From a virus (lineage: Duplodnaviria; Heunggongvirae; Uroviricota; Caudoviricetes): 64,000 nucleotides of DNA. Below are positions 1 through 64,000 of this stretch, in pieces; positions within the stretch are counted from its first letter, which is position 1, and every line of letters begins with the position of its first letter. The DNA is taken from positions 17,261 to 81,260 of IMG/VR virus record IMGVR_UViG_2932604667_000002; one strand, written 5' to 3'. The translations under genes were made by a program, and so were the position numbers. Under the pieces are notes generated by a model. The model was not told the origin of the DNA. It did not search any database and saw only the letters and a list, made by a program, of their open reading frames with translations.

Positions 1-204
1 GGGGATGCCGGTCGCCCAGCAGATCCAGCGGGCGACGTCGCCGAGGGGGCGGCGCGTGGTGAGCACGTAGACGGCGTGCTTGGCCATCAGAGTCCGGAGC
101 GCCTCATCGGCGCCGGGGACGAGGGTCCCGTAGATCGTGCCGTCGTGCCAGCCGCGCTCGTAGCTGTGCAGGACTCGGTCGAAGTCGACAGCGATGGTCT
201 TCAT
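1..204 (-). CDS. HAD-superfamily hydrolase-like protein (N-terminus only; gene runs off window start)
   Basis: ATG at 204..202 gives MKTIAVDFDRVLHSYERGWHDGTIYGTLVPGADEALRTLMAKHAVYVLTTRR; DxD HAD motif I; ATGA overlap with stop of upstream gene. Confidence 0.5.
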   Translation of the reverse strand, partial: MKTIAVDFDRVLHSYERGWHDGTIYGTLVPGADEALRTLMAKHAVYVLTTRRPLGDVARWICWATGIP

Positions 205-479
205 GTGCGGTGCCTTCCTCGGGCCGCGCTGAGGAGGCGGCGCCAGGACGCCTGGGCCTGCCCGCCGGGCCAGTCAGGATGTGCTTCGTCGGCGACCTGG
301 CTCCAGACGAGGGCGTGGCAGAGGGTGCAGGTCTCGAACCAGGAGTCCGGGTGGCTGCACACGGTGTGGTAGCCGCGCGTCCAGCAGTAGGGGCGCAGCA
401 GGGCCAGGGCGGGCTCAGCGAGGCCGGCGCTGAGGTTGCGGAGCCAGTCCGGCAGCGTGCGCCAGGAAAGCGGGATCAT
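201..479 (-). CDS. hypothetical Cys-containing protein (92 aa)
   Basis: ORF in the dominant minus coding frame; stop overlaps next ATG; no clear SD. Confidence 0.4.
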   Translation of the reverse strand: MIPLSWRTLPDWLRNLSAGLAEPALALLRPYCWTRGYHTVCSHPDSWFETCTLCHALVWSQVADEAHPDWPGGQAQASWRRLLSAARGRHRT

Positions 480-505
480 GCGGTCACGGTGTCTCAGGTC
501 GGTGG

Positions 506-796
506 TTAGGGTCTCGGCTTGGAGGAGGCCATCTGCCGGCCGCGGTGAAGCTGGTCGAGGATCATGTCGGTGACCACGCCGACGGTCGTGATCTGGAGCT
601 GGTGGAGATATTCCACGGCCCTGCGTTCCGCGGGGCTGATGTCGGCTCGGAGGGCGGCGCTGGTGGCGGTCGATTCGAGCCAGCCGCGCAGGGTGTCGGC
701 GACGAGGCGGTGCGCGAGCGGCGTGCCGTGGACGTCGTGCTGTGCCGGGTCGGCGTGGTTCATGTCTGGGCTCAGTCGAGGAGGCGCTCCAGCCAT
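506..796 (-). CDS. hypothetical protein (96 aa; alt. ATG 763)
   Basis: minus-strand ORF, start uncertain. Confidence 0.4.
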   Translation of the reverse strand: MAGAPPRLSPDMNHADPAQHDVHGTPLAHRLVADTLRGWLESTATSAALRADISPAERRAVEYLHQLQITTVGVVTDMILDQLHRGRQMASSKPRP

Positions 797-1362
797 GCCC
801 GCTGGATCCGTGTGGCGTGGGCCTGGACGAGCTGCGTCAGCTCCGGCGGGGCGAGCTTGCGGAGCTTGGCGTCGATGCCGTCGGCGTCTCGGCGCCCCCA
901 GAACATCTCTGGCGCTTCGGCTCCGCGGGTGAGTACGGCCACGTAGACGCGGTCGTCGGCGTCCATGCAGATGATGACGCGCCGCTCCTGCCGTTCAGGG
1001 TGGGTGTCGAGCATCCTCGCCTCCGTCAGGCGCTCGGCCTCGGCGCGCTGCTCGGGCGTCGGGTCGTTGTAGGGCAGGTGCCAGAACTCCATGTCCATGG
1101 CGATGGCGTACACGTCGCGGGACTTTTCGAGCTCGCCGTCGATGAAGCGACGCACCGCATATTGGAAGGCGTCTTCCGGCACGGCGAGCATGCCTATGGC
1201 GATCGCGACCTTGTCGTCGTCGGGGTCGCGGTGGAACAGGATGACCCCGGGTGGGGTGTCCCAACCACCATCGTTGATCAGGTTGGTGATGGTGCGTTGG
1301 ATCTGCTCAGCGGCCGGATCCATCAGCGGTACAGCCTGTGCAGGTTCGCTCACGTGGCGCAT
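772..1362 (-). CDS. hypothetical protein (196 aa)
   Basis: clean ORF; degenerate promoter core GTACTGGTATCTAG (1363-1380) abuts the start, possible leaderless transcript. Confidence 0.5.
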   Translation of the reverse strand: MRHVSEPAQAVPLMDPAAEQIQRTITNLINDGGWDTPPGVILFHRDPDDDKVAIAIGMLAVPEDAFQYAVRRFIDGELEKSRDVYAIAMDMEFWHLPYNDPTPEQRAEAERLTEARMLDTHPERQERRVIICMDADDRVYVAVLTRGAEAPEMFWGRRDADGIDAKLRKLAPPELTQLVQAHATRIQRAWLERLLD

Positions 1363-1380
1363 AGTACTGGTATCTAGCTG
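1363..1380 (-). promoter_or_regulatory. degenerate promoter core without hairpin
   Basis: GTACTGGTATCTAGCTGG abutting ATG of 772..1362. Confidence 0.35.
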
Positions 1381-1411
1381 GGGTGGTCGTGGACTTCGCC
1401 CGGCGAGTCCG

Positions 1412-1588
1412 TCATGCGTTCACCTTGTCGTCGGCGCGTTTCTGGGCCATCAGCCACGCCTGTGACCGGAGCCGGGCTTCCCGTTCCCGCTGCTTGCCGT
1501 AGTGGGCCGCCAGCGTGAGCAGGACCAGCAGCGTCACTACGAGGCCCATCGGCAGCAGCACCATGTGCAGAGGTAGTTCGTCGCGCAT
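1412..1588 (-). CDS. small membrane protein (59 aa)
   Basis: ATG 1588 with AAGGAGA SD; single TM helix; downstream of cassette at 1783. Confidence 0.5.
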   Translation of the reverse strand: MRDELPLHMVLLPMGLVVTLLVLLTLAAHYGKQREREARLRSQAWLMAQKRADDKVNA

Positions 1589-1782
1589 CTTGGCTGTTCT
1601 CCTTGTCCGGGAATGAGTACGGCCCCCACCCGAATGCGGGTGAGGGCCGGTGTAGTCAGTCAATCGCGGCCGCGCGCTCATGTAGGACGATGAGCCACTG
1701 GCTGGGGTTGGTCACAGGAACTCCTTCGAGGGTGGTTGAGCCGCGGCAGCCTGGTGACTGCGTGCGGGTTTCCTCGTCCGGC

Positions 1783-1835
1783 GGGTTCGCTCTCCCAACA
1801 CCTCCGTCATAGCGCCGGTATTTAGCGTAGACAGG
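1783..1835 (-). promoter_or_regulatory. promoter/leader-hairpin cassette, variant (loop TTCGCTCT; core GCCGGTATTTAGCG)
   Basis: GGGTTCGCTCTCCCAACACC ... GCCGGTATTTAGCG. Confidence 0.5.
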
Positions 1836-1986
1836 AGGGTAGCGCGGAGGGCCGGGGATGGTCCTGAGCGACACGTTCCGAGGCCACCGACGAGGAAGGC
1901 CCCGCGCATGGCGGGGCCTTCGGACGGTCCGTGCTACGGGACGTGATCCACTTTACCGCGGGCGGTTATGCCTGCATATAGGTGGA

Positions 1987-2107
1987 TCAGTCCTCGTCGT
2001 CGCCCAGGTCGGTGTGCTCCGGGAGCGGGGTGGTCTCGACGCTGACGACGGTCTGGTGGACGACGGTGGTCTGCTGACCGACGGGGCCGTAGTTGTTGAC
2101 CTGCACG
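1987..2107 (-). CDS. small acidic protein (40 aa, GTG start)
   Basis: GTG preceded by AAGGAGAAG SD. Confidence 0.35.
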
Positions 2108-2168
2108 TGCTTCTCCTTCGTGTATGGGATGGGTCGGCCCGGCCTGGCGCCGGGTCGTGGGGGAGTGG

Positions 2169-2456
2169 TCAGAGCCGCTTGAGCGGCATGTACTGGGGAG
2201 AGGTCTCCAGGAACTTCAGGCACAGCGCCGCCGTCCACGGCGTGGAGCTGGTGGCCTCGCGGTCCTCCTCGGTGACGCCGAGGACCGTGGCCCACCAGCG
2301 TCCGGCCGGAGGGCAATCCGCGTGCTGCCCGGTGGTGTCGCAGTCGGCGTAGCCGGTCTCCATGACATGGACGTCCACGCCGTGCATCCGCAAGACGTCG
2401 TTGGTGTGGACGTCGGCGGGCGGGACGTGGGCGTACGCCTCGCTGGTGCTCATCAT
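2169..2456 (-). CDS. hypothetical protein (95 aa)
   Basis: ATG 2456, AGGAGA SD directly after leader hairpin of cassette 2474. Confidence 0.55.
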   Translation of the reverse strand: MMSTSEAYAHVPPADVHTNDVLRMHGVDVHVMETGYADCDTTGQHADCPPAGRWWATVLGVTEEDREATSSTPWTAALCLKFLETSPQYMPLKRL

Positions 2457-2473
2457 GGGTCTCCTGTTGTCGC

Positions 2474-2525
2474 GGGGTCGCTCTCCCCAACACCGTCGAA
2501 AGTACCGGTATCTAGTCGGCAAATC
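2474..2525 (-). promoter_or_regulatory. promoter/leader-hairpin cassette (stem GGGG/CCCC)
   Basis: GGGGTCGCTCTCCCCAACACC-N8-GTACCGGTATCTAG. Confidence 0.6.
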
Positions 2526-2806
2526 AAGGAGTCTGCCCTCGCCGCTGCAGGGGCATCCTGTCGGCCTCCGCGCGGGCCGTTCCGACCCCACCGCACGCCT
2601 GACAGAAGTCGCGCTCGCCGTTGCAGGTCTGGCACGGCTCCTCGTCGAGGTCGACGCGGATGAGTTCGACGTCGTCGTCCACCTCGAAGTAGGACGCCTG
2701 CGTGCTCCGGTCGACCTGGGCGGCGCGGGCCTTCTGCGCGGCCTCGATCGGGCTGTCGGCGGTGACGTCGATCTCCCAGACGACGCGGTATCCCCTGCTC
2801 ACCTGG
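2524..2806 (-). CDS. zinc-ribbon protein (94 aa)
   Basis: GTG with AGGAGG SD; CQTCNG...CQACGG. Confidence 0.5.
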
Positions 2807-3092
2807 GGTCCTCCTGTTCGTTGGTGGTTGCTGGCCATTCGGCGGCCAGGCGGGCGGCGTACTCCTGCATGCCGAGGATGGTGTCGGCGTGGCAGCAGTC
2901 CTCGCCGCAGCCGGGCATCTCGGCCTGCTCCGCGTCGGTCAGGGCCAGGTCACCGAGCAGGCGCCGGCGGATGTCGTCACGTACCCAGGCCGCGACCAGG
3001 GCAACGAGCTCGGGATCGGTCCCGGCCGGCAGGGCAGCCAGGAGACCGGCGGGGAGGTCCCCGCCGGTCAGCGCAGACGGCTGGACGGTCAC
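2799..3092 (-). CDS. hypothetical protein (97 aa)
   Basis: GTG in GTGA overlap with upstream stop (translational coupling). Confidence 0.45.
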   Translation of the reverse strand: MTVQPSALTGGDLPAGLLAALPAGTDPELVALVAAWVRDDIRRRLLGDLALTDAEQAEMPGCGEDCCHADTILGMQEYAARLAAEWPATTNEQEDPR

Positions 3093-3352
3093 GGCGCGTC
3101 CTGCCAGTCCACGACGGGGAGGCCCGCCGAGATCGGCGCCACGTAGACGTCGCCGCGGCAGTCCACGCGGGCGCATGACTCCTTGATGCGGACCGCGGGT
3201 CGCAGCACCTCCCGGACGAAGGTCACGCCGAGGGTGCCGGGGCCGCGCGGGACGGTCCACCTCTCCACGATGAGGTCGCCGGGCGTGATCTCGAAGATCG
3301 TGGCCAGGCGGTACCGCGGCTGCGGCGGCGCAGTGCAGATGGTGACGGGCAT
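3089..3352 (-). CDS. hypothetical protein (87 aa)
   Basis: ATG 3352 with GGGAGA SD. Confidence 0.5.
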   Translation of the reverse strand: MPVTICTAPPQPRYRLATIFEITPGDLIVERWTVPRGPGTLGVTFVREVLRPAVRIKESCARVDCRGDVYVAPISAGLPVVDWQDAP

Positions 3353-3366
3353 GGCGATCTCCCGTT

Positions 3367-3813
3367 TCAGTTGGTGAGGTCGACGATGACGTAGGCGTAC
3401 TGGTCCTCGGGTCCGTCGGGGCCTTCGGCGACCCAGATCTGCCAGGGCTCGGGCTCGCCGTAGGGGCCGCCGCGTTCGGCGCAGCGCAGGGTGACGGGCT
3501 CGACCTGGCCGTCGGCGATCCACCGCCACAGCTTCAGGCCCGCCGTACCACGGTCGCCTTTGACGTGGCGGCGCGTAACGGCGTGCAGGCCGGTCAGGTC
3601 GAGCACCTGGACGTCGTGGGGGTGGGTCCCGATGGCCATCAGGAAGCGGATGCCGGTCCCCTTGTCGCAGACGAACTCCGCCTTGGCCTCCTTGGGGCCG
3701 TCGTAGGTGGCCAGGCTCATGCAGTCGTGGCCCTCGCAGTAGCCGTACCACTGGCGGGGACCGCCGAGGGCTACGAACTCGCAGGGTTCGCTGCTGGTCG
3801 AGGTTGTGGTCAC
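3367..3813 (-). CDS. hypothetical protein (148 aa)
   Basis: GTG 3813 with GGAGGA SD. Confidence 0.55.
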   Translation of the reverse strand: MTTTSTSSEPCEFVALGGPRQWYGYCEGHDCMSLATYDGPKEAKAEFVCDKGTGIRFLMAIGTHPHDVQVLDLTGLHAVTRRHVKGDRGTAGLKLWRWIADGQVEPVTLRCAERGGPYGEPEPWQIWVAEGPDGPEDQYAYVIVDLTN

Positions 3814-3881
3814 GGGTCCTCCATAGGTGTCCGGTGTCGGGAACGGACCGGCCCGGCCGGTTGGCCGGGCCGGTGGGCGGG

Positions 3882-4475
3882 TCAGTCCTCGCCCGGGAAC
3901 TGAATCGTGATGACGGGCTCGAAGTTGTCGCCGGGGCCGATGACCATCTCAAGCGTGACCTGCTTGGCGGTGCGGGACCTGCCGTCGCGGGGGATGCGCG
4001 CCACGGTGAACCGGGACCGGTCGGTGTTCCCGGCGGTCAGGGCGGCTTTGCGGGCCATCCACAGGACGTCCCACAGACGGCCAGACTCGTCCTGGTAGGT
4101 GCGCTGGCAGGTGTCGTCGTCGTCGGTCCAGCGGACGGAGTCGCTCCAGACGGAGGCGGTCATGGCCATGGGGTGACGGAACCCGGCTTCGCGGGCGATG
4201 TTCTCGGGGACCTCCACCAGGGCGCCATCCTCGATCATCTGGGCGCGGGTGAAGACGTGGATGGGCTCGCCGTAGAGGGCGACAAGCTCGGCGGCGTGCT
4301 CCTCGGCGGTGAGGGTGTGCGTCTGGCCGCCGCCGATGTCGTTGCCGTCGGTGGTCCAGAACTCGCCGTCGTCCTCGGGGATGACGGTGCCGGGCGGCGC
4401 CCAGCGCATCATGTCTCCGGTGCCGGAGATGACGCCGTCGATCTGTTCGAGGATCTCGTTGGTGGACTTGGTCAC
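3882..4475 (-). CDS. hypothetical protein (197 aa)
   Basis: first gene after cassette 4492; GGAGG SD 6 nt after hairpin. Confidence 0.6.
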   Translation of the reverse strand: MTKSTNEILEQIDGVISGTGDMMRWAPPGTVIPEDDGEFWTTDGNDIGGGQTHTLTAEEHAAELVALYGEPIHVFTRAQMIEDGALVEVPENIAREAGFRHPMAMTASVWSDSVRWTDDDDTCQRTYQDESGRLWDVLWMARKAALTAGNTDRSRFTVARIPRDGRSRTAKQVTLEMVIGPGDNFEPVITIQFPGED

Positions 4476-4491
4476 GTGGGCCTCCTGTCTG

Positions 4492-4550
4492 GGTGTTGGG
4501 TCGCTCTCCCAACACCATTGAATGTACCGGTATTTAAGACCTGTGGCAAT
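4492..4550 (-). promoter_or_regulatory. promoter/leader-hairpin cassette (perfect 9-bp stem)
   Basis: GGTGTTGGG-TCGCTCT-CCCAACACC, GTACCGGTATTTAA, TGGCAA. Confidence 0.65.
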
Positions 4551-4617
4551 GTGGGTGAGCTGGCAGCCCAGCCGGAGAACAGCGCCCCCGTGTGGGTGGG
4601 GGCGCCGCCGGCAAGTG

Positions 4618-5763
4618 CTACTCGCCGCGTGCCTCGCGCTTCCGGCGGGCGATCAGCTCACGCGCCTGCCCGACCGTCAGCCCCTCCGCCAGCGCCTCCG
4701 CCCGGGAGATCCGGCCCTCCACCTTGTCGTACGGCACCGTGTCGGTGTGCATCTTCTCGTGGGCCAGCGCCTTGCACATTTCGACGGTCACGATCGGCCC
4801 GGCGTTGATCCAGTAGTGCGCCCACGGGATGGACACGCTCTTGGCGTTCGCCCGGACCACCTCGACTGCCTCCCCGAAGTAGATGACGAAGTCGCCCTTC
4901 TCGAAGTCGGCCTTGGACCACAGCTTGACGCCGCGCTGCTCGGCCTGGGCCAGGACCTCCCGCCAGTAGCCGAGTTCGTCGTCGATCTGGGCGAGGTCCG
5001 CCTCGCGGCTGGCCTTGTACCCCGGCGACGATGGCACCTTGCACCAGCGGTCGCCGTCGCCGTAGGTGTGGAGCACCCGCGCGCCCTCGGGCAACTCCTC
5101 ACCCGCGTGGACGGTGCGCTCCCAGCCGTCCTCCAGCACGCGGACGATGCGCCGCCGGTCGGCCTCCAGCTTCTCGATACGCCGGCGCGTGGTGCCCGGG
5201 TCCTCGCGGTGCCGCTGGTAGTTCTCGGCCGCCTGGGCACGGCCCGCCCAGTACTTGCCCTTCTTCGTCTCCTCGATGGCCTTGCCGTCCTGAGTGTGCG
5301 CCCAGTCGATCAGACGGCGGTGCCTGCGCTCGCTGTGGTGGCCGACGAGGATCGGCTGCCCCAGCGGAATGTGGCTCAGTCGCTCACGGGTGCGATCCCA
5401 GCGCGCGTTCCCGGCGGCGGTGTTGCGGTCGGCGCGCTCGCCGTACCGGTCGGCACGCTCCTCCGCCCGTTCGTTGCGGTCAGCCTCGGCCTCCGCGAAC
5501 GACCGGCCGAGGGTGACGTTGTCGATGTCGACCTCGACGGTGAATCCGGCGTCTCGGAGCGCCTGGGCGGCCCGGTCGATCGTCCACCGGTCAGCGGCCT
5601 TGTCGCGGGAGTTGCGGATGTAGAGGCCGACGTGGCGGGAGAATCGGAACCCGCGGGTGCGGACGATCTCCCACACTCCGTCCCCCTTCCGGCTGCCCTC
5701 GACGAGCGTGCCTTCCTCGCGGGTGTGGACGATCCGGATCGTCTGGCTGTTGGTGCTGGTCAC
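4618..5763 (-). CDS. hypothetical protein (381 aa), Arg/Glu-rich central region
   Basis: first gene after cassette 5780; long clean ORF. Confidence 0.6.
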   Translation of the reverse strand: MTSTNSQTIRIVHTREEGTLVEGSRKGDGVWEIVRTRGFRFSRHVGLYIRNSRDKAADRWTIDRAAQALRDAGFTVEVDIDNVTLGRSFAEAEADRNERAEERADRYGERADRNTAAGNARWDRTRERLSHIPLGQPILVGHHSERRHRRLIDWAHTQDGKAIEETKKGKYWAGRAQAAENYQRHREDPGTTRRRIEKLEADRRRIVRVLEDGWERTVHAGEELPEGARVLHTYGDGDRWCKVPSSPGYKASREADLAQIDDELGYWREVLAQAEQRGVKLWSKADFEKGDFVIYFGEAVEVVRANAKSVSIPWAHYWINAGPIVTVEMCKALAHEKMHTDTVPYDKVEGRISRAEALAEGLTVGQARELIARRKREARGE

Positions 5764-5779
5764 GTGGGTCTCCTGTCTG

Positions 5780-5840
5780 GGTGTTGGGTCGCTCTCCCAA
5801 CACCCCTCGAACGTTCCGGTATTTAAGAGCTATGGAAATG
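5780..5840 (-). promoter_or_regulatory. promoter/leader-hairpin cassette (perfect 9-bp stem)
   Basis: GGTGTTGGG-TCGCTCT-CCCAACACC, GTTCCGGTATTTAA. Confidence 0.65.
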
Positions 5841-5844
5841 GCGT

Positions 5845-6369
5845 CTAGCTGGCAGCCCAGCCGAAGAACAGCCAGCCCGTGTGCGTGGGGGCGCCGCCGG
5901 TCAGGGTGACGTACAGGGTGCCGGACAGGATCCGCTGCGGCTTCCTGACCCGGGCGTAGGGGGAGGAAGCGGGGGACAGCTCGTAGCTCCCGGCGGTGTA
6001 CTCCTTGACCTGCTCACCGTCCCGGAGCTGGCCGGCGACGGCGGCCTCGGCCGCCGCCTCGACGCTCTCGTAGCCGCCGGGGGTCTCCGGGATGGTGACG
6101 GTGACGGTGCGCTCGCTGGTGAGGACCGGGATCGCGCCGGCGCGGCCGCGGCGGGCGATCCGGGGGTCGTCCAGCAGGGTGTCAGCGAGCTGGTGGGCGT
6201 CGTCGAGGGGCATCGGGTCGCGCCGCATGACGATGTAGCCGTCGGTGGTGGAGATGGTGCCGTTGTAGGGGCTGGTGCCGTACTCGGCTTCGGCGTTGGC
6301 GACGGCTGCGCGGTAGGCGGTGGCGACGCGGGTTCCTTCGCCGATGGCGGAGAAGTTGTGTGCGCCCAT
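5845..6369 (-). CDS. hypothetical protein (174 aa)
   Basis: first gene after cassette 6388. Confidence 0.55.
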   Translation of the reverse strand: MGAHNFSAIGEGTRVATAYRAAVANAEAEYGTSPYNGTISTTDGYIVMRRDPMPLDDAHQLADTLLDDPRIARRGRAGAIPVLTSERTVTVTIPETPGGYESVEAAAEAAVAGQLRDGEQVKEYTAGSYELSPASSPYARVRKPQRILSGTLYVTLTGGAPTHTGWLFFGWAAS

Positions 6370-6387
6370 GCTGGTTCTCCTGTCTGG

Positions 6388-6445
6388 TGGGTCGCTCTCC
6401 CAACACCCCTAATAGTACCGGTATTTAACTCGCTTGGCGCTAGCT
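6388..6445 (-). promoter_or_regulatory. promoter/leader-hairpin cassette
   Basis: GGGTCGCTCTCCCAACACC, GTACCGGTATTTAA, TGGCGCTAGCTGG. Confidence 0.65.
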
Positions 6446-6922
6446 GGCGACCGCCAGGATGAAGTTCGCGACGTCCTTCAGCGCCTCCGCCGACCCGTAC
6501 GCGGTCACCTGGTAGTAGGTACGGCCCATGTCCTGCCCGGTCTCGGCGAGCGACACGACCGCGCCGGCCGATCTGGCGCGGTTCACCATCGCCCCGAGCT
6601 CCGACCGGTGGCGCCAGCCGCACAGCAGTGGCAGGTCGAACTCGCACCGAGCGGCCGGGTCGGTCCGGGCGAGGGTGACGATCTCTCTGAGCGCCTCGAA
6701 GATCTGATCATTGGTCATGGCTGGGTCTCCTTGGGATGGTTGTGAGTGCGCAGTGCAGGTCAGGTCGCCGACGGCGTCGGCTGCCCAGCCGCCGGCGACG
6801 GCCTGGTCCTCAGCGTCGTACTCGTCGGCAGGCGGGGCGGGGTGGGGGAAGGCGGTACCGCACCAGGCGCAGACGGCCTGGTGGGTGGATGCGCCTTTGA
6901 AGGTGTAGGAGACGACGCTCAC
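6440..6922 (-). CDS. hypothetical protein (160 aa; alternative ATG 6718 gives 92 aa)
   Basis: GTG 6922 in GTGA overlap with upstream stop; strong AAGGAGA SD before internal ATG 6718. Confidence 0.45.
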   Translation of the reverse strand: MSVVSYTFKGASTHQAVCAWCGTAFPHPAPPADEYDAEDQAVAGGWAADAVGDLTCTAHSQPSQGDPAMTNDQIFEALREIVTLARTDPAARCEFDLPLLCGWRHRSELGAMVNRARSAGAVVSLAETGQDMGRTYYQVTAYGSAEALKDVANFILAVAS

Positions 6923-7143
6923 GGCCGCATCTCGTGCAGGTCCTCGGCCTGCTCCTCGGCGTACAGGTAGGCCGCCAGGGCGCGGTCCGCGTCCTCGTCG
7001 GAGCCGCTGGTGCTCTCCCAGGCCAGTCGCCGGCGGGCGCGGTCGGCGTCCTCTTCGGCTTCCCGGCGGATCGCGTCGTAGTCGTACCGGCAGGGGCACT
7101 CGCTGGTCTCGTCGCAGGCGGAGTGGTCGGCGGTGACGTCCAT
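6919..7143 (-). CDS. small acidic Cys-containing protein (74 aa)
   Basis: first gene after cassette 7162. Confidence 0.5.
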   Translation of the reverse strand: MDVTADHSACDETSECPCRYDYDAIRREAEEDADRARRRLAWESTSGSDEDADRALAAYLYAEEQAEDLHEMRP

Positions 7144-7161
7144 GGTGGTCTCCTCGGTGGT

Positions 7162-7236
7162 GGTCGGGTCGCTCTCCCAACACCCCTAATGGTACCGGTA
7201 TCAAACTGGCCTGGCGCTAGCTGCGCCAGGCCAGTT
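7162..7236 (-). promoter_or_regulatory. promoter/leader-hairpin cassette; -35 region embedded in 29-bp palindrome
   Basis: core GTACCGGTATCAAA; CTGGCCTGGCGC-TAGCT-GCGCCAGGCCAG. Confidence 0.6.
7206..7234 (-). terminator. hairpin terminator overlapping cassette -35
   Basis: 29-bp perfect palindrome then TTTGATA on coding strand. Confidence 0.45.
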
Positions 7237-7247
7237 TTCGAGGTTCG

Positions 7248-7721
7248 TCAGGCCGCGGAGTATCCGAGGGCCGCCGCCCGGTGCTCGACCAGGTGGTCGA
7301 GGATGCGCGCGGTGGCCGCCCGCCGGTTGGGCGTCTGGGCCAGCATGTCCGCGTACAGCTCGACCGGGACGACGTCCGGGTCCGGGACGCTGAGAACCTC
7401 CGTGGCCGACCAGGGGCTCCCCTGGAGAGCGGAGGCCGCCGCCAGAACGGCCTGGGTCTCCCGTGCCGCCTTCGTCGGGGGGTTGTGTACCTCGGATAGG
7501 ACCCACTGCTCCGGGGAGGTGGCGGCCTCGACCTGGAGGAACGCGCCAGGCGACGCCCAGGCGCACCAGCCGCTCCCCACGACTGCGGGGAGGATCCTGC
7601 CGAGGGTCCGGAAGGTGTCGACCTTGACGACCCACCAGCCCCCGCCGGCCCGCTGCACGTAGTGGATCCCGACGGAGACGGTTCCCTTCCCGCTGGGGTT
7701 CGGGATGCTGAACGTCGTCAT
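7248..7721 (-). CDS. hypothetical protein (157 aa)
   Basis: ATG shares A with upstream TGA. Confidence 0.5.
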   Translation of the reverse strand: MTTFSIPNPSGKGTVSVGIHYVQRAGGGWWVVKVDTFRTLGRILPAVVGSGWCAWASPGAFLQVEAATSPEQWVLSEVHNPPTKAARETQAVLAAASALQGSPWSATEVLSVPDPDVVPVELYADMLAQTPNRRAATARILDHLVEHRAAALGYSAA

Positions 7722-7933
7722 CAGACCTCCTGCTGGGGCGGGGTGGCGGTGGCTGAGTCCTCAGCCTGGATGGTCTTCCAGGTGGCCGTGGCGAGGTTCA
7801 GCATCACCTGGACCTCTGGGGTGCTGGCCCATTCGGTGCCTTGCAGGCGGACGAGGTCGGCGCTGAACCCGGCGGCGAACCGGATCAGGGCTTCGGCTTG
7901 GGCCTCGGTGAGGCCGAAGGGCGGGTAGGTCAT
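7721..7933 (-). CDS. small protein, MTYPPFGLTE family (70 aa); paralog of 8583..8909
   Basis: GGAGG SD; N-terminal 25 aa near-identical to paralog. Confidence 0.55.
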   Translation of the reverse strand: MTYPPFGLTEAQAEALIRFAAGFSADLVRLQGTEWASTPEVQVMLNLATATWKTIQAEDSATATPPQQEV

Positions 7934-7994
7934 GGGGCCTCCGGTTGAGTTCGCGGGGTCTTGACGCGGTACTGCTCGCTGGGGCGGCTCGTCA

Positions 7995-8279
7995 TCAGAT
8001 CTCCTGTCGTGCGCAGGACTGGAGCATGGCCAGGGTGCCCTTCCAGGTGCCCAGCCGGTCCCCGCTCCTGTCGTAGTGGATGAAGCCGTGCGCGAACCGC
8101 AGATAGCCGCTGTCAGGGTTCGCCTTGAAGTGGACCTCGATGAGCTCGCCGTGTCCAGAGCAGTCGAGCATCACCGTGCCGTCGATGTCCGTGTGGTCGG
8201 CCTCGCGGACGGTGTAGCCCAGGTCTACGGCGGCCGTCGTGGCGGCCTCCAGGCTGGCCCGGGGATCCTTCGACGGCAC
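7995..8279 (-). CDS. hypothetical protein (94 aa, GTG)
   Basis: GTG 2 nt after upstream stop. Confidence 0.4.
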   Translation of the reverse strand: MPSKDPRASLEAATTAAVDLGYTVREADHTDIDGTVMLDCSGHGELIEVHFKANPDSGYLRFAHGFIHYDRSGDRLGTWKGTLAMLQSCARQEI

Positions 8280-8280
8280 G

Positions 8281-8586
8281 TCAGGCCATCTGCCGGTCGA
8301 CCCGCTCGGCGGGCCGGTCCGGGTGCGGGTAGAGCGGCGTCTCATTGATATCCCAGCCGTGCAGGGCCAGGACGACGCCGAGGACGATCCACACCTGGCG
8401 GCGGTCGCTGGCCGAGGTGCCGACGTAGTACTCGTAGAAGCCGTCGTGGAGACGGTGCTGGCCGGGCTGGACCGCGCCGACGCCCCAGTGGTTCGCCACC
8501 CAGCGCAGGGCGTTCTCCTTGGTGGGCTCGGCGCGGATGACGCCGTCGTCCATGTTGACGACGTACCAGGCGGCCATGTTCGTCAT
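8281..8586 (-). CDS. hypothetical protein (101 aa)
   Basis: ATGA overlap. Confidence 0.5.
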   Translation of the reverse strand: MTNMAAWYVVNMDDGVIRAEPTKENALRWVANHWGVGAVQPGQHRLHDGFYEYYVGTSASDRRQVWIVLGVVLALHGWDINETPLYPHPDRPAERVDRQMA

Positions 8587-8909
8587 CGGGCCGGACCTCT
8601 CTGTGCGGGGCGGCGGACCAGGTCGAGGGCGTCGGCCTCGGGGGTCCTGGTCCGCGCCTGCTGGGGCGGGGTGGCGGTGGCCGGTTCGCCGGTCTCGATG
8701 GTCTCGATGGTCTTCCAGGTGACTGCACCCAGCTTCAGCACCTCCATGCCGTCGGAGAACGACTCGATGGTCGCCCAGGCGGCATCGCTCAGTTCTCCGT
8801 TCCAGGATTCGGAGCGGCACGAGCTGAGTGCTTCGTCGCCGAACGCGGCGGCGAACCGGATCAGGGTTTCGGCCTCGGGCTCGGTGAGGCCGAAGGGTGG
8901 ATAGGTCAT
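8583..8909 (-). CDS. small protein, MTYPPFGLTE family (108 aa)
   Basis: first gene after cassette 8926; paralog of 7721..7933. Confidence 0.55.
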   Translation of the reverse strand: MTYPPFGLTEPEAETLIRFAAAFGDEALSSCRSESWNGELSDAAWATIESFSDGMEVLKLGAVTWKTIETIETGEPATATPPQQARTRTPEADALDLVRRPAQRGPAR

Positions 8910-8925
8910 GGGACCTCCTGTAGTA

Positions 8926-9000
8926 GGTCGGGTCGCTCTCCCAACGACACCGATGGTACCGGTATTGAGCTGGCCCTGGCGCTGGGTGCGCCAGGGCCAG
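8926..9000 (-). promoter_or_regulatory. promoter/leader-hairpin cassette; -35 region in 31-bp palindrome
   Basis: core GTACCGGTATTGAG; CTGGCCCTGGCGC-TGGGT-GCGCCAGGGCCAG. Confidence 0.6.
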
Positions 9001-9005
9001 GACTG

Positions 9006-9230
9006 TCACGGGGTTTTGATGCGGTACTGCTCACGGGGGCGGTGGAAGCGGAGTCGTCCGCGGCCGGTGACGACCGCGGAGAAGGTGTCGCCGTCGTCCC
9101 TCAAGAGCTGGGCGGTGCGGTGCATGACCCGGTCGTTCATCCACGAGTCCACGATGGTGACGCGGGTGCCATGGACGGCGCTGGTGTCATAGGGCTCGGG
9201 CGCGTCTCCGGGCGCCTGGGCGGCGGTCAT
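9006..9230 (-). CDS. hypothetical protein (74 aa)
   Basis: AGGAGA SD; ATGA overlap. Confidence 0.5.
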   Translation of the reverse strand: MTAAQAPGDAPEPYDTSAVHGTRVTIVDSWMNDRVMHRTAQLLRDDGDTFSAVVTGRGRLRFHRPREQYRIKTP

Positions 9231-9529
9231 GGGTTCTCCTGCCGGTAGAAGAAGACGCGGCCGGCGTACGTGACTTCGCTGCTGGTGTTGAGCTGGGCGC
9301 GGGCGGCGCCGTAGTCCTTGCACGGGCCGCACTGGTCCTGCTCGGCGACGTCGCGGGGCGGCTGCTTGTGCGGGAAGGCTCCGCAGGAGCAGATCCGCAG
9401 GGCGTGGTGGAAGCTCTCCAGTTCGCGAACGAGGAGCTGCACGCAGCGGTCGGGGTCGGCGGCTCGCAGCACCGGGTGGGGCTGCTGTCCGGGGCGATGT
9501 GAGCCCCAGCGCCATCCGCGGGCGGTCAC
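9227..9529 (-). CDS. Cys-containing protein (100 aa)
   Basis: GTGA-overlap start; CSCG...CGPC. Confidence 0.45.
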   Translation of the reverse strand: MTARGWRWGSHRPGQQPHPVLRAADPDRCVQLLVRELESFHHALRICSCGAFPHKQPPRDVAEQDQCGPCKDYGAARAQLNTSSEVTYAGRVFFYRQENP

Positions 9530-9978
9530 GGGATGTTCGGCCGGACGAAGGCGCGGCCGCGGTTGTAGTGCGGGATCGGGTCCCGCCCGGTCGGGACCAT
9601 GACGAGGTGGTCCGGCGAGACCTCGTTGCCGGTCGGGTCGTAGTACGTCGTCTCGTGCGGGCACGTCGGCGGCACGTGGACCACCTTGCCGCCGGACTCA
9701 GTGGAGTAGCAGTTGCAGAGGTCGACCTGATGGGTGTAGCCGGTCTGGGCGAGTTCCGCGGTGGTCAGGTTGCTGACCTCGCGCTCGGTGGCGGGCTCGA
9801 CGTTGTAGCACTCGGCCTGCTCGACGTGGTTGAAGGCGTCGTGGAGCTGGTTCAGGCAGGTGACGAAGCGGTTCTGCCACTCGTCGGGCATGGACTGGAG
9901 CAGGGTGCGGGGGAGTACCAGGTAGTTGGAGTAGGAGATGCCGAACCAGGCGTGGACGGCGTCGCGTTCGTGGGACAT
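9526..9978 (-). CDS. hypothetical protein (150 aa)
   Basis: ATG 9978 with AAGGAA SD. Confidence 0.55.
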   Translation of the reverse strand: MSHERDAVHAWFGISYSNYLVLPRTLLQSMPDEWQNRFVTCLNQLHDAFNHVEQAECYNVEPATEREVSNLTTAELAQTGYTHQVDLCNCYSTESGGKVVHVPPTCPHETTYYDPTGNEVSPDHLVMVPTGRDPIPHYNRGRAFVRPNIP

Positions 9979-10046
9979 CGTTTCGTTCCTTCCAGTGAGG
10001 TGATGCGCTGCCCTGTGTCGTGGGCTGGGCGCGGTGTAGAGGGGCG

Positions 10047-10081
10047 GGGCGTCCCGCCGCGCCGGGCAGGCGGGACGCCGA
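10047..10081 (-). terminator. GC-rich hairpin
   Basis: GGCGTCCCGCC...GGCGGGACGCC after 10099 gene stop. Confidence 0.45.
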
Positions 10082-10098
10082 AGGGTGGACGCCGCTGG

Positions 10099-10401
10099 TC
10101 AGTTCACGATGTCGTCGTCGCAGACGGCGTCGGCGACGATGCCCGCCAGCCCGTCCTCGTCGCCGGCCTGGGTGAACGCGTGCGCGATGATGCCGCGGAC
10201 GTCCTGCTCGGTGAATCCCTCGATGTTGCTGATGACGAGGTACTCGGCGATCGTGCGGGCGAGGAACCCGGGGACGATCGCGCGCAGCGGGTGTCCTTTC
10301 GGCCACTTCTGGTAGGCGGAGCGGATCCGGTCGGTCGTGGCTTCGAGGGCGACGGCGGTTTCGTCCGCCGTCGGGGTCGAGGAGCTGGGATAGGTGTACA
10401 T
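10099..10401 (-). CDS. hypothetical acidic protein (100 aa)
   Basis: ATG 10401 with GGAGAAG SD. Confidence 0.55.
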   Translation of the reverse strand: MYTYPSSSTPTADETAVALEATTDRIRSAYQKWPKGHPLRAIVPGFLARTIAEYLVISNIEGFTEQDVRGIIAHAFTQAGDEDGLAGIVADAVCDDDIVN

Positions 10402-10502
10402 ATCGGCTTCTCCGGTTGCTAGTGATGTTCCGCCTGCCGGAGGTCGGCGAGGCGGGGATGTGCGTCGTGGCACGTCCCAGGGGACGGCGTGGGCGGGCCA
10501 GG

Positions 10503-11012
10503 TCAGCGGGCGAGGCGGGCCATCCGGACGCGCAGAGTCGGATGGCCAGACAGCACCCAGCCGCCCCACCGGATCCAGCGCGGATCAGGTGGGGCGGCGG
10601 CGAGCGCCGCGATCGACAGGCCGGGGCCGTCCATGCCGGCAGCGTCCAGCGCGTCGGCAGCGACCTGGTCAGCGTCGAGTTCCTGTGCCCGGTGGATTGC
10701 CTGGCCAGTTAGGTACGCCGTAGCGGCACTGGCGGCCAGGAGGAGCCCGGCGAGCAGGCTGGCGGTGAAGGCGGCGACGACCGCCGCGCCGAGCGCCACC
10801 ATGGCCGCTTCCCGGAACCTGCTCGCGGTGTGGTCAGTAGTGTGGCCGAGCTCGTGATGGGCGAGCTCGTGCGCGACGACCGCGCGGCGTTCGCCAGGGT
10901 CACTCAGGTCGCCGCCGATGATGACGACAGGCATGCGCCCCTGGTGGCCGTGGTAGGTGTAGGCGTCCCTGCCGATCTCGGGGTCGGTGGCGAGAACGTG
11001 CGCCGTGTCCAT
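10503..11012 (-). CDS. putative membrane-associated Zn-metallopeptidase (HExxH)
   Basis: AVVAHELAHHELGH followed by hydrophobic segments; AGGAG SD. Confidence 0.45.
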   Translation of the reverse strand: MDTAHVLATDPEIGRDAYTYHGHQGRMPVVIIGGDLSDPGERRAVVAHELAHHELGHTTDHTASRFREAAMVALGAAVVAAFTASLLAGLLLAASAATAYLTGQAIHRAQELDADQVAADALDAAGMDGPGLSIAALAAAPPDPRWIRWGGWVLSGHPTLRVRMARLAR

Positions 11013-11062
11013 GGTGGCTCCTGTCTGAAGGGGCAGTGCCCCCGCCTGCGGTGGGGGTGTGG

Positions 11063-11374
11063 TCAGGCCGACGGGCGGGGAAGGAAGCTGCACCCGTTCG
11101 CGTGCGTCTGGGCCTCGTTCTTCGCCTCACGCTGGTCGCGGTAGCCCTTGCCGATGTAGTAGGACTCGTCGGCCTTACCGACCTCGTTGCAGCCGAGGCA
11201 GCGCCAGTTGAAGCCATCGACCTCGCGTCGCTCTCCTCCGAGCCACTTACCGTGAGCGTCGTACCCGGTCTTGAACGTGGTTTCGTACACGTCCACGGTC
11301 GTGGCGCCGGCAGTGATGCATCGGGCGACAACGCCCTCGGGCCAGGGTTCGGTCTCGTTCCTCTTGTTGAACAC
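11063..11374 (-). CDS. zinc-ribbon protein (103 aa, GTG)
   Basis: GGAGAC SD; CLGC plus further Cys. Confidence 0.45.
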   Translation of the reverse strand: MFNKRNETEPWPEGVVARCITAGATTVDVYETTFKTGYDAHGKWLGGERREVDGFNWRCLGCNEVGKADESYYIGKGYRDQREAKNEAQTHANGCSFLPRPSA

Positions 11375-11395
11375 GGTGGTCTCCGTTCGTGTGAG

Positions 11396-11429
11396 GTGTC
11401 CCGCCCGCAGGGAAGGGCGGGCGGGACAC
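11396..11429 (-). terminator. GC-rich hairpin
   Basis: GTGTCCCGCCCGC-AGGGAA-GGGCGGGCGGGACAC. Confidence 0.45.
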
Positions 11430-11508
11430 CGGGGTGGCGGGCCGGTCGGCCCCGGGGTGTTGGTCAGGTGGCGTTGGCCGTGGTGGGCCGGTCGCCGGCG
11501 CGGGTCGT

Positions 11509-11766
11509 TCAGCGGGTCGCGTACTTCGCGAGAACCTCGCGGCGGTACGTGCCGTACAGCGACTTCTCTTCGTCGGTCAGCGCGTCGAGTGCGGTGAACA
11601 GCTCCGTCTGAGCCCGCTTGGCGTTGTCGTGCATCTGCTGCTTCCGCCACAGCGGGACGCCGGCACCCTGGCAGGCGACCCCGGCCTTCTCCGACTTGGC
11701 GACGAACTCAAGGTCGAGCAGGTGCTCGAACGTCGTGATCTGGTCAGTGGTGGCCGTGGTCTGCAT
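11509..11766 (-). CDS. hypothetical protein (85 aa)
   Basis: first gene after cassette 11788; AAGGAGG SD. Confidence 0.6.
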   Translation of the reverse strand: MQTTATTDQITTFEHLLDLEFVAKSEKAGVACQGAGVPLWRKQQMHDNAKRAQTELFTALDALTDEEKSLYGTYRREVLAKYATR

Positions 11767-11787
11767 GGGTGCCTCCTTGGAGGTGGT

Positions 11788-11855
11788 GGTCGGGTCGCTC
11801 TCCCAACGCCTCTGATAGTACCGGTATTTAGCTGAGATGGCACCCCCTCCGATGA
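11788..11855 (-). promoter_or_regulatory. promoter/leader-hairpin cassette
   Basis: canonical hairpin; core GTACCGGTATTTAG. Confidence 0.6.
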
Positions 11856-11862
11856 TCGGCCA

Positions 11863-12273
11863 TCAGGACTTCCTTTCTCTGCTGGGGTCTGAGATGGAGG
11901 GGTCGGGGACGATCTCCCACCAGGCGTGCGGCGGGATGGCCATGGCGGTCCGGCCGAGGACGATCACGTCGCCGACTCGCGGGGCACGTAGCCCACGCGC
12001 GCGGTAGTCGAGGCCGATCGCGCGAGCGGGGTGGTCGTGGTCCCATCCGGCCGAGGTGTCGTAGCCGCCGGTCGGCGCCCGGAACTCGCGGCGGTCGGGG
12101 TTCTCGAGCAGCCGGTACAGGAAGGCGTGCCCCTGCGGGTCGCGGGCGGGCAGCTCAGCCTCGCCCTCGAATACCAGGGTCAGGCGGGTATAGCCGGGGA
12201 CGTAGCGGCCGGACGGGTTGTGCCAGACGGTGAAGCGACGGATGGTGCAGGGCCGGTCCAGGTCGCTGAGCAT
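11863..12273 (-). CDS. hypothetical protein (136 aa)
   Basis: ATG 5 nt after upstream stop. Confidence 0.45.
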   Translation of the reverse strand: MLSDLDRPCTIRRFTVWHNPSGRYVPGYTRLTLVFEGEAELPARDPQGHAFLYRLLENPDRREFRAPTGGYDTSAGWDHDHPARAIGLDYRARGLRAPRVGDVIVLGRTAMAIPPHAWWEIVPDPSISDPSRERKS

Positions 12274-12278
12274 GGGGA

Positions 12279-12527
12279 TCACACTGCTTTCGGGGTTGCG
12301 CCGGGGGCGACGTCGTAGGTGGAGCCGTCGTCGTAGTGCTCGACCCAGCCGTACGCCCCGTTGGCGTCGGGCAGGTGGCGGACTCGCCGGGTCAGGACGC
12401 GGCCGCACGTGGTGCAGCGGATGTGTGTCCTGGCGAACTGCTCCCAGGTGTCGGTGGCCGGGCAGAAGACCTCAGCGACCTTGATGGGTCGGCAACGGTT
12501 CTGATAGCGGGTTCGTCGGGCGGTCAT
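12279..12527 (-). CDS. zinc-ribbon protein (82 aa)
   Basis: first gene after cassette 12544; GAGGAG SD. Confidence 0.55.
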   Translation of the reverse strand: MTARRTRYQNRCRPIKVAEVFCPATDTWEQFARTHIRCTTCGRVLTRRVRHLPDANGAYGWVEHYDDGSTYDVAPGATPKAV

Positions 12528-12543
12528 CGTGACTCCTCGGGCT

Positions 12544-12600
12544 GGTCGGGTCGCTCTCCCAACACCTCTCAACGTACCGGTATCTAAGTCCTGTGGCAAC
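12544..12600 (-). promoter_or_regulatory. promoter/leader-hairpin cassette
   Basis: core GTACCGGTATCTAA; TGGCAAC. Confidence 0.65.
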
Positions 12601-12669
12601 GGCGACAGGCTGGGACGATGGAGGCCCACCAGGCATGACCTGGTGGGCCTCCGGTCCGCGTGCGCGCGG

Positions 12670-13092
12670 TCAGATGGTGATGGCGTCGGCGCCGTGCTGC
12701 TCGCCGTTGCAGGAGCACTCGCAGTTGGGGCCGGTCGCGCCGCGGCAGCGGCCGTCGCAGACCTTCTCCAGGTTGAACGTCGCCTGCAGGGTCTCCCACT
12801 TGAGCAGTCGTCGGTGGGTGGGGCAGCGGGGGCGGTCGTCGGGGGCGCCGGCGGGCCAGTCGATCTGGTCGAGCATGAACCAGTGCCAGTGCCACCATCC
12901 GGCGTCGGGGAACGCGGGGTGCTTGATGAGCGGACGCTGGTAGGTGCCGATGACGCTCTTACGGGCGTCGAGGATGTTCTCGGTGACGGCGGGGGCGTCG
13001 GTGACGTGGCGGTGGCGGCAGCCCTTGACGGGGCAGCGGCCGAAGATGCGGACGGTGGCCATGTCGTCGCGGATGCCGTAGCGGGGGTCCAT
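12670..13092 (-). CDS. Cys-rich protein (140 aa)
   Basis: CDGRCRG...CECSCNGEQHG cluster. Confidence 0.5.
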   Translation of the reverse strand: MDPRYGIRDDMATVRIFGRCPVKGCRHRHVTDAPAVTENILDARKSVIGTYQRPLIKHPAFPDAGWWHWHWFMLDQIDWPAGAPDDRPRCPTHRRLLKWETLQATFNLEKVCDGRCRGATGPNCECSCNGEQHGADAITI

Positions 13093-13097
13093 CGCGG

Positions 13098-13409
13098 TCA
13101 GATGCTTTCCAGGCGGGCGTGGGTGATGGCGGTGGGGTAGTGCGGGGGCCGGGCGGGGTAGGTCCACACGTCGGCGTCCTGGGCCTCGGCGGTCCATCCC
13201 TGCTGCATGTTCTCGTGGATGAACCAGCCGGTGACGTACTCGACGAACTCGGCGGCGGCCTCGGGGGTGCGGAAGACAGCGCCGGAGGCGGGGGCGCCGT
13301 AGGTGCCCTGGGTGGCCTCCTCGACGGTGTCGAAGACGCGGACGCCGTGGCGCGCGCCGAGCAGGGCGCCGTTGTGGAGCGGGACGTACAGGGTGGTCTT
13401 GGTGGCCAT
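13098..13409 (-). CDS. hypothetical protein (103 aa)
   Basis: first gene after cassette 13427; GAGGAGA SD. Confidence 0.55.
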   Translation of the reverse strand: MATKTTLYVPLHNGALLGARHGVRVFDTVEEATQGTYGAPASGAVFRTPEAAAEFVEYVTGWFIHENMQQGWTAEAQDADVWTYPARPPHYPTAITHARLESI

Positions 13410-13426
13410 CGTGTTTCTCCTCGGGT

Positions 13427-13484
13427 GGTCGGGTCGCTCTCCCAACACCTTCGAAGGTACCGGTATTTAAGTGGTGTGGCAATG
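13427..13484 (-). promoter_or_regulatory. promoter/leader-hairpin cassette
   Basis: core GTACCGGTATTTAA; TGGCAAT. Confidence 0.65.
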
Positions 13485-13513
13485 CGGCGCCCCGGGTGTC
13501 GAGACGATGAAAG

Positions 13514-13543
13514 GGGCGGCCAGGTGCTCGCCCTGGCCGCCCC
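13514..13543 (-). terminator. GC-rich hairpin (paralog of 13975)
   Basis: GGGGCGGCCAGG-N7-CCTGGCCGCCCC. Confidence 0.45.
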
Positions 13544-13557
13544 GCCGCTACTGCTGG

Positions 13558-13851
13558 TCAGGCGGGAGCGATCGGCGTGAACTCCAGGGTGCCGCCGTCG
13601 CGCTGGTAGGCATCCCACCGTTCCTGCCACTCGTTCACGAGGGGCTCGATGTCGGCGCCTGCGGCCTTGAGGATGCTCATCCTGTCCTGGAGGAGGCGCC
13701 GATCATCATGGCCCTGGTCGGGCAGGTTCTCGATGGTCCGCTGCCAGTGCCTCGCGATCATGCTCTTGGCCTGGCTGTGGATTCCGGTGATGGTCTGCAC
13801 GGCCCGCTGCGGGTCAATTGGCAGCGGGGGCGCGGGGATGGGGGTCGTCAA
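13558..13851 (-). CDS. hypothetical protein (97 aa, TTG start)
   Basis: TTG with AAGGAA SD; no cassette, lower-GC upstream region. Confidence 0.4.
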   Translation of the reverse strand: MTTPIPAPPLPIDPQRAVQTITGIHSQAKSMIARHWQRTIENLPDQGHDDRRLLQDRMSILKAAGADIEPLVNEWQERWDAYQRDGGTLEFTPIAPA

Positions 13852-13974
13852 TGCCGTGTTCCTTACTATCCGAACACGAGACCGATTTGATCTCTGTGTC
13901 CAGTGTGGGGCACACGCGCTCGCCGTTTATAACGCCCAGCTCAGTGGCCCTGATGCGTGGCCTGAGACGACGAC

Positions 13975-14004
13975 GGGGCGGCCAGGTGACAGCCTGGCCG
14001 CCCC
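13975..14004 (-). terminator. GC-rich hairpin (paralog of 13514)
   Basis: GGGGCGGCCAGG-TGACAG-CCTGGCCGCCCC. Confidence 0.45.
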
Positions 14005-14018
14005 GTCACTGCCGTTGG

Positions 14019-14180
14019 TCAGGCGGGCACGATCTGGAGGAAGATGTCCTCTCCGTTGTTGAGCTCGACGCCGATGACGACGTCGGTGGGGTGCTCTACG
14101 GCGCCGGCGGAGGCGACGCCGTCCATGTCCTGGACGACGTCCAGGAGCTTGTCACGGAACTCCTTGAGCTGGTCGTTCAC
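14019..14180 (-). CDS. small protein (53 aa, GTG)
   Basis: GGAGAC SD; C-terminus and downstream terminator paralogous to those of 13558 gene. Confidence 0.4.
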   Translation of the reverse strand: MNDQLKEFRDKLLDVVQDMDGVASAGAVEHPTDVVIGVELNNGEDIFLQIVPA

Positions 14181-14620
14181 TGTGCGGTCTCCGTTCTGTG
14201 TGGGTCGAGGTCGAGCGTGGGAGGGGTCTGGTTGTCGCGGCGGCCGCGGATGTAGGACATGACCTTGCTGCGCCGTCCGGTGCGGGTCACCTCGCCCAGC
14301 AGGCCCTGCACGGAAGGGTCGGCGCCGAGCACGGCAGTCTCCTCCACGACGAGACGCAGAGTCGACAGCTCCTCCCTCGGGATGCCGGCGTCGAGCAGCT
14401 TCTGGCGCTCCTCCATGAACCGAAGGGCGTCGCGGAGCATCTCCGCGATCCCCTCGGGCGTGGTAGCGGACCGGTCGACCTTCGCGAGCTCCGCCACAGG
14501 GGTGTTGCTGGTGGTCGCCCACCAGATGACATTGACGGGGCTGTGCTTGCCCGAGCTGGCCTCACCGACCTTCAGAGGGCCGGTGAGGACGAAGTGGGCG
14601 CCATGCGCCGGGGTGGTCAT
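14177..14620 (-). CDS. hypothetical protein (147 aa)
   Basis: AGGAGG SD. Confidence 0.5.
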   Translation of the reverse strand: MTTPAHGAHFVLTGPLKVGEASSGKHSPVNVIWWATTSNTPVAELAKVDRSATTPEGIAEMLRDALRFMEERQKLLDAGIPREELSTLRLVVEETAVLGADPSVQGLLGEVTRTGRRSKVMSYIRGRRDNQTPPTLDLDPHRTETAQ

Positions 14621-15153
14621 CTGACCTCCTGTCTCGGTCGGGGGAGTCGCAGAGCCGCGATCCGGGTGTAGTAGGCGTTCCTGTCGACGTCGAAGTAGCT
14701 GACGTCGTCGCTCCGGCCGGTGCTGCTGCACGCCGGGCATTCGACGAGGTTCCCCGCCATCGGCTGGCCGCCGTCACGCTCGGCCTGCTCGGGGACGAGG
14801 CCGGTTCCCTCGCAGTCCGGGCACGCGCCCGCCCTGTCGAGGTGGTCACGGGCGGCGAGGTCCTGTTCGGGGCGCCGGCCGCAACTGCAGATCAGCCGCG
14901 AGTCCGCGGGCCGGTCGGGGTTGACCAGGGACATGCGGTGCAGCACGCCGGGCCTGAACACGGCGAGGGTCTTCTCCGGCCGCGTGGGGCTATCCACGTC
15001 GACTTCGAGCAGGGTCGCTGTGCCGTCATTGCGGCTGATCATGCCAGCGAGTACCTCAGCGTCGCCCAGGAGCGCGAACGGCTGCCGGGTCTGGTCCTGG
15101 CCCGGGTACTGGTAGGCCACCCGGTACGGAAGGCGTGAGCCCTTCTTCGGCAT
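14617..15153 (-). CDS. zinc-binding protein (178 aa)
   Basis: CSCG, CPDCEG, CPACS pairs; ATGA overlap. Confidence 0.55.
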   Translation of the reverse strand: MPKKGSRLPYRVAYQYPGQDQTRQPFALLGDAEVLAGMISRNDGTATLLEVDVDSPTRPEKTLAVFRPGVLHRMSLVNPDRPADSRLICSCGRRPEQDLAARDHLDRAGACPDCEGTGLVPEQAERDGGQPMAGNLVECPACSSTGRSDDVSYFDVDRNAYYTRIAALRLPRPRQEVR

Positions 15154-15166
15154 GGCGTCCTCCCGT

Positions 15167-15589
15167 TCAGCCGGTGGTGTGGATGGCGCCGGCCTCGACG
15201 AGGCGGCGGTGGACCTCGCGGCCCTCGGCCTCGGTGTAGTCGCCGTCGGCGGGGGAGCCGATGGTGCGGCCCATCATCTGCGGCCACACCTTGACGGTCT
15301 TCGGGGACGCCTCCACGTCGATGAAGTAGACGCCGTACGGGTACCACTCGCGGGTGCCCGGGTGTCCGGCGTAGTCGATGGATTCGGTGGAGGTCGCCTG
15401 GATGGCCTTGACGGTCTCCTCGACGAGCCAGGCCGTGGCCTCGTCGCCGGTGAGGTCGGCGGGGACCTCCAGGACGACCTGACGCTCCTCCTGGCGCCAG
15501 CGGCCGTCGAAGAGGCCGTCGAGGACGTCGCCGATCTCGCCGCCTTCTCCCTCGGACCATTGCTCGGTGATGTGGATGATTCGCTTCAT
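15167..15589 (-). CDS. hypothetical protein (140 aa); same family as 16094..16453
   Basis: AGAGGAAG SD; shared C-terminal EAEGREVHRRL-type motif. Confidence 0.5.
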   Translation of the reverse strand: MKRIIHITEQWSEGEGGEIGDVLDGLFDGRWRQEERQVVLEVPADLTGDEATAWLVEETVKAIQATSTESIDYAGHPGTREWYPYGVYFIDVEASPKTVKVWPQMMGRTIGSPADGDYTEAEGREVHRRLVEAGAIHTTG

Positions 15590-15612
15590 GCGCTTCCTCT
15601 TTCTGGGGTGGG

Positions 15613-16071
15613 TCAGCCAGCGGTGCCGGCGTAGGGGCGCCGGACATACGAAGTGCGGGAACGGCCGAGGTGCACGGCCTTGTCCGCGAGCTGCGCGCAG
15701 GCCGGGTAGGTGGCCCGCAGGTGGCTGTAGGCGTCGGCCAGGGCGTCGGAGACCCCGTTGCCGACGTAGGTGGGGTCGCGGTGCGTGAACGCGTTGTGGT
15801 AGGCCCAGGCGCCGGCGCGGCAGTTGGGGCAGTGCTCGGGGATGACGGGCCGGGGCATGTCGTGGACGCAGGACCATAGGACGGTCTTGCCGCTGCAGCT
15901 GACGTCCAGGGACAAGATGATGGCGCCGTCGTCGGTGTACAGGCTCACCGTGGTGCCGCATCGGGAGCACTGGTCGTAGTGCTGGTAGCGGACGCCGACG
16001 AGGGACGCGGTGTGGTTGGTGAACAGGACGTCGGGGACGGGGGCGGTTGCGAAGTTGCCGAGGTCGGCCAC
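15613..16071 (-). CDS. Cys-rich protein (152 aa, GTG)
   Basis: CSRCG and further Cys. Confidence 0.45.
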   Translation of the reverse strand: MADLGNFATAPVPDVLFTNHTASLVGVRYQHYDQCSRCGTTVSLYTDDGAIILSLDVSCSGKTVLWSCVHDMPRPVIPEHCPNCRAGAWAYHNAFTHRDPTYVGNGVSDALADAYSHLRATYPACAQLADKAVHLGRSRTSYVRRPYAGTAG

Positions 16072-16093
16072 GGGGTGGGTCCCTTCATTCGGG

Positions 16094-16453
16094 TCAGCGG
16101 CGACCGAACAGGCGGCGGTGGATCTCGCGGCTCTCGGCCTCGCTGAACCCCTTCAGGTGGAGGGTCTTCTCCTCGCGGTCGCCGGAGTACGGGTTGGTGT
16201 AGGTCTCGGCGCTGTACCAGCCGTTGGGCTGCCAGTCCGGGTGGCTGGAGTACTCGTTGTCGCAGCCCGCGCGCTCGATCTGGTCGGCGGCGGCTTCGGC
16301 GACTTCCTTGACGGTGGCCGCGGGGCCGAGTTCGTCCAGCTCGATCTTGGTCTCCCACACGCTCTTGGTGGCGGGATTCCAGTCACCGTCCTCGGTGACC
16401 CGGCCGGACGTCGTGAAGATCTGCAGGGTGCGGCAGGTCGTGGACGTGGTCAC
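16094..16453 (-). CDS. hypothetical protein (119 aa, GTG)
   Basis: first gene after cassette 16473; AAGGAGG SD. Confidence 0.55.
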   Translation of the reverse strand: MTTSTTCRTLQIFTTSGRVTEDGDWNPATKSVWETKIELDELGPAATVKEVAEAAADQIERAGCDNEYSSHPDWQPNGWYSAETYTNPYSGDREEKTLHLKGFSEAESREIHRRLFGRR

Positions 16454-16472
16454 GATGAACCTCCTTCGGGGT

Positions 16473-16528
16473 GTCGGGTCGCTCTCCCAACACCTTCGAT
16501 AGTACGGGTATTTAACTACCGTGGCAAT
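16473..16528 (-). promoter_or_regulatory. promoter/leader-hairpin cassette
   Basis: core GTACGGGTATTTAA; TGGCAAT. Confidence 0.65.
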
Positions 16529-16796
16529 CAGCGTCGCCGCCTTCCAGCTCGGCCACGCGACGCGCCAGACGATCAGCCCGGACGATGTTGACCTGGGCAG
16601 ACGTCATGAGACCCCAGCAGATGGCCACCAGGCCGAACACGACCGCCTCCAGCTCTGCGCCGACCGCCCCGACACTGAGCACCACCAGGCCAACCAGAGT
16701 CAGCACCTGGGCCGCGAACTCCACACGCGCCATCGCCGGCGTACGGCCGCTCCGCGCCAGGAACGCCTCCCACCTGGCCCGCAGGTCACTCTCCAT
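16512..16796 (-). CDS. membrane protein (94 aa, 2 TM)
   Basis: GGGGAGA SD; stop codon lies inside the -35 of cassette 16473. Confidence 0.5.
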   Translation of the reverse strand: MESDLRARWEAFLARSGRTPAMARVEFAAQVLTLVGLVVLSVGAVGAELEAVVFGLVAICWGLMTSAQVNIVRADRLARRVAELEGGDADCHGS

Positions 16797-17352
16797 CGAC
16801 GATCTCCCCTTCCACGATGTTCTCCAGCGCGCCGCTCGCGCCCAGGTACTCGGCATGCAGTCTCGCGGCCAGGTCCGCGATCGTCGCGCCGTGCTCGACT
16901 TGGATCGGCCCGCCGCCGGGGCCGGACACCTCGATCGGCTGCCGGCGGCCCCACCGGTCGTGAAACCGCCTGGCGAGGAGTTCCAGGCCGACGCGCCCGT
17001 CCGCGGGTGCGATCTGTTCCTCGGTCTCTACGGTGCCGTCCGGCCTGGTCCGGGTAACCCGCTTGACGACGTAGCCGCCGATCGCTGCCTTCATCACCGA
17101 CCCGGCGACGACCCGCACCTCGACCTCGTCACGCGCGCGGTAGAGATCCTGGCGAAACTGGCGTTTCCATGCGGGGGCTCCGGAGGCTTCGGCTTCTCGG
17201 AGCCAGCGGTAGAGGGTGGATTCGTCGATACCAGCGGCTCCGGCGGCGCCTTCGAAGGTGGCGCCCGCTCGTACGGCCGCGACGATCCGTTCGTGGACGT
17301 CGGCCGTGAGCTTCGTGCGCCGTCCATGGCGCTGTGCCGGTGGGGCTGTCAT
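16786..17352 (-). CDS. helix-turn-helix DNA-binding protein (188 aa)
   Basis: HTH GATFEGAAGAAGIDESTLYRWL (transposase/terminase-small-subunit-like N-domain); no SD; CGCGACCTTAAC motif about 30 nt upstream. Confidence 0.45.
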   Translation of the reverse strand: MTAPPAQRHGRRTKLTADVHERIVAAVRAGATFEGAAGAAGIDESTLYRWLREAEASGAPAWKRQFRQDLYRARDEVEVRVVAGSVMKAAIGGYVVKRVTRTRPDGTVETEEQIAPADGRVGLELLARRFHDRWGRRQPIEVSGPGGGPIQVEHGATIADLAARLHAEYLGASGALENIVEGEIVDGE

Positions 17353-17379
17353 AGCCCGGTAAAGGTAGGTGGCCCGGAC

Positions 17380-17396
17380 CGTTAAGGTCGCGGGCC
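17380..17396 (-). promoter_or_regulatory. second motif class TTAAGGTCGCG (CGCGACCTTAA on coding strand)
   Basis: one of four copies (17380, 29383, 30972, 53205), upstream of SD-less genes. Confidence 0.35.
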
Positions 17397-17416
17397 ACCG
17401 TTGGAACTGGGAGGGC

Positions 17417-17755
17417 TCAGCCGATCGGGCGGAGGGCGGTCGGGTAGCGGTCACCGCCCTTGCAGGGGCCGGACGCGGCCGGGTGGACGGGGATCATCAT
17501 CTTCTCGTTGAGGGCCATGTCGTGGTTGCAGCCGCTGCAGGTGCCGTACCGGGCGAGGCGCTGCCAGGGCTCGTCGGGGCTGTAGCGGAAGACGACGTGC
17601 GCGTCTTTGGGGATGTCGCACCCTTCCTGCCAGGTGCGGCGGACGCCGGCCCAGTTGTCGACGGCCTGGGCGTTCGTCGGGTCAATCTTGTTGGGGTTGT
17701 AGTCGATCACGTCGCGAGCGGCCTCGTCGGTGAAGCGGACGGCGTACTCGGTCAT
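17417..17755 (-). CDS. hypothetical protein (112 aa)
   Basis: AAGGAGAG SD. Confidence 0.55.
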   Translation of the reverse strand: MTEYAVRFTDEAARDVIDYNPNKIDPTNAQAVDNWAGVRRTWQEGCDIPKDAHVVFRYSPDEPWQRLARYGTCSGCNHDMALNEKMMIPVHPAASGPCKGGDRYPTALRPIG

Positions 17756-17994
17756 TGGCTCTCCTTGTCGGTGGTGGGGGAGGGGGGAGTGGCGGCTGGG
17801 ATGTTGGCTTCCAGCAGTTTGTCGATCCGGTCTGGGATGTGGGCGGGGTCGATGTCCTTGCGCCGGTCGACCAGGCCGCCGGCGGCGTTGAGCAGGTCCA
17901 CGCGCCAGAGGTGGCCGTCCATTGGGTGCAGTTCGATTCGGTAGCCGAGCCGGGCGGCCCTGGCCATGAGGTTGCCGGTCGCCTGCTCAGCCAT
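17752..17994 (-). CDS. hypothetical protein (80 aa)
   Basis: AAGGAG SD. Confidence 0.5.
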   Translation of the reverse strand: MAEQATGNLMARAARLGYRIELHPMDGHLWRVDLLNAAGGLVDRRKDIDPAHIPDRIDKLLEANIPAATPPSPTTDKESQ

Positions 17995-18509
17995 CACCGG
18001 CTCCTTAAGGCGTCCTGGTGGCGGCGGTAGTGCGCCGGGTCGAGGCGCGGGGCGCCGGCGCGGTAGTCGCCGGTGCCGTCGCAGGACGGGCAGTTGATCC
18101 AGGTGTTGGTGTCGACGTTGCCTCGGATGACGGGGTGGACCGACTGGTCGCCCCGGCAGGCGAGGCACAGGCCCGCCGTGGCGATGTGGGCGTCGACCGC
18201 GTCGAGGTCGTAGCGGACTGCGCCGCAGGAGCAGGTGTGGCGGGCTCCCAGCGCGGTGGGGCGGGAGTCGGTGCCGATGGTGTGGGACTCGACCTCGTTG
18301 TAGCGGGCGTAGGTCGCGTTCAGGCCCTTCTCCGGGCCGAAGGCGATGACGTACTCGATGTGGACCCAGTCTCTCGGGTGTGCGTCGAGCGCGCGCCGGG
18401 CGGCCTGGTCCGCCTCCTCGCCGGTGCCGTGGGTCGTCATGGTCGGCGGCTCGCCGGTGCCGTAGTGGCAGACGTGGACTTTGAACTCAGTGGCGTCGAG
18501 GTACCTCAT
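17994..18509 (-). CDS. zinc-binding protein (171 aa)
   Basis: CSCGAVRYD, CLAC, CPSCDGTGD; strong SD. Confidence 0.55.
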   Translation of the reverse strand: MRYLDATEFKVHVCHYGTGEPPTMTTHGTGEEADQAARRALDAHPRDWVHIEYVIAFGPEKGLNATYARYNEVESHTIGTDSRPTALGARHTCSCGAVRYDLDAVDAHIATAGLCLACRGDQSVHPVIRGNVDTNTWINCPSCDGTGDYRAGAPRLDPAHYRRHQDALRSR

Positions 18510-18543
18510 GCCACCTTCTCCTCTCGTCGTAGGCGCTGGATGG

Positions 18544-19413
18544 TTACGCGGCTACCTGTCCGGCGGCCTGCCGGCAGGTCCGGTCCTTCGGGTACGGCTG
18601 GGCGGGCATGGCGATCGTCACGCGGCGGCGCTGGGCCTTGGTGCCGAGCCGGAAGAGGTAGCGGTGGTTGCCCGGGTGGTGGAGCGTCCGGACGTGGGCC
18701 TCGGCTCGGGCCTGGCGTAGCCAGTCGGCTCCGCTCTGGTCAGGGAGCCGGGGGGCGGCTCCGTGTGAGATGAGGAGCCGCTCGACGTACTCGTGGCCGC
18801 ACTCGCCCTTGGTGACCTTGGCGAGGGCGCGGTTCGACAGGGTGGTGCCGTCGGGGAGCAGGACGCGGGTCCCGGCCGTGCTGCGGCCGGCGTAGTCGGC
18901 GTTCGCTGCCTGGTAGATGGCGCCGCGGTGGCCGGTGAACACGGTGTGGCCGTCGATGGTGGTCCGGGGCAGGGGGTCGGCGAAGGAGACCAGGCCGCGG
19001 ACTCCCTGCTCGGCGGCCAGGCGGAACGCTTCGGCCAGGAAGAACGTCTCCCCGTTTCCGGGGACGTCGTCGGTCAGGACGAACCTGCCGAGTTCCAGGG
19101 ACTGGCTGTAGGCGTCCAGGTGGGGGAAGGCGTTGGTCAGGGTGCGCCGGTTGGTGGGGACGGACAGGACGGCGACGCCGACCAGGCGGGGGCTGGTCTT
19201 CACGTCCCACAGGCCGTAGCGGTGGACGGCGGCCGGGTAGGTGCCGCTGTAGTGGAGGCCGGTGACGAAGGTTTTCGCGTCGGCCTCGGGGAGCGGGGTG
19301 ACGCCGTAGCGGTCCCGGTCGAAGCCGCCTTCGTGGCGGTGTCGCCAGGAGTGGCGTCGGCCGGGGGACCAGCGCTGGCACCAGTCGGAGGCGGGGGACA
19401 GCTCGCGGGTCAT
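18544..19413 (-). CDS. hypothetical protein (289 aa) coupled to PAPS-reductase-like gene
   Basis: ATGA overlap with 19410..20324. Confidence 0.5.
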   Translation of the reverse strand: MTRELSPASDWCQRWSPGRRHSWRHRHEGGFDRDRYGVTPLPEADAKTFVTGLHYSGTYPAAVHRYGLWDVKTSPRLVGVAVLSVPTNRRTLTNAFPHLDAYSQSLELGRFVLTDDVPGNGETFFLAEAFRLAAEQGVRGLVSFADPLPRTTIDGHTVFTGHRGAIYQAANADYAGRSTAGTRVLLPDGTTLSNRALAKVTKGECGHEYVERLLISHGAAPRLPDQSGADWLRQARAEAHVRTLHHPGNHRYLFRLGTKAQRRRVTIAMPAQPYPKDRTCRQAAGQVAA

Positions 19414-20324
19414 GCTGTCACCTGTTCGGCGGCCTGGCGGGCGGCGGCGTCGATGTAGAACTTGATGGAGCGCTTGTGCTTGAACAGGTGGTTGATCCGC
19501 TGCTCCAGGTCGAGGTACTCCTGCGCGAGGTCGGGGCGGAGCAGGCAGGCGAGGGTGAGGTCGGCGACGGCGCCGAGGACGCAGATCGAGCAGGACAGGC
19601 GGGACATCCCGGCGTCGTAGGCCCAGTGCCATTCCAGGTCGTTCTCACGGTGGCAGTCCCAGACCTGCTCCAGCGTCCAGGAGTGGACGATGCGCCAGGT
19701 CCACACCGACCTCTTGGTCTTGTTGCTGGCCGGCCGGTTGAACTCGAACGCGGGCTTGCGCTTCCTCGCGGTCGACTCCTCGCCGCGCTCCCCGTTGACG
19801 TCGAGGATCCGGACCTTGCGGCCGAGGTTCGCGGCGCGGACGAGTTCGGTGAACAGCTTGTGCTTGGGGCCGCGCTTCTGCTCGCTCGTGCAGTGCCGGT
19901 TGTCCGCGTCGGGGAACTTCCCGTACTGCTCGATCTGCTGCAGCAGGTCACCCTGGGTGCGGCTGCGGACGAAGAACGGCAGCCCGTTGGCGGCGGCCTG
20001 CCGCTCGGCCACGCCCTTGGCGCTGGGGCGGTCGCCGAACCGTTCGACCAGGGTGGCGCCGAACACCGTGCGGTAGTGGTCGGCGTGGACGGCGTCGAGG
20101 TCGGCGGTGCCGGGCCATTCCACGCGGCCGAGGTCGTTGTGCAGGACGACGATGCGGTCCCGGACGCCGGCGGTGTCGGCCTCCTTCAGGAGCTCCTGCA
20201 GGGCGACGGTGGAGTCCTTACCGCCGCTGTGGTTGAGCACGATGATGTCGAAGTAGCCCAGGTTCGGCTGGTGCGGGCCGGTCTCGTCCAGGTGGATCGC
20301 GGTCCAGCGGGTCATCGTCTGCAT
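19410..20324 (-). CDS. PAPS-reductase-family PP-loop protein
   Basis: NHSGGKDSTV PP-loop, C-terminal CSIC. Confidence 0.6.
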   Translation of the reverse strand: MQTMTRWTAIHLDETGPHQPNLGYFDIIVLNHSGGKDSTVALQELLKEADTAGVRDRIVVLHNDLGRVEWPGTADLDAVHADHYRTVFGATLVERFGDRPSAKGVAERQAAANGLPFFVRSRTQGDLLQQIEQYGKFPDADNRHCTSEQKRGPKHKLFTELVRAANLGRKVRILDVNGERGEESTARKRKPAFEFNRPASNKTKRSVWTWRIVHSWTLEQVWDCHRENDLEWHWAYDAGMSRLSCSICVLGAVADLTLACLLRPDLAQEYLDLEQRINHLFKHKRSIKFYIDAAARQAAEQVTA

Positions 20325-20325
20325 G

Positions 20326-20637
20326 TCAGGCCGCCTTGTCGGTCAGCGGCTCGAAGCCGGAGTCATCGGCGGGCAGGTCGACGACGAAGGAGGCGCCCGG
20401 GTACGGCTGGCGCTCCACGGTGCAGTCGTAGGTGAAGAGCCACACCTGCAGGGCCTGCCAGCCGGTGAAGCGGAGCCACTCGGCGGGGGAGCCGGGCGCG
20501 TAGATGATGATCTCGCCGTCGGTGCGGCAGTAGCCGATGGTGTGGCCGCTGAAGTGGCGCGAGATGAGTTCCGCGGACCAGTCGGTGCCGGTCTCCTGTG
20601 ATGTTTCGTCGAGCCGGTAGTCGCCCCGGTAAAGCAT
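20326..20637 (-). CDS. hypothetical protein (103 aa)
   Basis: first gene after cassette 20652. Confidence 0.55.
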   Translation of the reverse strand: MLYRGDYRLDETSQETGTDWSAELISRHFSGHTIGYCRTDGEIIIYAPGSPAEWLRFTGWQALQVWLFTYDCTVERQPYPGASFVVDLPADDSGFEPLTDKAA

Positions 20638-20651
20638 GAGTCCTCCTGCGG

Positions 20652-20715
20652 TGGTCGGGTCGCTCTCCCAACACCTCTGATAGTACCGGTATTTAACCGT
20701 GTTGGCGCTAGCTGT
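20652..20715 (-). promoter_or_regulatory. promoter/leader-hairpin cassette
   Basis: core GTACCGGTATTTAA; TGGCGCTAGCTG. Confidence 0.65.
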
Positions 20716-21535
20716 GGAAGATCTCTGCCTGGACGTACTCCGGTCGCTGGGCGGCCCTCAGGACGCGCTCGTACCAGGCGAGGGCGAAGGTCATGCAGTT
20801 GGCTTCGTTCTTGTGGCTGGTCGAGCCGCACTGTGTGGGGGTGCGGCGGCCCTGGTAGCTCCAGGCCATGGAGTCGGCGGTGGTGAGCCACCGGCCGTAC
20901 CGCTCCAGGCCGTGAATCTTGACGCCGAAGCCGTGCAGGGGCAGGTCCCTGGCGGCGAGGGTGCGGAAGATCTCGCCGATCTCGGCGGAGTGCTGGCGGC
21001 GGCAGACGGAGCCGACACCGACGACGGGCCAGTCTTCGGCCAGGCGGACGCCGGCGGCCTCGTACAGGTCGACGCAGCGCAGGTAGTCGTCGATCGTCCA
21101 GCCCTGAATGACGGGCATGACGGGGCAGTCTCCGTATCCGTACTGCGGCCACAGCTCGACCAGGAGGACGAAGTTGTCGACGGTGCGCCGCTGGTGCTCG
21201 GCGACGGTGAGGCCGGTCCTGGCGAGCATGTCAGGCTCGCACATCCAGTCCTGCGGCGCTGCCCAGCCGATGTCGCCGATCTCGTCGTCGTAGCGCGCGA
21301 GCGCCTGGATGTACTGCTCGGGCGTTGTGGTGAACTCGCCGTACATGGACAGCTCGGTGAAGGCTCCGGAGTCGACCGCGTAGTGCCGGCCGGGCGGCGC
21401 CTTCGGGAGGGTCTTGCGGCCGGCGAGGATCCGGTGCGACACGAACAGGGACACCTCGATCGGAGCGATGGTCAGCCATCGCTCGCGGTGGGTTCCGAGG
21501 TAGAAGTTGAGCTCTGTCTCTTCGTCGCAGATCAC
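20708..21535 (-). CDS. dpdA: tRNA-guanine-transglycosylase-fold protein, DpdA-like (paralog 1)
   Basis: DSGAF (cf. TGT DSGGFQ), VMPVIQG (cf. GIVQGG); clearly homologous to 29387..30289. Confidence 0.5.
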   Translation of the reverse strand: MICDEETELNFYLGTHRERWLTIAPIEVSLFVSHRILAGRKTLPKAPPGRHYAVDSGAFTELSMYGEFTTTPEQYIQALARYDDEIGDIGWAAPQDWMCEPDMLARTGLTVAEHQRRTVDNFVLLVELWPQYGYGDCPVMPVIQGWTIDDYLRCVDLYEAAGVRLAEDWPVVGVGSVCRRQHSAEIGEIFRTLAARDLPLHGFGVKIHGLERYGRWLTTADSMAWSYQGRRTPTQCGSTSHKNEANCMTFALAWYERVLRAAQRPEYVQAEIFHS

Positions 21536-21571
21536 GGCGAGTCGGCCTTTCGCGGGGTCTCTGGTCGGGGG

Positions 21572-22678
21572 TCAGGCGGCGAACAGGGGAGCCTGGACCC
21601 AGTCCTGTTCGCCGGCGGGGTAGATGGTGGCGAGGTAGTCGCGGACGAGGGGCTCCCAGTCCATGGCGAGGGCTGTGCCGAGGACCGCGGCGGCGACCGG
21701 CGGGGCGACGACGTCGGCGATCTGCAGGAACGCCTTGCTGTTCGAGCCCTGCCACGGGTAGTCCGGCGGGAAGCCGTTTAACACTCCGGCCTCGGCTGGG
21801 GTGAGGCGGCGGCCGTCGGCGTCGCGTTCCCAGGAGCGGGCGCTGCCGGTGAGGCACCAGCACGGCCCGTCGGCGGAGAACAGGTTGCCGCCGCCGCCCT
21901 GCATGTTGCCTCGGGTCCGGACCTTGTGGCCGGGTTCCCAGTTGAGGGCTTGGGCCATGGTGGGGCCGGTGAACAGTGGCGGGGTGGGCTCTAAGTCCCG
22001 GGGAGGGGCTCCGAAGCGGCTGCAGATGAGCCCGGAGCGGAACGGAAGGTTGCCGAGGCGGGGGATGTAGTCCCTGGTGGCGATGAAGAACGTGCGTGAG
22101 CGTCGGGCGACGAGGCCGAGGTCTTCGGCGTGGATGGTGAGAACGTAGGCGATTTCAAAGCGGGCGTTGGTGACCATCTCGAAGGCCATCTCGACCCAGT
22201 AGTCGTGCGCGTTGGGGACCTGCTCGGCGATGAGGCAGACCAGGTTCGGCAGGCGCATCCCGAAGCGAATGTTCTCCAGCAGCAGGGCGGTGCGGGGGTC
22301 GGTGACCCGGTCGAACGCTTCGGTGTAGGCGGGGCACGGGTCTTCGCCGGGGTAGGACAGGGCGGCGATCCCGTCCATGATGACCGCGCGGTCGTGAGCC
22401 TTGGTGCCGGTAAGTAATCCGCTCCGGCTGAGGGTCGGGCACGGGGAGGAGATGAGCGCCAAGGTCACGTCTGGGAAGTCCTCGGGGTCGAGCGTGCGCA
22501 CGTCGGCCTGCGTGCGGAGGAACCCGGCGGCGCGGGCGGTCGCGCATGCGTCGCGGTCGATTTCGTAGCCGTGGATCGGGTCGCGCATCTTGAGGATGCG
22601 GCCGCCCTGATCCCAGCCAGCGGGGCCGGCGAACAGATCGATGTTCGTGATGCGCTCACGAGTGTCGTGTGCCGCCAT
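21572..22678 (-). CDS. DNA (cytosine-5) methyltransferase
   Basis: motif I DLFAGPAG, PC motif SSPCP, ENI motif. Confidence 0.65.
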   Translation of the reverse strand: MAAHDTRERITNIDLFAGPAGWDQGGRILKMRDPIHGYEIDRDACATARAAGFLRTQADVRTLDPEDFPDVTLALISSPCPTLSRSGLLTGTKAHDRAVIMDGIAALSYPGEDPCPAYTEAFDRVTDPRTALLLENIRFGMRLPNLVCLIAEQVPNAHDYWVEMAFEMVTNARFEIAYVLTIHAEDLGLVARRSRTFFIATRDYIPRLGNLPFRSGLICSRFGAPPRDLEPTPPLFTGPTMAQALNWEPGHKVRTRGNMQGGGGNLFSADGPCWCLTGSARSWERDADGRRLTPAEAGVLNGFPPDYPWQGSNSKAFLQIADVVAPPVAAAVLGTALAMDWEPLVRDYLATIYPAGEQDWVQAPLFAA

Positions 22679-22683
22679 GGGGA

Positions 22684-22986
22684 TCAGGCGGCGGTGCTGC
22701 GCGACGCGGCGGCCAGGCGGGCGGCGCCGACGATCGCGGCCACAGCGGACTTGGCGGCGGCGCCGTCCACGGCGGCGACGGCCCAGGCGGTGAACGCGGC
22801 GTCGACCTCGGGGTGGCGGTGCTCAAGCACGTCGATGATGGCGGCCCGTGCGGCGTTCTCCTGGGCGGTGCGCTCGGTGTTGGTGTCGAGCTCCTCCAGG
22901 GTGTCGCACAGGGCGTCGGTGGGCTGGGCGTCGGCGAGGGCTCGCAGCTCGGGGTCGATCTCGGGGAAGCTGTCGCGGCTGATCAT
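22684..22986 (-). CDS. hypothetical protein (100 aa)
   Basis: AAGGAA SD. Confidence 0.5.
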   Translation of the reverse strand: MISRDSFPEIDPELRALADAQPTDALCDTLEELDTNTERTAQENAARAAIIDVLEHRHPEVDAAFTAWAVAAVDGAAAKSAVAAIVGAARLAAASRSTAA

Positions 22987-23014
22987 CGGGGTGGTTCCTT
23001 CCAGGGGGAGGGGG

Positions 23015-23362
23015 TCAGCGGGGAAGGTGGCAGGCGAGGACGAGACCTTCCTCGGTGTAGACGGCGCTGAAGAACCGGCGGTCACCGCGGTGGGACTCGA
23101 CGATCTCGTGCAGCTTGTTCGCGAGGGCCTTGACGGGCTCGGAGGCGACCTTGCGCGGCCCCCAGGTCCCGTCGCCGGTCTCGAAATAGGTCCACTCGTC
23201 CGGGGCACCCTTGATGTAGACGTTGACGGAGGATCCCTGCGAGTAGGTCTCCATGCGGACGGAGAACGTGATGCCGGCGGGGTGCTCGGGGAGGGTTCCG
23301 GCCTTGGCGGCGGCGCGGATGTCGGCGCGGACGCGGGCGGTGACGTTCTTCAGGGGTTCCAT
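23015..23362 (-). CDS. hypothetical protein (115 aa)
   Basis: first gene after cassette 23386; AAGGAGG SD. Confidence 0.55.
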   Translation of the reverse strand: MEPLKNVTARVRADIRAAAKAGTLPEHPAGITFSVRMETYSQGSSVNVYIKGAPDEWTYFETGDGTWGPRKVASEPVKALANKLHEIVESHRGDRRFFSAVYTEEGLVLACHLPR

Positions 23363-23385
23363 GGGGTGCCTCCTTGGTGCGGGGT

Positions 23386-23452
23386 GTCGGGTCGCTCTCC
23401 CAACACCTCTGAATGTACCGGTATTTAGGAGCTGTGGCAACGGCGGTGGGGC
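23386..23452 (-). promoter_or_regulatory. promoter/leader-hairpin cassette
   Basis: core GTACCGGTATTTAG; TGGCAAC. Confidence 0.65.
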
Positions 23453-23456
23453 GGGG

Positions 23457-23771
23457 TTACCAGGGCGTGGCGGGAAGGGTTCGGATGGTGTCGCGCGTGG
23501 TGGGGCGGGCGATCAGGTACGGGGTGACGTGGCTTCCGCGGTTGAACTTCAGGGGGAGGGCCTCCTGGCAGTGGCTGCAGCGGCGGGCCACCAGGACGCA
23601 GCCGACGAACACGGCGCGGGTGTGGTGGTCGGTCGGGTGGTGGAAGTGGGGGGCCAGGGCGATGTTCAGGTCGAAGCACGCCTCGCAGTCGCGGAAGTAG
23701 CTGTCGCCGTCGGCGGTGGCGTCGTTGGTGTGGCAGGTCGCGCACTTGGGGGCGGTGGCGGTTCCGTTCAT
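23457..23771 (-). CDS. zinc-finger protein (104 aa)
   Basis: first gene after cassette 23791; CATCH...CEAC...CSHC. Confidence 0.55.
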   Translation of the reverse strand: MNGTATAPKCATCHTNDATADGDSYFRDCEACFDLNIALAPHFHHPTDHHTRAVFVGCVLVARRCSHCQEALPLKFNRGSHVTPYLIARPTTRDTIRTLPATPW

Positions 23772-23790
23772 GGTGGTCCTCCTGGTGGGG

Positions 23791-23848
23791 CCGGGTCGCT
23801 CTCCCGGACACACCTCGAACGTACCCGTATCTAACTGGTCTGGCAACG
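23791..23848 (-). promoter_or_regulatory. promoter/leader-hairpin cassette (stem CCGGG/CCCGG)
   Basis: CCGGG-TCGCTCT-CCCGG; core GTACCCGTATCTAA; TGGCAAC. Confidence 0.6.
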
Positions 23849-23921
23849 CGAAAACGGCCCGCCACCTGCGAAGATGGCGGGCCGTCCGCGCAACGTCAGC
23901 TCTGCCGCAGTCCTCGTGGTC

Positions 23922-24107
23922 TTACGACCATTTGCCGATGACCATGGTCTTGGCCCATGGGTACCGCTTCCGCCGGTCGATGACGATGTCGTGGTTATCC
24001 ATGAGCACGACCTCGTCGGGGGTGAGGTTGTCGCTCGCGAACTGCTCGCAAACCTTCTCCCGGATCTCCTGCTTCTTGGCTTCTCGCTCGCGCTCGGACT
24101 GGGCCAT
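23922..24107 (-). CDS. small protein (61 aa)
   Basis: GAGGAG SD. Confidence 0.45.
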   Translation of the reverse strand: MAQSEREREAKKQEIREKVCEQFASDNLTPDEVVLMDNHDIVIDRRKRYPWAKTMVIGKWS

Positions 24108-24205
24108 CTTGGGCTCCTCTCGGGGATAGATGGGTGGGGCGGCCGCCGCGGGCGCCTCACCCCGACACAAGGCTGGGAGAGTGCCCGCAGCGGCGGCGCC
24201 GGGGG

Positions 24206-24457
24206 TCAGACGGTGAGGAGCGGGCGCTCCGAAACGACGTGCACGGCGGTGGCGCCCCTCATCACCTCGCGCCAGGTCATCGGCTCCGACCAGCCGCCGT
24301 CGGGGGCGTGCTCCCACCAGTGGGCGCCGGTGGGGGCGTCGTCCTTGGCGGCCTGCTCGTCGTCGCGCCAGATCGCCAGCAGGGCGTCGGTCTTGGTGAC
24401 GAGGACGAGGCGGCTCTTGTTGTCGGGCTCGGGGATGACGTCGGCGAGGGTGGACAT
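24206..24457 (-). CDS. hypothetical protein (83 aa)
   Basis: AAGGAGAAG SD. Confidence 0.5.
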   Translation of the reverse strand: MSTLADVIPEPDNKSRLVLVTKTDALLAIWRDDEQAAKDDAPTGAHWWEHAPDGGWSEPMTWREVMRGATAVHVVSERPLLTV

Positions 24458-24522
24458 GGTCTTCTCCTTCTCTCGGGGGAGTGCGTGGTGTGTTGGATGT
24501 GCTGGTCGGGAGGTCGGGTTGG

Positions 24523-24771
24523 TCAGGTGCGGCGCAGGGCGAGCGGCTGGCCGACGGGGTAGATGGCCCAGGCGTCCTTGATGGCGACCGCCCATTCGAC
24601 GGGGTCGGCCTCGTAGTCGCCACCGGGGAACCAGCGCGCCTCGAAGTTCTCCGAGCCGCCCATGTTGGCGGCGATGTCGTTGCGGGCGATGACGGTCATC
24701 TGGGTGCCGACGTGGATGACGAGGCGGGTCGTGTCCGGCGGCTCGGGCAGGAGGATGTCGGAGGGGTTCAC
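24523..24771 (-). CDS. hypothetical protein (82 aa, GTG)
   Basis: GTGA overlap. Confidence 0.45.
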   Translation of the reverse strand: MNPSDILLPEPPDTTRLVIHVGTQMTVIARNDIAANMGGSENFEARWFPGGDYEADPVEWAVAIKDAWAIYPVGQPLALRRT

Positions 24772-25196
24772 GCGATCAGTCCCCTGTTCTGGGCGTGCTC
24801 GCGGAGCGCGTCCAGGGCGTGGCCTCCGCTCAGCCACCACTCTCGGCAGGCAGTGACGCCCAGGCCGGTGTGCGCGGAGAGGCGGTTGATCAGAGTAAGG
24901 GTGTCGGTGTGGTGCGCGTTGGTGTGGGAGAACAGGCGGCCGATCTGCTCGGGCGTCCAGCCGCGCGGCGCTGCGGCGGGCGCGCTGAGCGCGTTGTGAG
25001 TCAGGGCGAGCACGGTCCGCAGGATGTGCAGCACCTCGTCGGGCGTGGTCGGCGTCTGCAGGAGGCGGCGCCACTCGTCGGCGAGCTCGGTGGCGGCCTC
25101 GTGCTCGGCGTCGCCGCTGGAGCTCTGGGCCGCGGTGTCGAAGGCGTTGACGGCGTCGGCGACGTCCTTCAGGTACTTCGGCGCGCTGGTGATCAT
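24768..25196 (-). CDS. hypothetical protein (142 aa)
   Basis: ATGA overlap. Confidence 0.5.
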   Translation of the reverse strand: MITSAPKYLKDVADAVNAFDTAAQSSSGDAEHEAATELADEWRRLLQTPTTPDEVLHILRTVLALTHNALSAPAAAPRGWTPEQIGRLFSHTNAHHTDTLTLINRLSAHTGLGVTACREWWLSGGHALDALREHAQNRGLIA

Positions 25197-25417
25197 TCGT
25201 CGTCGTCCTCGTTGTCCTCGTTGTCCTCGCAGTACTGCTCGTAGGCGGCTGCCTCGGCGCCGTCTGGGCTGTCGGCCTCCACGGTGGTGGCGTAGCGCTG
25301 GAAGTCGCCGCTGTCGGACTCGCTGTCGACGCAGTTGTGGTCGCCTTCGATCACGCCGGCGACAAGGAATTCGTCCGCGTCGGGGTCGACGAGGGCGAAC
25401 ACGGTGTAGATGGTCAT
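25193..25417 (-). CDS. acidic protein (74 aa)
   Basis: AAGGAG SD; C-terminal DNEDNEDDDE. Confidence 0.5.
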   Translation of the reverse strand: MTIYTVFALVDPDADEFLVAGVIEGDHNCVDSESDSGDFQRYATTVEADSPDGAEAAAYEQYCEDNEDNEDDDE

Positions 25418-25647
25418 CGGATGGGCTCCTTTGCGGTTGAGTCGGCGAACATGCGCTCGCCCCAGGGGCCGAGCTTTCGGCACTCGGGGGAGCACCACAG
25501 GCGGCCGGTGCTCGGCTCGTAGATCCAGCCGTCGGCGACGGCGAGGTCGCGGATGTCGTCGGCGCTCACGCCGTCCTCGGCGGGGTCGTAGGACTCCATG
25601 CAGCCGTCGCACTCGGCGATGGGGACCGTTCGGCGTTCGATGGCCAC
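25414..25647 (-). CDS. Cys-containing protein (77 aa, GTG)
   Basis: GGGAG SD. Confidence 0.45.
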   Translation of the reverse strand: MAIERRTVPIAECDGCMESYDPAEDGVSADDIRDLAVADGWIYEPSTGRLWCSPECRKLGPWGERMFADSTAKEPIR

Positions 25648-25650
25648 GCT

Positions 25651-26025
25651 CTACTCCCAGTCCTCGGGCCGGAAGATCGGGACGTCGAGGTTGTCCCAGT
25701 TGGTGACGTGGTGCTCGCAGGTGACCGGTCCCCAGGTGCGGGCGATGGTGGAGCGGACGCGGTCCTGGTCCCGCAGGTGGGTGAGGGTGGGGTCGAAGGT
25801 GGTCTCGGCGACGAGCTGGCCGCCCTCGTAGAACGGGGGCTCGCCGCGCCAGTTGGCTCCGGTCTCGCCGTTGTCGATGTAGCGGACGCCCTCGTAGTAA
25901 AGGATGCGGCCGCCTGGGTTCTTGCGGGGCCGCCAGACGGCGGTGCGGGTGGTGCCGTCGGGGTGCGGCTCGATGCGGTAGACGTACAGGTGGCCCTCGA
26001 TGGGCCGGGAGTCCAGGTCGTTCAT
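25651..26025 (-). CDS. hypothetical protein (124 aa)
   Basis: ATGA overlap. Confidence 0.5.
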   Translation of the reverse strand: MNDLDSRPIEGHLYVYRIEPHPDGTTRTAVWRPRKNPGGRILYYEGVRYIDNGETGANWRGEPPFYEGGQLVAETTFDPTLTHLRDQDRVRSTIARTWGPVTCEHHVTNWDNLDVPIFRPEDWE

Positions 26026-26255
26026 CGGGGCTCTCCTTCGGCGGTCAGGGTGCGCAGCAGGTCCCGGGGGTCGGTCATGACCTCGTCGGGGCCGGTGCGC
26101 GCGGTCGCCAGGTCGCCCGTGGGGGAGTAGCTGGCGTGGATGGTCTGGTCGTCGCGGGTGTAGGTGACGGTGTGGTCGTCGCCCGCATTGGGCCGAGCGA
26201 TGGCCCATCTGTTTCGGCGGGCCACCGCGTTCAGCGCGGTGATTTCGCTGCCCAT
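26022..26255 (-). CDS. hypothetical protein (77 aa)
   Basis: first gene after cassette 26273. Confidence 0.5.
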   Translation of the reverse strand: MGSEITALNAVARRNRWAIARPNAGDDHTVTYTRDDQTIHASYSPTGDLATARTGPDEVMTDPRDLLRTLTAEGEPR

Positions 26256-26272
26256 GCAGCCTCCAGTCCGGG

Positions 26273-26320
26273 TGTCGGGTCGCTCTCCCAACACGGCTGA
26301 TTGTACCGGTATCTAGACGG
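26273..26320 (-). promoter_or_regulatory. promoter/leader-hairpin cassette (no TGGCAA box)
   Basis: core GTACCGGTATCTAG. Confidence 0.55.
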
Positions 26321-26684
26321 ATGCGGGCGGCTCGTCCAGCATCTGGAGGCGGGTCCAGGTGAGCAGGAGTTCGAGGGCCACGTACACGCCCTCGTCGCCG
26401 TCCCTCTGCTGCATGGTGGCGAGGGCGGGGGCCATATGGTCCAGGTGCTGGGTGTAGCAGCGGCCGCCGGGCAGGATCGCGCAGTCGTGCTGGACGAGGT
26501 CGCCGGTGGGGTTCAGACGGTGGACGCTGATCAGGCGTTCGCTCACGGTCGCGCCGAAACCCGCGGCCTGGAACAGGGGGAACGTCGTGTGGGTGGCGGC
26601 GTTCTCTCCGTCGGTGACGGTGTACGTCTTCTCGCCGGTCGCATCGTTGGCGTCCAGCTTCCGGGTCGGGGTGTTGGTGTCCAT
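26313..26684 (-). CDS. hypothetical protein (123 aa)
   Basis: first gene after cassette 26703. Confidence 0.55.
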   Translation of the reverse strand: MDTNTPTRKLDANDATGEKTYTVTDGENAATHTTFPLFQAAGFGATVSERLISVHRLNPTGDLVQHDCAILPGGRCYTQHLDHMAPALATMQQRDGDEGVYVALELLLTWTRLQMLDEPPASV

Positions 26685-26702
26685 CGTGGACCTCCTTGTT
26701 GT

Positions 26703-26760
26703 GGTCGGGTCGCTCTCCCAACACCCCTGATGGTACCGGTATTTAGTCAGGCTGGCGCCC
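26703..26760 (-). promoter_or_regulatory. promoter/leader-hairpin cassette
   Basis: core GTACCGGTATTTAG; TGGCGCC. Confidence 0.65.
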
Positions 26761-27400
26761 CTGTGCTGTCGAGGAGTTGGAAGAACTCGGCGCGTACGGC
26801 GGGGTCCTCGCGGAAGACGCCGGCGAGGTGAGAGGTGACCATGGCCGCGCCGGTCGCCCGAGCTCCACGCAGCGTCATGCAGGAGTGGACGGAGCGGATC
26901 ACGCAGGCCGCTCCGAGGATGTCGAGGTTGTCGGCGATGGCGGCCACGATCTGGTCGCCGAGTTTCTCCTGCATCTGTGGCCGGGCGGCGTACTCCTGGG
27001 TGATGCGGGCGAACTTCGACAGGCCCAGGACCTTTGCGCCTGGGGATGGGATGTAGCTGATGGAGGCCGTGCCGGTGAAGGGCAGGAGGTGGTGCTCGCA
27101 GATGGACACGAACGGAATCCCTGGCACCAGGATCATGCCGGGGTCGGGGCTCGGTGGCGGGAACGTCCGGGCGAGGTGGCGTGCCGGGTCCAGGGTCATG
27201 CCGCTGGTCAGCTCGGCCAGGGCGCGCACGAACCGTCCTGGGGTGTCGGCGGTGGACTCCTCGTCACACGGGATGCCGAGCGCGTCGAACATGTGCCGGG
27301 CGTGCCACTCCGCGCGGTTGTGCGGCGTGTCTTCGGTGAGCGCGTCGACGTAGTCGACGGCTTCGAGGATGGAGTAGACGTGGGTCTCGGGTGCGCCCAT
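26747..27400 (-). CDS. folE: GTP cyclohydrolase I
   Basis: FVSICEHHLLPF, GLSKFARI, QMQEKL motifs. Confidence 0.75.
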   Translation of the reverse strand: MGAPETHVYSILEAVDYVDALTEDTPHNRAEWHARHMFDALGIPCDEESTADTPGRFVRALAELTSGMTLDPARHLARTFPPPSPDPGMILVPGIPFVSICEHHLLPFTGTASISYIPSPGAKVLGLSKFARITQEYAARPQMQEKLGDQIVAAIADNLDILGAACVIRSVHSCMTLRGARATGAAMVTSHLAGVFREDPAVRAEFFQLLDSTGAPA

Positions 27401-28137
27401 CAGTGTCCTCTCTCGTCGCCCCAGAGGTGGATGTGGAGCCTCGGGGTGAAGTTGAACCGGTAGTGCAGCGCCCGGTCGATGATGCGGCGGGACACGTCGG
27501 CGAGCACGGACGCGCTCCGCCCCTCCGGCATGATCCACACGAGGCGGGAGGGGATGTCGTGGTCGACGGTCAGGCTGGCGACCTCGTCCACGTCGTCGGC
27601 GGTACGGCAGACGACCTTGAAGACGGCCTTGCCGCTGGCGTTGAACTCCCGCAGGGCCAGCGGGTTGATCCGCTTGGCCTCGAAGAGGTGGGAGTGCCCC
27701 AGCTTCGGGGACACGTTGAAGGCGTCGACCATGAGCACGCTCCGGCGGGTCGGCCGGACGGTGCCGTTGGTTTCGACCTCGATGCGGCGGCCCATGGCGG
27801 CCAGCCCGTCGAGGAGGAGGTCCCAGCCGTGCTGCTTCTGGTGGAGCAGCGGCTCGCCGCCGGTGATGACGACCATGCCGGCGCGGTGGCTCTCGACGGT
27901 CGTGAGGATCTCGGCGACGGGGACCCGCTGCAGTTCCTGGCGTAGGTCGAACCGGTCGGCGTCCCAGGTGTAGGCGGCATCGCACCAGGCACAGGCCAGA
28001 TTACAGCCGCTGAGCCGTACGAAGGAGGCTACGACGCCGAGCGATGGACCCTCGCCCTGGACGGTCGGGCCGAAGACTTCGGAGACGACGAGGGTCGTGT
28101 CTGTGGCGTGGGTGTCGGCGGTCGGTGTGGTGGTCAT
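27400..28137 (-). CDS. queE: 7-carboxy-7-deazaguanine synthase (radical SAM)
   Basis: CNLACAWCD, ITGGEPLL. Confidence 0.75.
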   Translation of the reverse strand: MTTTPTADTHATDTTLVVSEVFGPTVQGEGPSLGVVASFVRLSGCNLACAWCDAAYTWDADRFDLRQELQRVPVAEILTTVESHRAGMVVITGGEPLLHQKQHGWDLLLDGLAAMGRRIEVETNGTVRPTRRSVLMVDAFNVSPKLGHSHLFEAKRINPLALREFNASGKAVFKVVCRTADDVDEVASLTVDHDIPSRLVWIMPEGRSASVLADVSRRIIDRALHYRFNFTPRLHIHLWGDERGH

Positions 28138-28658
28138 GCGGGTGGGGCGCCTTCCTGTAGGAGGTGACGCAGCTCGTCCTGGGCCTGCGGTGGCAGGCCG
28201 GTCGGCTCGTCTTGGGCGGCCCATTCGGCGGCGTTGACGTGCGTCTCGCTGATGCGGACACGGGAGATGTGCGCGCCGGCGGCCAGCCCTGGGATCCCGT
28301 GGATCCAGGTGGCGGCCTGGGTGGCGATCAGGTGGGCGACCGCTTCGACCGTGGGCCAGGCGGCGCCTGGCCAGTCCTCTCCGAACACGAACACCTTCGA
28401 ATGGGCGGATCGGAGTGCGGAGACGAGGGGGTCTCGGTGGCCGAGCATAGCCCCGTGATCAAGGTGGGCGTCGATCCATCCGCGCATCGCTGCTTTGAAG
28501 AGGCCGAACTCGGCGACGGTGTAGTCCTCGGACAGGCCGGGGGCCAAGATGGTTACCTCTGCCCACCAGGAGTGGCCGTGCAGGCTCTGGCACTTGCCGC
28601 CGAGGTGGGGCAGGCGGTGGGCGGTCTCGAAGTTGTGCCGGCAGGTGACGGACGTCAT
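28134..28658 (-). CDS. queD: 6-carboxy-5,6,7,8-tetrahydropterin synthase
   Basis: CQSLHGHSW (CxxxHGH). Confidence 0.7.
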   Translation of the reverse strand: MTSVTCRHNFETAHRLPHLGGKCQSLHGHSWWAEVTILAPGLSEDYTVAEFGLFKAAMRGWIDAHLDHGAMLGHRDPLVSALRSAHSKVFVFGEDWPGAAWPTVEAVAHLIATQAATWIHGIPGLAAGAHISRVRISETHVNAAEWAAQDEPTGLPPQAQDELRHLLQEGAPPA

Positions 28659-29368
28659 GGCACCGCCGGGGCCTGGTAGGTGGTGGCGGCGTCGGCGTAG
28701 CCGGTGGGGTCGCCGACGCACGCTTCGGCGAACGCCTGGCGTCGTTCCTGGCAGGTGCCGCAGGTGCCGCAGTGGAGGTCACCGCCCTTGTAGCAGGACC
28801 AGGACAGGTACAGCGGCGCGTCGAGGTTGTGGCCGAGGTGGACGATGGCGGTCTTCGTCCAGCCGATGAACGGTGTTTCGACGGTGAAGCCGGGCCGGGC
28901 GAATCCTTCGTTGCCCAGGGCGACGGTGTCGCGGAACGCTTCGATGAAGGCGGGCCGGCAGTCCGGGTAGATGAAGTGGTCGCCGGCGTGGACGGCGGTG
29001 GCGATGCGGTCGCAGCCGCGGGCTACGGCGACGGCGGCCGCGGCGGAGAGCAGGACCATGTTGCGGTTCGGGACGACGGTGACCTTCATGGACGCTTCGG
29101 CGTAGTGGCCGTCGGGGACGGACACCGCGGTGTCGGTCAGCGCGGAGCCGGACAGGAGTTGGCCGAAGGCGCGCAGGTCGAGGGTGTCGTGGCGGATGCC
29201 GTAGTGGTCGGCGACGGCTCGCGCGGAGTCGAGCTCCCGGATGTGACGCTGGCCGTAGTCGACGGACAGGGCGTGCAGGTCGTCGCCGTTCTCGTAGTAG
29301 TGGGCCGCCAGGACGGTGGAGTCCAGTCCGCCGGACAGCAGGATGAGCGTCGTGGTCATGGCGGGCAT
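28655..29368 (-). CDS. queC: 7-cyano-7-deazaguanine synthase
   Basis: LLSGGLDST PP-loop, C-terminal 4-Cys site; alt. ATG 29359; no SD, CGCGACCTTAACC motif 15 nt upstream. Confidence 0.75.
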   Translation of the reverse strand: MPAMTTTLILLSGGLDSTVLAAHYYENGDDLHALSVDYGQRHIRELDSARAVADHYGIRHDTLDLRAFGQLLSGSALTDTAVSVPDGHYAEASMKVTVVPNRNMVLLSAAAAVAVARGCDRIATAVHAGDHFIYPDCRPAFIEAFRDTVALGNEGFARPGFTVETPFIGWTKTAIVHLGHNLDAPLYLSWSCYKGGDLHCGTCGTCQERRQAFAEACVGDPTGYADAATTYQAPAVP

Positions 29369-29382
29369 GCTCGCGATCGGGG

Positions 29383-29402
29383 GTGGTTAAGGTCGCGCCC
29401 TG
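29383..29402 (-). promoter_or_regulatory. second motif class GGTTAAGGTCGCGCCCTG upstream of queC
   Basis: 18/19 identical to copy at 30972. Confidence 0.4.
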
Positions 29403-30289
29403 GCATCGGCCGGGGTGGCGTCGGCGAGGTGTGCGTGGACGCCGGAGGCGCCGGCGGCGAGGTCATCGACGTTGGTGTCTGCGAGGTAGATGTGCGGGCC
29501 GGGCTGGTCCTCGGTGTGGCCGGGGATGGCGACGGGTCCGTGCCGGGCGCGGAGCCAGGTTTCGGCGCGGTGGAAGGCGGTGGCGGCCATGCGGCTCACC
29601 TCGTTGCGGGTGTAGGTCTTGCGGTCGGCCAGTCGTGCGGGGTCGCCGCCGTGGGCGCGGATGAGGTGGGTGTAGCGCCACACGTCCCGGCCTCCGATCT
29701 TGACGTTGATCCATCGGCTGCGGTGGTCGTCCCATAGCGCGACGGCGCCGAAGCGGTGGGCCTTGCTCCAGGAGGTGGAGTCGACGGAGTAGTACGGCAG
29801 GGCGGCGAGGTCTGTCCAGCGGGTCAGGCCCAGGCCGTGGAAGACGGCGCGGCCGCGGGCCTCGCGGAAGCAGCGGATCGCCCAGGGCATGACGGCTTTG
29901 TGGTGGCGTCCGACCAGGCCGCCGAGGCAGATGTAGGTGTATCCGGCGTCGAGGTAGCGGCGGAGTTCGGTGAAGTCGGATCCGGCGTGGAAGACAGGGA
30001 TGGGGCGGAGCCCTTCGGCTTCGAGCGCGCGCTGGTTACGCCAGGTCGCGGCCGGGTCTCCGATGACGTCGAGGTTGATGTAGTGCGTGATGTAGGGCTT
30101 CCACCTGTGGAGCCAGTCGGCGTACTCGTCGATATTGATCGCGGCGCCCTGGGTGTGAGCGGAGAACGCGCCGGAGTCGGCAAGGAAACGGTGCCCGGGG
30201 CCGAGCCTGCGGGTGAAGGCGGCGATGTCGACACTGCGGAAGTAGTGGAAGGACCCCAGCGCTTTGAAGCCCTCGCGCGGGGTGCTCAT
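29387..30289 (-). CDS. dpdA: DpdA-like transglycosylase (paralog 2)
   Basis: DSGAF, PVFHAG; ATGA overlap with ParB-like gene; adjacent to queC. Confidence 0.55.
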   Translation of the reverse strand: MSTPREGFKALGSFHYFRSVDIAAFTRRLGPGHRFLADSGAFSAHTQGAAINIDEYADWLHRWKPYITHYINLDVIGDPAATWRNQRALEAEGLRPIPVFHAGSDFTELRRYLDAGYTYICLGGLVGRHHKAVMPWAIRCFREARGRAVFHGLGLTRWTDLAALPYYSVDSTSWSKAHRFGAVALWDDHRSRWINVKIGGRDVWRYTHLIRAHGGDPARLADRKTYTRNEVSRMAATAFHRAETWLRARHGPVAIPGHTEDQPGPHIYLADTNVDDLAAGASGVHAHLADATPADARARP

Positions 30290-30954
30290 TCCTGCAGGGA
30301 CCTCATCTTGTTGAGCAGGGCGATGAAGCGCTCGGAGTCGTCGAACGCGCCGAACGGGTCGGTCAGGGTGTAGAAGTCGTCCTTGATGTTCGGCGGGACC
30401 TTGAAGCGCAGCGTCGGCCACATGTCGGCGTCGTCGGGCTCGCCGTACTCCTTCTCAAGGTCTTCCAGGGTGGGCGGGGCGCCCATGGTGGCGACCAGGT
30501 CTGCCAGGTCGTTGTGGCTGTAGCCGGTGAGGGGAAGCAGGTCGGGGTTGTCGTCGGCGATCTCGTCGAGGACTTCGGCGAGCAGCCGGTTGTCCCAGCC
30601 GCCGGTCTCTGAGAGCCGGTTGTCGGCGACCAGGTATGCCTCTGCTTCGGCGTCGGAGCGGGAGGACCAGCCGCGGACGATGGGGACGGCCCAGTCGTCG
30701 CCGTCGAGGTGGACGCCTTCGGGCGGTGTGGCGCCGGCGTCGCGCATCTCGGTGAGCGTATCCAGGCGGCCGTGCCCGGCGACGAGGCGGCCGGTGCGTT
30801 CGTCGAGCATGCCGGCGACCAGGCAGCCGAACTTCTCGATGGAGGCTCGGATGGCGGCGCTGTTGTGCGCTTTGGGGTTGCGGTTGGCCCGGGGGATGTC
30901 GTCGAGGCGGAGGTAGTCGACGTAGCGGCCCTTGGCCGGTGAGGTGGCGTTCAC
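30286..30954 (-). CDS. ParB-like nuclease-domain protein (DpdB-like)
   Basis: LVAGHGRL ParB/Srx motif; GTG start. Confidence 0.55.
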   Translation of the reverse strand: MNATSPAKGRYVDYLRLDDIPRANRNPKAHNSAAIRASIEKFGCLVAGMLDERTGRLVAGHGRLDTLTEMRDAGATPPEGVHLDGDDWAVPIVRGWSSRSDAEAEAYLVADNRLSETGGWDNRLLAEVLDEIADDNPDLLPLTGYSHNDLADLVATMGAPPTLEDLEKEYGEPDDADMWPTLRFKVPPNIKDDFYTLTDPFGAFDDSERFIALLNKMRSLQE

Positions 30955-30971
30955 AGGCCCGGACGGTAGGG

Positions 30972-30991
30972 CGCGGAGCTGGTTTAGGTCG
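30972..30991 (-). promoter_or_regulatory. second motif class GGTTTAGGTCGCGCCCTG upstream of ParB-like gene
   Basis: direct repeat of 29383 copy. Confidence 0.4.
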
Positions 30992-31008
30992 CGCCCTGCA
31001 GGCGCGGG

Positions 31009-31293
31009 TCAGCGGGTGTCGGTGTTGGGGTCCCCTGATGGGAGTTCGATCACCCGCGGAGGCCTGATGGGTTTGGTTTGAATAGGCGGGTGATCACAGA
31101 CGGGGCACTGGCAGCGGACGTAGCGCTCGCCGCGGCGGAGCTTGGGCAGCGCTACTCGGCCGTCGCATTTTTCGTGGCTTGCGTCGACCTGTTCGGGGTC
31201 GCCCATCTGGCAGGGAATCGACACGTGTGGCGGCAGTTTTGCGGATGCCGACTCTTGGTCGGGCGTCTGCCTGTGACGGCTTCTCCTGGGCAC
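31009..31293 (-). CDS. small zinc-ribbon protein (start uncertain)
   Basis: CQCPVCDH; in a lower-GC island; 23-bp palindrome upstream. Confidence 0.35.
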   Translation of the reverse strand: MPRRSRHRQTPDQESASAKLPPHVSIPCQMGDPEQVDASHEKCDGRVALPKLRRGERYVRCQCPVCDHPPIQTKPIRPPRVIELPSGDPNTDTR

Positions 31294-31305
31294 AGTCTCA
31301 CCTTG

Positions 31306-31328
31306 CCACGTTTCGCACTCATAGTGCG
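31306..31328. promoter_or_regulatory. 23-bp perfect palindrome (candidate operator)
   Basis: GTTTCGCACT-CAT-AGTGCGAAAC upstream of 31009..31293. Confidence 0.4.
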
Positions 31329-31466
31329 AAACATTGGCGGGTCGTGGACGACCTTGCGGAGCGTCCGGGGAAGTGATTCATGAGCTTTGTACCACCTGCC
31401 CCTTTCGAGTAGTAGAACGGGCCACCCCCAATGCGGGGATGGCCCGTTTTTCGTACGGTTCGGCTG

Positions 31467-32357
31467 CTACTTGGTCGGGGAGGTCATCTGGATGGATCCG
31501 CCCGAGGGCAGCGGCACGAACGGCGGGTGATCGCTGCTCTGGTAGATCTTGTAGAGGACGGCCCACTGTGCGCCGAGCACGCCCTCCAGTTGCCGCAGGG
31601 ATTTCATCTCGGTGTTGGTCCTGGCGTTGACTTGTTCCTGGACGGCCTTCTGGACCTTGGCGACCTGCTCGGCGGCGAGCGCCTCCTCCATCTCCTGCGG
31701 CGGGGAGGGCTTCTGCAGGACCAGCGTCGGCGAGCCGCAGTCCCCGGTCCCCTGGAAGGTCGGGGCGCAGAAGTAGTCGTCGCCGGCGAGCTCTCGGGTG
31801 TATTTGCTGGCGAGCTGGCCGACCTTGGTCGACCAGGCCGTGTAGGTCCTGGCGTCGTTGTAGAGGGCGCGCATGTTGTAGCCGGACGCGGCCTCCTTCA
31901 TGGCTCGCGCGAGCGGCTGGCCGAGGTAGGTGTTGACCAGCTTGTCCCACCCGTGCGGGTTGTTGTCGTCGGCGAAGTCGACCCCGTACCCCTTGGCGAT
32001 CCGCTCGTGGAAGGCGCGCAGCTTGTCGCAGGCCGTGTTGAGCGCGAAGTTGGCCGCCCCGGGCACGGTCATCTTGACGTTGTCGCGGGACACGATCTCG
32101 ATCGGGCCGGCCTGCGCGCCGTCCTCGCTGTCGAAGCGGTAGGCGAGCTGGCCGCGCCGGTAGACGTAGGCGGAGTCGTCCCAGCCCAGGGGCTGGACCT
32201 TGTTCGGCGGGATGCAGCGTAGGAAGGAAACGCCCTCGATCGGGCCGCCGGAGTAGTTGAGGGCGATCTCGTTGGCGTCGGTCTGGGCGCACGCCGCGGC
32301 GAGCAGGGCAGCGGCGGCCAGGGCCAGGGCGAGGCGCCCCGCCGTGGTGGTGGTCAT
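31467..32357 (-). CDS. lipoprotein (296 aa)
   Basis: signal peptide with LAAC lipobox. Confidence 0.65.
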   Translation of the reverse strand: MTTTTAGRLALALAAAALLAAACAQTDANEIALNYSGGPIEGVSFLRCIPPNKVQPLGWDDSAYVYRRGQLAYRFDSEDGAQAGPIEIVSRDNVKMTVPGAANFALNTACDKLRAFHERIAKGYGVDFADDNNPHGWDKLVNTYLGQPLARAMKEAASGYNMRALYNDARTYTAWSTKVGQLASKYTRELAGDDYFCAPTFQGTGDCGSPTLVLQKPSPPQEMEEALAAEQVAKVQKAVQEQVNARTNTEMKSLRQLEGVLGAQWAVLYKIYQSSDHPPFVPLPSGGSIQMTSPTK

Positions 32358-32516
32358 GTGGTTGGTTCCCCCGGATGGTGCAGCCCCGGGCAGGGCTGGA
32401 AAGGGCCAGGGCGCCGCTCCGGGGTGAGGTCCGGATGCGGCGCCCTGGTGATCGGTGGTGGCCGGGGGGCGATCGGATTCTGTGGTTCCGCGCTGGTGGG
32501 GCGTCCTCGCGGCGCG

Positions 32517-32535
32517 GGAAAGTGCCCGTATTTAG
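32517..32535 (-). promoter_or_regulatory. degenerate promoter core without hairpin, upstream of lipoprotein gene
   Basis: GTGCCCGTATTTAGCGG. Confidence 0.35.
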
Positions 32536-32546
32536 CGGAGGCTTGG

Positions 32547-32762
32547 TCAGACGTAGAAGTGGCGTTCGGCGTAGCTGTAGACCATGTCGTTGGCCTCGGC
32601 CCGGGTCTCGCAGTGGTCGCTGAGCACGACCGTGCCGTTCCAGTCGAGTGCGCGCCACATCAGGCTGCCGAGGTCGTCCTCGTACTCCTCGATGTAGCCG
32701 ATGACGTCGCCGTGCGGGTCGGTGATGGCCTCGGGCTCGGGGGCGGTCCTGGGTGTGGTCAC
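32547..32762 (-). CDS. hypothetical protein (71 aa, GTG)
   Basis: GTGA overlap. Confidence 0.4.
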   Translation of the reverse strand: MTTPRTAPEPEAITDPHGDVIGYIEEYEDDLGSLMWRALDWNGTVVLSDHCETRAEANDMVYSYAERHFYV

Positions 32763-33085
32763 TGGGGGTCTCCTTCGGCGGCCTTGCGCCAGGCCCGGAT
32801 GAGTATGGCGGTTGCTTCGGCGCGGGTGCCGGGCTGGCAGCGGTGCAGGGGCTCGGGGCTGGTGAACTCGGCCCGCAGGCGCCAGCCGTTGCGGTACCAC
32901 TTCCCGAAGCCGCGGGAGTCGGTGGCAGCTTCGACGACTCCGATCTTGCGGTCGTTCACGTACAGGTCGTACTCGTAGCGTTCGTTGTAGGTGTCTCGGC
33001 GGGGGCCGTACTCGACGGTGAGTTCCGCGGGCCACTGGCTGTTGCTGTAGCGGCCGGGCCGGGCTGTGGTGCGTCTGGCGGGCAT
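32759..33085 (-). CDS. hypothetical protein (108 aa)
   Basis: ATG 33085, AAAGGA SD. Confidence 0.5.
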   Translation of the reverse strand: MPARRTTARPGRYSNSQWPAELTVEYGPRRDTYNERYEYDLYVNDRKIGVVEAATDSRGFGKWYRNGWRLRAEFTSPEPLHRCQPGTRAEATAILIRAWRKAAEGDPQ

Positions 33086-33101
33086 CGGTGTCCTTTCGGG
33101 G

Positions 33102-33428
33102 TTATCGGCGGGTGGCCTGGAAGACGAGGCGGGTGATCGCGGCCTGGCGGGCGCCGTACTGGCGGGGGGTCATGGTGGAGTCTTCGGCGTAGTACTCGTC
33201 GTCCAGGGCGGTGCTGGCGGCGACGTGGTAGGCGGCGAGGGCCTGGCCGATCGTGGGAGTCTGTCCGTCGCGCACCGCCCGCTGGAAGCCGCCGAAGTGC
33301 TCCTCAAGGTCGTCGGAGTTCCGGATCAGCCGGGTCATTCCGGAGGCCTTGAGGCTGTTGACGGCCTCGGCCAGGGTCCAGGAGCCCAGGGAGTGCGGGA
33401 CCTGCATGTCCAGGGTGATTGCGATCAT
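33102..33428 (-). CDS. hypothetical protein (108 aa)
   Basis: first gene after cassette 33452; GGAGG SD. Confidence 0.55.
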   Translation of the reverse strand: MIAITLDMQVPHSLGSWTLAEAVNSLKASGMTRLIRNSDDLEEHFGGFQRAVRDGQTPTIGQALAAYHVAASTALDDEYYAEDSTMTPRQYGARQAAITRLVFQATRR

Positions 33429-33451
33429 GGCGGTGCCTCCGGTTCGGGGGT

Positions 33452-33507
33452 GTCGGGTCGCTCTCCCAACACCCTCAAAGGTACCGGTATTTAACTGGCC
33501 TGGCAAT
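33452..33507 (-). promoter_or_regulatory. promoter/leader-hairpin cassette
   Basis: core GTACCGGTATTTAA; TGGCAAT. Confidence 0.65.
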
Positions 33508-33838
33508 CGGCGCGGGCCTGCTGGCGGGCGGCTCGGGCTGCTCGCGCGCCGACGTAGCGGCCGTTCTTGTAGGCATTCATGTTCCCCAGCGGCGGCCCGG
33601 CCTTGCGCAGGCCGGCGGACAGGAACCAGGCCAGGGCGGTGTTGAGATCCCACAGCCGCGGCCTGCCCTTGCCGGGCGCGTGCACGCCGGGGATCGGCTC
33701 GGGGAAGCCTGTGGTGGCGCGGCGGTCGTACCAGGTGCGGACGTGCTTGGGCGTGATGGTGCGCGCGCCGAGTTCGGTCATGGCGCTGAAGGTCGTGAAG
33801 ACCTCAGCGAGGTCCTTGGCGGTCACCCGTCCGGACAT
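33491..33838 (-). CDS. HTH_17/excisionase-family DNA-binding protein (115 aa)
   Basis: AKDLAEVFTTFSAMTELGARTITPKHVRTWYDRRATTGFPEP; stop is the TAA inside TTAAATA of cassette 33452. Confidence 0.5.
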   Translation of the reverse strand: MSGRVTAKDLAEVFTTFSAMTELGARTITPKHVRTWYDRRATTGFPEPIPGVHAPGKGRPRLWDLNTALAWFLSAGLRKAGPPLGNMNAYKNGRYVGARAARAARQQARADCQAS

Positions 33839-33851
33839 CCCCGCCGGCAGA

Positions 33852-34331
33852 TCAGCGTGGGCGGGTGGGGCCGTAGGCGTGCCAGGTTCGATGGTTGATC
33901 CGGTTCCGGCGGGTGTGCTCAATGGTCTTCGTCGTTCCGCTCGAATCGTTCCAGCAGAACGCGAGAACCAGATGGACGCCGGCGACGACCTCGGGGTTGC
34001 GCCGGTGCCCAGCGGACGGGCACCAGGTGGTGCCGTCGTCTCGCGTCCGCCGATGGTCGGGTTTACAGGTAGGGGCACAGGTGTCCCAGTCCGCCGGCAC
34101 CGGATCCTCGAGCACGGTGACGTCCGGACGGGACGGATTGGCTTTCTGGTGCCTGACCCATTGGTGGGCGATGTGGTCGGCGCCGCGTTTCGCGGCGCCG
34201 TGCCTGACCAGCAGGGTAGCGCCGGGCCGGGTCTTGGTCAGTTGCTCGTCCAGCGCGTCGGTGACGATGTAAGCGAGTTCTTGGGGCCAGTCTTGGGATC
34301 CGGTGACGGCGACCAGGCGGGCGTTCATCAT
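33852..34331 (-). CDS. SLOG/DUF2493-like protein (159 aa)
   Basis: VAVTGSQDW motif. Confidence 0.4.
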   Translation of the reverse strand: MMNARLVAVTGSQDWPQELAYIVTDALDEQLTKTRPGATLLVRHGAAKRGADHIAHQWVRHQKANPSRPDVTVLEDPVPADWDTCAPTCKPDHRRTRDDGTTWCPSAGHRRNPEVVAGVHLVLAFCWNDSSGTTKTIEHTRRNRINHRTWHAYGPTRPR

Positions 34332-34338
34332 GGCGAGG

Positions 34339-34575
34339 TTACGACTCGGGAGGGGTCTGCTTCTCGTCGAGCTCGGCGACCTCCTTGCGGGTGCGCTGCA
34401 GCTCGTCGTCGACCCAGAGAAGCTGGGCGATGACCGCCAGGACGGAGCCGGTGATCAGGCCGACGGCGGCGAGGTCCTTCGGGTCGCCGACGATCCCCAT
34501 GCGCAGCAGGCCGACGGTGACGCCGGCGGTGGCGGTGGCGACCGAGGTGTAGGTCATTTTCCTTGAGCGGGACAT
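34339..34575 (-). CDS. small membrane protein (78 aa)
   Basis: AAGGAAG SD. Confidence 0.5.
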   Translation of the reverse strand: MSRSRKMTYTSVATATAGVTVGLLRMGIVGDPKDLAAVGLITGSVLAVIAQLLWVDDELQRTRKEVAELDEKQTPPES

Positions 34576-34643
34576 GCGGGGCACTTCCTTCGATAAGAGA
34601 GAGGCCCCGGCCGGGTGGCCGAGGCTGTTGGGGGATGGCGGGG

Positions 34644-34754
34644 TCAGGAGTAGAACCGGCGCAGCAGGTTCCTCACCAGACGCAGCCTGTGGGCTCGGGT
34701 CTGGCAGTTGCGGGTCTGACACCAGCACATCGCCGAGTCGTTGGGCATTCCCAT
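34644..34754 (-). CDS. small basic Cys-containing peptide (36 aa)
   Basis: strong AAGGAGA SD; MGMPNDSAMCWCQTRNCQTRAHRLRLVRNLLRRFYS; below ORF-track size cutoff. Confidence 0.35.
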   Translation of the reverse strand: MGMPNDSAMCWCQTRNCQTRAHRLRLVRNLLRRFYS

Positions 34755-34810
34755 GAGGGTCTCCTTTGGTGGGGGTCGTGCGGGGGTTAGGGGAAGGGTT
34801 CGGTGGGCTT

Positions 34811-35185
34811 CTACGGGAGGCTGTCCACGCGGTCGGGGCAGTGGCGCGCGACGACGTACACGGCGAGGTGGCCTGCCTCGCCGCCGGAGAGGCCCTCATC
34901 CGCGACGACTTTGATCATGCGTAGCCAGCCGTCCCGCATGGCCAGGACTTCGCAGGCGGCCTTGCCGATCGTGTCCAGGTCCGCATCCGGCCGGTTCGCC
35001 AACGAGGGCACGTGCTCTCGGACGAGTCGGTAGTAGTCCTCAGCCGAGAGCGGGCCAGCCACGGCGAGCTGGTCACGCAGGTGGGCGTTCTGCGGGGGCG
35101 GATCAGGTGAGCATGCGGCCAGGGCGAGCGCGGCGGCCGCGAAGGCGAGGACGCGACGCACTGCGCGGATGGTGGCCTGGTTCAT
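34811..35185 (-). CDS. lipoprotein (124 aa)
   Basis: signal peptide with LAAC lipobox; AGGAGA SD; hairpin-only element 35209 upstream. Confidence 0.6.
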   Translation of the reverse strand: MNQATIRAVRRVLAFAAAALALAACSPDPPPQNAHLRDQLAVAGPLSAEDYYRLVREHVPSLANRPDADLDTIGKAACEVLAMRDGWLRMIKVVADEGLSGGEAGHLAVYVVARHCPDRVDSLP

Positions 35186-35208
35186 GGTGTCTCCTGTTCG
35201 GCGAGGGT

Positions 35209-35229
35209 GTCGGGTCGCTCTCCCAACAC
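35209..35229 (-). promoter_or_regulatory. leader hairpin only (promoter core replaced by terminator hairpin)
   Basis: GGGTCGCTCTCCCAACAC immediately followed by GTCCCGCC...GGCGGGAC stem. Confidence 0.5.
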
Positions 35230-35235
35230 GTGCGG

Positions 35236-35272
35236 GGGAGGTGTCCCGCCCTCCGTGCGGCGGGCGGGACCG
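35236..35272 (-). terminator. GC-rich hairpin abutting leader hairpin 35209
   Basis: GTCCCGCC...GGCGGGAC. Confidence 0.4.
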
Positions 35273-35277
35273 GTGGT

Positions 35278-35472
35278 TCAGCTCTGGATGATGCGCTGCA
35301 TCTCGTCGAGGATCCGGCGGGCGTTGGCGAGGCCGTCGTCGACCAGGGCGAGCAGGCCCTCGGCCTGGTGGAGCCGCTGCCGTTCGGTGTCGAGCGCCTG
35401 GCGCTCGATCGTCAGCAGCTCGCTCTCCAGGTCGACGACCGCTGTCGTCGCCGGGTCGTTGGGCAGGTCCAT
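35278..35472 (-). CDS. small coiled-coil protein (64 aa)
   Basis: GAAGGAGA SD. Confidence 0.5.
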   Translation of the reverse strand: MDLPNDPATTAVVDLESELLTIERQALDTERQRLHQAEGLLALVDDGLANARRILDEMQRIIQS

Positions 35473-35503
35473 GGGTCTCCTTCGGAGGGGGATCGTGCGG
35501 GGG

Positions 35504-36076
35504 TTAGGCGTTGCGGAACAGGTCGGTGATCCGGGCGGCCTTGGTGGTGTAGGTGATGTGGGCCAGGTGGTCGGGGGACTCGGCCTTGCGCTGAGCCAGG
35601 GCGGTCAGGGCCGCCTCGACGCAGGAGCGGACGTAGGTGGCGACCTGGTTGCCGTGCTCGGCCATCCGGGCGGCGTAGTCGGCCATCTCCTTGGCCTTGC
35701 GCTCCGGCGTGTAGACGCTGGCGAACCGGCGGTAGGTCGAGCAGGTGCCGTCGGCCATCTCCGCGTAGAACTTCCAGTTGCGGCGGGCCTGACGTTCGGC
35801 GCTGGCGGCGGTGTCGGCCTCGCTGGTGCCGCGGATGATGGCGTGGATCTTGGCGGACTCTTCGATGGCGGATGCGGTGGTGTAGCGCACCTCGGCCCGG
35901 GTCGGGGTGACCTTGACGACGACGCCGCGGCGGTACTGGCCTCGGGAGTAGATCCAGACGATGTCGCCCTCGGCGGCGGTGGTCATCGGTTCCATGCCCC
36001 GCTCGCCGGGGCCGACGCCCTTGGGCAGGGCAGCGACGACGGCGCGGGCGGTGGCTTCGATGGTGGCCTGGTCCAT
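35504..36076 (-). CDS. hypothetical protein (190 aa)
   Basis: first gene after cassette 36101; N-terminus MDQAT(I/V)EA shared with 36246 gene. Confidence 0.55.
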   Translation of the reverse strand: MDQATIEATARAVVAALPKGVGPGERGMEPMTTAAEGDIVWIYSRGQYRRGVVVKVTPTRAEVRYTTASAIEESAKIHAIIRGTSEADTAASAERQARRNWKFYAEMADGTCSTYRRFASVYTPERKAKEMADYAARMAEHGNQVATYVRSCVEAALTALAQRKAESPDHLAHITYTTKAARITDLFRNA

Positions 36077-36160
36077 GGCGTCTCCTGTTCGACTGGGGTG
36101 TCGGGTCGCTCTCCCAACACCTCTGAATGTACCGGTATTTAAGTCGACTGGCAACCTTCT
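36040..36160 (-). repeat. near-identical ~115-bp repeat (copy 1) spanning cassette and first 5 codons
   Basis: GGTGGCCTGGTCCATGGCGTCTCCTGTTCGACTG...GGTCGCTCTCCCAACACC; second copy 36495-36610. Confidence 0.5.
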
Positions 36161-36166
36161 CGGGCC
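36101..36166 (-). promoter_or_regulatory. promoter/leader-hairpin cassette
   Basis: core GTACCGGTATTTAA; TGGCAAC. Confidence 0.65.
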
Positions 36167-36198
36167 TGCCGGCGAGTTCCTTGGAGGTCTCGATTCAA

Positions 36199-36230
36199 GG
36201 GAAGCCCCGGCGTCCGGGCCGGGGCTTCCT
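36199..36230 (-). terminator. GC-rich hairpin
   Basis: GAAGCCCCGGC-GTCCG-GGCCGGGGCTTC. Confidence 0.5.
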
Positions 36231-36245
36231 GGGCAGGGTCCGGGG

Positions 36246-36527
36246 TCAGAACCCCCGGGAGTAGTGGTCTGGCCCCATGCACAGGGCTTCCCGGAGGCCG
36301 TGATCGCACGTCGGGTCCAGGGTCTCCCAGAGCCGCGCGTACTGGTCGTCGATCGGGAACTCCGGGAGTGTGTGGAAGGCGTGGGTTGCGCTCTTGCGCT
36401 CGATGAACGCTATGGCCTGGTCCTCCGTGGCGAACGTGGCCAGGTAGCTCCGGCGCTGGTCGCAGATGTGGATCTCAAGGGTGATCGCCCCCTCCTGCCC
36501 GGGGGCTTCGACGGTGGCCTGGTCCAT
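36246..36527 (-). CDS. hypothetical protein (93 aa)
   Basis: first gene after cassette 36552. Confidence 0.5.
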   Translation of the reverse strand: MDQATVEAPGQEGAITLEIHICDQRRSYLATFATEDQAIAFIERKSATHAFHTLPEFPIDDQYARLWETLDPTCDHGLREALCMGPDHYSRGF

Positions 36528-36610
36528 GGCGTCTCCTGTTCGACTGCGGTGGTCGGGTCGCTCTCCCAACACCCATGAACGTACCGGTATTTAACTCTCC
36601 TGGCAATCGG
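36495..36610 (-). repeat. near-identical ~115-bp repeat (copy 2)
   Basis: see 36040-36160. Confidence 0.5.
36552..36607 (-). promoter_or_regulatory. promoter/leader-hairpin cassette
   Basis: core GTACCGGTATTTAA; TGGCAAT. Confidence 0.65.
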
Positions 36611-36611
36611 C

Positions 36612-36855
36612 TCGGGCCAGACGGCGGGCCTTCATCCGGGCCAGGCGCTGCTCGTCGGTCGGGGCGGTCCACAGGTGGTAGCCCTCGCCGAGGGCCTCAT
36701 GCCGTGCGGTCGACCAGCAACTGAAGTGGCCGCGTTCCTCCAGCCCGCACCATGCGCACCCGTTGGGGTCTGGGATCCGGGGCTCTATCGGCCACCTCCT
36801 GAAGGCGGAGGGGCCGGGCTCGGCGCCCAGCCCCTCGAAGCGGGATCGGCGGCGT
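36612..36855 (-). pseudogene. 3' remnant of a paralog of the 33491..33838 HTH gene (no start codon)
   Basis: open frame ...GYHLWTAPTDEQRLARMKARRLARADCQES* ends on the cassette TAA exactly like 33491 gene (...ARAARQQARADCQAS*) but has no ATG/GTG/TTG upstream. Confidence 0.4.
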
Positions 36856-37692
36856 TCAGGCCGCCATCGCCTCGCGGACCAGGGCGAGCCTGGTCAGCAG
36901 GTCGTCACGCTCGCGCCGGAGCTCGCTCACCTGCGCCCGGAGCTCCTCGACTTCTCTGGTGTCGGCCTGGCTCGTTTTGAGGTCCCTGTACTCCCTGAAG
37001 ATTCGCGTGATCGCGGGGAGCAGGTCGGCTGGCTCCAGGGATTCGGGGGCCGGCGACGGGCGGTGCGTGATGCGGAAGCGCTCAGGCACTGAGTCGGGGT
37101 GTTCGGTGTTGAGGTGCGCAACCCATTCGGCGTGAGCGGGAAGCCAGATGAGGCAGGTATGACACATGAAGCCGCTGTAGTCGTGCCGGGTGGCCAGGTG
37201 TCGCTGGTAGCCGTCTGCGGTTGAGCGTACGGCTGGGCAGTGCGGGCAGGGGTATTCGCCCTGCGGGTGGGGCGTGTCCTTCAGCCGGGCGGCGTGCATG
37301 GATACGGCCTGTTTCCGCGGGTCGGCGAACCGGCACTGGCCACACTGGTGGATCTTCATGGTGGGTTCCTCGGCCTCCTGTTCGCCGGTGCTGGTGCTAT
37401 CGGACGCTGCATCTTCGGGTTCGGGGTCCGCCGGCGCGTCGGGCACTGGTTCGGTCGCGGGGTCCGGCTGCTCGGCGGCCTGGTCCTCAGTGAGGGCATC
37501 GGGGATGTCGACGCCGATCCGCTGCAGGTCCTTGACGGCCTCGTCGAGCGCCGGGCCTGCGAGGTCGCGACGGAAGATCAGCCATTCGCCAGTTCGCGGG
37601 TTCGTCACTTTGATCCGGCTCTTGCGGGCCTTCCACGTGCATCCCTGATGTGTGACGGCGCGTTTGAGCGTCGAGAGGTTTCGCGCGGTCAT
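36856..37692 (-). CDS. C2H2 zinc-finger protein (278 aa)
   Basis: two canonical Cx2Cx12Hx4H fingers (CPHC...HLATRH; CHTC...HLNTEH) plus one degenerate; AAGGAGG SD. Confidence 0.55.
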   Translation of the reverse strand: MTARNLSTLKRAVTHQGCTWKARKSRIKVTNPRTGEWLIFRRDLAGPALDEAVKDLQRIGVDIPDALTEDQAAEQPDPATEPVPDAPADPEPEDAASDSTSTGEQEAEEPTMKIHQCGQCRFADPRKQAVSMHAARLKDTPHPQGEYPCPHCPAVRSTADGYQRHLATRHDYSGFMCHTCLIWLPAHAEWVAHLNTEHPDSVPERFRITHRPSPAPESLEPADLLPAITRIFREYRDLKTSQADTREVEELRAQVSELRRERDDLLTRLALVREAMAA

Positions 37693-37817
37693 GGGCCTCC
37701 TTGGGGTGTGCGGCTGTGGTTTGAGCAGCGCCCGGAGGAGGCCAGGAGGAGGCTGGGTGCCACCGTAGCGGGCGGTTGTGCAATGGGAGGCAAAGGCCGC
37801 TACCTGCGAAAACAGCG

Positions 37818-37843
37818 ACGCCCCGGCGTGGGGCCGGGGCGTC
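37818..37843 (-). terminator. GC-rich hairpin
   Basis: GACGCCCCGGC-GTGG-GGCCGGGGCGTC. Confidence 0.5.
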
Positions 37844-37857
37844 ACTGGTCGGGGGTG

Positions 37858-38196
37858 TCAGCCGGTGGCGGCGAGGTGCAGGTTGTCGAAGGCGAGGGAG
37901 AAGAACGCGGTCTTGGCCGCGGCCTCGCCGAGGACGTGGGAGCCGTACACGTCGGTGTCGGTGACGTAGAGGATCCGGTAGCGGTCGCCGTGGCGCTTGA
38001 GGAGATACACCGGCAGGCGGATCGGGTCGTCGCTGTCGGGCAGCGGGTAAACGTCCTCGGATGTGACCTCGACGGGGCCGCCGTCGGAGTCGTGCTCGTA
38101 GAGCCAGAAGGCGCGCTCCTCGTCGGTGAGGCGGCGGGTGATGGTCTGGTCGTGGACGGACATGGTGGTCTGGTCGGTGGCGGGCTGGGTGGTCAT
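37858..38196 (-). CDS. hypothetical acidic protein (112 aa)
   Basis: strong SD; terminator downstream. Confidence 0.55.
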   Translation of the reverse strand: MTTQPATDQTTMSVHDQTITRRLTDEERAFWLYEHDSDGGPVEVTSEDVYPLPDSDDPIRLPVYLLKRHGDRYRILYVTDTDVYGSHVLGEAAAKTAFFSLAFDNLHLAATG

Positions 38197-38253
38197 GGGT
38201 CTCCTGGGTCGGATCGAGGGGCCGGGGCGGCGCCCCGGGGTGGATGGGGCGGG

Positions 38254-38832
38254 TCAGGCGGCGGGCTTGCCCTTGATGGACTGGCACTCGTGGTAGGCGG
38301 TCCAGTCGACGATGTCGCCGGCGACGCCCTCGAACTCGGCGTAGGCGCCGCGCAGGTCCTTGCGCGGGCGCTGGACGTTCGCGGCCGCCACGGTCAGCGG
38401 CAGGGACTGCCAGTCCTTCTGCTTGACGAGGTGGGAGTAGAACTTGCGGGCGGAGATGGTCGGGTCCAGGCGCTCGGACAGCGGTCCCCAGCCGGAGACG
38501 CCGCGCTGCTGGAAGATGCCGTGGGCGGTGCCCTTGTCGCCGACGACTCCGGTGTGGAGCCAGGACTCCCGGAGGGTGGTGGCGATGGCGATGACGGCGG
38601 CGCGCTCGGGCAGGTGGCGCCGGGCGGCCTCGTTGACGACGGCGGTGGCGTTGGTGCGCTGCTCGGTGTTCAGGGGCTTCTTGGGTGAGCCGATCTTCGG
38701 CTTGGCCGGCGCGGCGACGGGCGCGTAGTCGCAGATGCCCTTGACGGGTCCGGCGGGCTCGCAGGAGGCCGCGGTGGCGGCCAGCACCGCGGCGGGTACC
38801 GCGACGGCGACGGCGAGTTTGGTCTTCAGCAT
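38254..38832 (-). CDS. secreted lysozyme-like / lytic-transglycosylase-like protein (192 aa)
   Basis: signal peptide; RES...GIFQQRG resembles SLT catalytic region; AAGGAGA SD. Confidence 0.35.
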   Translation of the reverse strand: MLKTKLAVAVAVPAAVLAATAASCEPAGPVKGICDYAPVAAPAKPKIGSPKKPLNTEQRTNATAVVNEAARRHLPERAAVIAIATTLRESWLHTGVVGDKGTAHGIFQQRGVSGWGPLSERLDPTISARKFYSHLVKQKDWQSLPLTVAAANVQRPRKDLRGAYAEFEGVAGDIVDWTAYHECQSIKGKPAA

Positions 38833-38854
38833 GGGATCTCCTTGGGTGGGGGTC

Positions 38855-38871
38855 GCCGGTCGCTCTCCGGC
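38855..38871 (-). promoter_or_regulatory. leader hairpin variant (stem GCCGG/CCGGC, same loop), no recognisable core
   Basis: GCCGG-TCGCTCT-CCGGC just upstream of SD of 38254..38832. Confidence 0.45.
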
Positions 38872-38947
38872 GAGGGGGTGGCCGATCGGCCTGGGGAGGT
38901 TCGCCACGTATGGCGGTGTCCGGGACGGGGGTCCCGGGCGGGGTGGG

Positions 38948-39478
38948 TCAGGTGGTGATGGTCCAGAAGCCGCGCTCGCCCCACTTGTCGGCGAAGTACG
39001 GGTTTCCGGTGCTGGGGGTGTACCTGACGTGGACGCGGGTGGCGTCCAGGGGCTCGGCCTTCCAGGAGCCCCACTGGCGGCCGGTGGACTCGGCGTAGAG
39101 GTCCTGGGCCGTGGTGATGGCCTTGCTGCCCTGCTCGCGGTAGGAGTCCAGGGCGATCCACTTCGCGTCGCGGGCCGTGGTGTCGTCGAGGGGCAGGATC
39201 ATGCCGAGGTCGACGACCGGGAACCGGGTCTGCTGCTCGGTGCCGTTGGACACCGTGGTGGCGATCAGGACCTCTCCGCAGGCGTAGCTGCCGCTGAAAG
39301 AGGTGGACTTCAGGACGGCGTCGAGGAGGGTCGTGCCGGTGCCGCGGGCCACGGTGACCGCGACGCGGGCGCCGTCGAGGGCCTTGATGACGTGATGGAG
39401 CTTGCCGACGCTCCAGCGGTCGCGCAGGGGGTCGGTCGTGTCGGAGCAGAAGTCACGGGCGTTGATCACGCAGGTCAC
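38948..39478 (-). CDS. hypothetical protein (176 aa, GTG)
   Basis: first gene after cassette 39497; GAGGAGG SD. Confidence 0.5.
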   Translation of the reverse strand: MTCVINARDFCSDTTDPLRDRWSVGKLHHVIKALDGARVAVTVARGTGTTLLDAVLKSTSFSGSYACGEVLIATTVSNGTEQQTRFPVVDLGMILPLDDTTARDAKWIALDSYREQGSKAITTAQDLYAESTGRQWGSWKAEPLDATRVHVRYTPSTGNPYFADKWGERGFWTITT

Positions 39479-39496
39479 GGGGTGCCTCCTCGGGTG

Positions 39497-39552
39497 GTCG
39501 GGTCGCTCTCCCAACACCCATGAATGTACCGGTATTTAATCAGAGTGGCAAC
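39497..39552 (-). promoter_or_regulatory. promoter/leader-hairpin cassette
   Basis: core GTACCGGTATTTAA; TGGCAAC. Confidence 0.65.
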
Positions 39553-39591
39553 TAGTTCGGACGGGTTAGTTTGTGCTGGTCCGAACAAAAG

Positions 39592-39624
39592 GGGGGACCC
39601 CAGGACGCCGGTCCTGGGGACCCA
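39592..39624 (-). terminator. hairpin (paralog of 40020)
   Basis: GGGGACCCCAGGAC-GCC-GGTCCTGGGGACCC. Confidence 0.5.
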
Positions 39625-39629
39625 TCTGG

Positions 39630-39911
39630 TCAGACGTTGACGTCCTTCGACTCGCGCGCGGCGCGGTACGCCGTCACCCGCTGGAAGGTGGCGCGCTGAG
39701 CCGCTGCCTCGGCCCGCAGGCAGATGACGATCAGGGCGGGGGTCAGCATTGCGATCGCAGTCAGGACGCCGACGGCGACGGTGGCCACAGCGGAGTCGCC
39801 GAACCCGAACAGGCCCGGGATCAGTCGGGCGGCAGCCCAGGTGATGCCGGTGGCGGTGACGGTGTAGATGGCGGCGACGGTCCGGGGCCGGTTGAGCTTC
39901 CGGAGTGTCAT
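39630..39911 (-). CDS. small 2-TM membrane protein (93 aa), tandem paralog A
   Basis: first gene after cassette 39934; AGGAGG SD. Confidence 0.55.
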   Translation of the reverse strand: MTLRKLNRPRTVAAIYTVTATGITWAAARLIPGLFGFGDSAVATVAVGVLTAIAMLTPALIVICLRAEAAAQRATFQRVTAYRAARESKDVNV

Positions 39912-39933
39912 GCAAGCCTCCTGGTGAAGTGGG

Positions 39934-39992
39934 GTGTCGGGTCGCTCTCCCAACATCGGCTGACGGTACCGGTATTTAACCGACGGGGCAAC
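39934..39992 (-). promoter_or_regulatory. promoter/leader-hairpin cassette
   Basis: loop-proximal CCCAACATC; core GTACCGGTATTTAA; GGGCAAC. Confidence 0.6.
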
Positions 39993-40019
39993 CAGTTCGA
40001 GCCGGTTGGTCCACATACA

Positions 40020-40055
40020 GAGGAGACCCCAGGACGCCGGTCCTGGGGTCTCCTC
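40020..40055 (-). terminator. hairpin with 16-bp stem
   Basis: GAGGAGACCCCAGGAC-GCC-GGTCCTGGGGTCTCCTC. Confidence 0.5.
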
Positions 40056-40059
40056 TTGG

Positions 40060-40347
40060 TCAGGCGGCGACCTTCGACTCCTGCGCGGCGCGGTACGCCT
40101 TCGCGGCCTGGAAGGTGGCGCGCTTGGCCGCGGCCTCGGCCCGCAGGAGGATGACGATCAGGGCGGGAACCAGCACGGTGACCGCGGCCAGGACGCCGAC
40201 GGCGGCGCCGACCGCCGGGGAGTCGCCGAACCCGTACAGGGCCGGGATGAATCGGCCGGCGGCCCAGACGATGCCGATGGCGACGATGGCGGCGGCGGTG
40301 TGGGCGACGACGACGGTCCGCATCTGGCTGGGCTTCCGAGTGGTCAT
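40060..40347 (-). CDS. small 2-TM membrane protein (95 aa), tandem paralog B
   Basis: first gene after cassette 40368. Confidence 0.55.
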   Translation of the reverse strand: MTTRKPSQMRTVVVAHTAAAIVAIGIVWAAGRFIPALYGFGDSPAVGAAVGVLAAVTVLVPALIVILLRAEAAAKRATFQAAKAYRAAQESKVAA

Positions 40348-40367
40348 GCGAGCCTCCTGGTGAAGTG

Positions 40368-40428
40368 GGTGTTGGGTCGCTCTCCCAACACCTCTGACTG
40401 TACCGGTATTTAACTCGCCTGGCAACGC
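40368..40428 (-). promoter_or_regulatory. promoter/leader-hairpin cassette (perfect 9-bp stem)
   Basis: GGTGTTGGG-TCGCTCT-CCCAACACC; core GTACCGGTATTTAA; TGGCAAC. Confidence 0.65.
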
Positions 40429-40439
40429 GCTTGCGAGGC

Positions 40440-40660
40440 TGTTTCCGCAGGTCGCCTCAAACCTGTAGGGGTTCCTGTCGGGTCACAGGTAGAAGCCCTG
40501 GTAGGTGGTTCGAATGGACTTCCCGTCGTGGCTGCAGAAGGTGATCCGGTAGTCGATCCGGCCGTCGATCCCCTCGGGGACCCATAGGGAGTCCAGTCGC
40601 GGATCCGGAGGCGTTCCTGTCGCCGGACCTGTAGGAGGACCGTCCTGTAGGACGAAAGGG
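40440..40660. repeat. CCTGTAGG / GTTCCTGTCG repeat cluster upstream of parA
   Basis: 4 copies of CCTGTAGG (one inverted as CACAGGTAG), 2 of GGTTCCTGTCG; at strand-switch point. Confidence 0.5.
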
Positions 40661-40702
40661 CTGACGGTCGTCCAGTGGGCGGGAAGTCAGAGCGGGAGCC
40701 CG

Positions 40703-40720
40703 TGTCCGCCACCACGCGAG
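40703..40720 (+). promoter_or_regulatory. promoter core in + orientation at strand switch (candidate par-operon promoter)
   Basis: CTTAAATACCGGTCGCGAC on + strand. Confidence 0.35.
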
Positions 40721-40899
40721 GACTTAAATACCGGTCGCGACACGCCGACCCCGGAGCGGGCACCCGAGACGTGATCCTGGTAGGAAAGTGCCGCAATACC
40801 AAGAACATCAGGAGTCACGTCAACAGGAAGCTGATCCCTCCTCTCCGCGACGCGACCCCCTGACCATCCCCTCCCCCTGTCACACCGCGAGGAGACGAA

Positions 40900-41916
40900 G
40901 TGCGCACCACCCCAGCCAACGGGTTGACGACGCAGCAAATCCTGCAGATGATCCGGCCGCGACTCAGGCGAGTCATCATCGTCCTGAACAACAAGGGCGG
41001 TGCGGGAAAGACGACCACCGTCGCGAATTTTGCCTGCACGGTGGCAGCAGCGCTGAAGAAGAGCGGCTCGAAGAAACGAATCCTGGCTATGGACCTTGAC
41101 CCGCAGGGCAACCTGGGGCTCGACCTCGGCTACCAGGGAAGCGAGGGTGACGACAAGGGGGCGTCGATCCTCCAGGTCATCGACGGCGTCGGGAATCTGA
41201 ACGTGATCCGGGACGTACGGCCCAACCTCGACGTGATCCCTGGTGGCCGGTTGCTCAAGCCCATCGCCATTCGGATGTATGCGGCCGCGCAGGCCGACCC
41301 GCGTCGTGAGGTACGGCTGGCGCTCGCGCAGGCCATCGCTGAGATCGCCGGCGACTACGAGTGGATCATCATCGACTGCCCGCCCAACGTCGCGGAGCTT
41401 CAGGACCTGGCCGCGATCATCGGCCGCTACGTCCTGATCCCGGTCACCTTCGACGAGGGTTCGATTCAGGGCATGCAGGGTGTCGGCGAGGTCTTCGATA
41501 AGGCGGCCGACCTCAACGACGAGCTCATTCCGCTGGCGGCCCTGCTGTTCGGCTTCGACCGGCAGAACAACTTCCGGAAAATTCGGGACGAAAGCGGAGA
41601 AGTCGTCGGGGTCAGGGAGATCGGACTCCTGGCCAGCACCCGCGCCGAGGTTCAGTCGCTGCTCGCCGACCTCGAAATTCCAGTCCTGGAGACGGTGGTG
41701 ACGCGCGCGGTCAACGTCGCCAAGCACTGCCGCAAGCGCGGGCTGAGCTATGCCGAGCTCGCTGACGCCACGGCGTCGGAGAACTGGCGCGAGGTGGCCA
41801 AGCAGAGCGGCATCGCGAACATCTCCGCGGACTCCGCCGAGGTGTCGGCCTATGAGATGGAGCAGGTCGCGGCAGAGGTGATCCGGCTCGTCATGAAGCA
41901 GGAGGCAGCGGCATGA
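40900..41916 (+). CDS. parA: ParA/Soj-family partition ATPase (GTG start)
   Basis: deviant Walker A NNKGGAGKTT; GAGGAGACGAA SD. Confidence 0.85.
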   Translation: MRTTPANGLTTQQILQMIRPRLRRVIIVLNNKGGAGKTTTVANFACTVAAALKKSGSKKRILAMDLDPQGNLGLDLGYQGSEGDDKGASILQVIDGVGNLNVIRDVRPNLDVIPGGRLLKPIAIRMYAAAQADPRREVRLALAQAIAEIAGDYEWIIIDCPPNVAELQDLAAIIGRYVLIPVTFDEGSIQGMQGVGEVFDKAADLNDELIPLAALLFGFDRQNNFRKIRDESGEVVGVREIGLLASTRAEVQSLLADLEIPVLETVVTRAVNVAKHCRKRGLSYAELADATASENWREVAKQSGIANISADSAEVSAYEMEQVAAEVIRLVMKQEAAA

Positions 41917-42749
41917 CGAACCTTCTCGGGCACGAGGCACCGAAGCCGAATCTGGGCGGGTTGGGGCGTCGGCGTCGTACGGGTGCGCTGGACAACCTCG
42001 TCGGGGACACCACCACCGAGACACCGGAGGCACCCGCAGAGGTTCCCGCCGCCACCGTGGATGCGCCCGCTGTGCCTGTAGAGCCGCCCGCGCCTGCCAC
42101 TCTGGAGGGCCAGGAGGAGCCGCCGACGGAGTCGGAGGCATCCCCGGCCGATCAGGCCCCTACAGCGCCCCTGGAGCCCGCTGAGGCCCCTGTAGCCGTT
42201 GAGAGCCAGGAGGAGCCGGAGGAGCAGGAGACGGCCGCGCAGGCGGCCCCTGAAGCGCCTCAGGACGCGGAGCAGCCGCCCACGTCGAAGAAGCCGGAGC
42301 GGGAGAAGCCGAAGAAGGCGGCCACCGCGCGCAAGCCCGCCCCCCGGCAGGCCAGGCCCGCGCCGGTCGCGGCCGCGCTGCCCACCAAGGGTCGGCAGAT
42401 CAACGTCTACATCACGCCCGAGGCGTACGCCCTGGCCGAGCGTGACGGCCGCCTGTACGCCGAGATCGCGATGGATGCCATCGAATGGGCGCTGGATGAG
42501 GGGATCCTGGGCCACCTTGTCGAGGAGCGGACCAGCCGCACGCGGCCGGCGGGAGGACGCTTCCCGGGGCGCCGACTGGCGCGGTCCCGGCCAGAGGAGG
42601 GCACGTCGCGGGTGCCGTGGCCGACACAGTTCAGCCCGGACCAGCGCGCCGTGCTGGAGGAGATCAAAACCGAGGTCGGTGTCCGGCACCTGTCGGCGCT
42701 CATCGGCGCCGCGGTCGAGGGATACCTCACTGCCGAGGACGACGAGTGA
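41913..42749 (+). CDS. ParA partner / putative centromere-binding protein with long acidic Pro-rich linker
   Basis: ATGA overlap with parA; N-terminal Arg cluster; C-terminal INVYITPEAYALAE possible RHH-like domain; not a classical ParB. Confidence 0.4.
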   Translation: MTNLLGHEAPKPNLGGLGRRRRTGALDNLVGDTTTETPEAPAEVPAATVDAPAVPVEPPAPATLEGQEEPPTESEASPADQAPTAPLEPAEAPVAVESQEEPEEQETAAQAAPEAPQDAEQPPTSKKPEREKPKKAATARKPAPRQARPAPVAAALPTKGRQINVYITPEAYALAERDGRLYAEIAMDAIEWALDEGILGHLVEERTSRTRPAGGRFPGRRLARSRPEEGTSRVPWPTQFSPDQRAVLEEIKTEVGVRHLSALIGAAVEGYLTAEDDE

Positions 42750-42832
42750 TCCAACTGGGCGGCTTTACAGCGTAATTGAAACATGCGATCGAGTCAGCGA
42801 AGGGGCGCCCCGATGGGGCGCCCCTTCGCTGT

Positions 42833-43609
42833 TCACGCCTCGATGCTCACTATGTGTCCCGGGCCGCCGGCGATGATGCTGTGGCGGACCTCGACGCAGC
42901 GGCCTTCCCCGGTGTAGCTGCGCGCGACGATCTCCGTCACCGGGGTCGCCGGCAGGAGCTGCAACCGCTCGGACTCGGCAGGCCGGGGCATCCGGGAGCT
43001 GATTTCCAGGTCCTGGTGGACGCAGGCGTTCCCGGCATCGGCCAACACCGGGTAGGCGTCCACGTGGGTGACCGACGAGCTCCGGAGCACGGTGCCGTCC
43101 ACGACATCCTCGGGGTAGTAGGCGCGTGTCCACTCGACCGGCGCCCCGTCCGAGCGGCTGCGCAGACACTCGCGGACGAGGATGTGCCCGTCTCCCACGC
43201 CGAGCAGGTTGCCGACGGTGTCGCTCCGGATCGGGGTGTCACCCGGGGGGAGTCCGACGCTGACGTCCTCTGGCCAGGTCGCCCCTGAGTCGGCCATGGC
43301 GGCGATCCATGGATCAGCCAGCGGCACGGCGGGGCGTTTGCGGCCACGCCGGATCAGGCGCCAGGTCATCGCGGCGTAGCGCCGCACCCAGGACCCGACG
43401 CGCGGTTCGGATGCGATGAGCCCTTCGCCAGCCAGTTGGGCGTAGGCCCGGCCGACGGTGATGCGGGTTGTGCCGCGGTCTGCGGCCATCTGCACCTCGC
43501 TGGGCAACGGGTCTCCTGGCGCGAGCTCACCACTGGCGATGGCCGCGCGGAGCTCGGCGGCCAGGGCGCGGTAGGACACGCCGCCTGTGCGCTCAGCGCT
43601 CACGAACAC
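42833..43609 (-). CDS. GntR/HutC-family transcriptional regulator (KorA-like)
   Basis: GntR HTH plus UTRA-type C-domain; GTG with AAGGAGG SD; divergent from transfer operon. Confidence 0.8.
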   Translation of the reverse strand: MFVSAERTGGVSYRALAAELRAAIASGELAPGDPLPSEVQMAADRGTTRITVGRAYAQLAGEGLIASEPRVGSWVRRYAAMTWRLIRRGRKRPAVPLADPWIAAMADSGATWPEDVSVGLPPGDTPIRSDTVGNLLGVGDGHILVRECLRSRSDGAPVEWTRAYYPEDVVDGTVLRSSSVTHVDAYPVLADAGNACVHQDLEISSRMPRPAESERLQLLPATPVTEIVARSYTGEGRCVEVRHSIIAGGPGHIVSIEA

Positions 43610-43648
43610 CTCCTTTGAAGATCAGCAAAAACCAAGTGTGGCAACGGC

Positions 43649-43681
43649 TTGACATTGCGGCAAGCATAGGCTGCATAATCT
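43649..43681 (+). promoter_or_regulatory. sigma70-like promoter of transfer operon
   Basis: TTGACA-17-TGCATAAT in AT-richer divergent region. Confidence 0.45.
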
Positions 43682-43682
43682 G

Positions 43683-43690
43683 GTGTACAC
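43683..43690. promoter_or_regulatory. candidate HutC/GntR operator GTGTACAC
   Basis: perfect 8-bp palindrome matching GT-N-TA-N-AC HutC consensus, between korA-like gene and tra promoter. Confidence 0.45.
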
Positions 43691-43734
43691 AAGGTATGGT
43701 AGTGAGTATGTTCGAAACCAGGAAGCACGAGACG

Positions 43735-43967
43735 TGAGCTCGGCAGCGCAGCGCCGAAAGGAGAAGGCCCAGGCCAAGAAGGCCTGGCACCAGAACCGGA
43801 TCGACGAGGCGCCCGACCGGCGAACGCGACTCATGCGGGCGACCGACCAGCTCGCCTCAGCGCTGAAGCGGCTTCCGGACCAGGAAGCCGATCGGCTCGC
43901 CGACGAGGTCATCGCCTACCTGGCCCGAAAGAGCGATTCGGCCAACAGAAGGAGACACGCTCGATGA
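43735..43967 (+). CDS. small basic protein (77 aa, GTG)
   Basis: AGGAAG SD; ATGA overlap with next gene. Confidence 0.45.
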
Positions 43968-44419
43968 CTGACGACACCTCGGTGGTCGACCCGACCACCG
44001 ACCTGCCGGGGGAGCAGCCCCCGCCGCAGGACACCCCGGAGCAGGAGGACGCCCCCCAGGCTCCTCCCGCCAAGACGACGAGTAACCCGCTGCGCCTGTG
44101 GTGGGACCTCGCCGTCGAGAACTGGCGGAACCGCGCGACCAAGGACCTCGGGTTCTGGGGCGTGCAGCCGCCGTCCCTCGGCAGCCTGGTCCGCTACTAC
44201 ACCTCCGACGTGTGGGTGCCGAAGACGGCGTTCCCGATCGTCGATGGGATCTTCCGCTGGGGCGGCCGCCTGTACGGCTTCACGTTCGGCCTGCTCGGCA
44301 CCCTGGCGGCGCGGGCTCTGGAGTGGACGACCAACCGGCCGACTCACTTCTTCGCCGCCCTGGCGGTCTTCTTGATCGTCAAGGCGAACCTCACGACCTT
44401 CTTCGGTCAGGCGGGCTAG
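43964..44419 (+). CDS. membrane protein (151 aa), Spd-like
   Basis: acidic N-terminus, C-terminal TM helices. Confidence 0.5.
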   Translation: MTDDTSVVDPTTDLPGEQPPPQDTPEQEDAPQAPPAKTTSNPLRLWWDLAVENWRNRATKDLGFWGVQPPSLGSLVRYYTSDVWVPKTAFPIVDGIFRWGGRLYGFTFGLLGTLAARALEWTTNRPTHFFAALAVFLIVKANLTTFFGQAG

Positions 44420-44421
44420 CC

Positions 44422-44568
44422 ATGAGGAAGCGCGCCCTGACCAGCATCACCGCGATCATCCTCGCCCTGGCGGCCTTCGCCACGCGGGGCCACACGATCT
44501 CCATCTTCCTCTGCGCGGCCGCGATCTTCGTGGTCGTCCACCACACCTTCTTCGGAAAGGAGGGTTAA
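44422..44568 (+). CDS. small TM protein (48 aa)
   Basis: ATG right after upstream stop; hydrophobic. Confidence 0.4.
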   Translation: MRKRALTSITAIILALAAFATRGHTISIFLCAAAIFVVVHHTFFGKEG

Positions 44569-44570
44569 CC

Positions 44571-44987
44571 ATGACGCCATTCACCGCAGGCTGCCTCGCC
44601 ATTGGGCTGGCCGCCGTCCTGATGTGGCAGGGGCAGCGGATCCGCAAGCTGCCCGCCGACAAGCGGCAGGTCATCCAGCTCATCCTGATGCTGATCGGTG
44701 GCGCCGGCCTGGTCGGCACGATCTTCACCAACTGGGTCACCCGGATGAACTTCAAGTTCGGTGACCTCAACTCGCACACTGTCCAGCTCGTCACCGCCGG
44801 AGTGCTCCTCCTGCTGCTGATCATCGACTTCTGCGACGGTCACGGGATCAAGAAGCGGAGCTACGTCTTCGCGATCCTGACCCCGGCCCTGCTCGCCGGC
44901 GGCACCGGCGCGGTGGGCAGCCAGATCGTCGAGCTGCTCAACGCCGCCAACGGCGCGTTCGGCTCCGTCGCCAGCACGGTCCTGTAA
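44571..44987 (+). CDS. integral membrane protein (138 aa)
   Basis: AAGGAGGG SD; 4 TM. Confidence 0.55.
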   Translation: MTPFTAGCLAIGLAAVLMWQGQRIRKLPADKRQVIQLILMLIGGAGLVGTIFTNWVTRMNFKFGDLNSHTVQLVTAGVLLLLLIIDFCDGHGIKKRSYVFAILTPALLAGGTGAVGSQIVELLNAANGAFGSVASTVL

Positions 44988-45000
44988 GGGGTGACTACAG

Positions 45001-46218
45001 ATGCTCCTCCTGGCACTGGCCACCGCCTGGCTCATCATGCGGACCCTGCGCGAGATGGGCTACACCTTCGACGACGTGGCCAGCATCCCCAAGCGGATCA
45101 AGGGGGAGGACGTCGACCCGGGTGAGCCCAAGCTCACCTGGGAGACGGTCAAGGAGCGGCGCCACAGCGGCCAGTGGGACTGGCCGCTGTGGCTCGGTTC
45201 CTGGCTGATCGCCGGTCCCACCCGAGCAGGACACGCCCGCTACAAGGCGCGCAAGGCGGCACGGGAGGCCAAGGCCGCCGAGGAGGCCGCTGGCGCCGAG
45301 CAGGCCCAGCCCACCTCCGAGCAGACCGAGAAGCCCCCGACCGCCGCCGACGCCCCGAAGCAGCCGGAAGACGAGACCGGAGCCGACGGCAAGCAGCGGC
45401 GCTGGTGGAAGAAGGAGACCCCCGAGGCCGACCGGCCGGCGGGGGAGTCGTCTCCTGAGCCGCCGCTCGCTGGTGTCGGCGAGTGGGAGGTGGCCCGCGA
45501 GGGCTGGACCCCTGGCCCTGACGTCCCGGCCCACAACCCTGACGACGACATCGTCGACGCCGAAATCGTGCCTCCCCGCGCGATCACTGAAGGAGAAGAC
45601 CCTATGGCCAACGACCTTGCTGCCCCGCAGACTCCGGCTCCGCCCGTACCTGGCCCGCCTCCCGGTCCGGCTCCTGCTCCGCTGCCTGGCCCGGCTCCGA
45701 CCCCGCTGCCGACGCCCGTGACCGCGGCCAGCCCGATCCAGCCGGGCCTGCCCGCGGGCACCGTCGTGTTCGGCATTTGTGATGACTCCGGCAAGGAGAT
45801 CGGGGTTGTCACCAACGACGGCCAGGTCAAGTACCACAACCCGGCCGACGAGCCCGGCGCTGGGCAGGTCCCCTCGACCACTCCCCAGGCTGCCGTGGCC
45901 GCCAGTGTGCCCGCTCAGCGCAGGGGAGGTGAGCTTGCTTTGGACTCCGTCCGCGCGATCGACGACCGCCTCGTACAGGTCCTGTCGGCCTGTGATGCAG
46001 CGGTCATGAACCTGATCGAGCAGCTCCACGGTGAGGGCATCACCGGGTCGATCTCCACCAGCTACATGGCGGTCCTGGAGGGCCTCTCCGCCACGCTCGG
46101 GCTGCGGCAGGGGGCTCGCCAGGAGCTGGAGCGGCACAGCAATCCGATCCAGGAGGCCGTCACCTCCGCGACGCCGAGCAACGTCGCGAACAACACCAGC
46201 TTCTACCAGCACCAGTAA
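45001..46218 (+). CDS. membrane-anchored proline-rich protein (405 aa), Spd-like
   Basis: N-terminal TM, PAPxP repeats. Confidence 0.5.
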   Translation: MLLLALATAWLIMRTLREMGYTFDDVASIPKRIKGEDVDPGEPKLTWETVKERRHSGQWDWPLWLGSWLIAGPTRAGHARYKARKAAREAKAAEEAAGAEQAQPTSEQTEKPPTAADAPKQPEDETGADGKQRRWWKKETPEADRPAGESSPEPPLAGVGEWEVAREGWTPGPDVPAHNPDDDIVDAEIVPPRAITEGEDPMANDLAAPQTPAPPVPGPPPGPAPAPLPGPAPTPLPTPVTAASPIQPGLPAGTVVFGICDDSGKEIGVVTNDGQVKYHNPADEPGAGQVPSTTPQAAVAASVPAQRRGGELALDSVRAIDDRLVQVLSACDAAVMNLIEQLHGEGITGSISTSYMAVLEGLSATLGLRQGARQELERHSNPIQEAVTSATPSNVANNTSFYQHQ

Positions 46219-46236
46219 CTCCGGAAGGAGGAGGTC

Positions 46237-48357
46237 ATGAGCACGAACCGCTCCACCCCCCGGCCGCCCGTGGCCTCCACGGCGCCGCAGACCGGCGCAC
46301 GTCTTGGGGCTCCAACCGCACCGCCGGCGAACCTGCCGGCGGTGCCGCCCGGCCACACCCTGGTTCCCAAGGAGCCAGCCGGGCCGACGGTCGGCGGCGA
46401 GCTCCAGCGTGCGGCCAAGAAGGTCGGCTACCGGATTCGTTACGGTGCCGCCCCTCTCATGACGATGGGCGGCCTGTGGGGCGCCACCGCCTGGGCGACC
46501 ACGCAGGCCGGTATGGGGCCGGTCACGGTCGGCGCGGGCACGGTCGCCCTGGCCGCCGCGCCGCTCATCAAGAAGAAGCTCCGCCTGGCCGTCCGCAAGG
46601 CGCTGTGCACGATGCGGCGCAAGGTCTGGGCAGGTGGCGCGCTGACTGCGGCCACCACCTGGACGATGGCGGCCGCGGAGGTCGGCGTCGGGTTCGACAC
46701 GCTGATGCCGGCGGCGCTGGTCGTCGGCGGGTCGGTGATCTCGATCCCGTTCTGGTGGAGGTACCGCAACCAGATCCCCGCGGCTCCGCTCAAGGCCGTC
46801 GAACCTCCGCCGGCGCAGCCCGCGCTGCCTGCTCCCGAGCCGCCGCGTGAGCTGCCGCCTGCGCCGCATGAGGACCAGATCGAGTGGGACGAGTTCGTCG
46901 GCTGCTCTGGCGGCGCCCTCCCCGGGACGTGCCTGCTGGACCGTGAGGAGCTGTTCGACCTGGACGGCAACCCCAACGGGTCCGCCTGGACGATCAAGCT
47001 GGTGCGGGGCAAGCAGACCACGATGTCGGCCATCGCGCAGAGCGAGAACATCCAGTCGGCCTACGACACGACGGGCGGCCTGCTGTACGTCGAGCGGCAC
47101 CCGTCGGGCAAGCAGTCGCTGGCTCGGCTGGTCAAGATGACGCGCAACCCGCTGTCGACCGAGTCGATCATCTACAAGGGTCCGCGGCTCGACCTCAAGA
47201 CCGGCATCGCGCCGATCTCGCTGTACCCCGACGGGTCCGGATACGCCTACTACCGGTTCTGGGAGCCCAAGTCTGGAAGCTGCCACACCCTGGTGTCGGG
47301 CACCACCGGCGCCGGCAAGTCCGGCGTGCTGACGTGGATCATCACGGAGGCCGCCGAGTCCGGTGTGGTCGCGACCTGGCTGCTGGACCCGCAGCACGGC
47401 ATCTCGGTGCCCGCGTGGGTCAAGCACGTCGACCGGGCCGCCCTGGAGATGGAGGAGATCAAGGCGTACCTGTACGCGGCGGCCGCCGTTCTGGAGGCGC
47501 GCGGGCGCTACCAGAAGACGCTGCGCTGGTACGACGCGGAGATCGACGAGTGGTGCGAGGGCAAGGGCTTCTTCGAGCCCACGCCGGAGTACCCGCTGCT
47601 CATGGTCGTCATCGACGAGGCCCACAAGGTCCTCCTCGACCAGGAGTGCGTGAACCTGGTGGCCTACCTCGCCAAGGAAGGCCGCAAGGTCGGCATCAAG
47701 ATCGTGCTTGCGACGCAGGTGCCGTCGGTGACCGAGCTCGGTGGCAACGTCGTCATCCGCGACCAGGTCGCCAGCGGAAACATCATCGTCCTTCGGACCG
47801 CCAACAGGTTGTCCGGACAGATGGCGTACTCCGGCTCGCTGCCGATCGACCCGGGCGCGATCCCGAAGGTGTTCGAGGGGACCACCATCCCCACCAAGGG
47901 ACTGGGGTATGTCCTGTCCGCGACCGAGCGGCCGGTGCCCTCGCGGGTGCTGTACGTGCGGGACGCGGTCAAGCGGGCCAGGGCGGTGGACGTCAAGCGG
48001 CTGGACGCGATGAGCGAGCAGGCCGCCGCGGCGATCCTCGAGCAGATGCTGGGCGCTCCGCGGGCCGCTGGTGCTGCCCCTGGCCAGCCCGTGGCGCCGG
48101 TGGTGCCGCTGCATGTGGTGCCGGTCCAGGGTGGCGACGACACCCGGGCCACTGCCAAGCACGCGGTCCTGGACTACATGCGACGGGTCGGCAGGCCCGT
48201 GCCGGCCGGTGAGTTCAACGACAACCTCGAATACAGCCCGGCGCAGATCCACAAGGCCCTGAACGCACTGAAGGACACGAAGCAGATCCGGCAGGGCGGA
48301 TGGGGTCAGCCGTACGAACTCGCCGACTCCGTGGCCGGGGTCGGCGCCGCCCAGTGA
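46237..48357 (+). CDS. traB: FtsK/SpoIIIE-family DNA translocase (TraB-like)
   Basis: TM N-domain; Walker A GTTGAGKSGV; Walker B LMVVIDEAHK. Confidence 0.8.
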   Translation: MSTNRSTPRPPVASTAPQTGARLGAPTAPPANLPAVPPGHTLVPKEPAGPTVGGELQRAAKKVGYRIRYGAAPLMTMGGLWGATAWATTQAGMGPVTVGAGTVALAAAPLIKKKLRLAVRKALCTMRRKVWAGGALTAATTWTMAAAEVGVGFDTLMPAALVVGGSVISIPFWWRYRNQIPAAPLKAVEPPPAQPALPAPEPPRELPPAPHEDQIEWDEFVGCSGGALPGTCLLDREELFDLDGNPNGSAWTIKLVRGKQTTMSAIAQSENIQSAYDTTGGLLYVERHPSGKQSLARLVKMTRNPLSTESIIYKGPRLDLKTGIAPISLYPDGSGYAYYRFWEPKSGSCHTLVSGTTGAGKSGVLTWIITEAAESGVVATWLLDPQHGISVPAWVKHVDRAALEMEEIKAYLYAAAAVLEARGRYQKTLRWYDAEIDEWCEGKGFFEPTPEYPLLMVVIDEAHKVLLDQECVNLVAYLAKEGRKVGIKIVLATQVPSVTELGGNVVIRDQVASGNIIVLRTANRLSGQMAYSGSLPIDPGAIPKVFEGTTIPTKGLGYVLSATERPVPSRVLYVRDAVKRARAVDVKRLDAMSEQAAAAILEQMLGAPRAAGAAPGQPVAPVVPLHVVPVQGGDDTRATAKHAVLDYMRRVGRPVPAGEFNDNLEYSPAQIHKALNALKDTKQIRQGGWGQPYELADSVAGVGAAQ

Positions 48358-48537
48358 TTACGGGCCGTGGTCAATCTCTCGCGAGATATCTCCACGGCCC
48401 CCACTCCCTCCACTTGGAGTCTCAGGCGGTCGTACGCGCGGGCGCGACGCGCACGCGCGCGCGAAGTTAGCACAAGAGATCGAGACATTGAGACATTCAC
48501 GACCACTACAGCGAGTAACGGAAGGACTGTGATCGAA

Positions 48538-49620
48538 ATGGCTAGGAAGCAGAGCAAAAGGACCGCGGTGATCCTGCTTGTCGGAGCAGGTATCGGCACG
48601 ATCACCTTGAACGTCTGGCACGCCGTGGAGAAGCTGACTGCCCTGCACAAGGCGGGCGAGACACTGGAGGCCAAGGACTACCTGGGCATTGCCGCGTTGG
48701 CGCTGATCGCTGGCGTTTTGCCGGTCTTCCTGGCCGGATTCATGTCGGAGCTGGCCGACTCGCACCCGAAGGGGCGAGGCAAGGCCGTGTGGCTCGTCAT
48801 GGGCATGGCGATGGCCCTGTCCATCCAGGCCCAGGCCGAGATGCTTGAGCCAATCTTCGGGGAGTTGGTGGAGGGCAAGCCACTGCTCAGCCTGCGGTGG
48901 CTCTTCCCACTCATGTGCGACATCGCCGTGATGAAGTCTCTTCAGGTGCTCCTGGCTCCCGACGACGACACGGCGGAGAACGCCGCCAGCGGGGTCACCA
49001 CCCCGGCTCTGGTGACGTACGTCAACCGCCCCGACGGCCTCACCGGGGGGACCGCTCCTGCCGCCGGGGGAGCCTCACTCACCCCTCACCCGGGCGGCTT
49101 ACCCGGCTCACCGGGGACCCTCACCGGGCAGGGATCCGCCCCTCACCGGAACCTCACCGACCCTCACCCGGTGAGCCCTTCCAGTGAGGCACCGCAGAAC
49201 CCCGCCGCCCCCTCACCGAACACCCCTCACCCGCCCCTCACTGGGGAGGGAAACCAGGGCGGCGGTGAGGCCCCGACCGGCCCCGCACCCAAGCCCCAGG
49301 CGGAAGTTCCGGCCCCCCGGCAGCCGAAGAAGCCCGCGACCAGAAAGCCCCAGAGCAAGAAGGTCCGGAGCGCCACGGAGACGGACCCCGACCGGATCGA
49401 CATCATGGCCCTGCACGGCCCTGACCTGGTCCGACAGATCAACGCCGACCTGGCCACGGGCAAGCTGGAGCGCCTCTCCGGAGCGCAGATCCGCATGCGT
49501 TACGGCCCCCTCGGCAGCGACAACGCCTCAATCGTCTTGGCCCGATACAACGAGGCGAACGAGCGCCTGGCCGCCCCCAGTGAGGACGTCACCGGCGACC
49601 TCACCGAGCGGGTCGGGTGA
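48538..49620 (+). CDS. membrane protein with Pro/His-rich repetitive C-terminal half (Spd-like)
   Basis: GGAAGGA SD; C-terminal half is encoded by the CCTCACCG repeat array. Confidence 0.45.
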   Translation: MARKQSKRTAVILLVGAGIGTITLNVWHAVEKLTALHKAGETLEAKDYLGIAALALIAGVLPVFLAGFMSELADSHPKGRGKAVWLVMGMAMALSIQAQAEMLEPIFGELVEGKPLLSLRWLFPLMCDIAVMKSLQVLLAPDDDTAENAASGVTTPALVTYVNRPDGLTGGTAPAAGGASLTPHPGGLPGSPGTLTGQGSAPHRNLTDPHPVSPSSEAPQNPAAPSPNTPHPPLTGEGNQGGGEAPTGPAPKPQAEVPAPRQPKKPATRKPQSKKVRSATETDPDRIDIMALHGPDLVRQINADLATGKLERLSGAQIRMRYGPLGSDNASIVLARYNEANERLAAPSEDVTGDLTERVG

Positions 49621-49930
49621 CCCTCACCCACCCCCTCACCGAACCTCACCGGTGACCCTCACCCGAGCCTCACCGGTGAGGTGCCCAGTGAGCCTCTACC
49701 ACCCTCACCGGTGAGGCTCGCCGGGTGCCTCACCGAGACACCGCCCCAAGACCAAACGCCCTCACCGAGCAGCATCAGCGGACCTCACCCAGCGCCTGCC
49801 GGGACCACCCCCGCGAGCCGCTCCAGTGAGCACCCTCGCCCCTCACCGAGTGACGGCCCGACGGCGGCCGCCCTCACCGCGAAACCTCACCGACTCGACA
49901 TCACCGGAGGAGACCCCAGTGACTCTCACC
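49060..49930. repeat. array of >20 direct and inverted CCTCACCG octamers (clt-like)
   Basis: CCTCACCG / CGGTGAGG repeated through 3' half of 48538 gene, intergenic region and start of next gene; directly downstream of traB. Confidence 0.55.
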
Positions 49931-50623
49931 ACCACGCCCACCCCGCTCACCGCCGCGGCGCTCGGCGCGCTCAGCGGCGACGGCAACATCCTCGTCGCCG
50001 GGCCGCCCCAGTCGGGCAAGACCTCGCTCCTGGCGGCGCTGGTCGAGTCCTACCGCCAGGAGGCGCGCGTGTACGTGCTCGGCGCCTTCAAGGGGTTCGA
50101 CACCTACCGCGCCGCGGTCGACGGCCGCCGCGTGGGCCTCGGCGGTTTCGACGACAAGAACCTCTCGCAGTGGCTCGACGACCCCACGGAGGCGCTGGGT
50201 CCCTACGACGGCATCGGCGAGGTCATCAAGAGCCGGATGCTCTACGTCCACCTCTGCCACGAGCCCATCGTCGTCGTCTGGGACAACCTCAACGTGTTCC
50301 ACCACGGTGGCGACCTCGACAAGCTGGTCGCCCTGTCGCGCCGGATCAACGTCAAGGTGATCGCCGCCATCACCACGCCGATCTCGCCGATGGCGATCTA
50401 CAACACCACGACGGCGCAGATGGCCACCCGGGTCCTCCTCGCGCCGCACCGAGAGAAGGAGCACCGGACGGCCGACCTGTTCCCCTGGTACGAGCTCACG
50501 CACCAGCCGTGCCCGCGGTCGTGGGAGATGCCGCGCACCCCGGGGACGGCGCTCATCACGCCCGACGCCACCGGCGAGGCCCCGCTCCTGTACACCCTCG
50601 CTGGCCCGAAGGGCGCCCACTGA
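49919..50623 (+). CDS. P-loop NTPase (234 aa, GTG)
   Basis: GPPQSGKTS Walker A, VVVWDNL Walker B; GGAGGAG SD. Confidence 0.5.
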   Translation: MTLTTTPTPLTAAALGALSGDGNILVAGPPQSGKTSLLAALVESYRQEARVYVLGAFKGFDTYRAAVDGRRVGLGGFDDKNLSQWLDDPTEALGPYDGIGEVIKSRMLYVHLCHEPIVVVWDNLNVFHHGGDLDKLVALSRRINVKVIAAITTPISPMAIYNTTTAQMATRVLLAPHREKEHRTADLFPWYELTHQPCPRSWEMPRTPGTALITPDATGEAPLLYTLAGPKGAH

Positions 50624-50691
50624 CCCCCGGCCAACCGTCCAGGACCGACCCCGGCGCACGCCGGAACCCCCGTAGAAGGGACAACACCCCG

Positions 50692-50922
50692 ATGTCCGAT
50701 GTCCGAGTGGCGATCGTCTTCGACCCCGACGACGGCCCCGAGCAGACCCTGTACGCCTACCTGCCCCCGAAGGACTTGGACGCGCTGGCGGCCGAGGTCG
50801 GCAAGCCGGAGAGGGCTGAGGAGGTCCTGGTGATCGACGCCGCTCTCCAGCCCAGCGGGCCGTACCTGCAGCGTGTCTTCCGCTGGGGCCGGATCAAGAG
50901 CATCAAGCGCGCCACCTCTTGA
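50692..50922 (+). CDS. hypothetical protein (76 aa)
   Basis: AAGGGA SD. Confidence 0.5.
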   Translation: MSDVRVAIVFDPDDGPEQTLYAYLPPKDLDALAAEVGKPERAEEVLVIDAALQPSGPYLQRVFRWGRIKSIKRATS

Positions 50923-50984
50923 CCCTCCAGTCGCCGGCCGCCGGGACTCACGTCCTGGCGGCCGGCCCCCACCAAGGAGAACCG

Positions 50985-51215
50985 ATGTCCAGCGAGAGCA
51001 ACAGCAACGACGTCCCCATCCACCGCCGGTCCTGGAAGTCCTACACCGAGGGCTATGACATCTACTGCGCCAGCTCGTGGGTGCAGGTCGGCAACCTCGG
51101 CCAGTGGGTCTGCGGCAACTGCCAGAAAACCACCACGGACCCGCTGTCTCCGCACCAGCCCGACACGCTCGCCGACTGCAGGGAGTGCGGCCGGACCAAC
51201 CGCATCTCCCTCTGA
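50985..51215 (+). CDS. zinc-ribbon protein (76 aa)
   Basis: CGNC...CRECG; AAGGAGA SD. Confidence 0.5.
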   Translation: MSSESNSNDVPIHRRSWKSYTEGYDIYCASSWVQVGNLGQWVCGNCQKTTTDPLSPHQPDTLADCRECGRTNRISL

Positions 51216-51236
51216 CCCGCCCCGAGGAGGAACCCC

Positions 51237-51359
51237 GTGGATGTCACCTGCCCGTGCGGCAACAGCACGCAGTGGAAGAACGTCCGCCTTGAAGACAGCA
51301 CCGCAAGCGTCACCTGCGCCGTCTGCGACACCGTCCATGTCACCGAGGTCGAGTGGTAG
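51237..51359 (+). CDS. mini zinc-ribbon protein (40 aa, GTG)
   Basis: CPCG...CAVC; GAGGAGG SD. Confidence 0.4.
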   Translation: MDVTCPCGNSTQWKNVRLEDSTASVTCAVCDTVHVTEVEW

Positions 51360-51409
51360 CAGGCGAGCCTACATAAGGCCCATCAATCCCCGAAGGAGAT
51401 CACCACCAG

Positions 51410-51690
51410 TGAGCATCGCGAACACAACCACGCCCCGCCCGTCCGTCTCCGTCCCCGCCTGCAACGTCGGCGCCCTCCGCAACGCCCTCGCCGGGCTTCC
51501 CGACGACATGCGGATCGTCCTCATGACCACCGACGCCGACGAGGGGACCAGCTACGCCGACCTGTACATGGCTGAGGTCGCCACCTACGTGGAGGAGCCG
51601 GACGACAAGGGCGCGCGGTACATCCCCGAGGTCCGCGACCTCGGGGACGAGGACGACGCCGAGACGGTGCTCTTCCTGATCCCGTGCTGA
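51410..51690 (+). CDS. hypothetical acidic protein (93 aa, GTG)
   Basis: GAAGGAGA SD. Confidence 0.45.
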
Positions 51691-51817
51691 CCACCAGTCC
51701 GACCGGCAGCCACGACTGACAGGCCAGCCATAACGCCCCACTTCCTCAACCTCCTCGGGGGTCTCACCGGACGCCGGCGAGACCCCCGATCCACGACCTG
51801 CCCACCCCGGAGGAACC

Positions 51818-52462
51818 ATGCTCACGATCGACGCCACGCCCACGCCGTACCAGATCCCGGCCACCGTGCCGCTCAACACGCTGATCGCCGACCAGTGCGG
51901 CTGCCGCGCCGGCCGCCTCCTGGCGGCCTACCTCGACGTCCTGGCCGCCCAGGGCTGCCAGGTCCAGGTCCTGACCCCGTCAGAGTCGTCCGCAATGAAG
52001 GAGCACGCCCCCAAGGGGACCTTCGTGGCCGTGGGCGACCCGAAAGAGGACCTGAAGGACCTTCTCGCCGACGTCTTCCCCGAGCGCCGCGCACACGAGC
52101 CGTCCGCGCCGCTGGTGGTGCTGTGGGAGGACGCTCACGTCTACCCGAACAAGCTGCTCCTGGCTCTCGTGGCCCGCCAAGCGGCAGCGTCCAAGGTGAG
52201 CCTGATCGTGTCCATGGCGAACATGCTCGACACGAACGTCATCGACAACGAGACACGGGACTTCTTCAGGGGACGGATCCTGTTCGAGCCGTGGAACCTC
52301 GACCGGTCCAGGCTCTGCGGAGTCGTGCCGCGTTTCTGGAACATGCCGGAGGAGGAGATCCCACACCCAGCTTCCCTGTGGTCCGGCGACGACCAGGCGG
52401 CGCTGATGGTGCAGCCGTACAACGACACCCCGCGGATGGTCACCTTCCCCCAGATCGGCTGA
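51818..52462 (+). CDS. hypothetical protein (214 aa)
   Basis: GGAGGAA SD; followed by terminator 52478-52514. Confidence 0.55.
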   Translation: MLTIDATPTPYQIPATVPLNTLIADQCGCRAGRLLAAYLDVLAAQGCQVQVLTPSESSAMKEHAPKGTFVAVGDPKEDLKDLLADVFPERRAHEPSAPLVVLWEDAHVYPNKLLLALVARQAAASKVSLIVSMANMLDTNVIDNETRDFFRGRILFEPWNLDRSRLCGVVPRFWNMPEEEIPHPASLWSGDDQAALMVQPYNDTPRMVTFPQIG

Positions 52463-52477
52463 CCTCCTGGACGTGCA

Positions 52478-52514
52478 GAGAGGCCCTCGCCCATCTCTCG
52501 GGCGGGGGCCTCTC
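52478..52514 (+). terminator. hairpin after 51818..52462
   Basis: GAGAGGCCC...GGGCCTCTC. Confidence 0.45.
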
Positions 52515-52519
52515 TCATG

Positions 52520-52575
52520 CTCGCGAAGGATAGATAGATGAAATGAAAAGATAGATAGAGAGATAGATTCTCGAT
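52520..52575. repeat. AT-rich (GATA)n-like microsatellite island
   Basis: GGATAGATAGATG...AAGATAGATAGAGAGATAGATT between convergent genes. Confidence 0.45.
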
Positions 52576-52576
52576 C

Positions 52577-53143
52577 TCACACCGCGTACGGCAGCCCGTC
52601 GAGCGGGGCGAGGTAACAGGGGTTGACCGGGTCCAGCCGTACCCGTCGGCCCGAGGCCAGGACCAGGGGGACCTGGGTCGGGTCTGTGGCCGCCGTCAGC
52701 TTCCCGGGGACGCCCTGGGGGACGAGGAGCCCGCGCGTGACGGCCTGGCCGCCCTGGGGGTCGTTGTAGCCGTGATGCTCAATCCAGCCATGACAGCCGC
52801 GGGTTCCATGGCCGCAGGAGATGACCAGGTTGGCCAGAGAGTTGATCGCCGGGTTCGTAGTGCCGCCCATCCGCCGGCCGGAGCGGTGGTGCAGCGACAC
52901 CAGGTCGCGGGGGAGTACCGCGAGCAGACCGCCGGGGGTGAGGCAGTCGGGGGAGCGGACCTCGCACAGGCCGCCGGAACGGGTGAGCAGGAGCAGCATC
53001 AGGAGGTCCCACTCTTCCCGCGACAGCTCGGCGCGGGGGAACGGGGCGAGCACGCGCCAGGGCTGGCCACAGGCGCAGATGTTGTCATCGCCCGGGTGGG
53101 ACAGGTAGGCCAGGCCGCAGGCCGGGCACAGGCTTCGAGCCAT
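52577..53143 (-). CDS. HNH endonuclease (188 aa)
   Basis: LHHRSGRRMGG..N..N..C..CH; N-terminal CxxC...CxC; GGAGAC SD; hairpin variant 53168 upstream. Confidence 0.6.
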   Translation of the reverse strand: MARSLCPACGLAYLSHPGDDNICACGQPWRVLAPFPRAELSREEWDLLMLLLLTRSGGLCEVRSPDCLTPGGLLAVLPRDLVSLHHRSGRRMGGTTNPAINSLANLVISCGHGTRGCHGWIEHHGYNDPQGGQAVTRGLLVPQGVPGKLTAATDPTQVPLVLASGRRVRLDPVNPCYLAPLDGLPYAV

Positions 53144-53167
53144 CGTCGTCTCCAAAAAAGAGGTAGG

Positions 53168-53216
53168 CCCCAGGTCGCTCTCCCGGGGCCTACCGGTCTG
53201 TGGGGTCTTAGGTCGC
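53168..53216 (-). promoter_or_regulatory. leader hairpin variant (stem CCCCAGG/CCCGGGG) plus TAGGTCGCG box
   Basis: CCCCAGG-TCGCTCT-CCCGGGG then CTACCGGTCT and TTAGGTCGCG; upstream of HNH gene. Confidence 0.45.
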
Positions 53217-53420
53217 GGGGCGGCGCCCGCGAGCCTGGCTCCTCAGCTTGATCACGAGGTCATGCACTGCCCGTTCAAGGGCGTAGACATCCGGGTGCCG
53301 GTCTTCGCCGACCCACTCGGGGAGCTGCAGGAAGTTCGCCATCGCGTCCTCGTTGGACTGGGCCTCAACCAGCCGCGCCACGTACAGGTATGCCGCGCGC
53401 TTGGCCTGCTGCTGGTTCAC
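53208..53420 (-). CDS. hypothetical protein (70 aa, GTG)
   Basis: AAGGAAG SD; GTGA overlap. Confidence 0.5.
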   Translation of the reverse strand: MNQQQAKRAAYLYVARLVEAQSNEDAMANFLQLPEWVGEDRHPDVYALERAVHDLVIKLRSQARGRRPAT

Positions 53421-54304
53421 CCCGCGTCTTCCTTCTGAAGGTTGGCGGGGATCCGCTCGTGCCGGGTGGCGTACGCCGGGCCGCCGGCAGCGGCGGATCC
53501 GGCGTCGAGCACGGGCGCTGTCCTGGCTCCTGCCTTCGCGAGCCGGGCGGAGGCCGACCGGGTCACGAGCGGCGCCTTGGCGAACACCACTCCGCCGGGG
53601 GCGCGCTTGAAGTACTGGCCAGGGTGCTCGAGGTCATGGATGTCGACCTTCTCGGCGTCCGCGCCGAGGACCATGGTGGCAGTCAACTGGGACCGGGTGC
53701 GGAGCAGGTAGCGCGCGGTGAACTTCTCCCCGGTTGCGCCCCACGTGCGGGGGATGGCGACGGTCCCGTAGCGGGTGGCGAAGACGAGCGACACCGCGGC
53801 CTCCTGTCCGCGGTGGACGACTGAGCCGAGGTGGGCCGCGAGCTCGGCGCGGTCGGAGTGGACGGCGAGCGCGGCGGCCTCCGGCAGGACGTAGACGATC
53901 GCGGGCCTGTCGCAGGACGGGGTGAGCTTGTCCCGGCGGGCGAGGGTGTTGAGTCGGTGCTCGATGATATTGGTCAGTGCGGCCACCTGCCGGGCGGCCT
54001 CGTCGATGGTCGTTGCCGCCCAGTCGAGGCGGGGCATCCACGGCTGGAGGTGCCAGCCGTGGTGCAGCGGGTCGGCGCCCCAGATCATGGTGTCGGCGCA
54101 CCGGTGCAGGTTGGCGAGGGCGACGTAGACCATGTTGGTCAGGCCGCCGCCGCTTTCGGCGTCCATGAACCAGTGCTGGTGTAGCAGCGGCTGCTCATCG
54201 CGGGTGCCATCGTTGCGGGTGCCCGTGAGGAGCGGCTGGGTGATGCTGTGCGGCAGGTGCTGCTCGATGTCGCCGCCGAACAGGATCGCGCCGGTCGGGT
54301 TCAC
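53417..54304 (-). CDS. hypothetical protein (295 aa)
   Basis: GTGA overlap; replication-module context. Confidence 0.5.
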   Translation of the reverse strand: MNPTGAILFGGDIEQHLPHSITQPLLTGTRNDGTRDEQPLLHQHWFMDAESGGGLTNMVYVALANLHRCADTMIWGADPLHHGWHLQPWMPRLDWAATTIDEAARQVAALTNIIEHRLNTLARRDKLTPSCDRPAIVYVLPEAAALAVHSDRAELAAHLGSVVHRGQEAAVSLVFATRYGTVAIPRTWGATGEKFTARYLLRTRSQLTATMVLGADAEKVDIHDLEHPGQYFKRAPGGVVFAKAPLVTRSASARLAKAGARTAPVLDAGSAAAGGPAYATRHERIPANLQKEDAG

Positions 54305-54660
54305 TTCGCGTCCTCCTCCGACTCGGTGGCGTCCTCGATCTCCGCCAAGACCTTGCGGCCGCAGTCGAAGCGGGTTGCGTCCACCAGGGTGGCGCCGGGG
54401 ATGGAAGCCAGGGCCACCCAGCCCTCGGCCAGGGTGCGAAGCCGGGCGAGAGCGGCCTCGGCGAAGGCCAGGCGCTCATCGCGGGTCGGCTGGAGCGGGG
54501 CGACGGTCTCGCCCATCTCGACCCGGTGCGCGCGGTGGGCGGTCCGCTGCTTCCGGATGGTCTGGGTGCGGTCGGCCTTCCACTTCCCGCACATGCAGAC
54601 CAGACCGGAGCCGTCGCGCCCGTAGAAGCGGCGGGCGAGGTGCTGGCGCGTATTGGTCAT
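54301..54660 (-). CDS. hypothetical protein (119 aa)
   Basis: CMCGKW; ORF in operon. Confidence 0.5.
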   Translation of the reverse strand: MTNTRQHLARRFYGRDGSGLVCMCGKWKADRTQTIRKQRTAHRAHRVEMGETVAPLQPTRDERLAFAEAALARLRTLAEGWVALASIPGATLVDATRFDCGRKVLAEIEDATESEEDAK

Positions 54661-54680
54661 CTGGGATGTCTCCTTGGTGG

Positions 54681-54839
54681 TCAGCGTGAGGAGTCCGCGA
54701 TGGCGCCGCGTCGGGCGTCCCCGCGGCTGCGGCGCCGGCGGGGTCGGGAGTCGTGCCGTCCGGCGGCGTTGCTGCGGCGCAGCTCGGCGAGCCGGGTACC
54801 GGTCGTCTCACGGTGTGCCTGGGTGGTGCGGCGGGCCAT
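54681..54839 (-). CDS. small arginine-rich basic protein (52 aa; ARM-like)
   Basis: first gene after cassette 54858; AGGAGG SD; MARRTTQAHRETTGTRLAELRR...RPRRRRSRGDARRG. Confidence 0.45.
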   Translation of the reverse strand: MARRTTQAHRETTGTRLAELRRSNAAGRHDSRPRRRRSRGDARRGAIADSSR

Positions 54840-54857
54840 GGTGGTCCTCCTGCGATG

Positions 54858-54912
54858 GTCGGGTCGCTCTCCCAACGAACCTGATAGTACCGGTATTTAG
54901 GGCCGGTGGCGC
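54858..54912 (-). promoter_or_regulatory. promoter/leader-hairpin cassette
   Basis: core GTACCGGTATTTAG; upstream of ARM-like gene. Confidence 0.6.
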
Positions 54913-54974
54913 CCCCTGGCGGGGGTTCTTGTCGTTGAGGTTTTCCGGTGGGCAGGGGCAGGCCCTGGCCGCGG

Positions 54975-55742
54975 TCACCAGCCCGCGCGGGTCCGCCGGT
55001 CCGGGCCGGTGATTTGCACGACGGTGATCTGCTGGCTGATCCGGGAGATGATCCGCTCGTCGTACAGCCGCTCGAGTTCGGCCGGGCCGAGGTTCGTCGT
55101 GATGATCAGCCGCTTGCCCCGTCCGAGCCGGGGGGAGAACAGGTCGCAGAGCTCGCGCTGGACGAACTCGGTGGCGGCTCCGCGCTCAAGGTCGCGGTTG
55201 GCGCCCAGGTCGTCTACGAGCAGGTCCTGGACTCGCGCCGCGCCGTCGCGGACCTTCCACGCCGGTTCTGGTCCGCCGTCGGGCAGGAGCGCGTCCAGGT
55301 AGGACTTCTCCTTCCACGCCTTCACGGTGCGGCCCTGCTCGGCGAAGTGCCTGAGCAGGGCGAACGCCACGTGCGTCTTGCCGACGCCCGTGGCTCCGGA
55401 CAGCAGCAGCGTGCGGCCGTTCGGGTCCTCGGCCCACGCCCGGATCCGGGCGACGTGCTGGTGGCGCGGGTCGAGGGCATCCAGCGACGCCGTGGAGTAG
55501 TCCTCGTACGGCCAGGACGCCAGCAGCTTCTCCCAGCCCTGCGACGACGTCCGCGCCTGGAGCGCTGACACCTCGGCCCGTACCTGCTCGCGGTCCGGCT
55601 CGTCGTCGACCGCGTGCAGGTGCCCGCCACGTTCCCGGGTGATCCGGTCGCTCATCTCGCGTATCCGGGCCAGGCCCGAGGTCGTGCGCCCCTCGGCGCC
55701 CGGCTGCTCCCCGAGGACGTCACCGATGGTCATGTCACTCAC
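54975..55742 (-). CDS. DnaC/IstB-like AAA+ helicase loader (GTG)
   Basis: LLLSGATGVGKTHVAFAL Walker A, LLVDDLG Walker B; GTGA overlap with initiator gene. Confidence 0.7.
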   Translation of the reverse strand: MSDMTIGDVLGEQPGAEGRTTSGLARIREMSDRITRERGGHLHAVDDEPDREQVRAEVSALQARTSSQGWEKLLASWPYEDYSTASLDALDPRHQHVARIRAWAEDPNGRTLLLSGATGVGKTHVAFALLRHFAEQGRTVKAWKEKSYLDALLPDGGPEPAWKVRDGAARVQDLLVDDLGANRDLERGAATEFVQRELCDLFSPRLGRGKRLIITTNLGPAELERLYDERIISRISQQITVVQITGPDRRTRAGW

Positions 55743-57415
55743 TGCGCATCTCCTGCAACGCTGGGCCAGTCAGCCCACAGGTCGTCGTTCTCGGTTTCGT
55801 CGGAGGGTCCGCCCCAGTCGGGCGCGGACCCCTGGGAGCTGCCGGCGTGCTTGGCCGCCCACGCGGCCCAGTCGCCGCCCGAGCTCTGCTTCGCCGACCC
55901 GGCGGTGTCGGCCTCGCCAGGTGCATCGGCGCCGCGCTCGGCCGCCCACGCATCCCACGCCGCCGACGTCGACCCGTCGTGCCAGCCCTGGTTCGTGTAG
56001 GCCGTGCGCTGGGTCTGGGCCTGCCCGCCCAGCGCGCCGTGCAGCGCCCGCATGAGCAGCCACTGCGGCGGGACCAGCTCGGCCCGCCCGGCTGCGGCGA
56101 TGCTCTGGAGCGCCTCCCGCACCGACACCGGGGTGGCCGGGTTCTCGGCGGCCATCATCGGCGCCAGCAGGCCCTCGACCAGGGTGTCGTGGGTGCTGGT
56201 GCGGTCCGGGATCGGGCCGACCTTCGCGCACATGTCCAGCCACCAGGTCGCCAGCCGCTCAGCGGCGACGAGGGTCTCCTGCGGGGCCGCGTCAGCGAGC
56301 CGGGCCGGGCGTCGGCCGGCGTAGCGCTCGGCCTTGGTCTGCTCGCTCAGCATCCAGTTTTCCCAGGTCTGGCCCCACAGGGACTTCTTGCCGTCCTTCG
56401 TGTCGGCCTTGTCCCACCAGAAATTGCAGAACCGCATGTGCTCACGGTCGAGGTTCAGCGCCGGGGCGTGCTCGGCAGCCCAGGCCCGCATCTCGTCCAG
56501 GAGCGGGAAGTTCTCCGGCAGCGGGATGCGCGGCCGCCGCTGGCGGGACTTCCGGGAGGACTTCCCGCCCTCCCCGCCGCCGGTTGGCGCTTTGGCATCG
56601 CCAACAGCGTCCGCGTCCCGGTCCGCTTGGTCGTCGTCGATGTCGCGATGCCCAGACTCCAACCCGGGGACGAGGGTCAGGTGGGGCTGGCCGGGCTCCT
56701 CGTGTGCGCGCGCATGCGCGCCCACTACACCCCGAAGGGGTGTAGTGGGGGTACCGAAGTGAGAGGTACTGAAGGGGTCTTGTGGAGTGGACCCTTCCGC
56801 GTCCTCCAGTGGACCCTTTCCTTCGGATGGGTCTGCTGCGCTGGACCCTTCGGGCGAGATTGGGTCTGCTGAGTTGGACCCATCTTCCTGTGATGGGTCT
56901 GCTTGGCTGGACCCTTCCTGATGGGTCTGCTTGGCTGGACCCTTCTCGGATGGGTCTGCTGTAGTGGACTCTTCCGAGGTCTTGCCGTCGACCCCGTCGA
57001 TGTAGTTTTTGACGTCCTCGGCCGTCGGGATCGCGGGCACGCCGGCGAACCACTCGGCCCCCGGGCAGATGTCGCGGATGCCCTTGGCGATCTTCTGGGG
57101 GTCGGGGGCGTACAGGGTGGCGTCCCCGGCGGCCGGGAACGCCTTGTAGACCGTGCGGTGGCCGCGGTAGGCCCGTTCGGTCACCAGGACGTAGCCCATG
57201 GACTGCAGGTCGGTGAGGATGGCGGCGGCGCGGGCCTTCTTGACTCCGGCCCAGGCGCGGATGGCGGCCTGGCCCGGGAGCCCGAGTCGGGTCTCGTGGT
57301 CCGCGCTGTCGCAGATCTTCATGAGGGCGAGCTTGTGGGCGGGCGTGAAGTTGATTCCGCTCGGGTGCGGGCCGATGGGCAGGTACCCGGCGACGATCAT
57401 CAGGTGGGCGCTCAT
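55739..57415 (-). CDS. replication initiator (558 aa) with internal iterons
   Basis: N-terminal wHTH-like domain; central acidic repeat region encoded by tandem DNA repeats 56760-56990; followed by DnaC-like loader (lambda O/P-like layout). Confidence 0.55.
   Translation of the reverse strand: MSAHLMIVAGYLPIGPHPSGINFTPAHKLALMKICDSADHETRLGLPGQAAIRAWAGVKKARAAAILTDLQSMGYVLVTERAYRGHRTVYKAFPAAGDATLYAPDPQKIAKGIRDICPGAEWFAGVPAIPTAEDVKNYIDGVDGKTSEESTTADPSEKGPAKQTHQEGSSQADPSQEDGSNSADPISPEGSSAADPSEGKGPLEDAEGSTPQDPFSTSHFGTPTTPLRGVVGAHARAHEEPGQPHLTLVPGLESGHRDIDDDQADRDADAVGDAKAPTGGGEGGKSSRKSRQRRPRIPLPENFPLLDEMRAWAAEHAPALNLDREHMRFCNFWWDKADTKDGKKSLWGQTWENWMLSEQTKAERYAGRRPARLADAAPQETLVAAERLATWWLDMCAKVGPIPDRTSTHDTLVEGLLAPMMAAENPATPVSVREALQSIAAAGRAELVPPQWLLMRALHGALGGQAQTQRTAYTNQGWHDGSTSAAWDAWAAERGADAPGEADTAGSAKQSSGGDWAAWAAKHAGSSQGSAPDWGGPSDETENDDLWADWPSVAGDAQ
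56760..56990. repeat. about 7 tandem ~27-30-bp iterons inside initiator gene
   Basis: unit TGGACCCTTC-N-GATGGGTCTGCTG; each unit has GGACCC/GGGTCT dyad symmetry. Confidence 0.6.
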
Positions 57416-57827
57416 GAGGCCACCGCCAGCGCGCTGTGTGCACGGCCGGTCACGGCGCGGTGAGATCGGGGGGCGACGAGGAACTGTCGCGACGACACAT
57501 CGGTACCGGTTTGCGTGTCGCGGGTTGCGACCCAGCGCGCAACAGGTACCCTGAAGCCAAGCTTCATCGGGTTACTCGCTTTCCTAGCGATGGAGCGGCT
57601 CGAGAAGGGACCGCTAATCCCCTCGGGCCAGACACGGCGGCTGTTCGCCTTCGCCCGGTTCGCACCCGGGCGCGGACGAGCCGCCGTCGTCGTTTCTATG
57701 GACTTTTCATGGTGCTGCCTCTTCCGAGGCGTGAGGGAACCGTACCGCGCCTGTGGGGACTTTGTATCCCGACACACCGACCTTGGGGGCGTAGATCCGG
57801 TCGCAGTGGGTACCTCGTGACGTCGCA
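57416..57827. other. ~410-bp non-coding, lower-GC region upstream of initiator gene
   Basis: no credible ORF; contains GGTACCGGT, GTTGCG...CGCAAC palindromes and AGCAGGTATTTAGCC core-like box. Confidence 0.35.
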
Positions 57828-58232
57828 TCACACCTCACCGCCGTGCGTCGTGTGGGCTATGAGCAGGTATTTAGCCAAGTTCAGGCGGGCGAGCAGGTCC
57901 TCTTCGCCGGGGCCGGCAAGCGCCAGCGCCTTGTTGACGGCGATCTCGATGTCGGTCGGGTGCTGGCGTAGGTGCCGCCAGCCGTCGCCGTCGCAGTAGC
58001 GGGGGAAGCGGGACACCTCCGCGAGCCACTGCGCCGCCTGGTCCAGCTCCTCCGGCGTCGGCTGCCGGGAGGGGTCGTTGACGTAACCCGCGCTGGTCAG
58101 GGCCTTCAAGAACGCCCACAGGGCCGTGTCGAGGCGCTCCATGACCGGGACCGCCTCCAGGGTGCCGTCCATGAACGCGGTGTGCGCGGCAGCGAACGCC
58201 TCGTCCAGGGCGGGAGTGTGTGCGTCGGTCAT
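57828..58232 (-). CDS. hypothetical protein (134 aa)
   Basis: ATG overlapping exonuclease stop; C-terminal part of the spurious 411-aa ORF in the track. Confidence 0.5.
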   Translation of the reverse strand: MTDAHTPALDEAFAAAHTAFMDGTLEAVPVMERLDTALWAFLKALTSAGYVNDPSRQPTPEELDQAAQWLAEVSRFPRYCDGDGWRHLRQHPTDIEIAVNKALALAGPGEEDLLARLNLAKYLLIAHTTHGGEV

Positions 58233-59572
58233 GCGGCGGCCTCCATGGCGGTCTGCTTGGCGACGCGGACCGGCCGGACTTCGGTCCACACGTCGACTCG
58301 GAAGGGAAGCTCGATCTTGTCGAGCCAGGTCTGGAACTCCCCGCGGAGCGCGGGTGGCGAGGTCTCCCATTGCTGTCGCGCCTTGGCGACGGCGAGGAAG
58401 TAGGCCTTGTGGTCGGGCATCCTGCGGCGCCGCTCGGTGATGACCCACTTGCCGTAGGTGCCGTCGGGCAGTCCGGCGACGAGCGGGGCGGTGGCTTCGT
58501 ACTCGCGGACGGCTTCCTTGCGGTTTTCCTTCCACTCCCAGGTCAACGACGCCGCCCACTCGATCTTGGCGGCGTCGGGGTCTGGGCCGAGGATGGTGTA
58601 GCCCTGGGGGGAGCGGCCGGCGGCCTTGGCGGCGGGGATGTTCCAGCAGTGCGAGCGGAACGGGCACCGGTCGCAGATCGGGTCCCTGTCGGGGCCGCGG
58701 CCGTCGCGGGGCAGGTCGACGCCGAGTTCGATCGCGGCGGACAGCGCCTGGAGCTCGCCGAGGGCGGAGCGGGCGAAGTCCTCGTCGTAGGGCTCGGTGA
58801 AGACCTCGTTGTCGCCGTCCACGCGCGAGATGTAGTCGATCTCGATCCAGTCGACCGGTCGGCCTGTCGCGCGCATCCCGTAGCCGTAGACGGCCGCCTG
58901 CTTCCAGTGCTCGATCCGAGGTCCGTAGATGCCGATGTGCTCCCAGGCGTAGGCGCCGGCGGATTTGCGGTCGCCGACGATGGCGAGGATCTGGTCGTAG
59001 CGGTCGATGTGGCCGATGGCGTCCAGGCCGGGGATCGCAACCGGCAGCTCGTGCTGGACCCACTTGTAGAAGTGGGCGTCAGCGAGACGGCCCAGGTGGT
59101 GGAAGGCGGTGCCGAGGTCGGCGGCGGAGGTGTCGACCGGGTCCCGGACCAGGTCAAGCGGCGGATTGAGCCGGTATTGAACAGCGCGACGGCAGCGGCC
59201 GGAGTCGGAGGGGCGGACGCCCGTGCCGCTGGTCGCCTGCTCGCGCCGGTTGATCTCGTCCAAGTAGCGCTTGACGTCGTCACGGAACCGAGGCCGCGCG
59301 GCGAGCACCTGCTCGGCGAGCTTGTAGGCCGGGTGGGGCGCGTAGCGCTTGCAGCCGGTGTCCTTGTTGCCGCCGCCGCCCTTGGCGCCGGCGTGTTCGG
59401 TCAGGGGAGCCCCGCACATGCAGGGCGTGCCGCCGGGGGTCGGCTGGTACCCGGATTCGATGACGGTTCGGGCCGCGTTGATCGGAAGGCTCATGGGGCC
59501 TCCCACAGACTTTCGGGCATGCGTGTCTCCTGCTCGGCTGCCACCGGATCGCTCGGCCGGTGGTGTCGACAT
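58229..59572 (-). CDS. Cas4/RecB-family (PD-D/ExK) exonuclease (447 aa)
   Basis: C-terminal CDRCPFRSHCW Cys cluster typical of Cas4/RecB nucleases; recT nearby. Confidence 0.55.
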   Translation of the reverse strand: MSTPPAERSGGSRAGDTHARKSVGGPMSLPINAARTVIESGYQPTPGGTPCMCGAPLTEHAGAKGGGGNKDTGCKRYAPHPAYKLAEQVLAARPRFRDDVKRYLDEINRREQATSGTGVRPSDSGRCRRAVQYRLNPPLDLVRDPVDTSAADLGTAFHHLGRLADAHFYKWVQHELPVAIPGLDAIGHIDRYDQILAIVGDRKSAGAYAWEHIGIYGPRIEHWKQAAVYGYGMRATGRPVDWIEIDYISRVDGDNEVFTEPYDEDFARSALGELQALSAAIELGVDLPRDGRGPDRDPICDRCPFRSHCWNIPAAKAAGRSPQGYTILGPDPDAAKIEWAASLTWEWKENRKEAVREYEATAPLVAGLPDGTYGKWVITERRRRMPDHKAYFLAVAKARQQWETSPPALRGEFQTWLDKIELPFRVDVWTEVRPVRVAKQTAMEAAA

Positions 59573-60022
59573 GGGGTGGTGCTCATGGCCCGGACGCTAG
59601 ACCGGACCTGCGGTTACTGTCTGCGCTCACTCGTGTGCGCGCAGGTAGTTACCACGTTGAATCATGGTATCGCCATGACCCGGGCGGGTGGCAAGGCGTA
59701 CCCACGCAGGGAACGGACCTCTGCCTCAAGTGGACAGGGATCGAACATCTCGTAGCCGCGGGCGTAGTCAACCAGTTACCGTTCTTTGCGGAACTCGACA
59801 ACCGTCCAGGGGACTGGGGGGAGGGGGCGGCCAGCATGCTGAGCGTGAACGTCCCACTCCTGCTCACGACGCCCTTTTGGGAGATAGACCTCCGGTTGGC
59901 TGCCCATCGCGCACTCACCTCTGTCTGGGACTTCGCGGCGGACGCCTGGGACACGCTGCGAGGGCGATGCAGAGACCCTCTACGGGGGCACTTATCCCTG
60001 ACCAGCAAATGGCGGCACACCA

Positions 60023-60510
60023 TGACCGGTGACCAACGGGGCACAACCACCCCGCCAGAACAGGATCTCTCGCTGGCACAACGAACTACCCTGGCCCGGC
60101 GACTCGCGGCTCGGGACATCAGCGCTCACATGGCCTACGTGGCCGCACAGGACGCCGATGGTCTCGCCGAGTCGCTGGATCCATGCAAAACGCTGGACGT
60201 CCTCGCCCAGCGGTACCGGACCCTGGCAGTGCTCCACGCGCGGATCGTGAACGGCGCGAGCTGGGCACAGGTCGCCGGACGCCTCGGTATCGAGGCATCG
60301 ACCGCGCGGGCGCTGTATGAGGAACCCGAGAAGCGGTGGCGGCAAGGGGACCCGCGGCCGTGGGCGGTGCAGGCCGCTCGGCTCGCCCTGGCTGCCGCAC
60401 GCGCGGACCTGCCGCCGGCGGACCTGGACATCAACCCCGGCAACGCCGCAGACCTCGCGGCCGAACTCGAAAGGTTCGTGGCCGTCTACCCGTTCGAGGC
60501 GCCCGAGTAG
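60023..60510 (+). CDS. putative HTH regulator (sigma-70 region-4-like), 162 aa
   Basis: LAQRYRTLAVLHARIVNGASWAQVAGRLGIEASTARALYEE; atypical codon usage; longer ORF 59560..60510 possible; sits between exo and recT. Confidence 0.4.
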
Positions 60511-60553
60511 GCGCGCGGCCGACCCCGCCAGGTGGGCCAGCCGCGCGCACGGT

Positions 60554-62003
60554 TCAGGACACGTGTGTGGCGTCCTCAGCGGGGCGACCACACCCCGGAG
60601 CGGCACACTCGGCGCCGTCCTCGCCCTCCACGAACAGGTGCAGCGGTGACCCCTCCGCCTCCGCCTCCGCCTCCGCCGCGACGCGGCCCAGCAGCACCGG
60701 CACCGGAGCGATCAGCATCCGACCGGCCTCCCGGTACGCCTGCGCCTCCTCCGCTCTGCCGGACTTGGCGAGCAGGTCGGCGACTGCGTCCCGCATCGGC
60801 CCGACGATCGCGACCATCTCGGCGGCAGTCGCGTCGTCGAGGTTCTTTCTGAGCTGCCGGACGACGATGTTGCCGTACGGCTTGCCGATCGCCTCAGAGA
60901 TCATGGCGATCTCGTCGCGCATCCACTGGGCCAGCTCATCGGCGGTCGGCGTCTGCTCGCTGGCACCATCCGGCGTCGCGTCCTGCCCGGCCTCCTGGAC
61001 GTCGTCGGGGGCGACCTCCACCGTGACCTCCGCCGTGGTCTCCGTCGTGGTGTCCGGTGCGGGACTCGTGCGGGTCCGCATGCTGGGGACCTGGACGGCC
61101 GTCACCGCCGACCGGTACTTGTCCTGGCGGGCACGGACCCCATCGGCGATCTGCTCGCGGGCGGCCGTCGCGTCGGCCTGCATCATCTCCTCGTTGGTGT
61201 AGATCCCCGACAGCCGCTCCGGGCACGCCTTGCGCAGGACGAGCGCTTCGGCGCACTTCCCGGGCATCAGGGCCTGCCCCTTCTCCCACATCTCCGACAG
61301 CTCCATGGCGATGCTGCCGTCAGGGTTGTAGACCTTCTCCCGGTACCACTTGTCGTTCTTGGTCTGCTTCCACTCGCCCTTGGCGGGGAAGTACGGCGCG
61401 TACATCTTCCAGTTCGCGATTGCAGTGGTGACGGCGTCGTTACCGTAGGGGTCGTAGTGCTCGAGGACGGCCTTGGCCGCGCCCGGGTGGTCGCGGATGT
61501 CGGGCCACTGCTCCCACCAGATGCGCCGCATGACCAGCTCGCCGGTGCGGGGGTCCTCCACGGCCCGCCAGGAGGAGTCGTCGTCGTCGTCCCCGGTCCA
61601 GTAGATCGTTGCGCCGCCCTTGATGCGGCCGGTGTCGTTGGCGAGGATCCGGAAGCCGTCGATGCCGGTCTGAATCGTGAAACTCGCGTTGTCTCCGTCG
61701 CCGCGCTTGATCAGGTAGATCTGCCGCAGGAACGGGTTGAGACCCCTGGACGTGCATGCCTCAATGAACACCTCCATGTGAGGCCACGCCTGGCGGTCCA
61801 TCGGGTCGAAGTTGACGATGCCCTTGAACGCCTCCAGTTGGCGGGCGGTCATGTCGCCTATCCCCTGGTCGCGGCGAAACACCAAGACGCCACCGGAGGC
61901 GGGGGTGAAGGCGACCGCGCTCTCGGTGCGTTCGATGCCTTCGTCGTCGGGGATGGGGGCGTTCGGCTCGCGGGTCTGGACGGGCGATGCGTGATCGGCT
62001 GTC
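60554..62003 (-). CDS. recT: RecT-family single-strand annealing protein
   Basis: EVFIEACTSRGLNPFLRQIYLI...FTIQTGIDGFRILA matches the RecT core; AAAAAGGAGA SD directly after hairpin 62043; track start 62011 is a GTG. Confidence 0.7.
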
Positions 62004-62042
62004 ATGCACACTCTCCTTTTTAGGCCCGGTCGCTCTCCGGGC

Positions 62043-62063
62043 CTATCGTTGCTGGCAGGCGGC
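62043..62063 (-). promoter_or_regulatory. leader hairpin variant (stem GGCCCGG/CCGGGCC) upstream of recT
   Basis: GGCCCGG-TCGCTCT-CCGGGCC 12 nt before recT SD. Confidence 0.5.
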
Positions 62064-62089
62064 CTTTTGGTCGCCTCCCGCTCACCTCC

Positions 62090-62108
62090 AGGGTACTAAA
62101 TACCCGTA
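62090..62108 (+). promoter_or_regulatory. promoter core in + orientation upstream of 62232 gene
   Basis: GGGTACTAAATACCCGTAC on + strand. Confidence 0.35.
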
Positions 62109-62231
62109 CTTTTGGCAGCAGTCGGGGATGCATGGCAGGGCACGAACGGCTTACGCTTGGGCGCGTGAGGACGAGCGATCCTCACGCTTGCGCGGGCATC
62201 CCGGCCCGCCATCACACAGGAGCCCATCACC

Positions 62232-63251
62232 ATGACTGTCCATACGCCCAGTTCAGACGCGCCTGCCGGACGTCCGAAGAGGCGCCCCCGCTTCCCCACG
62301 ATCGAGCCGGTGACCAGCCCCACGGCCGAGGACCTCGCCACGATTGACGCGCTGCTCGCGCTGAACGAGCAGGAGTACGCCGATCGAGTGTGGGACTACG
62401 TGTTCAACCCCGACCGCGCCGGCAACCGCGTGTTCGGCGCCCCGGCGCTCGCGCAGCACACCCTCATCGCGCTCGCCCAGTTGATCGACCGGGAGAACCA
62501 GGCGATCAACACCGCCCGGGGCAAGCCGGCGACCGACCGGCACTACCGGTGCCGTACCCGGCTGAGGGGATACCGCAAGCAGCTCCAGTCCCGGCTGATC
62601 ACCTCCACCAGCCGCCGCCGCGCCGAGCGCATCCTCGGCCACATCATGTACGAGGACGTCGCCGCGGTGGAGCACGCCCTGCGCGCCGGCGAGAGCGACC
62701 AGGCCGCCGAACTCGCCGTCTGCTGCCGCCTCGCCCGGCCGGTCCCCGCCCCGCCGGTGCCAGCCGACGCTGGCCAGCCCGATGCCGAGGAGTTGACGGC
62801 TGCCGATGCGCGGGAGATCGACGTCCTGGTCGAGATGGACGACGAGGAGTTCACCAGCGTCCTGACCGGCTGGGTGTTCGCGCCAGACCGGTCCGGCAAC
62901 CGCGTGTTCACCTCGCCCGCACTGGTGAACCGCACCTACACCACCCTCATGCACCTGATCAAGGTCGAGAATCACGCCATCGCGTCATCCCGCAGCCTCA
63001 AGTCGAGGGAGCGGCACGAGCGGCGCCGTACCCGTCTGGCCGCCTACCTCAAGCAGGTCCAGGCCGCGCTGCCGGCCGAGCTCACCGTGCGCCGGCGTGC
63101 CGAGCAGATCATCGCGCGGGTCATGGCCGACACTCTGGCGGAGCTCATCCAGGATCTGGAGGCGGGGAAGACGGCGGCTCAGGCCGAACGGGCGGCACGT
63201 CAGCGGCTCGGGCTGCCCTTCAAGCCCGCGCCGAAGCGGGGCCGGAAATGA
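62232..63251 (+). CDS. protein with internal ~150-aa duplication (339 aa)
   Basis: repeat 1 WDYVFNPDRAGNRVFGAPALAQHTLIALAQLIDRENQAIN / repeat 2 WVFAPDRSGNRVFTSPALVNRTYTTLMHLIKVENHAIA; AGGAG SD. Confidence 0.55.
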   Translation: MTVHTPSSDAPAGRPKRRPRFPTIEPVTSPTAEDLATIDALLALNEQEYADRVWDYVFNPDRAGNRVFGAPALAQHTLIALAQLIDRENQAINTARGKPATDRHYRCRTRLRGYRKQLQSRLITSTSRRRAERILGHIMYEDVAAVEHALRAGESDQAAELAVCCRLARPVPAPPVPADAGQPDAEELTAADAREIDVLVEMDDEEFTSVLTGWVFAPDRSGNRVFTSPALVNRTYTTLMHLIKVENHAIASSRSLKSRERHERRRTRLAAYLKQVQAALPAELTVRRRAEQIIARVMADTLAELIQDLEAGKTAAQAERAARQRLGLPFKPAPKRGRK

Positions 63252-63465
63252 AGAACCACCCCTAACCGGCCTGTTCGGGACTATCGCTAGTCCAGGCCGA
63301 TGTGCTCTGGCAGCAGGTCGGCCAGGGTCATCGCAGAGAGCGAATCCGCCTTAGCCTCGCCGTTGATAGCGACCCGCCCAGGAGACCCGGCGAGCCCGCC
63401 TCTCGAACCCACTGCGAGGGGGTGGTTGCGGCACCCATGCTAGACCATGGTTGGGGAGCCGCAAA

Positions 63466-63675
63466 TCACCCATCTCGCGGGGTGTGTTTGGCCAGCCAGC
63501 CCGCGACGAACGCGCACACCGGCGGCGTCACCACCGTCACCAGCATCTGGAGCGGCTCTGGTACGGCGCCATGGAGCACGTACTCCTGCAACAGCCACAC
63601 GATCACCCCGGCAACTGCGGCAGCGCTGGTCGAGGCTTTGACCTTCACCTCGACCGGCTGCTTCCGATCGTTCAC
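63466..63675 (-). CDS. small membrane protein (69 aa)
   Basis: two hydrophobic segments. Confidence 0.45.
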   Translation of the reverse strand: MNDRKQPVEVKVKASTSAAAVAGVIVWLLQEYVLHGAVPEPLQMLVTVVTPPVCAFVAGWLAKHTPRDG

Positions 63676-63678
63676 GGT

Positions 63679-64000
63679 CTACCGTCCCTCCCCCGCCTGC
63701 GGAGTGATCCCGGCCGAGATGAGCTGCCGTCGCAGCGTGCCGACCGTCCGCTCCAGCGTCGAGATCTGCCCCTGCAACGCCCGCACCTGATCACGCATCG
63801 TGTTGGAGGCGTCCTGCTCTTGGGCCAACTGGGCGGACAATCTGTCAGCCTGGGCCTGGACCCGATCCAATTGCTTCTCTAGCTGGGCCAGGGCGTCCTC
63901 GTAGATCTGCCGCGCCCTCGCGAACGCCTCGGCGTCGACCTTCGTCCGCTCCAACTCGGCCTGCCGCTCGGCCGCCGTGACCGCGGTTTCCTGCGTCCGC
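63679..64000 (-). CDS. coiled-coil protein (3' part; likely extends beyond window end)
   Basis: heptad-like LAQLEKQLDRVQAQADRLSAQLAQEQ; listed start is TTG, frame stays open to 64000. Confidence 0.4.
   Translation of the reverse strand, partial: RTQETAVTAAERQAELERTKVDAEAFARARQIYEDALAQLEKQLDRVQAQADRLSAQLAQEQDASNTMRDQVRALQGQISTLERTVGTLRRQLISAGITPQAGEGR

Follow-up and report, generated by a model that had tools for sequence, protein, structure and literature searches.

A stop-supplying promoter-hairpin cassette, probably copied locally by recombination, in a phage-like replicon of Microtetraspora fusca

Results

A promoter-like cassette repeated along an array of orphan genes

A unit of about 60 bases, present in about 25 copies, recurs in a 64,000-nucleotide stretch of viral DNA (IMGVR_UViG_2932604667_000002:17261-81260; hereafter the window). 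We think it fairly probable that this cassette is a composite promoter-hairpin unit that supplies stop codons to the genes running into it and has been copied locally by recombination, and that a small gene ending in one of the copies is complete, with ATA in the place of its start codon.

The window is part of a phage-like (siphophage-like) circular DNA of Microtetraspora fusca (about 152 kb, 69% GC), the gene content of which includes an SPP1-type Dit, ParA and FtsK-like genes. Adjoining the window, but outside it, are the Dit protein and an NLPC_P60 protein of 1554 aa; we read the latter as tape-measure-like. The cassettes are spread over 39 kb of arrayed genes, most of them orphans; the majority of the proteins flanking them have no Pfam family and several match only themselves. 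An exonuclease gene and a RecT gene (Table 1) represent a candidate single-strand-annealing recombination system. Searches of phage, plasmid, genome, viral and metagenome collections yielded no cassette-carrying relatives.

The core GGGTCGCTCTCCCAACAC was found 22 times with at most 3 mismatches, compared with 0.14 expected, and in a single orientation throughout; TACCGGTATTTAA was found 24 times (0.02 expected) and GGGAGAGCGA 25 times. Each copy points in the direction of the genes and follows the same order, a promoter-like part, a hairpin, a ribosome-binding site and a start codon, with the repeated unit 25-45 nt upstream of the latter two. The promoter-like part, found in 23 copies, consists of a -35 box (TTGCCA or GCGCCA), a 17-nt spacer with the conserved TTAAATACCGG, including the palindrome TACCGGTA, and a -10 box (TACnnT). 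In the alignment of the cassettes 11 columns are invariant. A scan with the sigma-70 consensus gave 4 matches versus 0.4 expected, and 3 of these 4 were cassettes; the type-B -35 box (GCGCCA) agrees with the consensus at 3 of 6 positions.

The hairpin, located downstream of the -10 box, combines a stem of 9 bp with an invariant AGAGCGA loop. Pairing was observed in 83.6% of the stem cells, as compared with 34-60% in a control in which the partner was slid. Compensatory changes were present in c23805, c53184 and c2487, and the z-scores of the fold went down to -3.1 and -4.2. Between the hairpin and GGAG lie about 2 to 20 nt, depending on the copy, with a ribosome-binding region that is itself not conserved. 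The hairpin probably sits in the transcribed leader. Because a U-tract is usually absent (only the copy at 53184 has one), the stem-loop is probably not a terminator. The two modules are separable, since the promoter part occurs alone at 62096, 32535 and 1377, and the hairpin alone at 35224 and 53184. In the half cassette c35227, similarity does not extend 5' of the hairpin.

The cassette thus reads primarily as a sigma-70-like promoter with a leader hairpin; we infer its promoter activity, the transcription start and the role of the hairpin from the sequence. Neither a plain promoter nor a plain hairpin would account for the conserved spacer and the invariant loop, which therefore suggest a putative binding factor.

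The cassette provides stop codons to upstream genes

According to the original prediction, many upstream genes terminate inside a cassette. This was borne out for 9 of the 81 minus-strand genes, which cover about 9 of 24 cassettes, so that 'many' corresponds to roughly a third of the cassettes. The stop is the TAA of TTAAATA for the genes 33491..33838 and 16512..16796 and for the open frame ending at 36591, and the TAG of CAGCTAGC for the gene 20708..21535. The prediction had overlooked the promoter and the leader hairpin, which explain these stops: the promoter is an AT-rich island amid DNA of 69% GC, and cassettes therefore provide stops to the genes that run into them. A gene entering the promoter from upstream would end on its TAA, TAG or TGA, and the promoter would also set the last residues of that gene (...DC[Q/H]xS* or ...S*).

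Table 1. Position of the features discussed in the text (window coordinates)
Feature	Position	Strand	Remarks
Right 144-nt repeat copy	4469..4611	-	Relic, cassette c4513, GTG start
Non-coding relic of 3' end of gene 6369..5845	~4540-4611	-	Upstream of cassette 4513
Left 144-nt repeat copy	5757..5900	-	
94-aa membrane-like gene	16512..16796	-	Ends ...ADCHGS* on cassette TAA
DpdA gene	20708..21535	-	Ends on TAG of CAGCTAGCGCCA, type-B -35 region
Cassette c33470	33449..33506	-	-35 33506-33501; TAA 33493-33491; -10 33483-33478; hairpin 33473-33449
115-aa orphan gene	33491..33838	-	Last 12 codons (33494-33529) appear to copy the small gene's tail; chimeric tail
Half cassette c35227	35185..35230	-	Hairpin, leader, ribosome-binding site, ATG (MNQATI...); no promoter part
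190-aa orphan gene	35504..36076	-	Shares first 8 codons only with 93-aa gene
Right 127-nt repeat copy	36049..36174	-	Relic, cassette c36118, first 8 codons (MDQATIEA) of 190-aa gene
Cassette c36118	-35 36154-36149; hairpin 36121-36097	-	Inside right 127-nt repeat copy
Non-coding relic of small gene's 3' end	36142-36174	-	Reads RRQAREGCQST*; upstream of cassette 36118
G+C-rich hairpin	36200-36229		After 93-aa gene
93-aa orphan gene	36246..36527	-	Between the two 127-nt repeats
Left 127-nt repeat copy	36500..36626	-	Small gene's last 11 codons, cassette, ribosome-binding site, MDQATVEA of 93-aa gene
Cassette c36570	36548..36606	-	-35 TTGCCA 36606-36601; -10 TACGTT 36583-36578
Hairpin of c36570	36573-36548	-	GGTGTTGGG/AGAGCGA/CCCGACCACC, then ribosome-binding site, ATG at 36527
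Spacer TAA of c36570	36593-36591	-	Stop of the small gene
Small gene, 65 codons	36591..36788	-	CxxC...H...H family (phrog_20506-like); ATA at start position; stop is cassette TAA
Ribosome-binding site AGGAGG	36795..36800	-	6 nt upstream of ATA codon
Tandem duplication, cassette + gene	39596..40414	-	396 nt, 80% identity; paralogues 61% amino-acid identity
Hairpin with loop AGAGCGA	53154..53194	-	Different 13-bp stem, then TCTTTTTT; terminator-like context
Exonuclease gene	58229-59572	-	Within 58229..62011
RecT gene	60554-62011	-	Within 58229..62011

Neighbouring cassettes share their coding flanks

The last 12 codons of the small gene (ARRLARADCQES) and of the 115-aa gene at 33491 (ARQQARADCQAS) match at 30 of 36 nt, in agreement with the common ending that had been noticed earlier, and the 23 nt located 5' of their -35 hexamers match at 19 positions. 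Outside the last ~12 codons, the two genes are unrelated. We compared the cassette flanks with each other within the genome. Over 253 cassette pairs, the stretch of 23 nt preceding the -35 box gave a background of 7.0 ± 2.65 matches; the outlier pairs (19, 18, 16, 16 and 14 matches out of 23) were all 1-2 cassettes apart.

The segments at 36040-36160 and 36495-36610, described as near-identical, are indeed 88% identical over 127 nt (36049-36174 versus 36500-36626), spanning flank, cassette, ribosome-binding site and the 8 first codons (MDQAT[I/V]EA). The divergence claimed for the remainder of these genes was also found, as BLASTP detected no similarity between the 93-aa and 190-aa proteins past these 8 codons. 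Similarly, the DUF3560 gene 5763..4618 is bracketed exactly by two copies of a 144-nt repeat, and a cassette has been duplicated in tandem together with a gene (Table 1). The genes that share a junction are otherwise unrelated to each other.

The hitch-hiking of flanks is therefore real but local, among neighbouring cassettes. The notion of recombination modules shuffling gene cargo is retained in so far as cassettes were copied with adjacent gene pieces, as indicated by the relics, the chimeric tail and the bracketed genes; free shuffling is not what the local sharing indicates. Because the repeat copies are only 80-88% identical, the duplications are not recent.

The frame upstream of cassette c36570 contains a complete small gene

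The open frame reported at 36612-36855 does end on the cassette TAA, although its coordinates were slightly off: it extends over 36893..36594, with the stop at 36593-36591. It had been interpreted as a startless pseudogene, a 3' gene fragment that had travelled with a duplicated cassette. In line with this, no ATG, GTG or TTG is present in the frame before 36635, PGAP did not call a gene there, and the last 12 codons are those shared with the 33491 gene. Yet an ATA occupies the start position, with AGGAGG 6 nt upstream, and coding-like composition starts only at this codon (GC by codon position in the gene, 0.68/0.58/0.82). From the ATA onwards, the 65 codons align end to end with a widespread family (400 representatives with E<=1e-3, of which many are 55-80 aa long; phrog_20506, E=1.8e-14). 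The motif PxPNGCxxCG...R.H...GWH.W.xPT..QR..R..AR is present, with none of the invariant Cys, His, Pro and Arg residues lost. Furthermore, a homologue from a Streptomyces plasmid shows its ATG at the aligned position of the ATA, and the similarity to the 33491 gene is restricted to the last ~12 codons. As the 65 codons match the family end to end with intact invariant residues, we conclude from the alignment that the frame holds a complete gene of this small Cys/His family; the fragment interpretation is contradicted and hardly tenable. The shared tail begins within the native C-terminal ARRxAR motif of the family, and the small gene is therefore likely to be the source of this tail rather than its recipient.

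Of what had been named as refuting the pseudogene reading, half was thus seen: a full gene was found without any frameshift correction, though with no canonical start codon. ATA is present in both assemblies, the second of which is identical over the small gene and probably derives from the same isolate. The gene may either be weakly translated from the near-cognate ATA or have been silenced recently by an ATG-to-ATA change. That it is fully functional, with ATA as a deliberately weak start, would fit with the intact family-invariant residues, the optimally spaced ribosome-binding site and a reported initiation efficiency of AUA in E. coli of about 1-2% of that of AUG (bioRxiv 10.1101/063800). 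On the other hand, a 65-codon open frame easily survives by chance at 69% GC, and annotated ATA starts are very rare. We give full function somewhat less than an even chance as compared with recent inactivation.

Discussion

We infer a recombination pathway in which the ~60 nt common to the cassettes would act as portable homology. Recombination between nearby copies, whether by unequal crossing-over, by integration and excision of a cassette-bearing circle, or by gene conversion, would have duplicated cassettes together with variable lengths of flanking coding DNA; the replicon's RecT/exonuclease pair or host RecA might drive it. Such events would leave behind genes with chimeric ends, relics that do not code, and single genes enclosed by direct repeats. 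The first flank-carrying repeat would still require an illegitimate joining event.

We considered the possibility that the shared flanks are kept by function, as an extended promoter or operator, or as an expression-optimised leader with its first codons, rather than resulting from recombination. First codons can influence translation, three downstream genes share the start M[D/N]QAT, and the cassette, with its invariant columns, is clearly under selection. Yet the extended flanks vary by group (...GGCCCGAGCCGA versus ...GGCTGGGCTGCCAGCT) and therefore contain no common motif. Moreover, at two sites the flank is a non-coding remnant of the reading frame of another gene, only neighbouring cassettes (1-2 apart) share flanks, and the similarity breaks off abruptly, which makes a functional origin of the flanks improbable. 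Another possibility is that the hairpin is the site of a dedicated site-specific recombinase in an integron-like array. Integron gene cassettes resemble the present array, which likewise consists of small (here orphan) genes in one direction with a conserved hairpin-forming repeat between them, and the break in the half cassette coincides exactly with the edge of the hairpin. Integron cassettes are, however, promoterless and recombine at a fixed point of attC through IntI, whereas each unit here has its own promoter and the duplicated segments have variable ends that fall outside the hairpin. The latter, with its 9-bp stem and 7-nt loop, is much smaller than attC and has no paired core/inverse-core architecture. 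No integrase domain was detected among the ~55 proteins scanned, a part of the replicon's genes. We regard a dedicated recombinase as very unlikely and favour homologous copying between neighbouring cassettes.

Stoperators are often located at stop codons. Like the cassettes, the stoperators of Cluster A (PMC9283540) and the SAS/ESAS elements of Cluster K (Pope et al. 2011, PMC3203893) occur as many co-oriented motif copies at actinophage gene junctions, and ESAS shares with the cassette an inverted repeat upstream of the start. SAS, however, is a 13-bp motif at a fixed distance, at or overlapping the ribosome-binding site, whereas the distance of the cassette hairpin varies. Stoperators, unlike the cassette, are 13-bp asymmetric repressor sites, mostly not tied to promoters, and neither element shows sequence similarity to the cassette. 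Cluster O mycobacteriophages, likewise actinophages, carry more than 30 short inverted repeats, mostly between genes or near gene starts, and one gene, Corndog 14, lies between direct copies and is missing from relatives (Cresawn et al. 2015, PMC4351075). In contrast to the cassette, this repeat is a bare 17-bp palindrome (TGTTCGGNNNCCGAACA) without promoter or orientation bias, in which the arms are invariant and the loop varies, the opposite of the cassette hairpin.

The closest parallel is provided by the promoter-early stem-loops (PeSLs), the mobile regulatory cassettes of T4-type phages, for which polymorphism between related genomes and circles have been shown (Arbiol et al. 2010, PMC2839356; Comeau et al. 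2014, PMC4122927). Both comprise an upstream stop in an AT-rich part, a sigma-70-like promoter (here by sequence), a stem-loop, a ribosome-binding site and a start codon. PeSLs and cassettes alike are clustered in regions rich in small orphan genes, offer portable homology and enclose single orphan genes between two copies; the published model of mini-circles with excision and insertion suits the genes found here between the 127-nt and 144-nt repeats. They differ in that the cassette sequence is unrelated, that its stem-loop, with a 7-nt loop that does not vary and in most cases without a U-tract, is always downstream of the -10 box, that its copies number about 25 as against about 50, and that the host is an actinobacterial siphophage-like circle of 69% GC rather than a T4-type myovirus. 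The cassette is thus an analogue of the PeSLs, not a homologue, and fits the 'mobile regulatory cassette' model in an unrelated sequence family and in an actinobacterial siphophage-like replicon.

The small gene has an ATA at its start position

The original prediction had described the frame at 36612-36855 as a startless 3' fragment. That frame, open from 36893 and stopping on the TAA at 36593-36591, indeed lacks an ATG, GTG or TTG before 36635. Only the 65 codons from an ATA at 36788 onwards (the small gene, 36788..36591, minus strand) were coding-like, with a GC content by codon position of 0.68/0.58/0.82, whereas the 35 codons upstream, at 0.66/0.83/0.86, were not. A ribosome-binding site, AGGAGG, lies 6 nt 5' of the ATA. 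The frame was identical in a second assembly (run SRR35523724), probably from the same isolate.

A word-based protein search with the small ORF gave no match, and Pfam and NCBIfam returned nothing for it, nor for most of its neighbours. A full HMMER scan retrieved 400 representatives (E ≤ 1e-3), many of 55-80 aa, with query residues ~4-60 aligned to their residues ~3-55; phrog_20506 matched at 1.8e-14. The alignment showed that the small ORF has retained all the invariant residues of the family (C11, H21, P43, R51 and R55), as well as the near-invariant C14, G36 and H38. Furthermore, the ATG of a homologue from the Streptomyces plasmid NZ_CP130725 (MTARIPSPNAC...) aligns with the ATA of the window.

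This end-to-end family match, the kept invariant residues and the alignment of the homologue's ATG with the ATA refute the view that the frame is a 3' fragment. We also considered that a frameshift might join the small ORF to the C2H2 gene upstream, and that initiation might occur at an upstream CTG or a downstream ATC. Both possibilities were excluded, because the ATA is the start designated by the alignment with the family and by where the ribosome-binding site lies. The family alignment, the spacing of AGGAGG and the ATG of the homologue therefore indicate that the small gene is complete, its start being either near-cognate or mutated. In E. coli, initiation on AUA amounts to ~1-2% of that on AUG (bioRxiv 10.1101/063800). 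No second copy of the gene was found in the ~100 kb of the replicon examined.

Proteins of 466-940 aa among the HMMER matches (P0005, P0009, P0024 and P0047) carry 5-11 tandem copies of the small gene's ~45-aa Cys/His module. P0002 (7691 aa), for which no separate stretch was reported, also scored, with E = 1.4e-20.

Predicted promoter and hairpin of the cassette

The core of the cassette, a repeated unit of ~60 nt, was found 22 times (0.14 expected), with all copies oriented alike, its promoter part 24 times (0.02 expected) and its hairpin centre, GGGAGAGCGA, 25 times. Read on the gene strand, it comprises TTGCCA (12 copies) or GCGCCA, a 17-nt spacer with TTAAATACCGG, TACnnT, ~7 nt, the hairpin GGTGTTGGG-AGAGCGA-CCCGACACC, a variable stretch of 2-20 nt, GGAG and the start codon. 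The palindrome TACCGGTA lies within the conserved spacer. A consensus promoter scan of the 33-41 kb region gave 4 sites against 0.4 expected, and three of these were cassettes, with TTGCCA-17-TACAxT. That the cassette acts as a promoter, where transcription would start and what the hairpin does are predictions from the sequence.

Several observations back the hairpin. Its two arms paired in 83.6% of cells, versus 34-60% when the 3' partner was slid. In copy 23805, TT/GA is replaced by CC/GG, and copy 2487 has an extra G plus a matching C. Folding energies went down to -22 to -29 kcal/mol, with z-scores as low as -4.2, and no Rfam match was obtained anywhere in the window. The hairpin, with its invariant loop, may represent a new cis-regulatory RNA motif. 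The promoter and the hairpin are separable modules (see the table). At 53154-53194, a hairpin with an entirely different 13-bp stem around the same loop is followed by TCTTTTTT, indicating that the loop motif of the cassette also serves in a terminator-like context.

In type-B cassettes (8945-8995, 7181-7230 and 54876-54925, minus strand), the -35 hexamer GCGCCA belongs to a G+C-rich palindrome, such as CTGGCCCTGGCGC-ACCCA-GCGCCAGGGCCAG, of which it makes up the 3' arm, so that a terminator-like hairpin overlaps the next promoter.

The conserved spacer, with its palindrome, and the invariant loop suggest the existence of putative binding factors. The loop is constant while the stem co-varies, and the hairpin is also present without the promoter, as well as once in a terminator-like context. 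One speculative proposal, which we consider rather unlikely, is that GGG-AGAGCGA-CCC is the site of a putative phage RNA-binding factor and TACCGGTA a separate operator, together making up a new regulatory system and a recombination scaffold. Such a hairpin-binding factor might act in antitermination, as a nuclease for processing or stabilisation, or in the regulation of translation. If this proposal were true, the factor would coordinate the whole set of ~25 early transcription units, and the hairpin and the palindrome would represent a new cis-regulatory RNA/operator system, doubling as a scaffold for orphan-gene acquisition by recombination.

Gene stops inside cassettes

The gene set consisted of the PGAP calls mapped to the window and three ORFs read in this analysis, with 81 genes on the minus strand. 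Their stop codons are TGA (62/81), TAA (11/81) and TAG (8/81), and nine of the 81 genes stop inside a cassette. The examples originally proposed of upstream genes stopping on a cassette TAA or TAG (33491..33838, 16512..16796 and 20708..21535) were all correct. Genes end there because the promoter is an AT-rich island in GC-rich DNA, offering in-frame TAA or TAG codons. When a gene reads into a cassette, its last residues are therefore set by the -35 hexamer and the spacer: GAT TGC CA[G/C] nnn AGT TAA encodes DC[Q/H]xS*, and AGC TAG encodes S*. This feature has also been described for the promoter-early stem-loop (PeSL) cassettes of T4-type phages (PMC2839356).

Partial cassettes, gene stops inside cassettes and repeats found by self-BLAST
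Feature	Position	Strand	Remark
AGAGCGA-loop hairpin with a different 13-bp stem	53154-53194 (copy 53184)	-	No promoter nearby
Hairpin and leader without promoter	35224		
Promoter part without hairpin (CTAAATACCSGTACTnT)	62096, 32535, 1377	+, -, -	Upstream of other genes
Partial promoter-only copy	40724	+	Divergent region, side facing parA
Stop on spacer TA[A/G] (n = 4)	36788-ORF, 33838, 26684, 16796	-	
Stop on CAGCTAG (n = 3)	21535, 6718, 6369	-	
Stop on TGA in cassette (n = 2)	27400, 2802	-	
127-nt direct repeats, 88% identical	Around 36527..36246	-	Self-BLAST; bracket a 93-aa gene
144-nt direct repeats, 87% identical	Around 5763..4618	-	Self-BLAST; bracket a DUF3560 gene almost exactly
396-nt tandem duplication, 80% identical			Self-BLAST; cassette and gene

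Copied flanks and direct repeats

Across 253 pairs of cassettes, we compared the 23 nt that precede the -35 hexamer. The background match was 7.0 ± 2.65 of 23 positions, and the outliers were 36593/33493 (19), 5825/4536 (18), 39978/39538 (14) and 36141 with either 36593 or 33493 (16 each), all of them pairs of cassettes that are 1-2 cassettes from each other. The duplicated gene ends noticed earlier were confirmed: the 33491 gene (33491..33838, minus strand, a 115-aa orphan) shares its tail with the small gene, and their cassettes are the 36593/33493 pair with the 19/23 flank match. This common tail starts within the ARRxAR motif native to the small-gene family, and 33 nt of it persist, with a non-coding frame composition, as a relic 5' of cassette 36118. 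These two observations point to the 3' end of the small gene as the probable source of the tail.

The right copy of the 144-nt repeat carries a 19-codon relic of the C-terminus of the upstream gene. Genes sharing a junction are otherwise unrelated, their similarity stopping abruptly, and half cassette 35227 is broken at the 5' edge of its hairpin. In the original prediction, recombination mediated by cassettes had been coupled to a pseudogene fragment; our results bear out the recombination at cassettes, but not the fragment. Shared flanks, relics and bracketed genes are the marks to be expected if cassettes lying close together recombined. The RecT/exonuclease pair of the replicon would be a plausible agent in such a putative pathway; RecT-type recombinases act on short, diverged homology (PMC3945230).

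A second junction repeat, devoid of promoter, is present at 34730-34791 and 35448-35508 (minus strand; 63 nt, 86% identity). It reads TAACCCCCGCACGA..AAGGAGACCC..ATGG, followed by the common first codons M[D/G][L/M]PND[P/S]A, and the 34754 copy stands at the head of an ORF of 36 codons (34644..34754) that is not annotated. The array also contains pairs of paralogues on the minus strand, 7721-7933/8583-8909 (45% identity over 84 aa) and 15167-15589/16094-16453 (27% over 104 aa), which indicate older local duplications. Logan contigs L003 and L006 (SRR35523724, short reads) both start and end within cassettes. As cassette repeats break the assembly graph, structural variants between cassettes would be invisible in such short-read assemblies.

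The replicon and the search for relatives

The GC content is 66-72% across the whole window. Gene 36856..37692 encodes a 278-aa protein identical to one of Microtetraspora fusca (GCA_042896545.1) encoded on contig JBIAXI010000024.1 (151,757 bp), the ends of which fall inside the window, at 17364/17365. Three mapped loci gave two offsets, the record position being the window position minus 17364 above 17364 and plus 134298 below it. These offsets reconcile only on a circle of ~151,662 bp, with the contig ends overlapping by 95 nt, and from this arithmetic we infer that the replicon is circular.

The genes of the window encode, among others, ParA, an FtsK/SpoIIIE-like protein (35-39% identity to proteins of Streptomyces and Streptosporangium plasmids), RecT, an exonuclease, a DnaC-like loader, a GntR-like regulator, DpdA, FolE, a Mom-like protein and a C5 methylase; QueC, QueD and QueE were called adjacent. 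An early view, based on ParA and a TraB-like protein, that this is a conjugative plasmid was dropped in light of an SPP1-type Dit and a 1554-aa NLPC_P60 protein, in our reading tape-measure-like, located just past the window end. The presence of these two proteins means that the replicon is a large siphophage-like genome or a phage-plasmid and not a plain plasmid.

A DNA-modification cluster at 18544-29359 (minus strand; Mom-like, PAPS-reductase-like, DpdA, C5 cytosine methylase, FolE, QueE, QueD and QueC) suggests 7-deazaguanine modification of the replicon DNA, possibly among other modifications. At 16786-17454 (minus strand), directly upstream of a membrane-like gene that stops on cassette 16491, lies a gene for a 222-aa protein with a helix-turn-helix of the transposase/terminase-small-subunit type (HTH_Tnp_1, HTH_23).

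Megablast gave no match for 33-40 kb against phages or for 30-42 kb against plasmids. An exact-pattern search for the cassette found nothing in GTDB genome contigs or IMG/VR viral contigs, and blastn of the cassette against plasmids yielded a single 24-nt chance match. One metagenome match, inside a coding sequence, was rejected as due to chance. No cassette-bearing relative was therefore found in the phage, plasmid, genome, viral and metagenome collections searched. The neighbouring 329-aa and 115-aa proteins matched only themselves in word-based searches, and tblastn with the 115-aa protein of the 33491 gene gave only non-significant matches.

Comparison with known systems

Among known systems, the closest is the PeSL, a 'mobile regulatory cassette' found in T4-type phages, which consists of a stop codon, a promoter, a stem-loop, a ribosome-binding site and a start codon, is linked to orphan genes, and for which a mini-circle model has been put forward (PMC2839356; PMC4122927). 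The cassette described here has the identical order of elements, but it belongs to a sequence-unrelated family in another phage lineage, and its hairpin, the loop of which is invariant, probably sits in the leader. The repeats of Cluster O and Cluster K mycobacteriophages are looser parallels (PMC4351075; PMC3203893).

Annotators should expect C-terminal tails dictated by promoters and chimeric gene ends, and small genes with near-cognate starts may be missed, as by PGAP here. Promoter/stem-loop cassettes that drive small orphan genes and also provide portable homology for their shuffling are known chiefly from T4-type phages infecting Gram-negative hosts. That a phage-like replicon of a high-GC actinobacterium has a counterpart unrelated in sequence suggests a convergent, general route by which large phages acquire and express accessory genes.

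Follow-up and report, generated by a model that had tools for sequence, protein, structure and literature searches.

A circular tailed-phage genome of Microtetraspora fusca with partition genes and a candidate Streptomyces-type conjugation module

A described counterpart of the element analysed here is Streptomyces pZL12 (GQ919031), which carries ParAB and a GntR gene that is divergent from an operon ending in a gene for an FtsK-like Tra protein, all beside phage structural genes, and for which conjugal transfer has been shown by experiment (PMC3583192). In the related transfer systems, the cis-acting locus clt, i.e. the recognition sequences of TraB, has been described downstream of traB and consists of repeats of 7-9 bp (PMC3583192, PMC4447253), while the TraA protein of pWTY27 is 688 aa long and has two N-terminal transmembrane (TM) segments (PMC3583192). 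A comparable mixture of genes is found in Thermobispora bispora, where a finished circular 145-kb 'plasmid' encodes portal, capsid and tail proteins together with ParA, GntR and a 667-aa P-loop protein.

The stretch of DNA that we analysed (64 kb, referred to as the window) derives from contig JBIAXI010000024.1 of Microtetraspora fusca, a member of the Streptosporangiaceae. The original prediction, made from the letters of the window, had proposed Streptomyces-type conjugative transfer, which is supported as regards the type of transfer system; the host is not a Streptomyces. It had also called for a look at the topology and the ends of the replicon: the two ends of the contig are identical over 95 bp, so that the contig self-closes at a unit length of 151,662 bp, and the window reads straight through the junction, from which it follows that the element assembles as a closed circle. 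A linear phage genome that is terminally redundant or circularly permuted would assemble in the same way. Integrase families gave no match in the window in profile searches, as had been predicted, and none was seen across ~84 of the 152 kb. The other ~67 kb may encode one; recombinase genes are present in pZL12, in pSLE1 and in the Thermobispora plasmid.

The phage structural genes that were to be sought outside the window lie just beyond it on the same replicon, with genes for Dit, a 1554-aa tape measure protein and minor tail proteins on the right, and for an endolysin and a head-decoration-like protein on the left. Streptomyces siphophages such as mu1/6 and SV1 have tail proteins of ~30% identity to these, encoded in a syntenic arrangement. 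The plus-strand block that forms the subject of this analysis (Table 1) contains all of the predicted components at or close to the positions given for them, and its flanks agree with the prediction too. To the left lie ~80 small genes on the minus strand, a phage cluster for 7-deazaguanine DNA modification (DpdA/QueCDE/FolE) among them, and to the right genes for an HNH endonuclease, the DnaC-like loader, the 558-aa initiator, a PD-(D/E)XK exonuclease and RecT. Given its tail, head-decoration-like, lysis, replicon, RecT/exonuclease and DNA-hypermodification genes, the element is a tailed (siphovirus-type) phage genome. The second FtsK/SpoIIIE-like protein, encoded in the replication operon, has no Pfam match and no canonical Walker A motif.

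Table 1. Positions of the features discussed, counted from the first letter of the window
Feature	Position	Strand	Evidence or remark
95-bp closure repeat (both public-contig ends)	17365..17459		marks circular closure point of 151,662-bp replicon
Divergent control region, 552 bp, leftward phage arm / parA	40348..40899		promoter-like motifs, short repeats
ParA-type partition ATPase, 338 aa	40900..41916	+	Pfam AAA_31 1.9e-27, CbiA 1e-10; PHROG ParA-like 3.7e-38
ParA partner, 278 aa, translationally coupled	41913..42749	+	ATG overlaps parA stop by 4 bp
GntR/HutC regulator, 258 aa	42833..43609	-	Pfam GntR 3.1e-14, UTRA 3.6e-9; divergent from tra operon
Divergent promoter region, GntR gene / tra operon, AT-richer	43610..43733		TTGACA...CATAAT, then TGGTGTACACAAGG
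Four small proteins (77, 151, 48, 138 aa)	43734..44987	+	GC3 frame analysis; hydropathy; genes also called in public record
Proline-rich protein, 405 aa	45001..46218	+	12% Pro; hydrophobic N-terminus
TraB-like dsDNA translocase, 706 aa	46237..48357	+	Pfam FtsK_SpoIIIE 26.8 bits (cutoff 24)
Membrane protein, 360 aa (orf360)	48538..49620	+	3 N-terminal TM, low-complexity middle, conserved C-terminal part
Array of 24 CCTCACC copies	49038..49892	+	18 as CCTCACCG; 21 in one orientation; two CCTCACCGGTGAGG palindromes
Sub-array 1	49038-49270		inside orf360, all three reading frames
Sub-array 2	49599-49892		last 22 nt of orf360 and intergenic region
Small P-loop NTPase, 234 aa (orf234)	49919..50623	+	AAA_16 4.5e-6; Walker A GPPQSGKT
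Four small genes (76, 76, 40, 93 aa)	50692..51690	+	two Cys-rich; last DUF6225-like (2.8e-4, below cutoff)
214-aa paralogue of orf234, without Walker A	51818..52462	+	BLASTP vs orf234: 24% identity, E 1e-6
Second, degenerate FtsK/SpoIIIE-like protein, 295 aa, replication operon	53417..54304	-	PHROG 31069 FtsK/SpoIIIE-like 1.5e-17
Replication module: DnaC-like loader and initiator	54975..57415	-	IstB_IS21, Bac_DnaA matches
DnaC-like loader	54975-55742	-	PHROG DnaC-like loader 1.1e-24
558-aa initiator	55739-57415	-	six ~27-nt iterons at 56771-56974 within own coding sequence
Recombination module: PD-(D/E)XK (Cas4-like) exonuclease and RecT	58229..62011	-	PHROG exonuclease 7e-14; Pfam RecT 1.4e-16

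The block opens with the partition genes. The ATPase has a deviant Walker A motif, K32GGAGKT38 (residues 32-38), and scores 69.8 bits against NCBIfam ParA_partition, which is under the cutoff of 180. The predicted pair of ParA and a coupled partner stands with respect to ParA and the overlap of the two genes, whereas the partner is not recognisable as a ParB: it has no match in Pfam, PHROG or NCBIfam and falls into no known ParB, ParG or ribbon-helix-helix (RHH) family. Its N-terminal half is disordered, acidic and Pro-rich, its C-terminal ~120 aa are conserved, and the one homologue found (Planomonospora sphaerica) is 56% identical over the C-terminal part; the AF2 model, of low confidence (pLDDT 46), has a beta-alpha-alpha pattern at residues 161-195. 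We consider the protein a putative centromere-binding adaptor, i.e. an analogue of ParB. The control region upstream contains one minus-strand copy of a dispersed phage promoter/operator motif (40400-40412; promoter-like TTGCCA-17-TACAGT), a plus-strand copy with two mismatches (40725-40737, 175 nt before parA) and three of the four exact copies of CCTGTAGG in the window (at 40462, 40628 and 40644). It is a candidate for the parA promoter and possibly includes the centromere; a convincing parS was not found, there being only three short repeats near parAB.

The regulator gene that had been predicted as HutC/GntR indeed encodes both a GntR and a UTRA domain, and homologues with both domains occupy the same divergent position in pZL12 and in three of the other loci compared (L008, L010 and L021), making the protein a candidate TraR/KorA-like repressor of the transfer operon. 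The region between the regulator gene and the operon probably combines a promoter with an operator, TGGTGTACACAAGG having a palindromic TGTACA core. Because the dispersed promoter/operator motif precedes ~25 other transcription units and is lacking from the tra operon, we propose that this operon is regulated apart from the rest of the genome.

Small membrane and proline-rich proteins had been predicted for the operon, and four membrane proteins (orf360 included) plus the 405-aa proline-rich protein are present. By hydropathy, one, two and four TM segments are predicted for the 151-, 48- and 138-aa proteins, respectively (43964-44987). None of the four small proteins at the start of the operon matched a family in profile searches, a homologue of the 151-aa protein is encoded at the corresponding place in L008 (25% identity, E 9e-8), and we regard the four as candidate Spd-like proteins. 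Related loci likewise have a gene of ~350-460 aa just ahead of their TraB-like gene; these positional counterparts of the 405-aa gene (344 aa in L007, 464 in L008, 416 in L010, 435 in L019 and 370 in L021) have no detectable sequence similarity to it. On plasmids, the TraB-like gene is followed by a membrane-protein gene, of which orf360 is the counterpart by position; its N-terminal TM region shares 26% identity (pairwise E 4e-5) with a 359-aa protein encoded after the TraB-like gene of a Streptosporangium plasmid. The expected P-loop NTPase is likewise in place, and its 214-aa paralogue is the final gene of the block; L019 has a similar AAA_16-like gene (220 aa) after its TraB-like gene.

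The TraB-like assignment of the 706-aa protein is supported by profile and structure. Its best NCBIfam match is plasmid_TraB (E 6.2e-13, residues 245-601), at 48 bits against a family cutoff of 800. Its N-terminal region is hydrophobic and helical and is followed by an FtsK alpha/beta motor (~210-600) with intact Walker A (G355TTGAGKS) and Walker B (V457VIDEA) motifs and by a C-terminal winged helix (636-698), an architecture that matches that of TraA of pWTY27. The AF2 model reaches a pLDDT of ~85 at residues 210-600 and ~80 in the C-terminal H-H-H-E-E unit, and Foldseek matched it to TcpA (2e-15) and to the FtsK motor (3e-14). Homologues occur on 137 actinomycete plasmids as compared to one phage in INPHARED. 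BLASTP similarity to Tra of pZL12 is not detectable (E 0.11).

Downstream of this gene, at a distance of ~700 bp, begins the 855-bp array of CCTCACC repeats, the highest-ranking 7-mer cluster in the window. CCTCACCG has 33 matches in the 64 kb, where 6.9 are expected, and 18 of the 33 fall within these 855 bp. Fifteen of the array copies lie between genes or in the last nucleotides of orf360; the other nine lie in a Pro/Thr/Gly-rich coding stretch, and their use of all three reading frames speaks for selection on the DNA itself. Arrays of other, element-specific motifs adjoin TraB-like genes in at least eight other loci (L006, L007, L008, L010, L021, L022, L041 and L042), whether or not ParA is nearby; it was not detected in L006, L007 and L010. 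The only two loci with a common motif (GTTCCGC) are L007 and L008, which are also the only pair with similar TraB-like C-termini (57%), all other pairs being unalignable, so that in this one informative pair the identity of the motif appears to track the C-terminus. As the array further agrees with the described clt loci in its position downstream of traB and in repeat length, we consider it a strong candidate for clt. Arrays of 7-bp repeats serve as binding sites for RHH centromere proteins, and repeat arrays also make up some pac sites. The array could therefore also be the centromere of the ParA partner or a terminase pac site, the former the more so as parS was not identified near parAB, or, in view of the nine copies in low-complexity coding sequence, a by-product of the latter. 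We judge these alternatives unlikely in view of the intergenic copies and the use of three frames, the arrays that lie beside TraB-like genes where ParA was not detected, the motif that follows the C-terminus in L007/L008 and the fit to described clt loci (PMC3583192, PMC4447253). The question concerns a single step of the mechanism, and either answer is compatible with a phage-plasmid.

The stretch from the GntR to the TraB-like gene is syntenic with transfer regions of actinomycete plasmids. Its gene order is common to the Streptosporangium plasmid (NZ_CP109431) and contigs L008, L010, L019 and L021, and reads GntR (minus strand), then small genes, a ~400-aa gene, the TraB-like gene and a gene for a ~360-aa membrane protein. 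The block recurs beside phage genes in other contigs, with GntR and TraB-like genes next to tail, lysis or structural genes in L010, in pZL12 and in ~18 pZL12-like IMG/VR contigs; the latter have a homologue of the 706-aa protein at the position of pZL12 Tra, and the tra genes of such elements are mosaic. This mosaicism, the change of strand on either side of the block, the plasmid location of the nearest homologues of the TraB-like protein and the lack of the dispersed promoter/operator motif from the tra operon would fit plasmid- or AICE-derived cargo, acquired by recombination and carried as a non-functional or irrelevant passenger. The original prediction had been set against a separate, repeat-bounded insertion in an integrated prophage. 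No repeats of 13 bp or longer flank the block, and neither GC, GC3 nor codon use departs from the rest of the element, so that a recent insertion is not supported. A passenger is very improbable to us, considering, besides the absence of direct repeats, integrase and composition shift, that all ORFs are intact with high GC3, that both Walker motifs are preserved, that a 24-copy repeat array has been maintained and that the recurrent association of GntR and TraB-like genes with phage genes argues for selection.

The element could, alternatively, be only a large tailed phage, lytic or pseudolysogenic and present in the sequenced culture, that is neither plasmid nor conjugative and puts its ParA-like and FtsK-like genes to phage-specific use, such as exclusion, host takeover or the positioning of its genome. 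Both a ParA-like and an FtsK-like protein are encoded by Streptomyces phage Gilgamesh (129 kb), the latter a translocase that matches residues 253-504 of the 706-aa protein at 26% identity, implying that such genes alone are not proof of a plasmid or conjugative lifestyle; generic FtsK-like ATPase domains occur in dozens of IMG/VR contigs, jumbo-sized ones included (L046-L101), PHROGs class such genes as morons, and a circular assembly fits a plasmid and a phage genome with terminal redundancy alike. Nevertheless, it is the entire order of GntR, membrane-protein, TraB-like and membrane-protein genes, together with a short-repeat array, that is common to bona fide plasmids, and proteins related to the 706-aa protein over its full length come from plasmids (137 records), not from phages. 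The element was, moreover, found in the genome assembly of an isolate, it has no tRNA genes, its closure-point repeat measures just 95 bp with no long terminal repeat, and pZL12, of the same layout, is both plasmid and conjugative. A phage without these additional capacities is therefore a rather unlikely explanation.

On balance, we favour the view that the M. fusca element is probably a circular phage-plasmid with three routes of propagation, i.e. as a virus, as a plasmid and as a conjugative element, and the predicted hybrid of phage, partition and conjugation gains support at the sequence level from the topology, the structural genes, the TraB test and the lack of signs of insertion. In the prophage state, the element would replicate as a plasmid and be segregated by ParA and its coupled partner. 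The operon at 43.7-49.6 kb would constitute a Streptomyces-type conjugation system, its divergent promoter being repressed by the TraR-like GntR/HutC regulator. Upon expression, the membrane-anchored TraB-like FtsK-family ATPase may form a ring, bind the CCTCACC(G) repeats of the candidate clt (49.0-49.9 kb) via its C-terminal winged helix and pump the double-stranded element into an adjacent hypha, after which the small membrane, 360-aa and 405-aa proteins could mediate Spd-like spread through the septa of the recipient mycelium.

The M. fusca element belongs to a kind that is already known, pZL12 having the same architecture, but that is poorly recognised, and it is unrelated to pZL12 in sequence. 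The union of virus, plasmid and conjugative element that it may represent is rare, and has been shown experimentally only for Streptomyces pZL12.

By exact protein matches the window was assigned to JBIAXI010000024.1, a 151,757-bp contig of assembly GCA_042896545.1, for which the source's own protein name gives Microtetraspora fusca as the organism. Two genes of the window sit at opposite ends of this record, with coordinate offsets that sum to 151,662, and comparison of the record ends revealed an identical stretch of 95 bp on both sides. The window runs uninterrupted across the record junction and is 100% identical to the wrapped record. Since the ends are shared and the window crosses the junction, the replicon assembles as a circle of 151,662 bp; the check on topology proposed in the original prediction thus yielded a closed assembly, as would be expected of a separate circular replicon. 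A terminally redundant linear phage genome would be compatible with such a circular assembly as well and is a possible alternative. As regards the separate circular replicon, inspection of 84 kb of the circle revealed no chromosomal genes and, in agreement with the earlier claim that the 64 kb lack an integrase, profile searches of the window and its 20 kb flanks (84 of ~152 kb) gave no match to integrase or recombinase families. The junction is also bridged by Logan contigs; these match the window at 100% identity and, as they probably derive from reads of the same strain, provide no independent biological evidence.

The window has a G+C content of 69% and genes were therefore called by third-position GC. 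All genes from 1 to 40.3 kb lie on the minus strand, those from 40.9 to 52.5 kb on the plus strand save for one divergent gene, and those from 52.6 to 62.0 kb again on the minus strand. The public record gives the same genes for the plus-strand block. Near the junction, the public annotation holds two genes that our GC3-based caller overlooked, encoding a 188-aa protein (with a weak match to HTH_Tnp_1) and a 94-aa protein, and the closure point of the contig coincides with their upstream edge. Scans of the window for tRNAs and Rfam families gave no match.

The surroundings of the block are those of a tailed phage. Directly adjoining the window on the right are genes for an SPP1-type Dit, a 1554-aa tape measure protein with an NlpC/P60 domain and minor tail proteins; three of these tail genes have syntenic counterparts in Streptomyces siphophages such as mu1/6, SV1 and Picard, with whose minor tail proteins their products share ~30% identity. 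Left of the window are genes for an amidase/peptidoglycan-binding endolysin, an SSB and a head-decoration-like virion protein. The search for structural and terminase genes that had been recommended was thus answered on the structural side, by tail, endolysin and head-decoration-like genes beside the window, and phage structural and lysis genes share one contig with ParA and an iteron replicon. Within the window, the right flank of the block encodes an HNH endonuclease, a degenerate FtsK-like protein, a DnaC-like loader, a 558-aa initiator, a PD-(D/E)XK exonuclease and RecT, so that the lambda-like replication and recombination flank was recovered as predicted. Six iterons of ~27 nt (TGATGGGTCTGCTTGGCTGGACCCTTC), which are inverted repeats of the form GGGTC...GACCC, are situated within the initiator gene, in a region that codes for a low-complexity acidic linker; an initiator with iterons in its own gene is a lambda-O-like arrangement. 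The HNH gene follows directly upon a strong intrinsic terminator (a 13-bp stem and then a T-run), at the junction of the replication operon and the plus-strand block, and possibly encodes a free-standing homing endonuclease. The leftward genes include a phage-type cluster for 7-deazaguanine DNA modification, with two DpdA paralogues, FolE, QueE, QueD, QueC, a Mom-like protein, a PAPS-reductase-like protein, a C5 DNA methyltransferase and a ParB-like nuclease. The presence of two DpdAs in addition to a Mom-like protein suggests more than one base modification.

At the left end of the block, the predicted ParA and its coupled partner were both found. ParA has a deviant Walker A motif (K32GGAGKT38) and scores 69.8 against the NCBIfam ParA_partition equivalog, below the cutoff of 180. 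In the case of the 278-aa partner, whose ATG overlaps the parA stop, no ParB, ParG or RHH family was recognisable in Pfam, NCBIfam or PHROG at E-values up to 1; one homologue was found, for which no contig was located, none was found on the plasmids in PLSDB, and the AlphaFold model is poor (pLDDT 46), with a possible beta-alpha-alpha unit. The 552-bp region upstream of parA contains only three copies of CCTGTAGG and two of GTTCCTGTCG, and a repeat search of the region next to the parA operon revealed no convincing parS. This control region is directly bordered by a tandem duplication (79% identity, ~490 bp per copy) that has given rise to two paralogous small membrane proteins, each with its own copy of the promoter/leader element described below.

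That element, a dispersed promoter/operator/leader sequence of ~80 nt, takes the form TTGCCA-N7-TTAAATACCGGTAC-N3-TCAG-GGTGTTGGGAGAGCGACCCGAC (hairpin)-N9-AGGAGG-ATG; its core TAAATACCGGTAC has 27 matches in the window, where 0.06 would be expected. It is found in front of ~24 leftward transcription units and of the replication operon, and it probably marks the shared regulon of a single phage repressor or sigma factor. A weaker form with two mismatches is present before parA, and a window-wide motif search found none at the tra operon. Because of this distribution, the partition gene appears to belong to the phage circuit, whereas the tra operon would keep its own GntR control.

The tra operon is preceded by a divergent gene for a GntR+UTRA regulator, the HutC/GntR regulator that had been predicted, which by its place would be a TraR-type (kil-kor) partner and is a putative repressor. 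The operon encodes four small proteins (77, 151, 48 and 138 aa), of which three are predicted to be membrane proteins, the proline-rich orf405 (405 aa), a 706-aa TraB-like protein and the membrane protein orf360. The Spd-like small membrane and proline-rich proteins of the original prediction are thus present as candidates; neither the small membrane proteins nor orf405 and orf360 have a usable match in Pfam, NCBIfam or PHROG at E-values up to 1. Membership of orf360 in DUF2637 was not demonstrable by these family searches. The expected P-loop NTPase was found as the 234-aa AAA_16-like orf234, and a 214-aa degenerate paralogue without Walker A and several very small genes complete the block.

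The 706-aa protein matches Pfam FtsK_SpoIIIE with 26.8 bits (cutoff 24), and in NCBIfam it scores best against NF041214, 'plasmid transfer protein TraB' (E 6e-13, residues 245-601). The earlier designation as a TraB-like translocase stands in so far as plasmid TraB is the best family, but equivalog status fails at 48.1 bits (48 when rounded) against a cutoff of 800. Walker A (G355TTGAGKS) and Walker B (V457VIDEA) are intact and kept in seven homologues. AlphaFold modelling with seven homologues gave high confidence for residues 210-600 and also for a C-terminal helix-helix-helix-strand-strand unit spanning 636-698 (H636-651, H657-663, H668-680, E684-686 and E693-695; pLDDT ~80). In the model this unit has a winged-helix topology, from which DNA binding is predicted; one homologue (P0006) has precomputed matches to MarR_2 and FtsK_gamma. 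Foldseek aligned the core with TcpA, a conjugation coupling protein (E 2e-15), and with the DNA-bound FtsK motor 6t8g (E 3e-14, TM 0.64). The N-terminal ~180 residues are hydrophobic, with hydropathy windows at 93-111 and 150-168 that barely reach the threshold and long modelled helices at 52-179 with pLDDT below 55.

That the tra-like genes might be a separate insertion bounded by repeats had been named as the scenario opposed to a hybrid element. No direct or inverted repeats of at least 13 bp were found to bracket the block, and its composition matches that of its flanks (GC 0.69 vs 0.70, GC3 0.90 vs 0.90-0.92, codon frequencies correlating with r 0.91-0.96). A recent insertion is rejected on account of the missing repeats and the lack of any break in composition or codon usage. 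Nor does the module qualify as an AICE, with no integrase in or near it and no flanking direct repeats of at least 13 bp.

The strongest k-mer cluster of the 64 kb begins ~700 bp downstream of the TraB-like gene. It comprises 24 of the 51 copies of CCTCACC in the window (both strands), 21 of them oriented the same way, together with 18 of the 33 exact copies of CCTCACCG, for which 6.9 would be expected in the whole window, and two perfect CCTCACCGGTGAGG palindromes. The low-complexity middle of orf360 accounts for nine copies, which span all three reading frames, an argument for selection on the DNA rather than on the peptide; the other fifteen occur where orf360 ends and in the 298 bp between it and orf234. 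Described clt loci, i.e. the cis-acting sites recognised by TraB, are clusters of 7-9-bp direct repeats beside or overlapping tra that are bound by the C-terminal winged helix of TraB (PMC3583192, PMC4447253), and in view of this correspondence the array may be read as a candidate clt. Comparable arrays of element-specific 7-8-mers, with up to 21 copies, were found near TraB-like genes in other loci (see the table), with or without a nearby ParA; in the pZL12-like loci L041 and L042 the array occupies the region where related loci have a 73c-like membrane-protein gene. The only two loci that share a motif, L007 and L008, are also the only pair with similar TraB-like C-termini (57%; the others are unalignable). 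By analogy, arrays beside TraB-like genes may represent a general form of clt that has gone undescribed for large actinomycete plasmids.

Coordinates of the features in the window and of repeat arrays in other loci (L-numbers denote plasmid, metagenomic or viral loci used for comparison)
Feature	Sequence	Coordinates	Strand	Evidence or remark
Promoter/leader element, example sites	window	4524, 6415, 11818, 13457, 20683, 23415, 26733, 33481, 36129, 36581, 39526, 39966, 40400, 54887	-	
Promoter/leader element, example sites	window	40725, 62097	+	
188-aa and 94-aa proteins	window	16453-17417	-	public annotation
Record junction	window	17365-17459		
7-deazaguanine DNA-modification cluster	window	18544-30954	-	profile matches
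DpdA paralogues	window	20708-21535, 29387-30289	-	
Tandem duplication	window	39492-39980 / 39932-40414		
ParA	window	40900-41916	+	AAA_31 1.9e-27; PHROG ParA-like 3.7e-38
ParA partner, 278 aa	window	41913-42749	+	
GntR+UTRA (HutC-type) regulator	window	42833-43609		profile match
orf405	window	45001-46218		
706-aa TraB-like protein	window	46237-48357	+	
orf360	window	48538-49620		
CCTCACC array	window	49038-49892		candidate clt
orf234	window	49919-50623	+	
214-aa orf234 paralogue	window	51818-52462	+	
HNH endonuclease	window	52577-53194	-	PHROG 740, 1e-14
Intrinsic terminator	window	53194-53162		
FtsK/SpoIIIE-like protein, 295 aa, no canonical Walker A	window	53417-54304	-	PHROG 31069
558-aa initiator	window	55739-57415	-	
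Six iterons	window	56771-56974		
GTTCCGC array (as GCGGAAC)	L007	11931-12091		10/19 copies; just after membrane-protein gene
GTTCCGC array (6-mer CGGAAC)	L008	13601-14100		13/25 copies; just after membrane-protein gene
CGCAACC array	L010	2780-3300		21/24 of locus copies; in 3' half of 536-aa gene
CGTTGTC array	L006	2801-3400		14/14 copies; in 3' half of annotated DUF2637 gene
CGGACCG array	L021	7351-7950		20/25 copies
AGCGCTC array	L022	6651-7250		13/17 copies
CGGCTCA arrays	L041, L042 (pZL12-like)	~5050-5700		11-13 copies

With tblastn, 137 actinomycete plasmids were found to carry homologues of the 706-aa protein, at 35-39% identity over ~350-450 aa. Among the phages of the collection the sole tblastn match is the FtsK-like gene (26%) of Gilgamesh, a large Streptomyces phage that carries both ParA-like and FtsK-like genes, and at the nucleotide level the 12-kb block has no megablast match among PLSDB plasmids and INPHARED phages. 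A common gene order, consisting of a divergent GntR+UTRA gene, small genes, a 350-460-aa gene, a ~680-aa homologue and a 360-390-aa membrane-protein gene, is found in the Streptosporangium plasmid NZ_CP109431, in an 88-kb metagenomic contig (L008) and in the loci L019 and L021. For the 151-aa protein and the N-terminal part of orf360, similarity to the proteins encoded at corresponding positions is weak but significant, and the divergent arrangement of GntR is kept in related loci. In another locus with a TraB-like homologue, L010, the module adjoins genes for a peptidoglycan-binding protein, a 1242-aa protein and a PhageMin_Tail tape measure.

A scan of IMG/VR with the single TraB-like protein gave no match; it was repeated with an alignment of five sequences, followed by a local panel search. 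This recovered ~18 pZL12-like contigs (among L024-L044) of 80-97 kb, with 50-89% identity to the pZL12 genes 73c, 67c, 66c and 63c, in which the gene at the Tra position is homologous to the 706-aa protein (24-28% over 320-400 aa) and not to pZL12.71c, and replaces 71c/72c. Judged from these alignments, the Tra position is mosaic in pZL12-like elements. A profile search of genome contigs, with unspecific patterns, returned among the matches listed only unrelated FtsK-like genes (Photobacterium, Streptococcus, Mesorhizobium).

A further case is NZ_CP039125.1 of Thermobispora bispora ZC4 (Streptosporangiaceae by NCBI taxonomy), a finished circular sequence of 145,352 bp that was deposited as a plasmid. 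It encodes a portal, an HK97 prohead protease, a major capsid protein, a tape measure and tail proteins, as well as ParA, QueD, DUF6573 and a tyrosine recombinase, and shows a GntR gene transcribed away from an operon that includes the gene for a 667-aa P-loop protein of TraB-like architecture; apparently it is an unrecognised phage-plasmid. BLASTP alignments of the 706-aa protein with this protein and with pZL12.71c (E 0.11) are both colinear and non-significant, so that for both we claim the same architecture and not homology.

The closest described counterpart is pZL12, or phage ZL12, reportedly the subject of a study by Zhong et al. (2010, J Bacteriol 192:3747). This circular replicon (GQ919031, 'Streptomyces phage ZL12') measures 90,435 bp, against 152 kb for the M. 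fusca element, and likewise combines siphophage structural genes with ParA, here paired with ParB, and with a GntR gene that is transcribed away from an operon for small and membrane proteins whose last product is an FtsK-like Tra. The end of that operon encodes a 398-aa membrane protein, a 766-aa protein and the 725-aa Tra, directly beside the structural genes. Conjugal transfer of pZL12 requires tra and adjacent genes, according to the statement on this plasmid in PMC3583192; pSLE1 is syntenic with it (PMC4487206); and the passage concerned in PMC7157519 lists it as a singleton and, mycobacteriophage cluster A aside, as the only temperate actinobacteriophage that is extrachromosomal. At the sequence level the two elements differ: megablast finds no nucleotide similarity, and local tblastn of the window proteins against pZL12 matched only the DNA methyltransferase, the HTH of GntR and, weakly, ParA. 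Membership in the pZL12-like sequence lineage was rejected for want of backbone homology (73c, 67c, 66c, 63c and others). pZL12 has a large ParB, from which the ParA partner described here differs, and unlike pZL12 the M. fusca element has RecT and an exonuclease, an initiator with iterons in its gene, a 7-deazaguanine cluster and a Streptosporangiaceae host, with no recombinase seen in the 84 kb inspected.

The module itself resembles the TraB/TraR/clt/Spd systems of pSVH1, pIJ101, pJV1 and pWTY27, in that it combines one FtsK-like ATPase, with a (here predicted) C-terminal winged helix and a possible membrane anchor, a putative GntR-type repressor, small predicted membrane proteins and a cluster of 7-9-bp direct repeats near tra. 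The modelled architecture of the 706-aa protein is that described for pSVH1 TraB and pWTY27 TraA (688 aa, two N-terminal TM segments; PMC3583192, PMC4447253). The clt of Streptomyces plasmids, however, has 4-9 copies in 50-200 bp, whereas the present array has 24 over 855 bp and overlaps the coding sequence of the downstream membrane-protein gene; moreover, the Spd-like proteins have no detectable homology to those of Streptomyces plasmids, and the replicon is a phage genome. Among large actinomycete plasmids, NZ_CP109431 (Streptosporangium sp. NBC_01495) and NZ_CP108729 (Streptomyces sp. NBC_00989) encode homologues of the 706-aa protein (35-37% over >400-540 aa) in the same gene order, with a short-repeat array after or within the adjacent membrane-protein gene. 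They differ in that a full-length FtsK (alpha/beta/gamma) is encoded a few kb further downstream and that SsgA genes are present; the annotation of the ~19-kb stretches inspected lists no phage structural genes. Cluster A parABS prophages, P1 and N15 are comparable as temperate phages that are kept as plasmids, with partition replacing integration (PMC7157519, PMC12282955), but they are without a conjugation module, and PhiNon1 of Nonomuraea, a plasmid-phage in the same bacterial family, integrates (PMC5431353).

The single-protein TraB system of actinomycetes is not known to involve a relaxase, a T4SS or a mating-pair-formation apparatus, and searches based on these are consequently not expected to detect it. 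The census of phage-plasmids sought conjugation genes only by CONJscan, i.e. by a mating-pair-formation apparatus plus relaxase (PMC7969092). In PLSDB, MOB-suite types 88 of the 137 plasmids with the TraB-like family as non-mobilizable and 49 as mobilizable, and the Streptosporangium, Streptomyces NBC_00989 and Thermobispora plasmids are all typed non-mobilizable.

Taken together, we favour, with moderate confidence, the reading that the M. fusca element is a phage-plasmid with a functional TraB-type transfer system. Its architecture and presumed mechanism agree, by analogy, with those of pZL12, and its kind would thus be known but under-recognised; as far as sequence comparison goes, it is unrelated to pZL12, larger, built on another phage backbone and resident in another host family. 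New here are the closure of the circle, the finding of structural genes beyond the window, the candidate clt array with its counterparts in other elements, and the recurrence of TraB-like modules in actinomycete phage genomes that current classifiers call non-mobilizable.

Phage-plasmids and conjugative plasmids are usually seen as alternative strategies for spreading DNA. The TraB-like module is repeatedly found inside tailed-phage genomes (the M. fusca element, the Thermobispora plasmid, L010 and the ~18 pZL12-like contigs) from more than one actinomycete family, and, if it works, such elements would spread both by infection and by cell contact, with consequences for gene flow, for the ecology of phages and for strain engineering in actinomycetes that produce antibiotics. 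DNA-protein recognition pairs that can be tested directly are provided by the candidate clt array together with the arrays of other elements and, vectors for Streptosporangiaceae being scarce, the replicon, partition and transfer parts are potential tools. More speculatively, and in our estimate rather unlikely, it may be common for tailed phages of mycelial actinomycetes to possess a 'movement' system of the TraB/clt/Spd type. Once a virion has infected one hyphal compartment, such a system would pump the prophage-plasmid across septa and into adjacent hyphae, with no need for lysis. If so, there would be a widespread class of elements that spread as virion, by conjugation and as plasmid and that are missed by current phage-plasmid and mobility classifiers; their cis site would be a large, element-specific 7-8-mer array, often inside the coding sequence of a membrane protein, and the elements might mobilise host chromosomal DNA that bears clt-like sequences.
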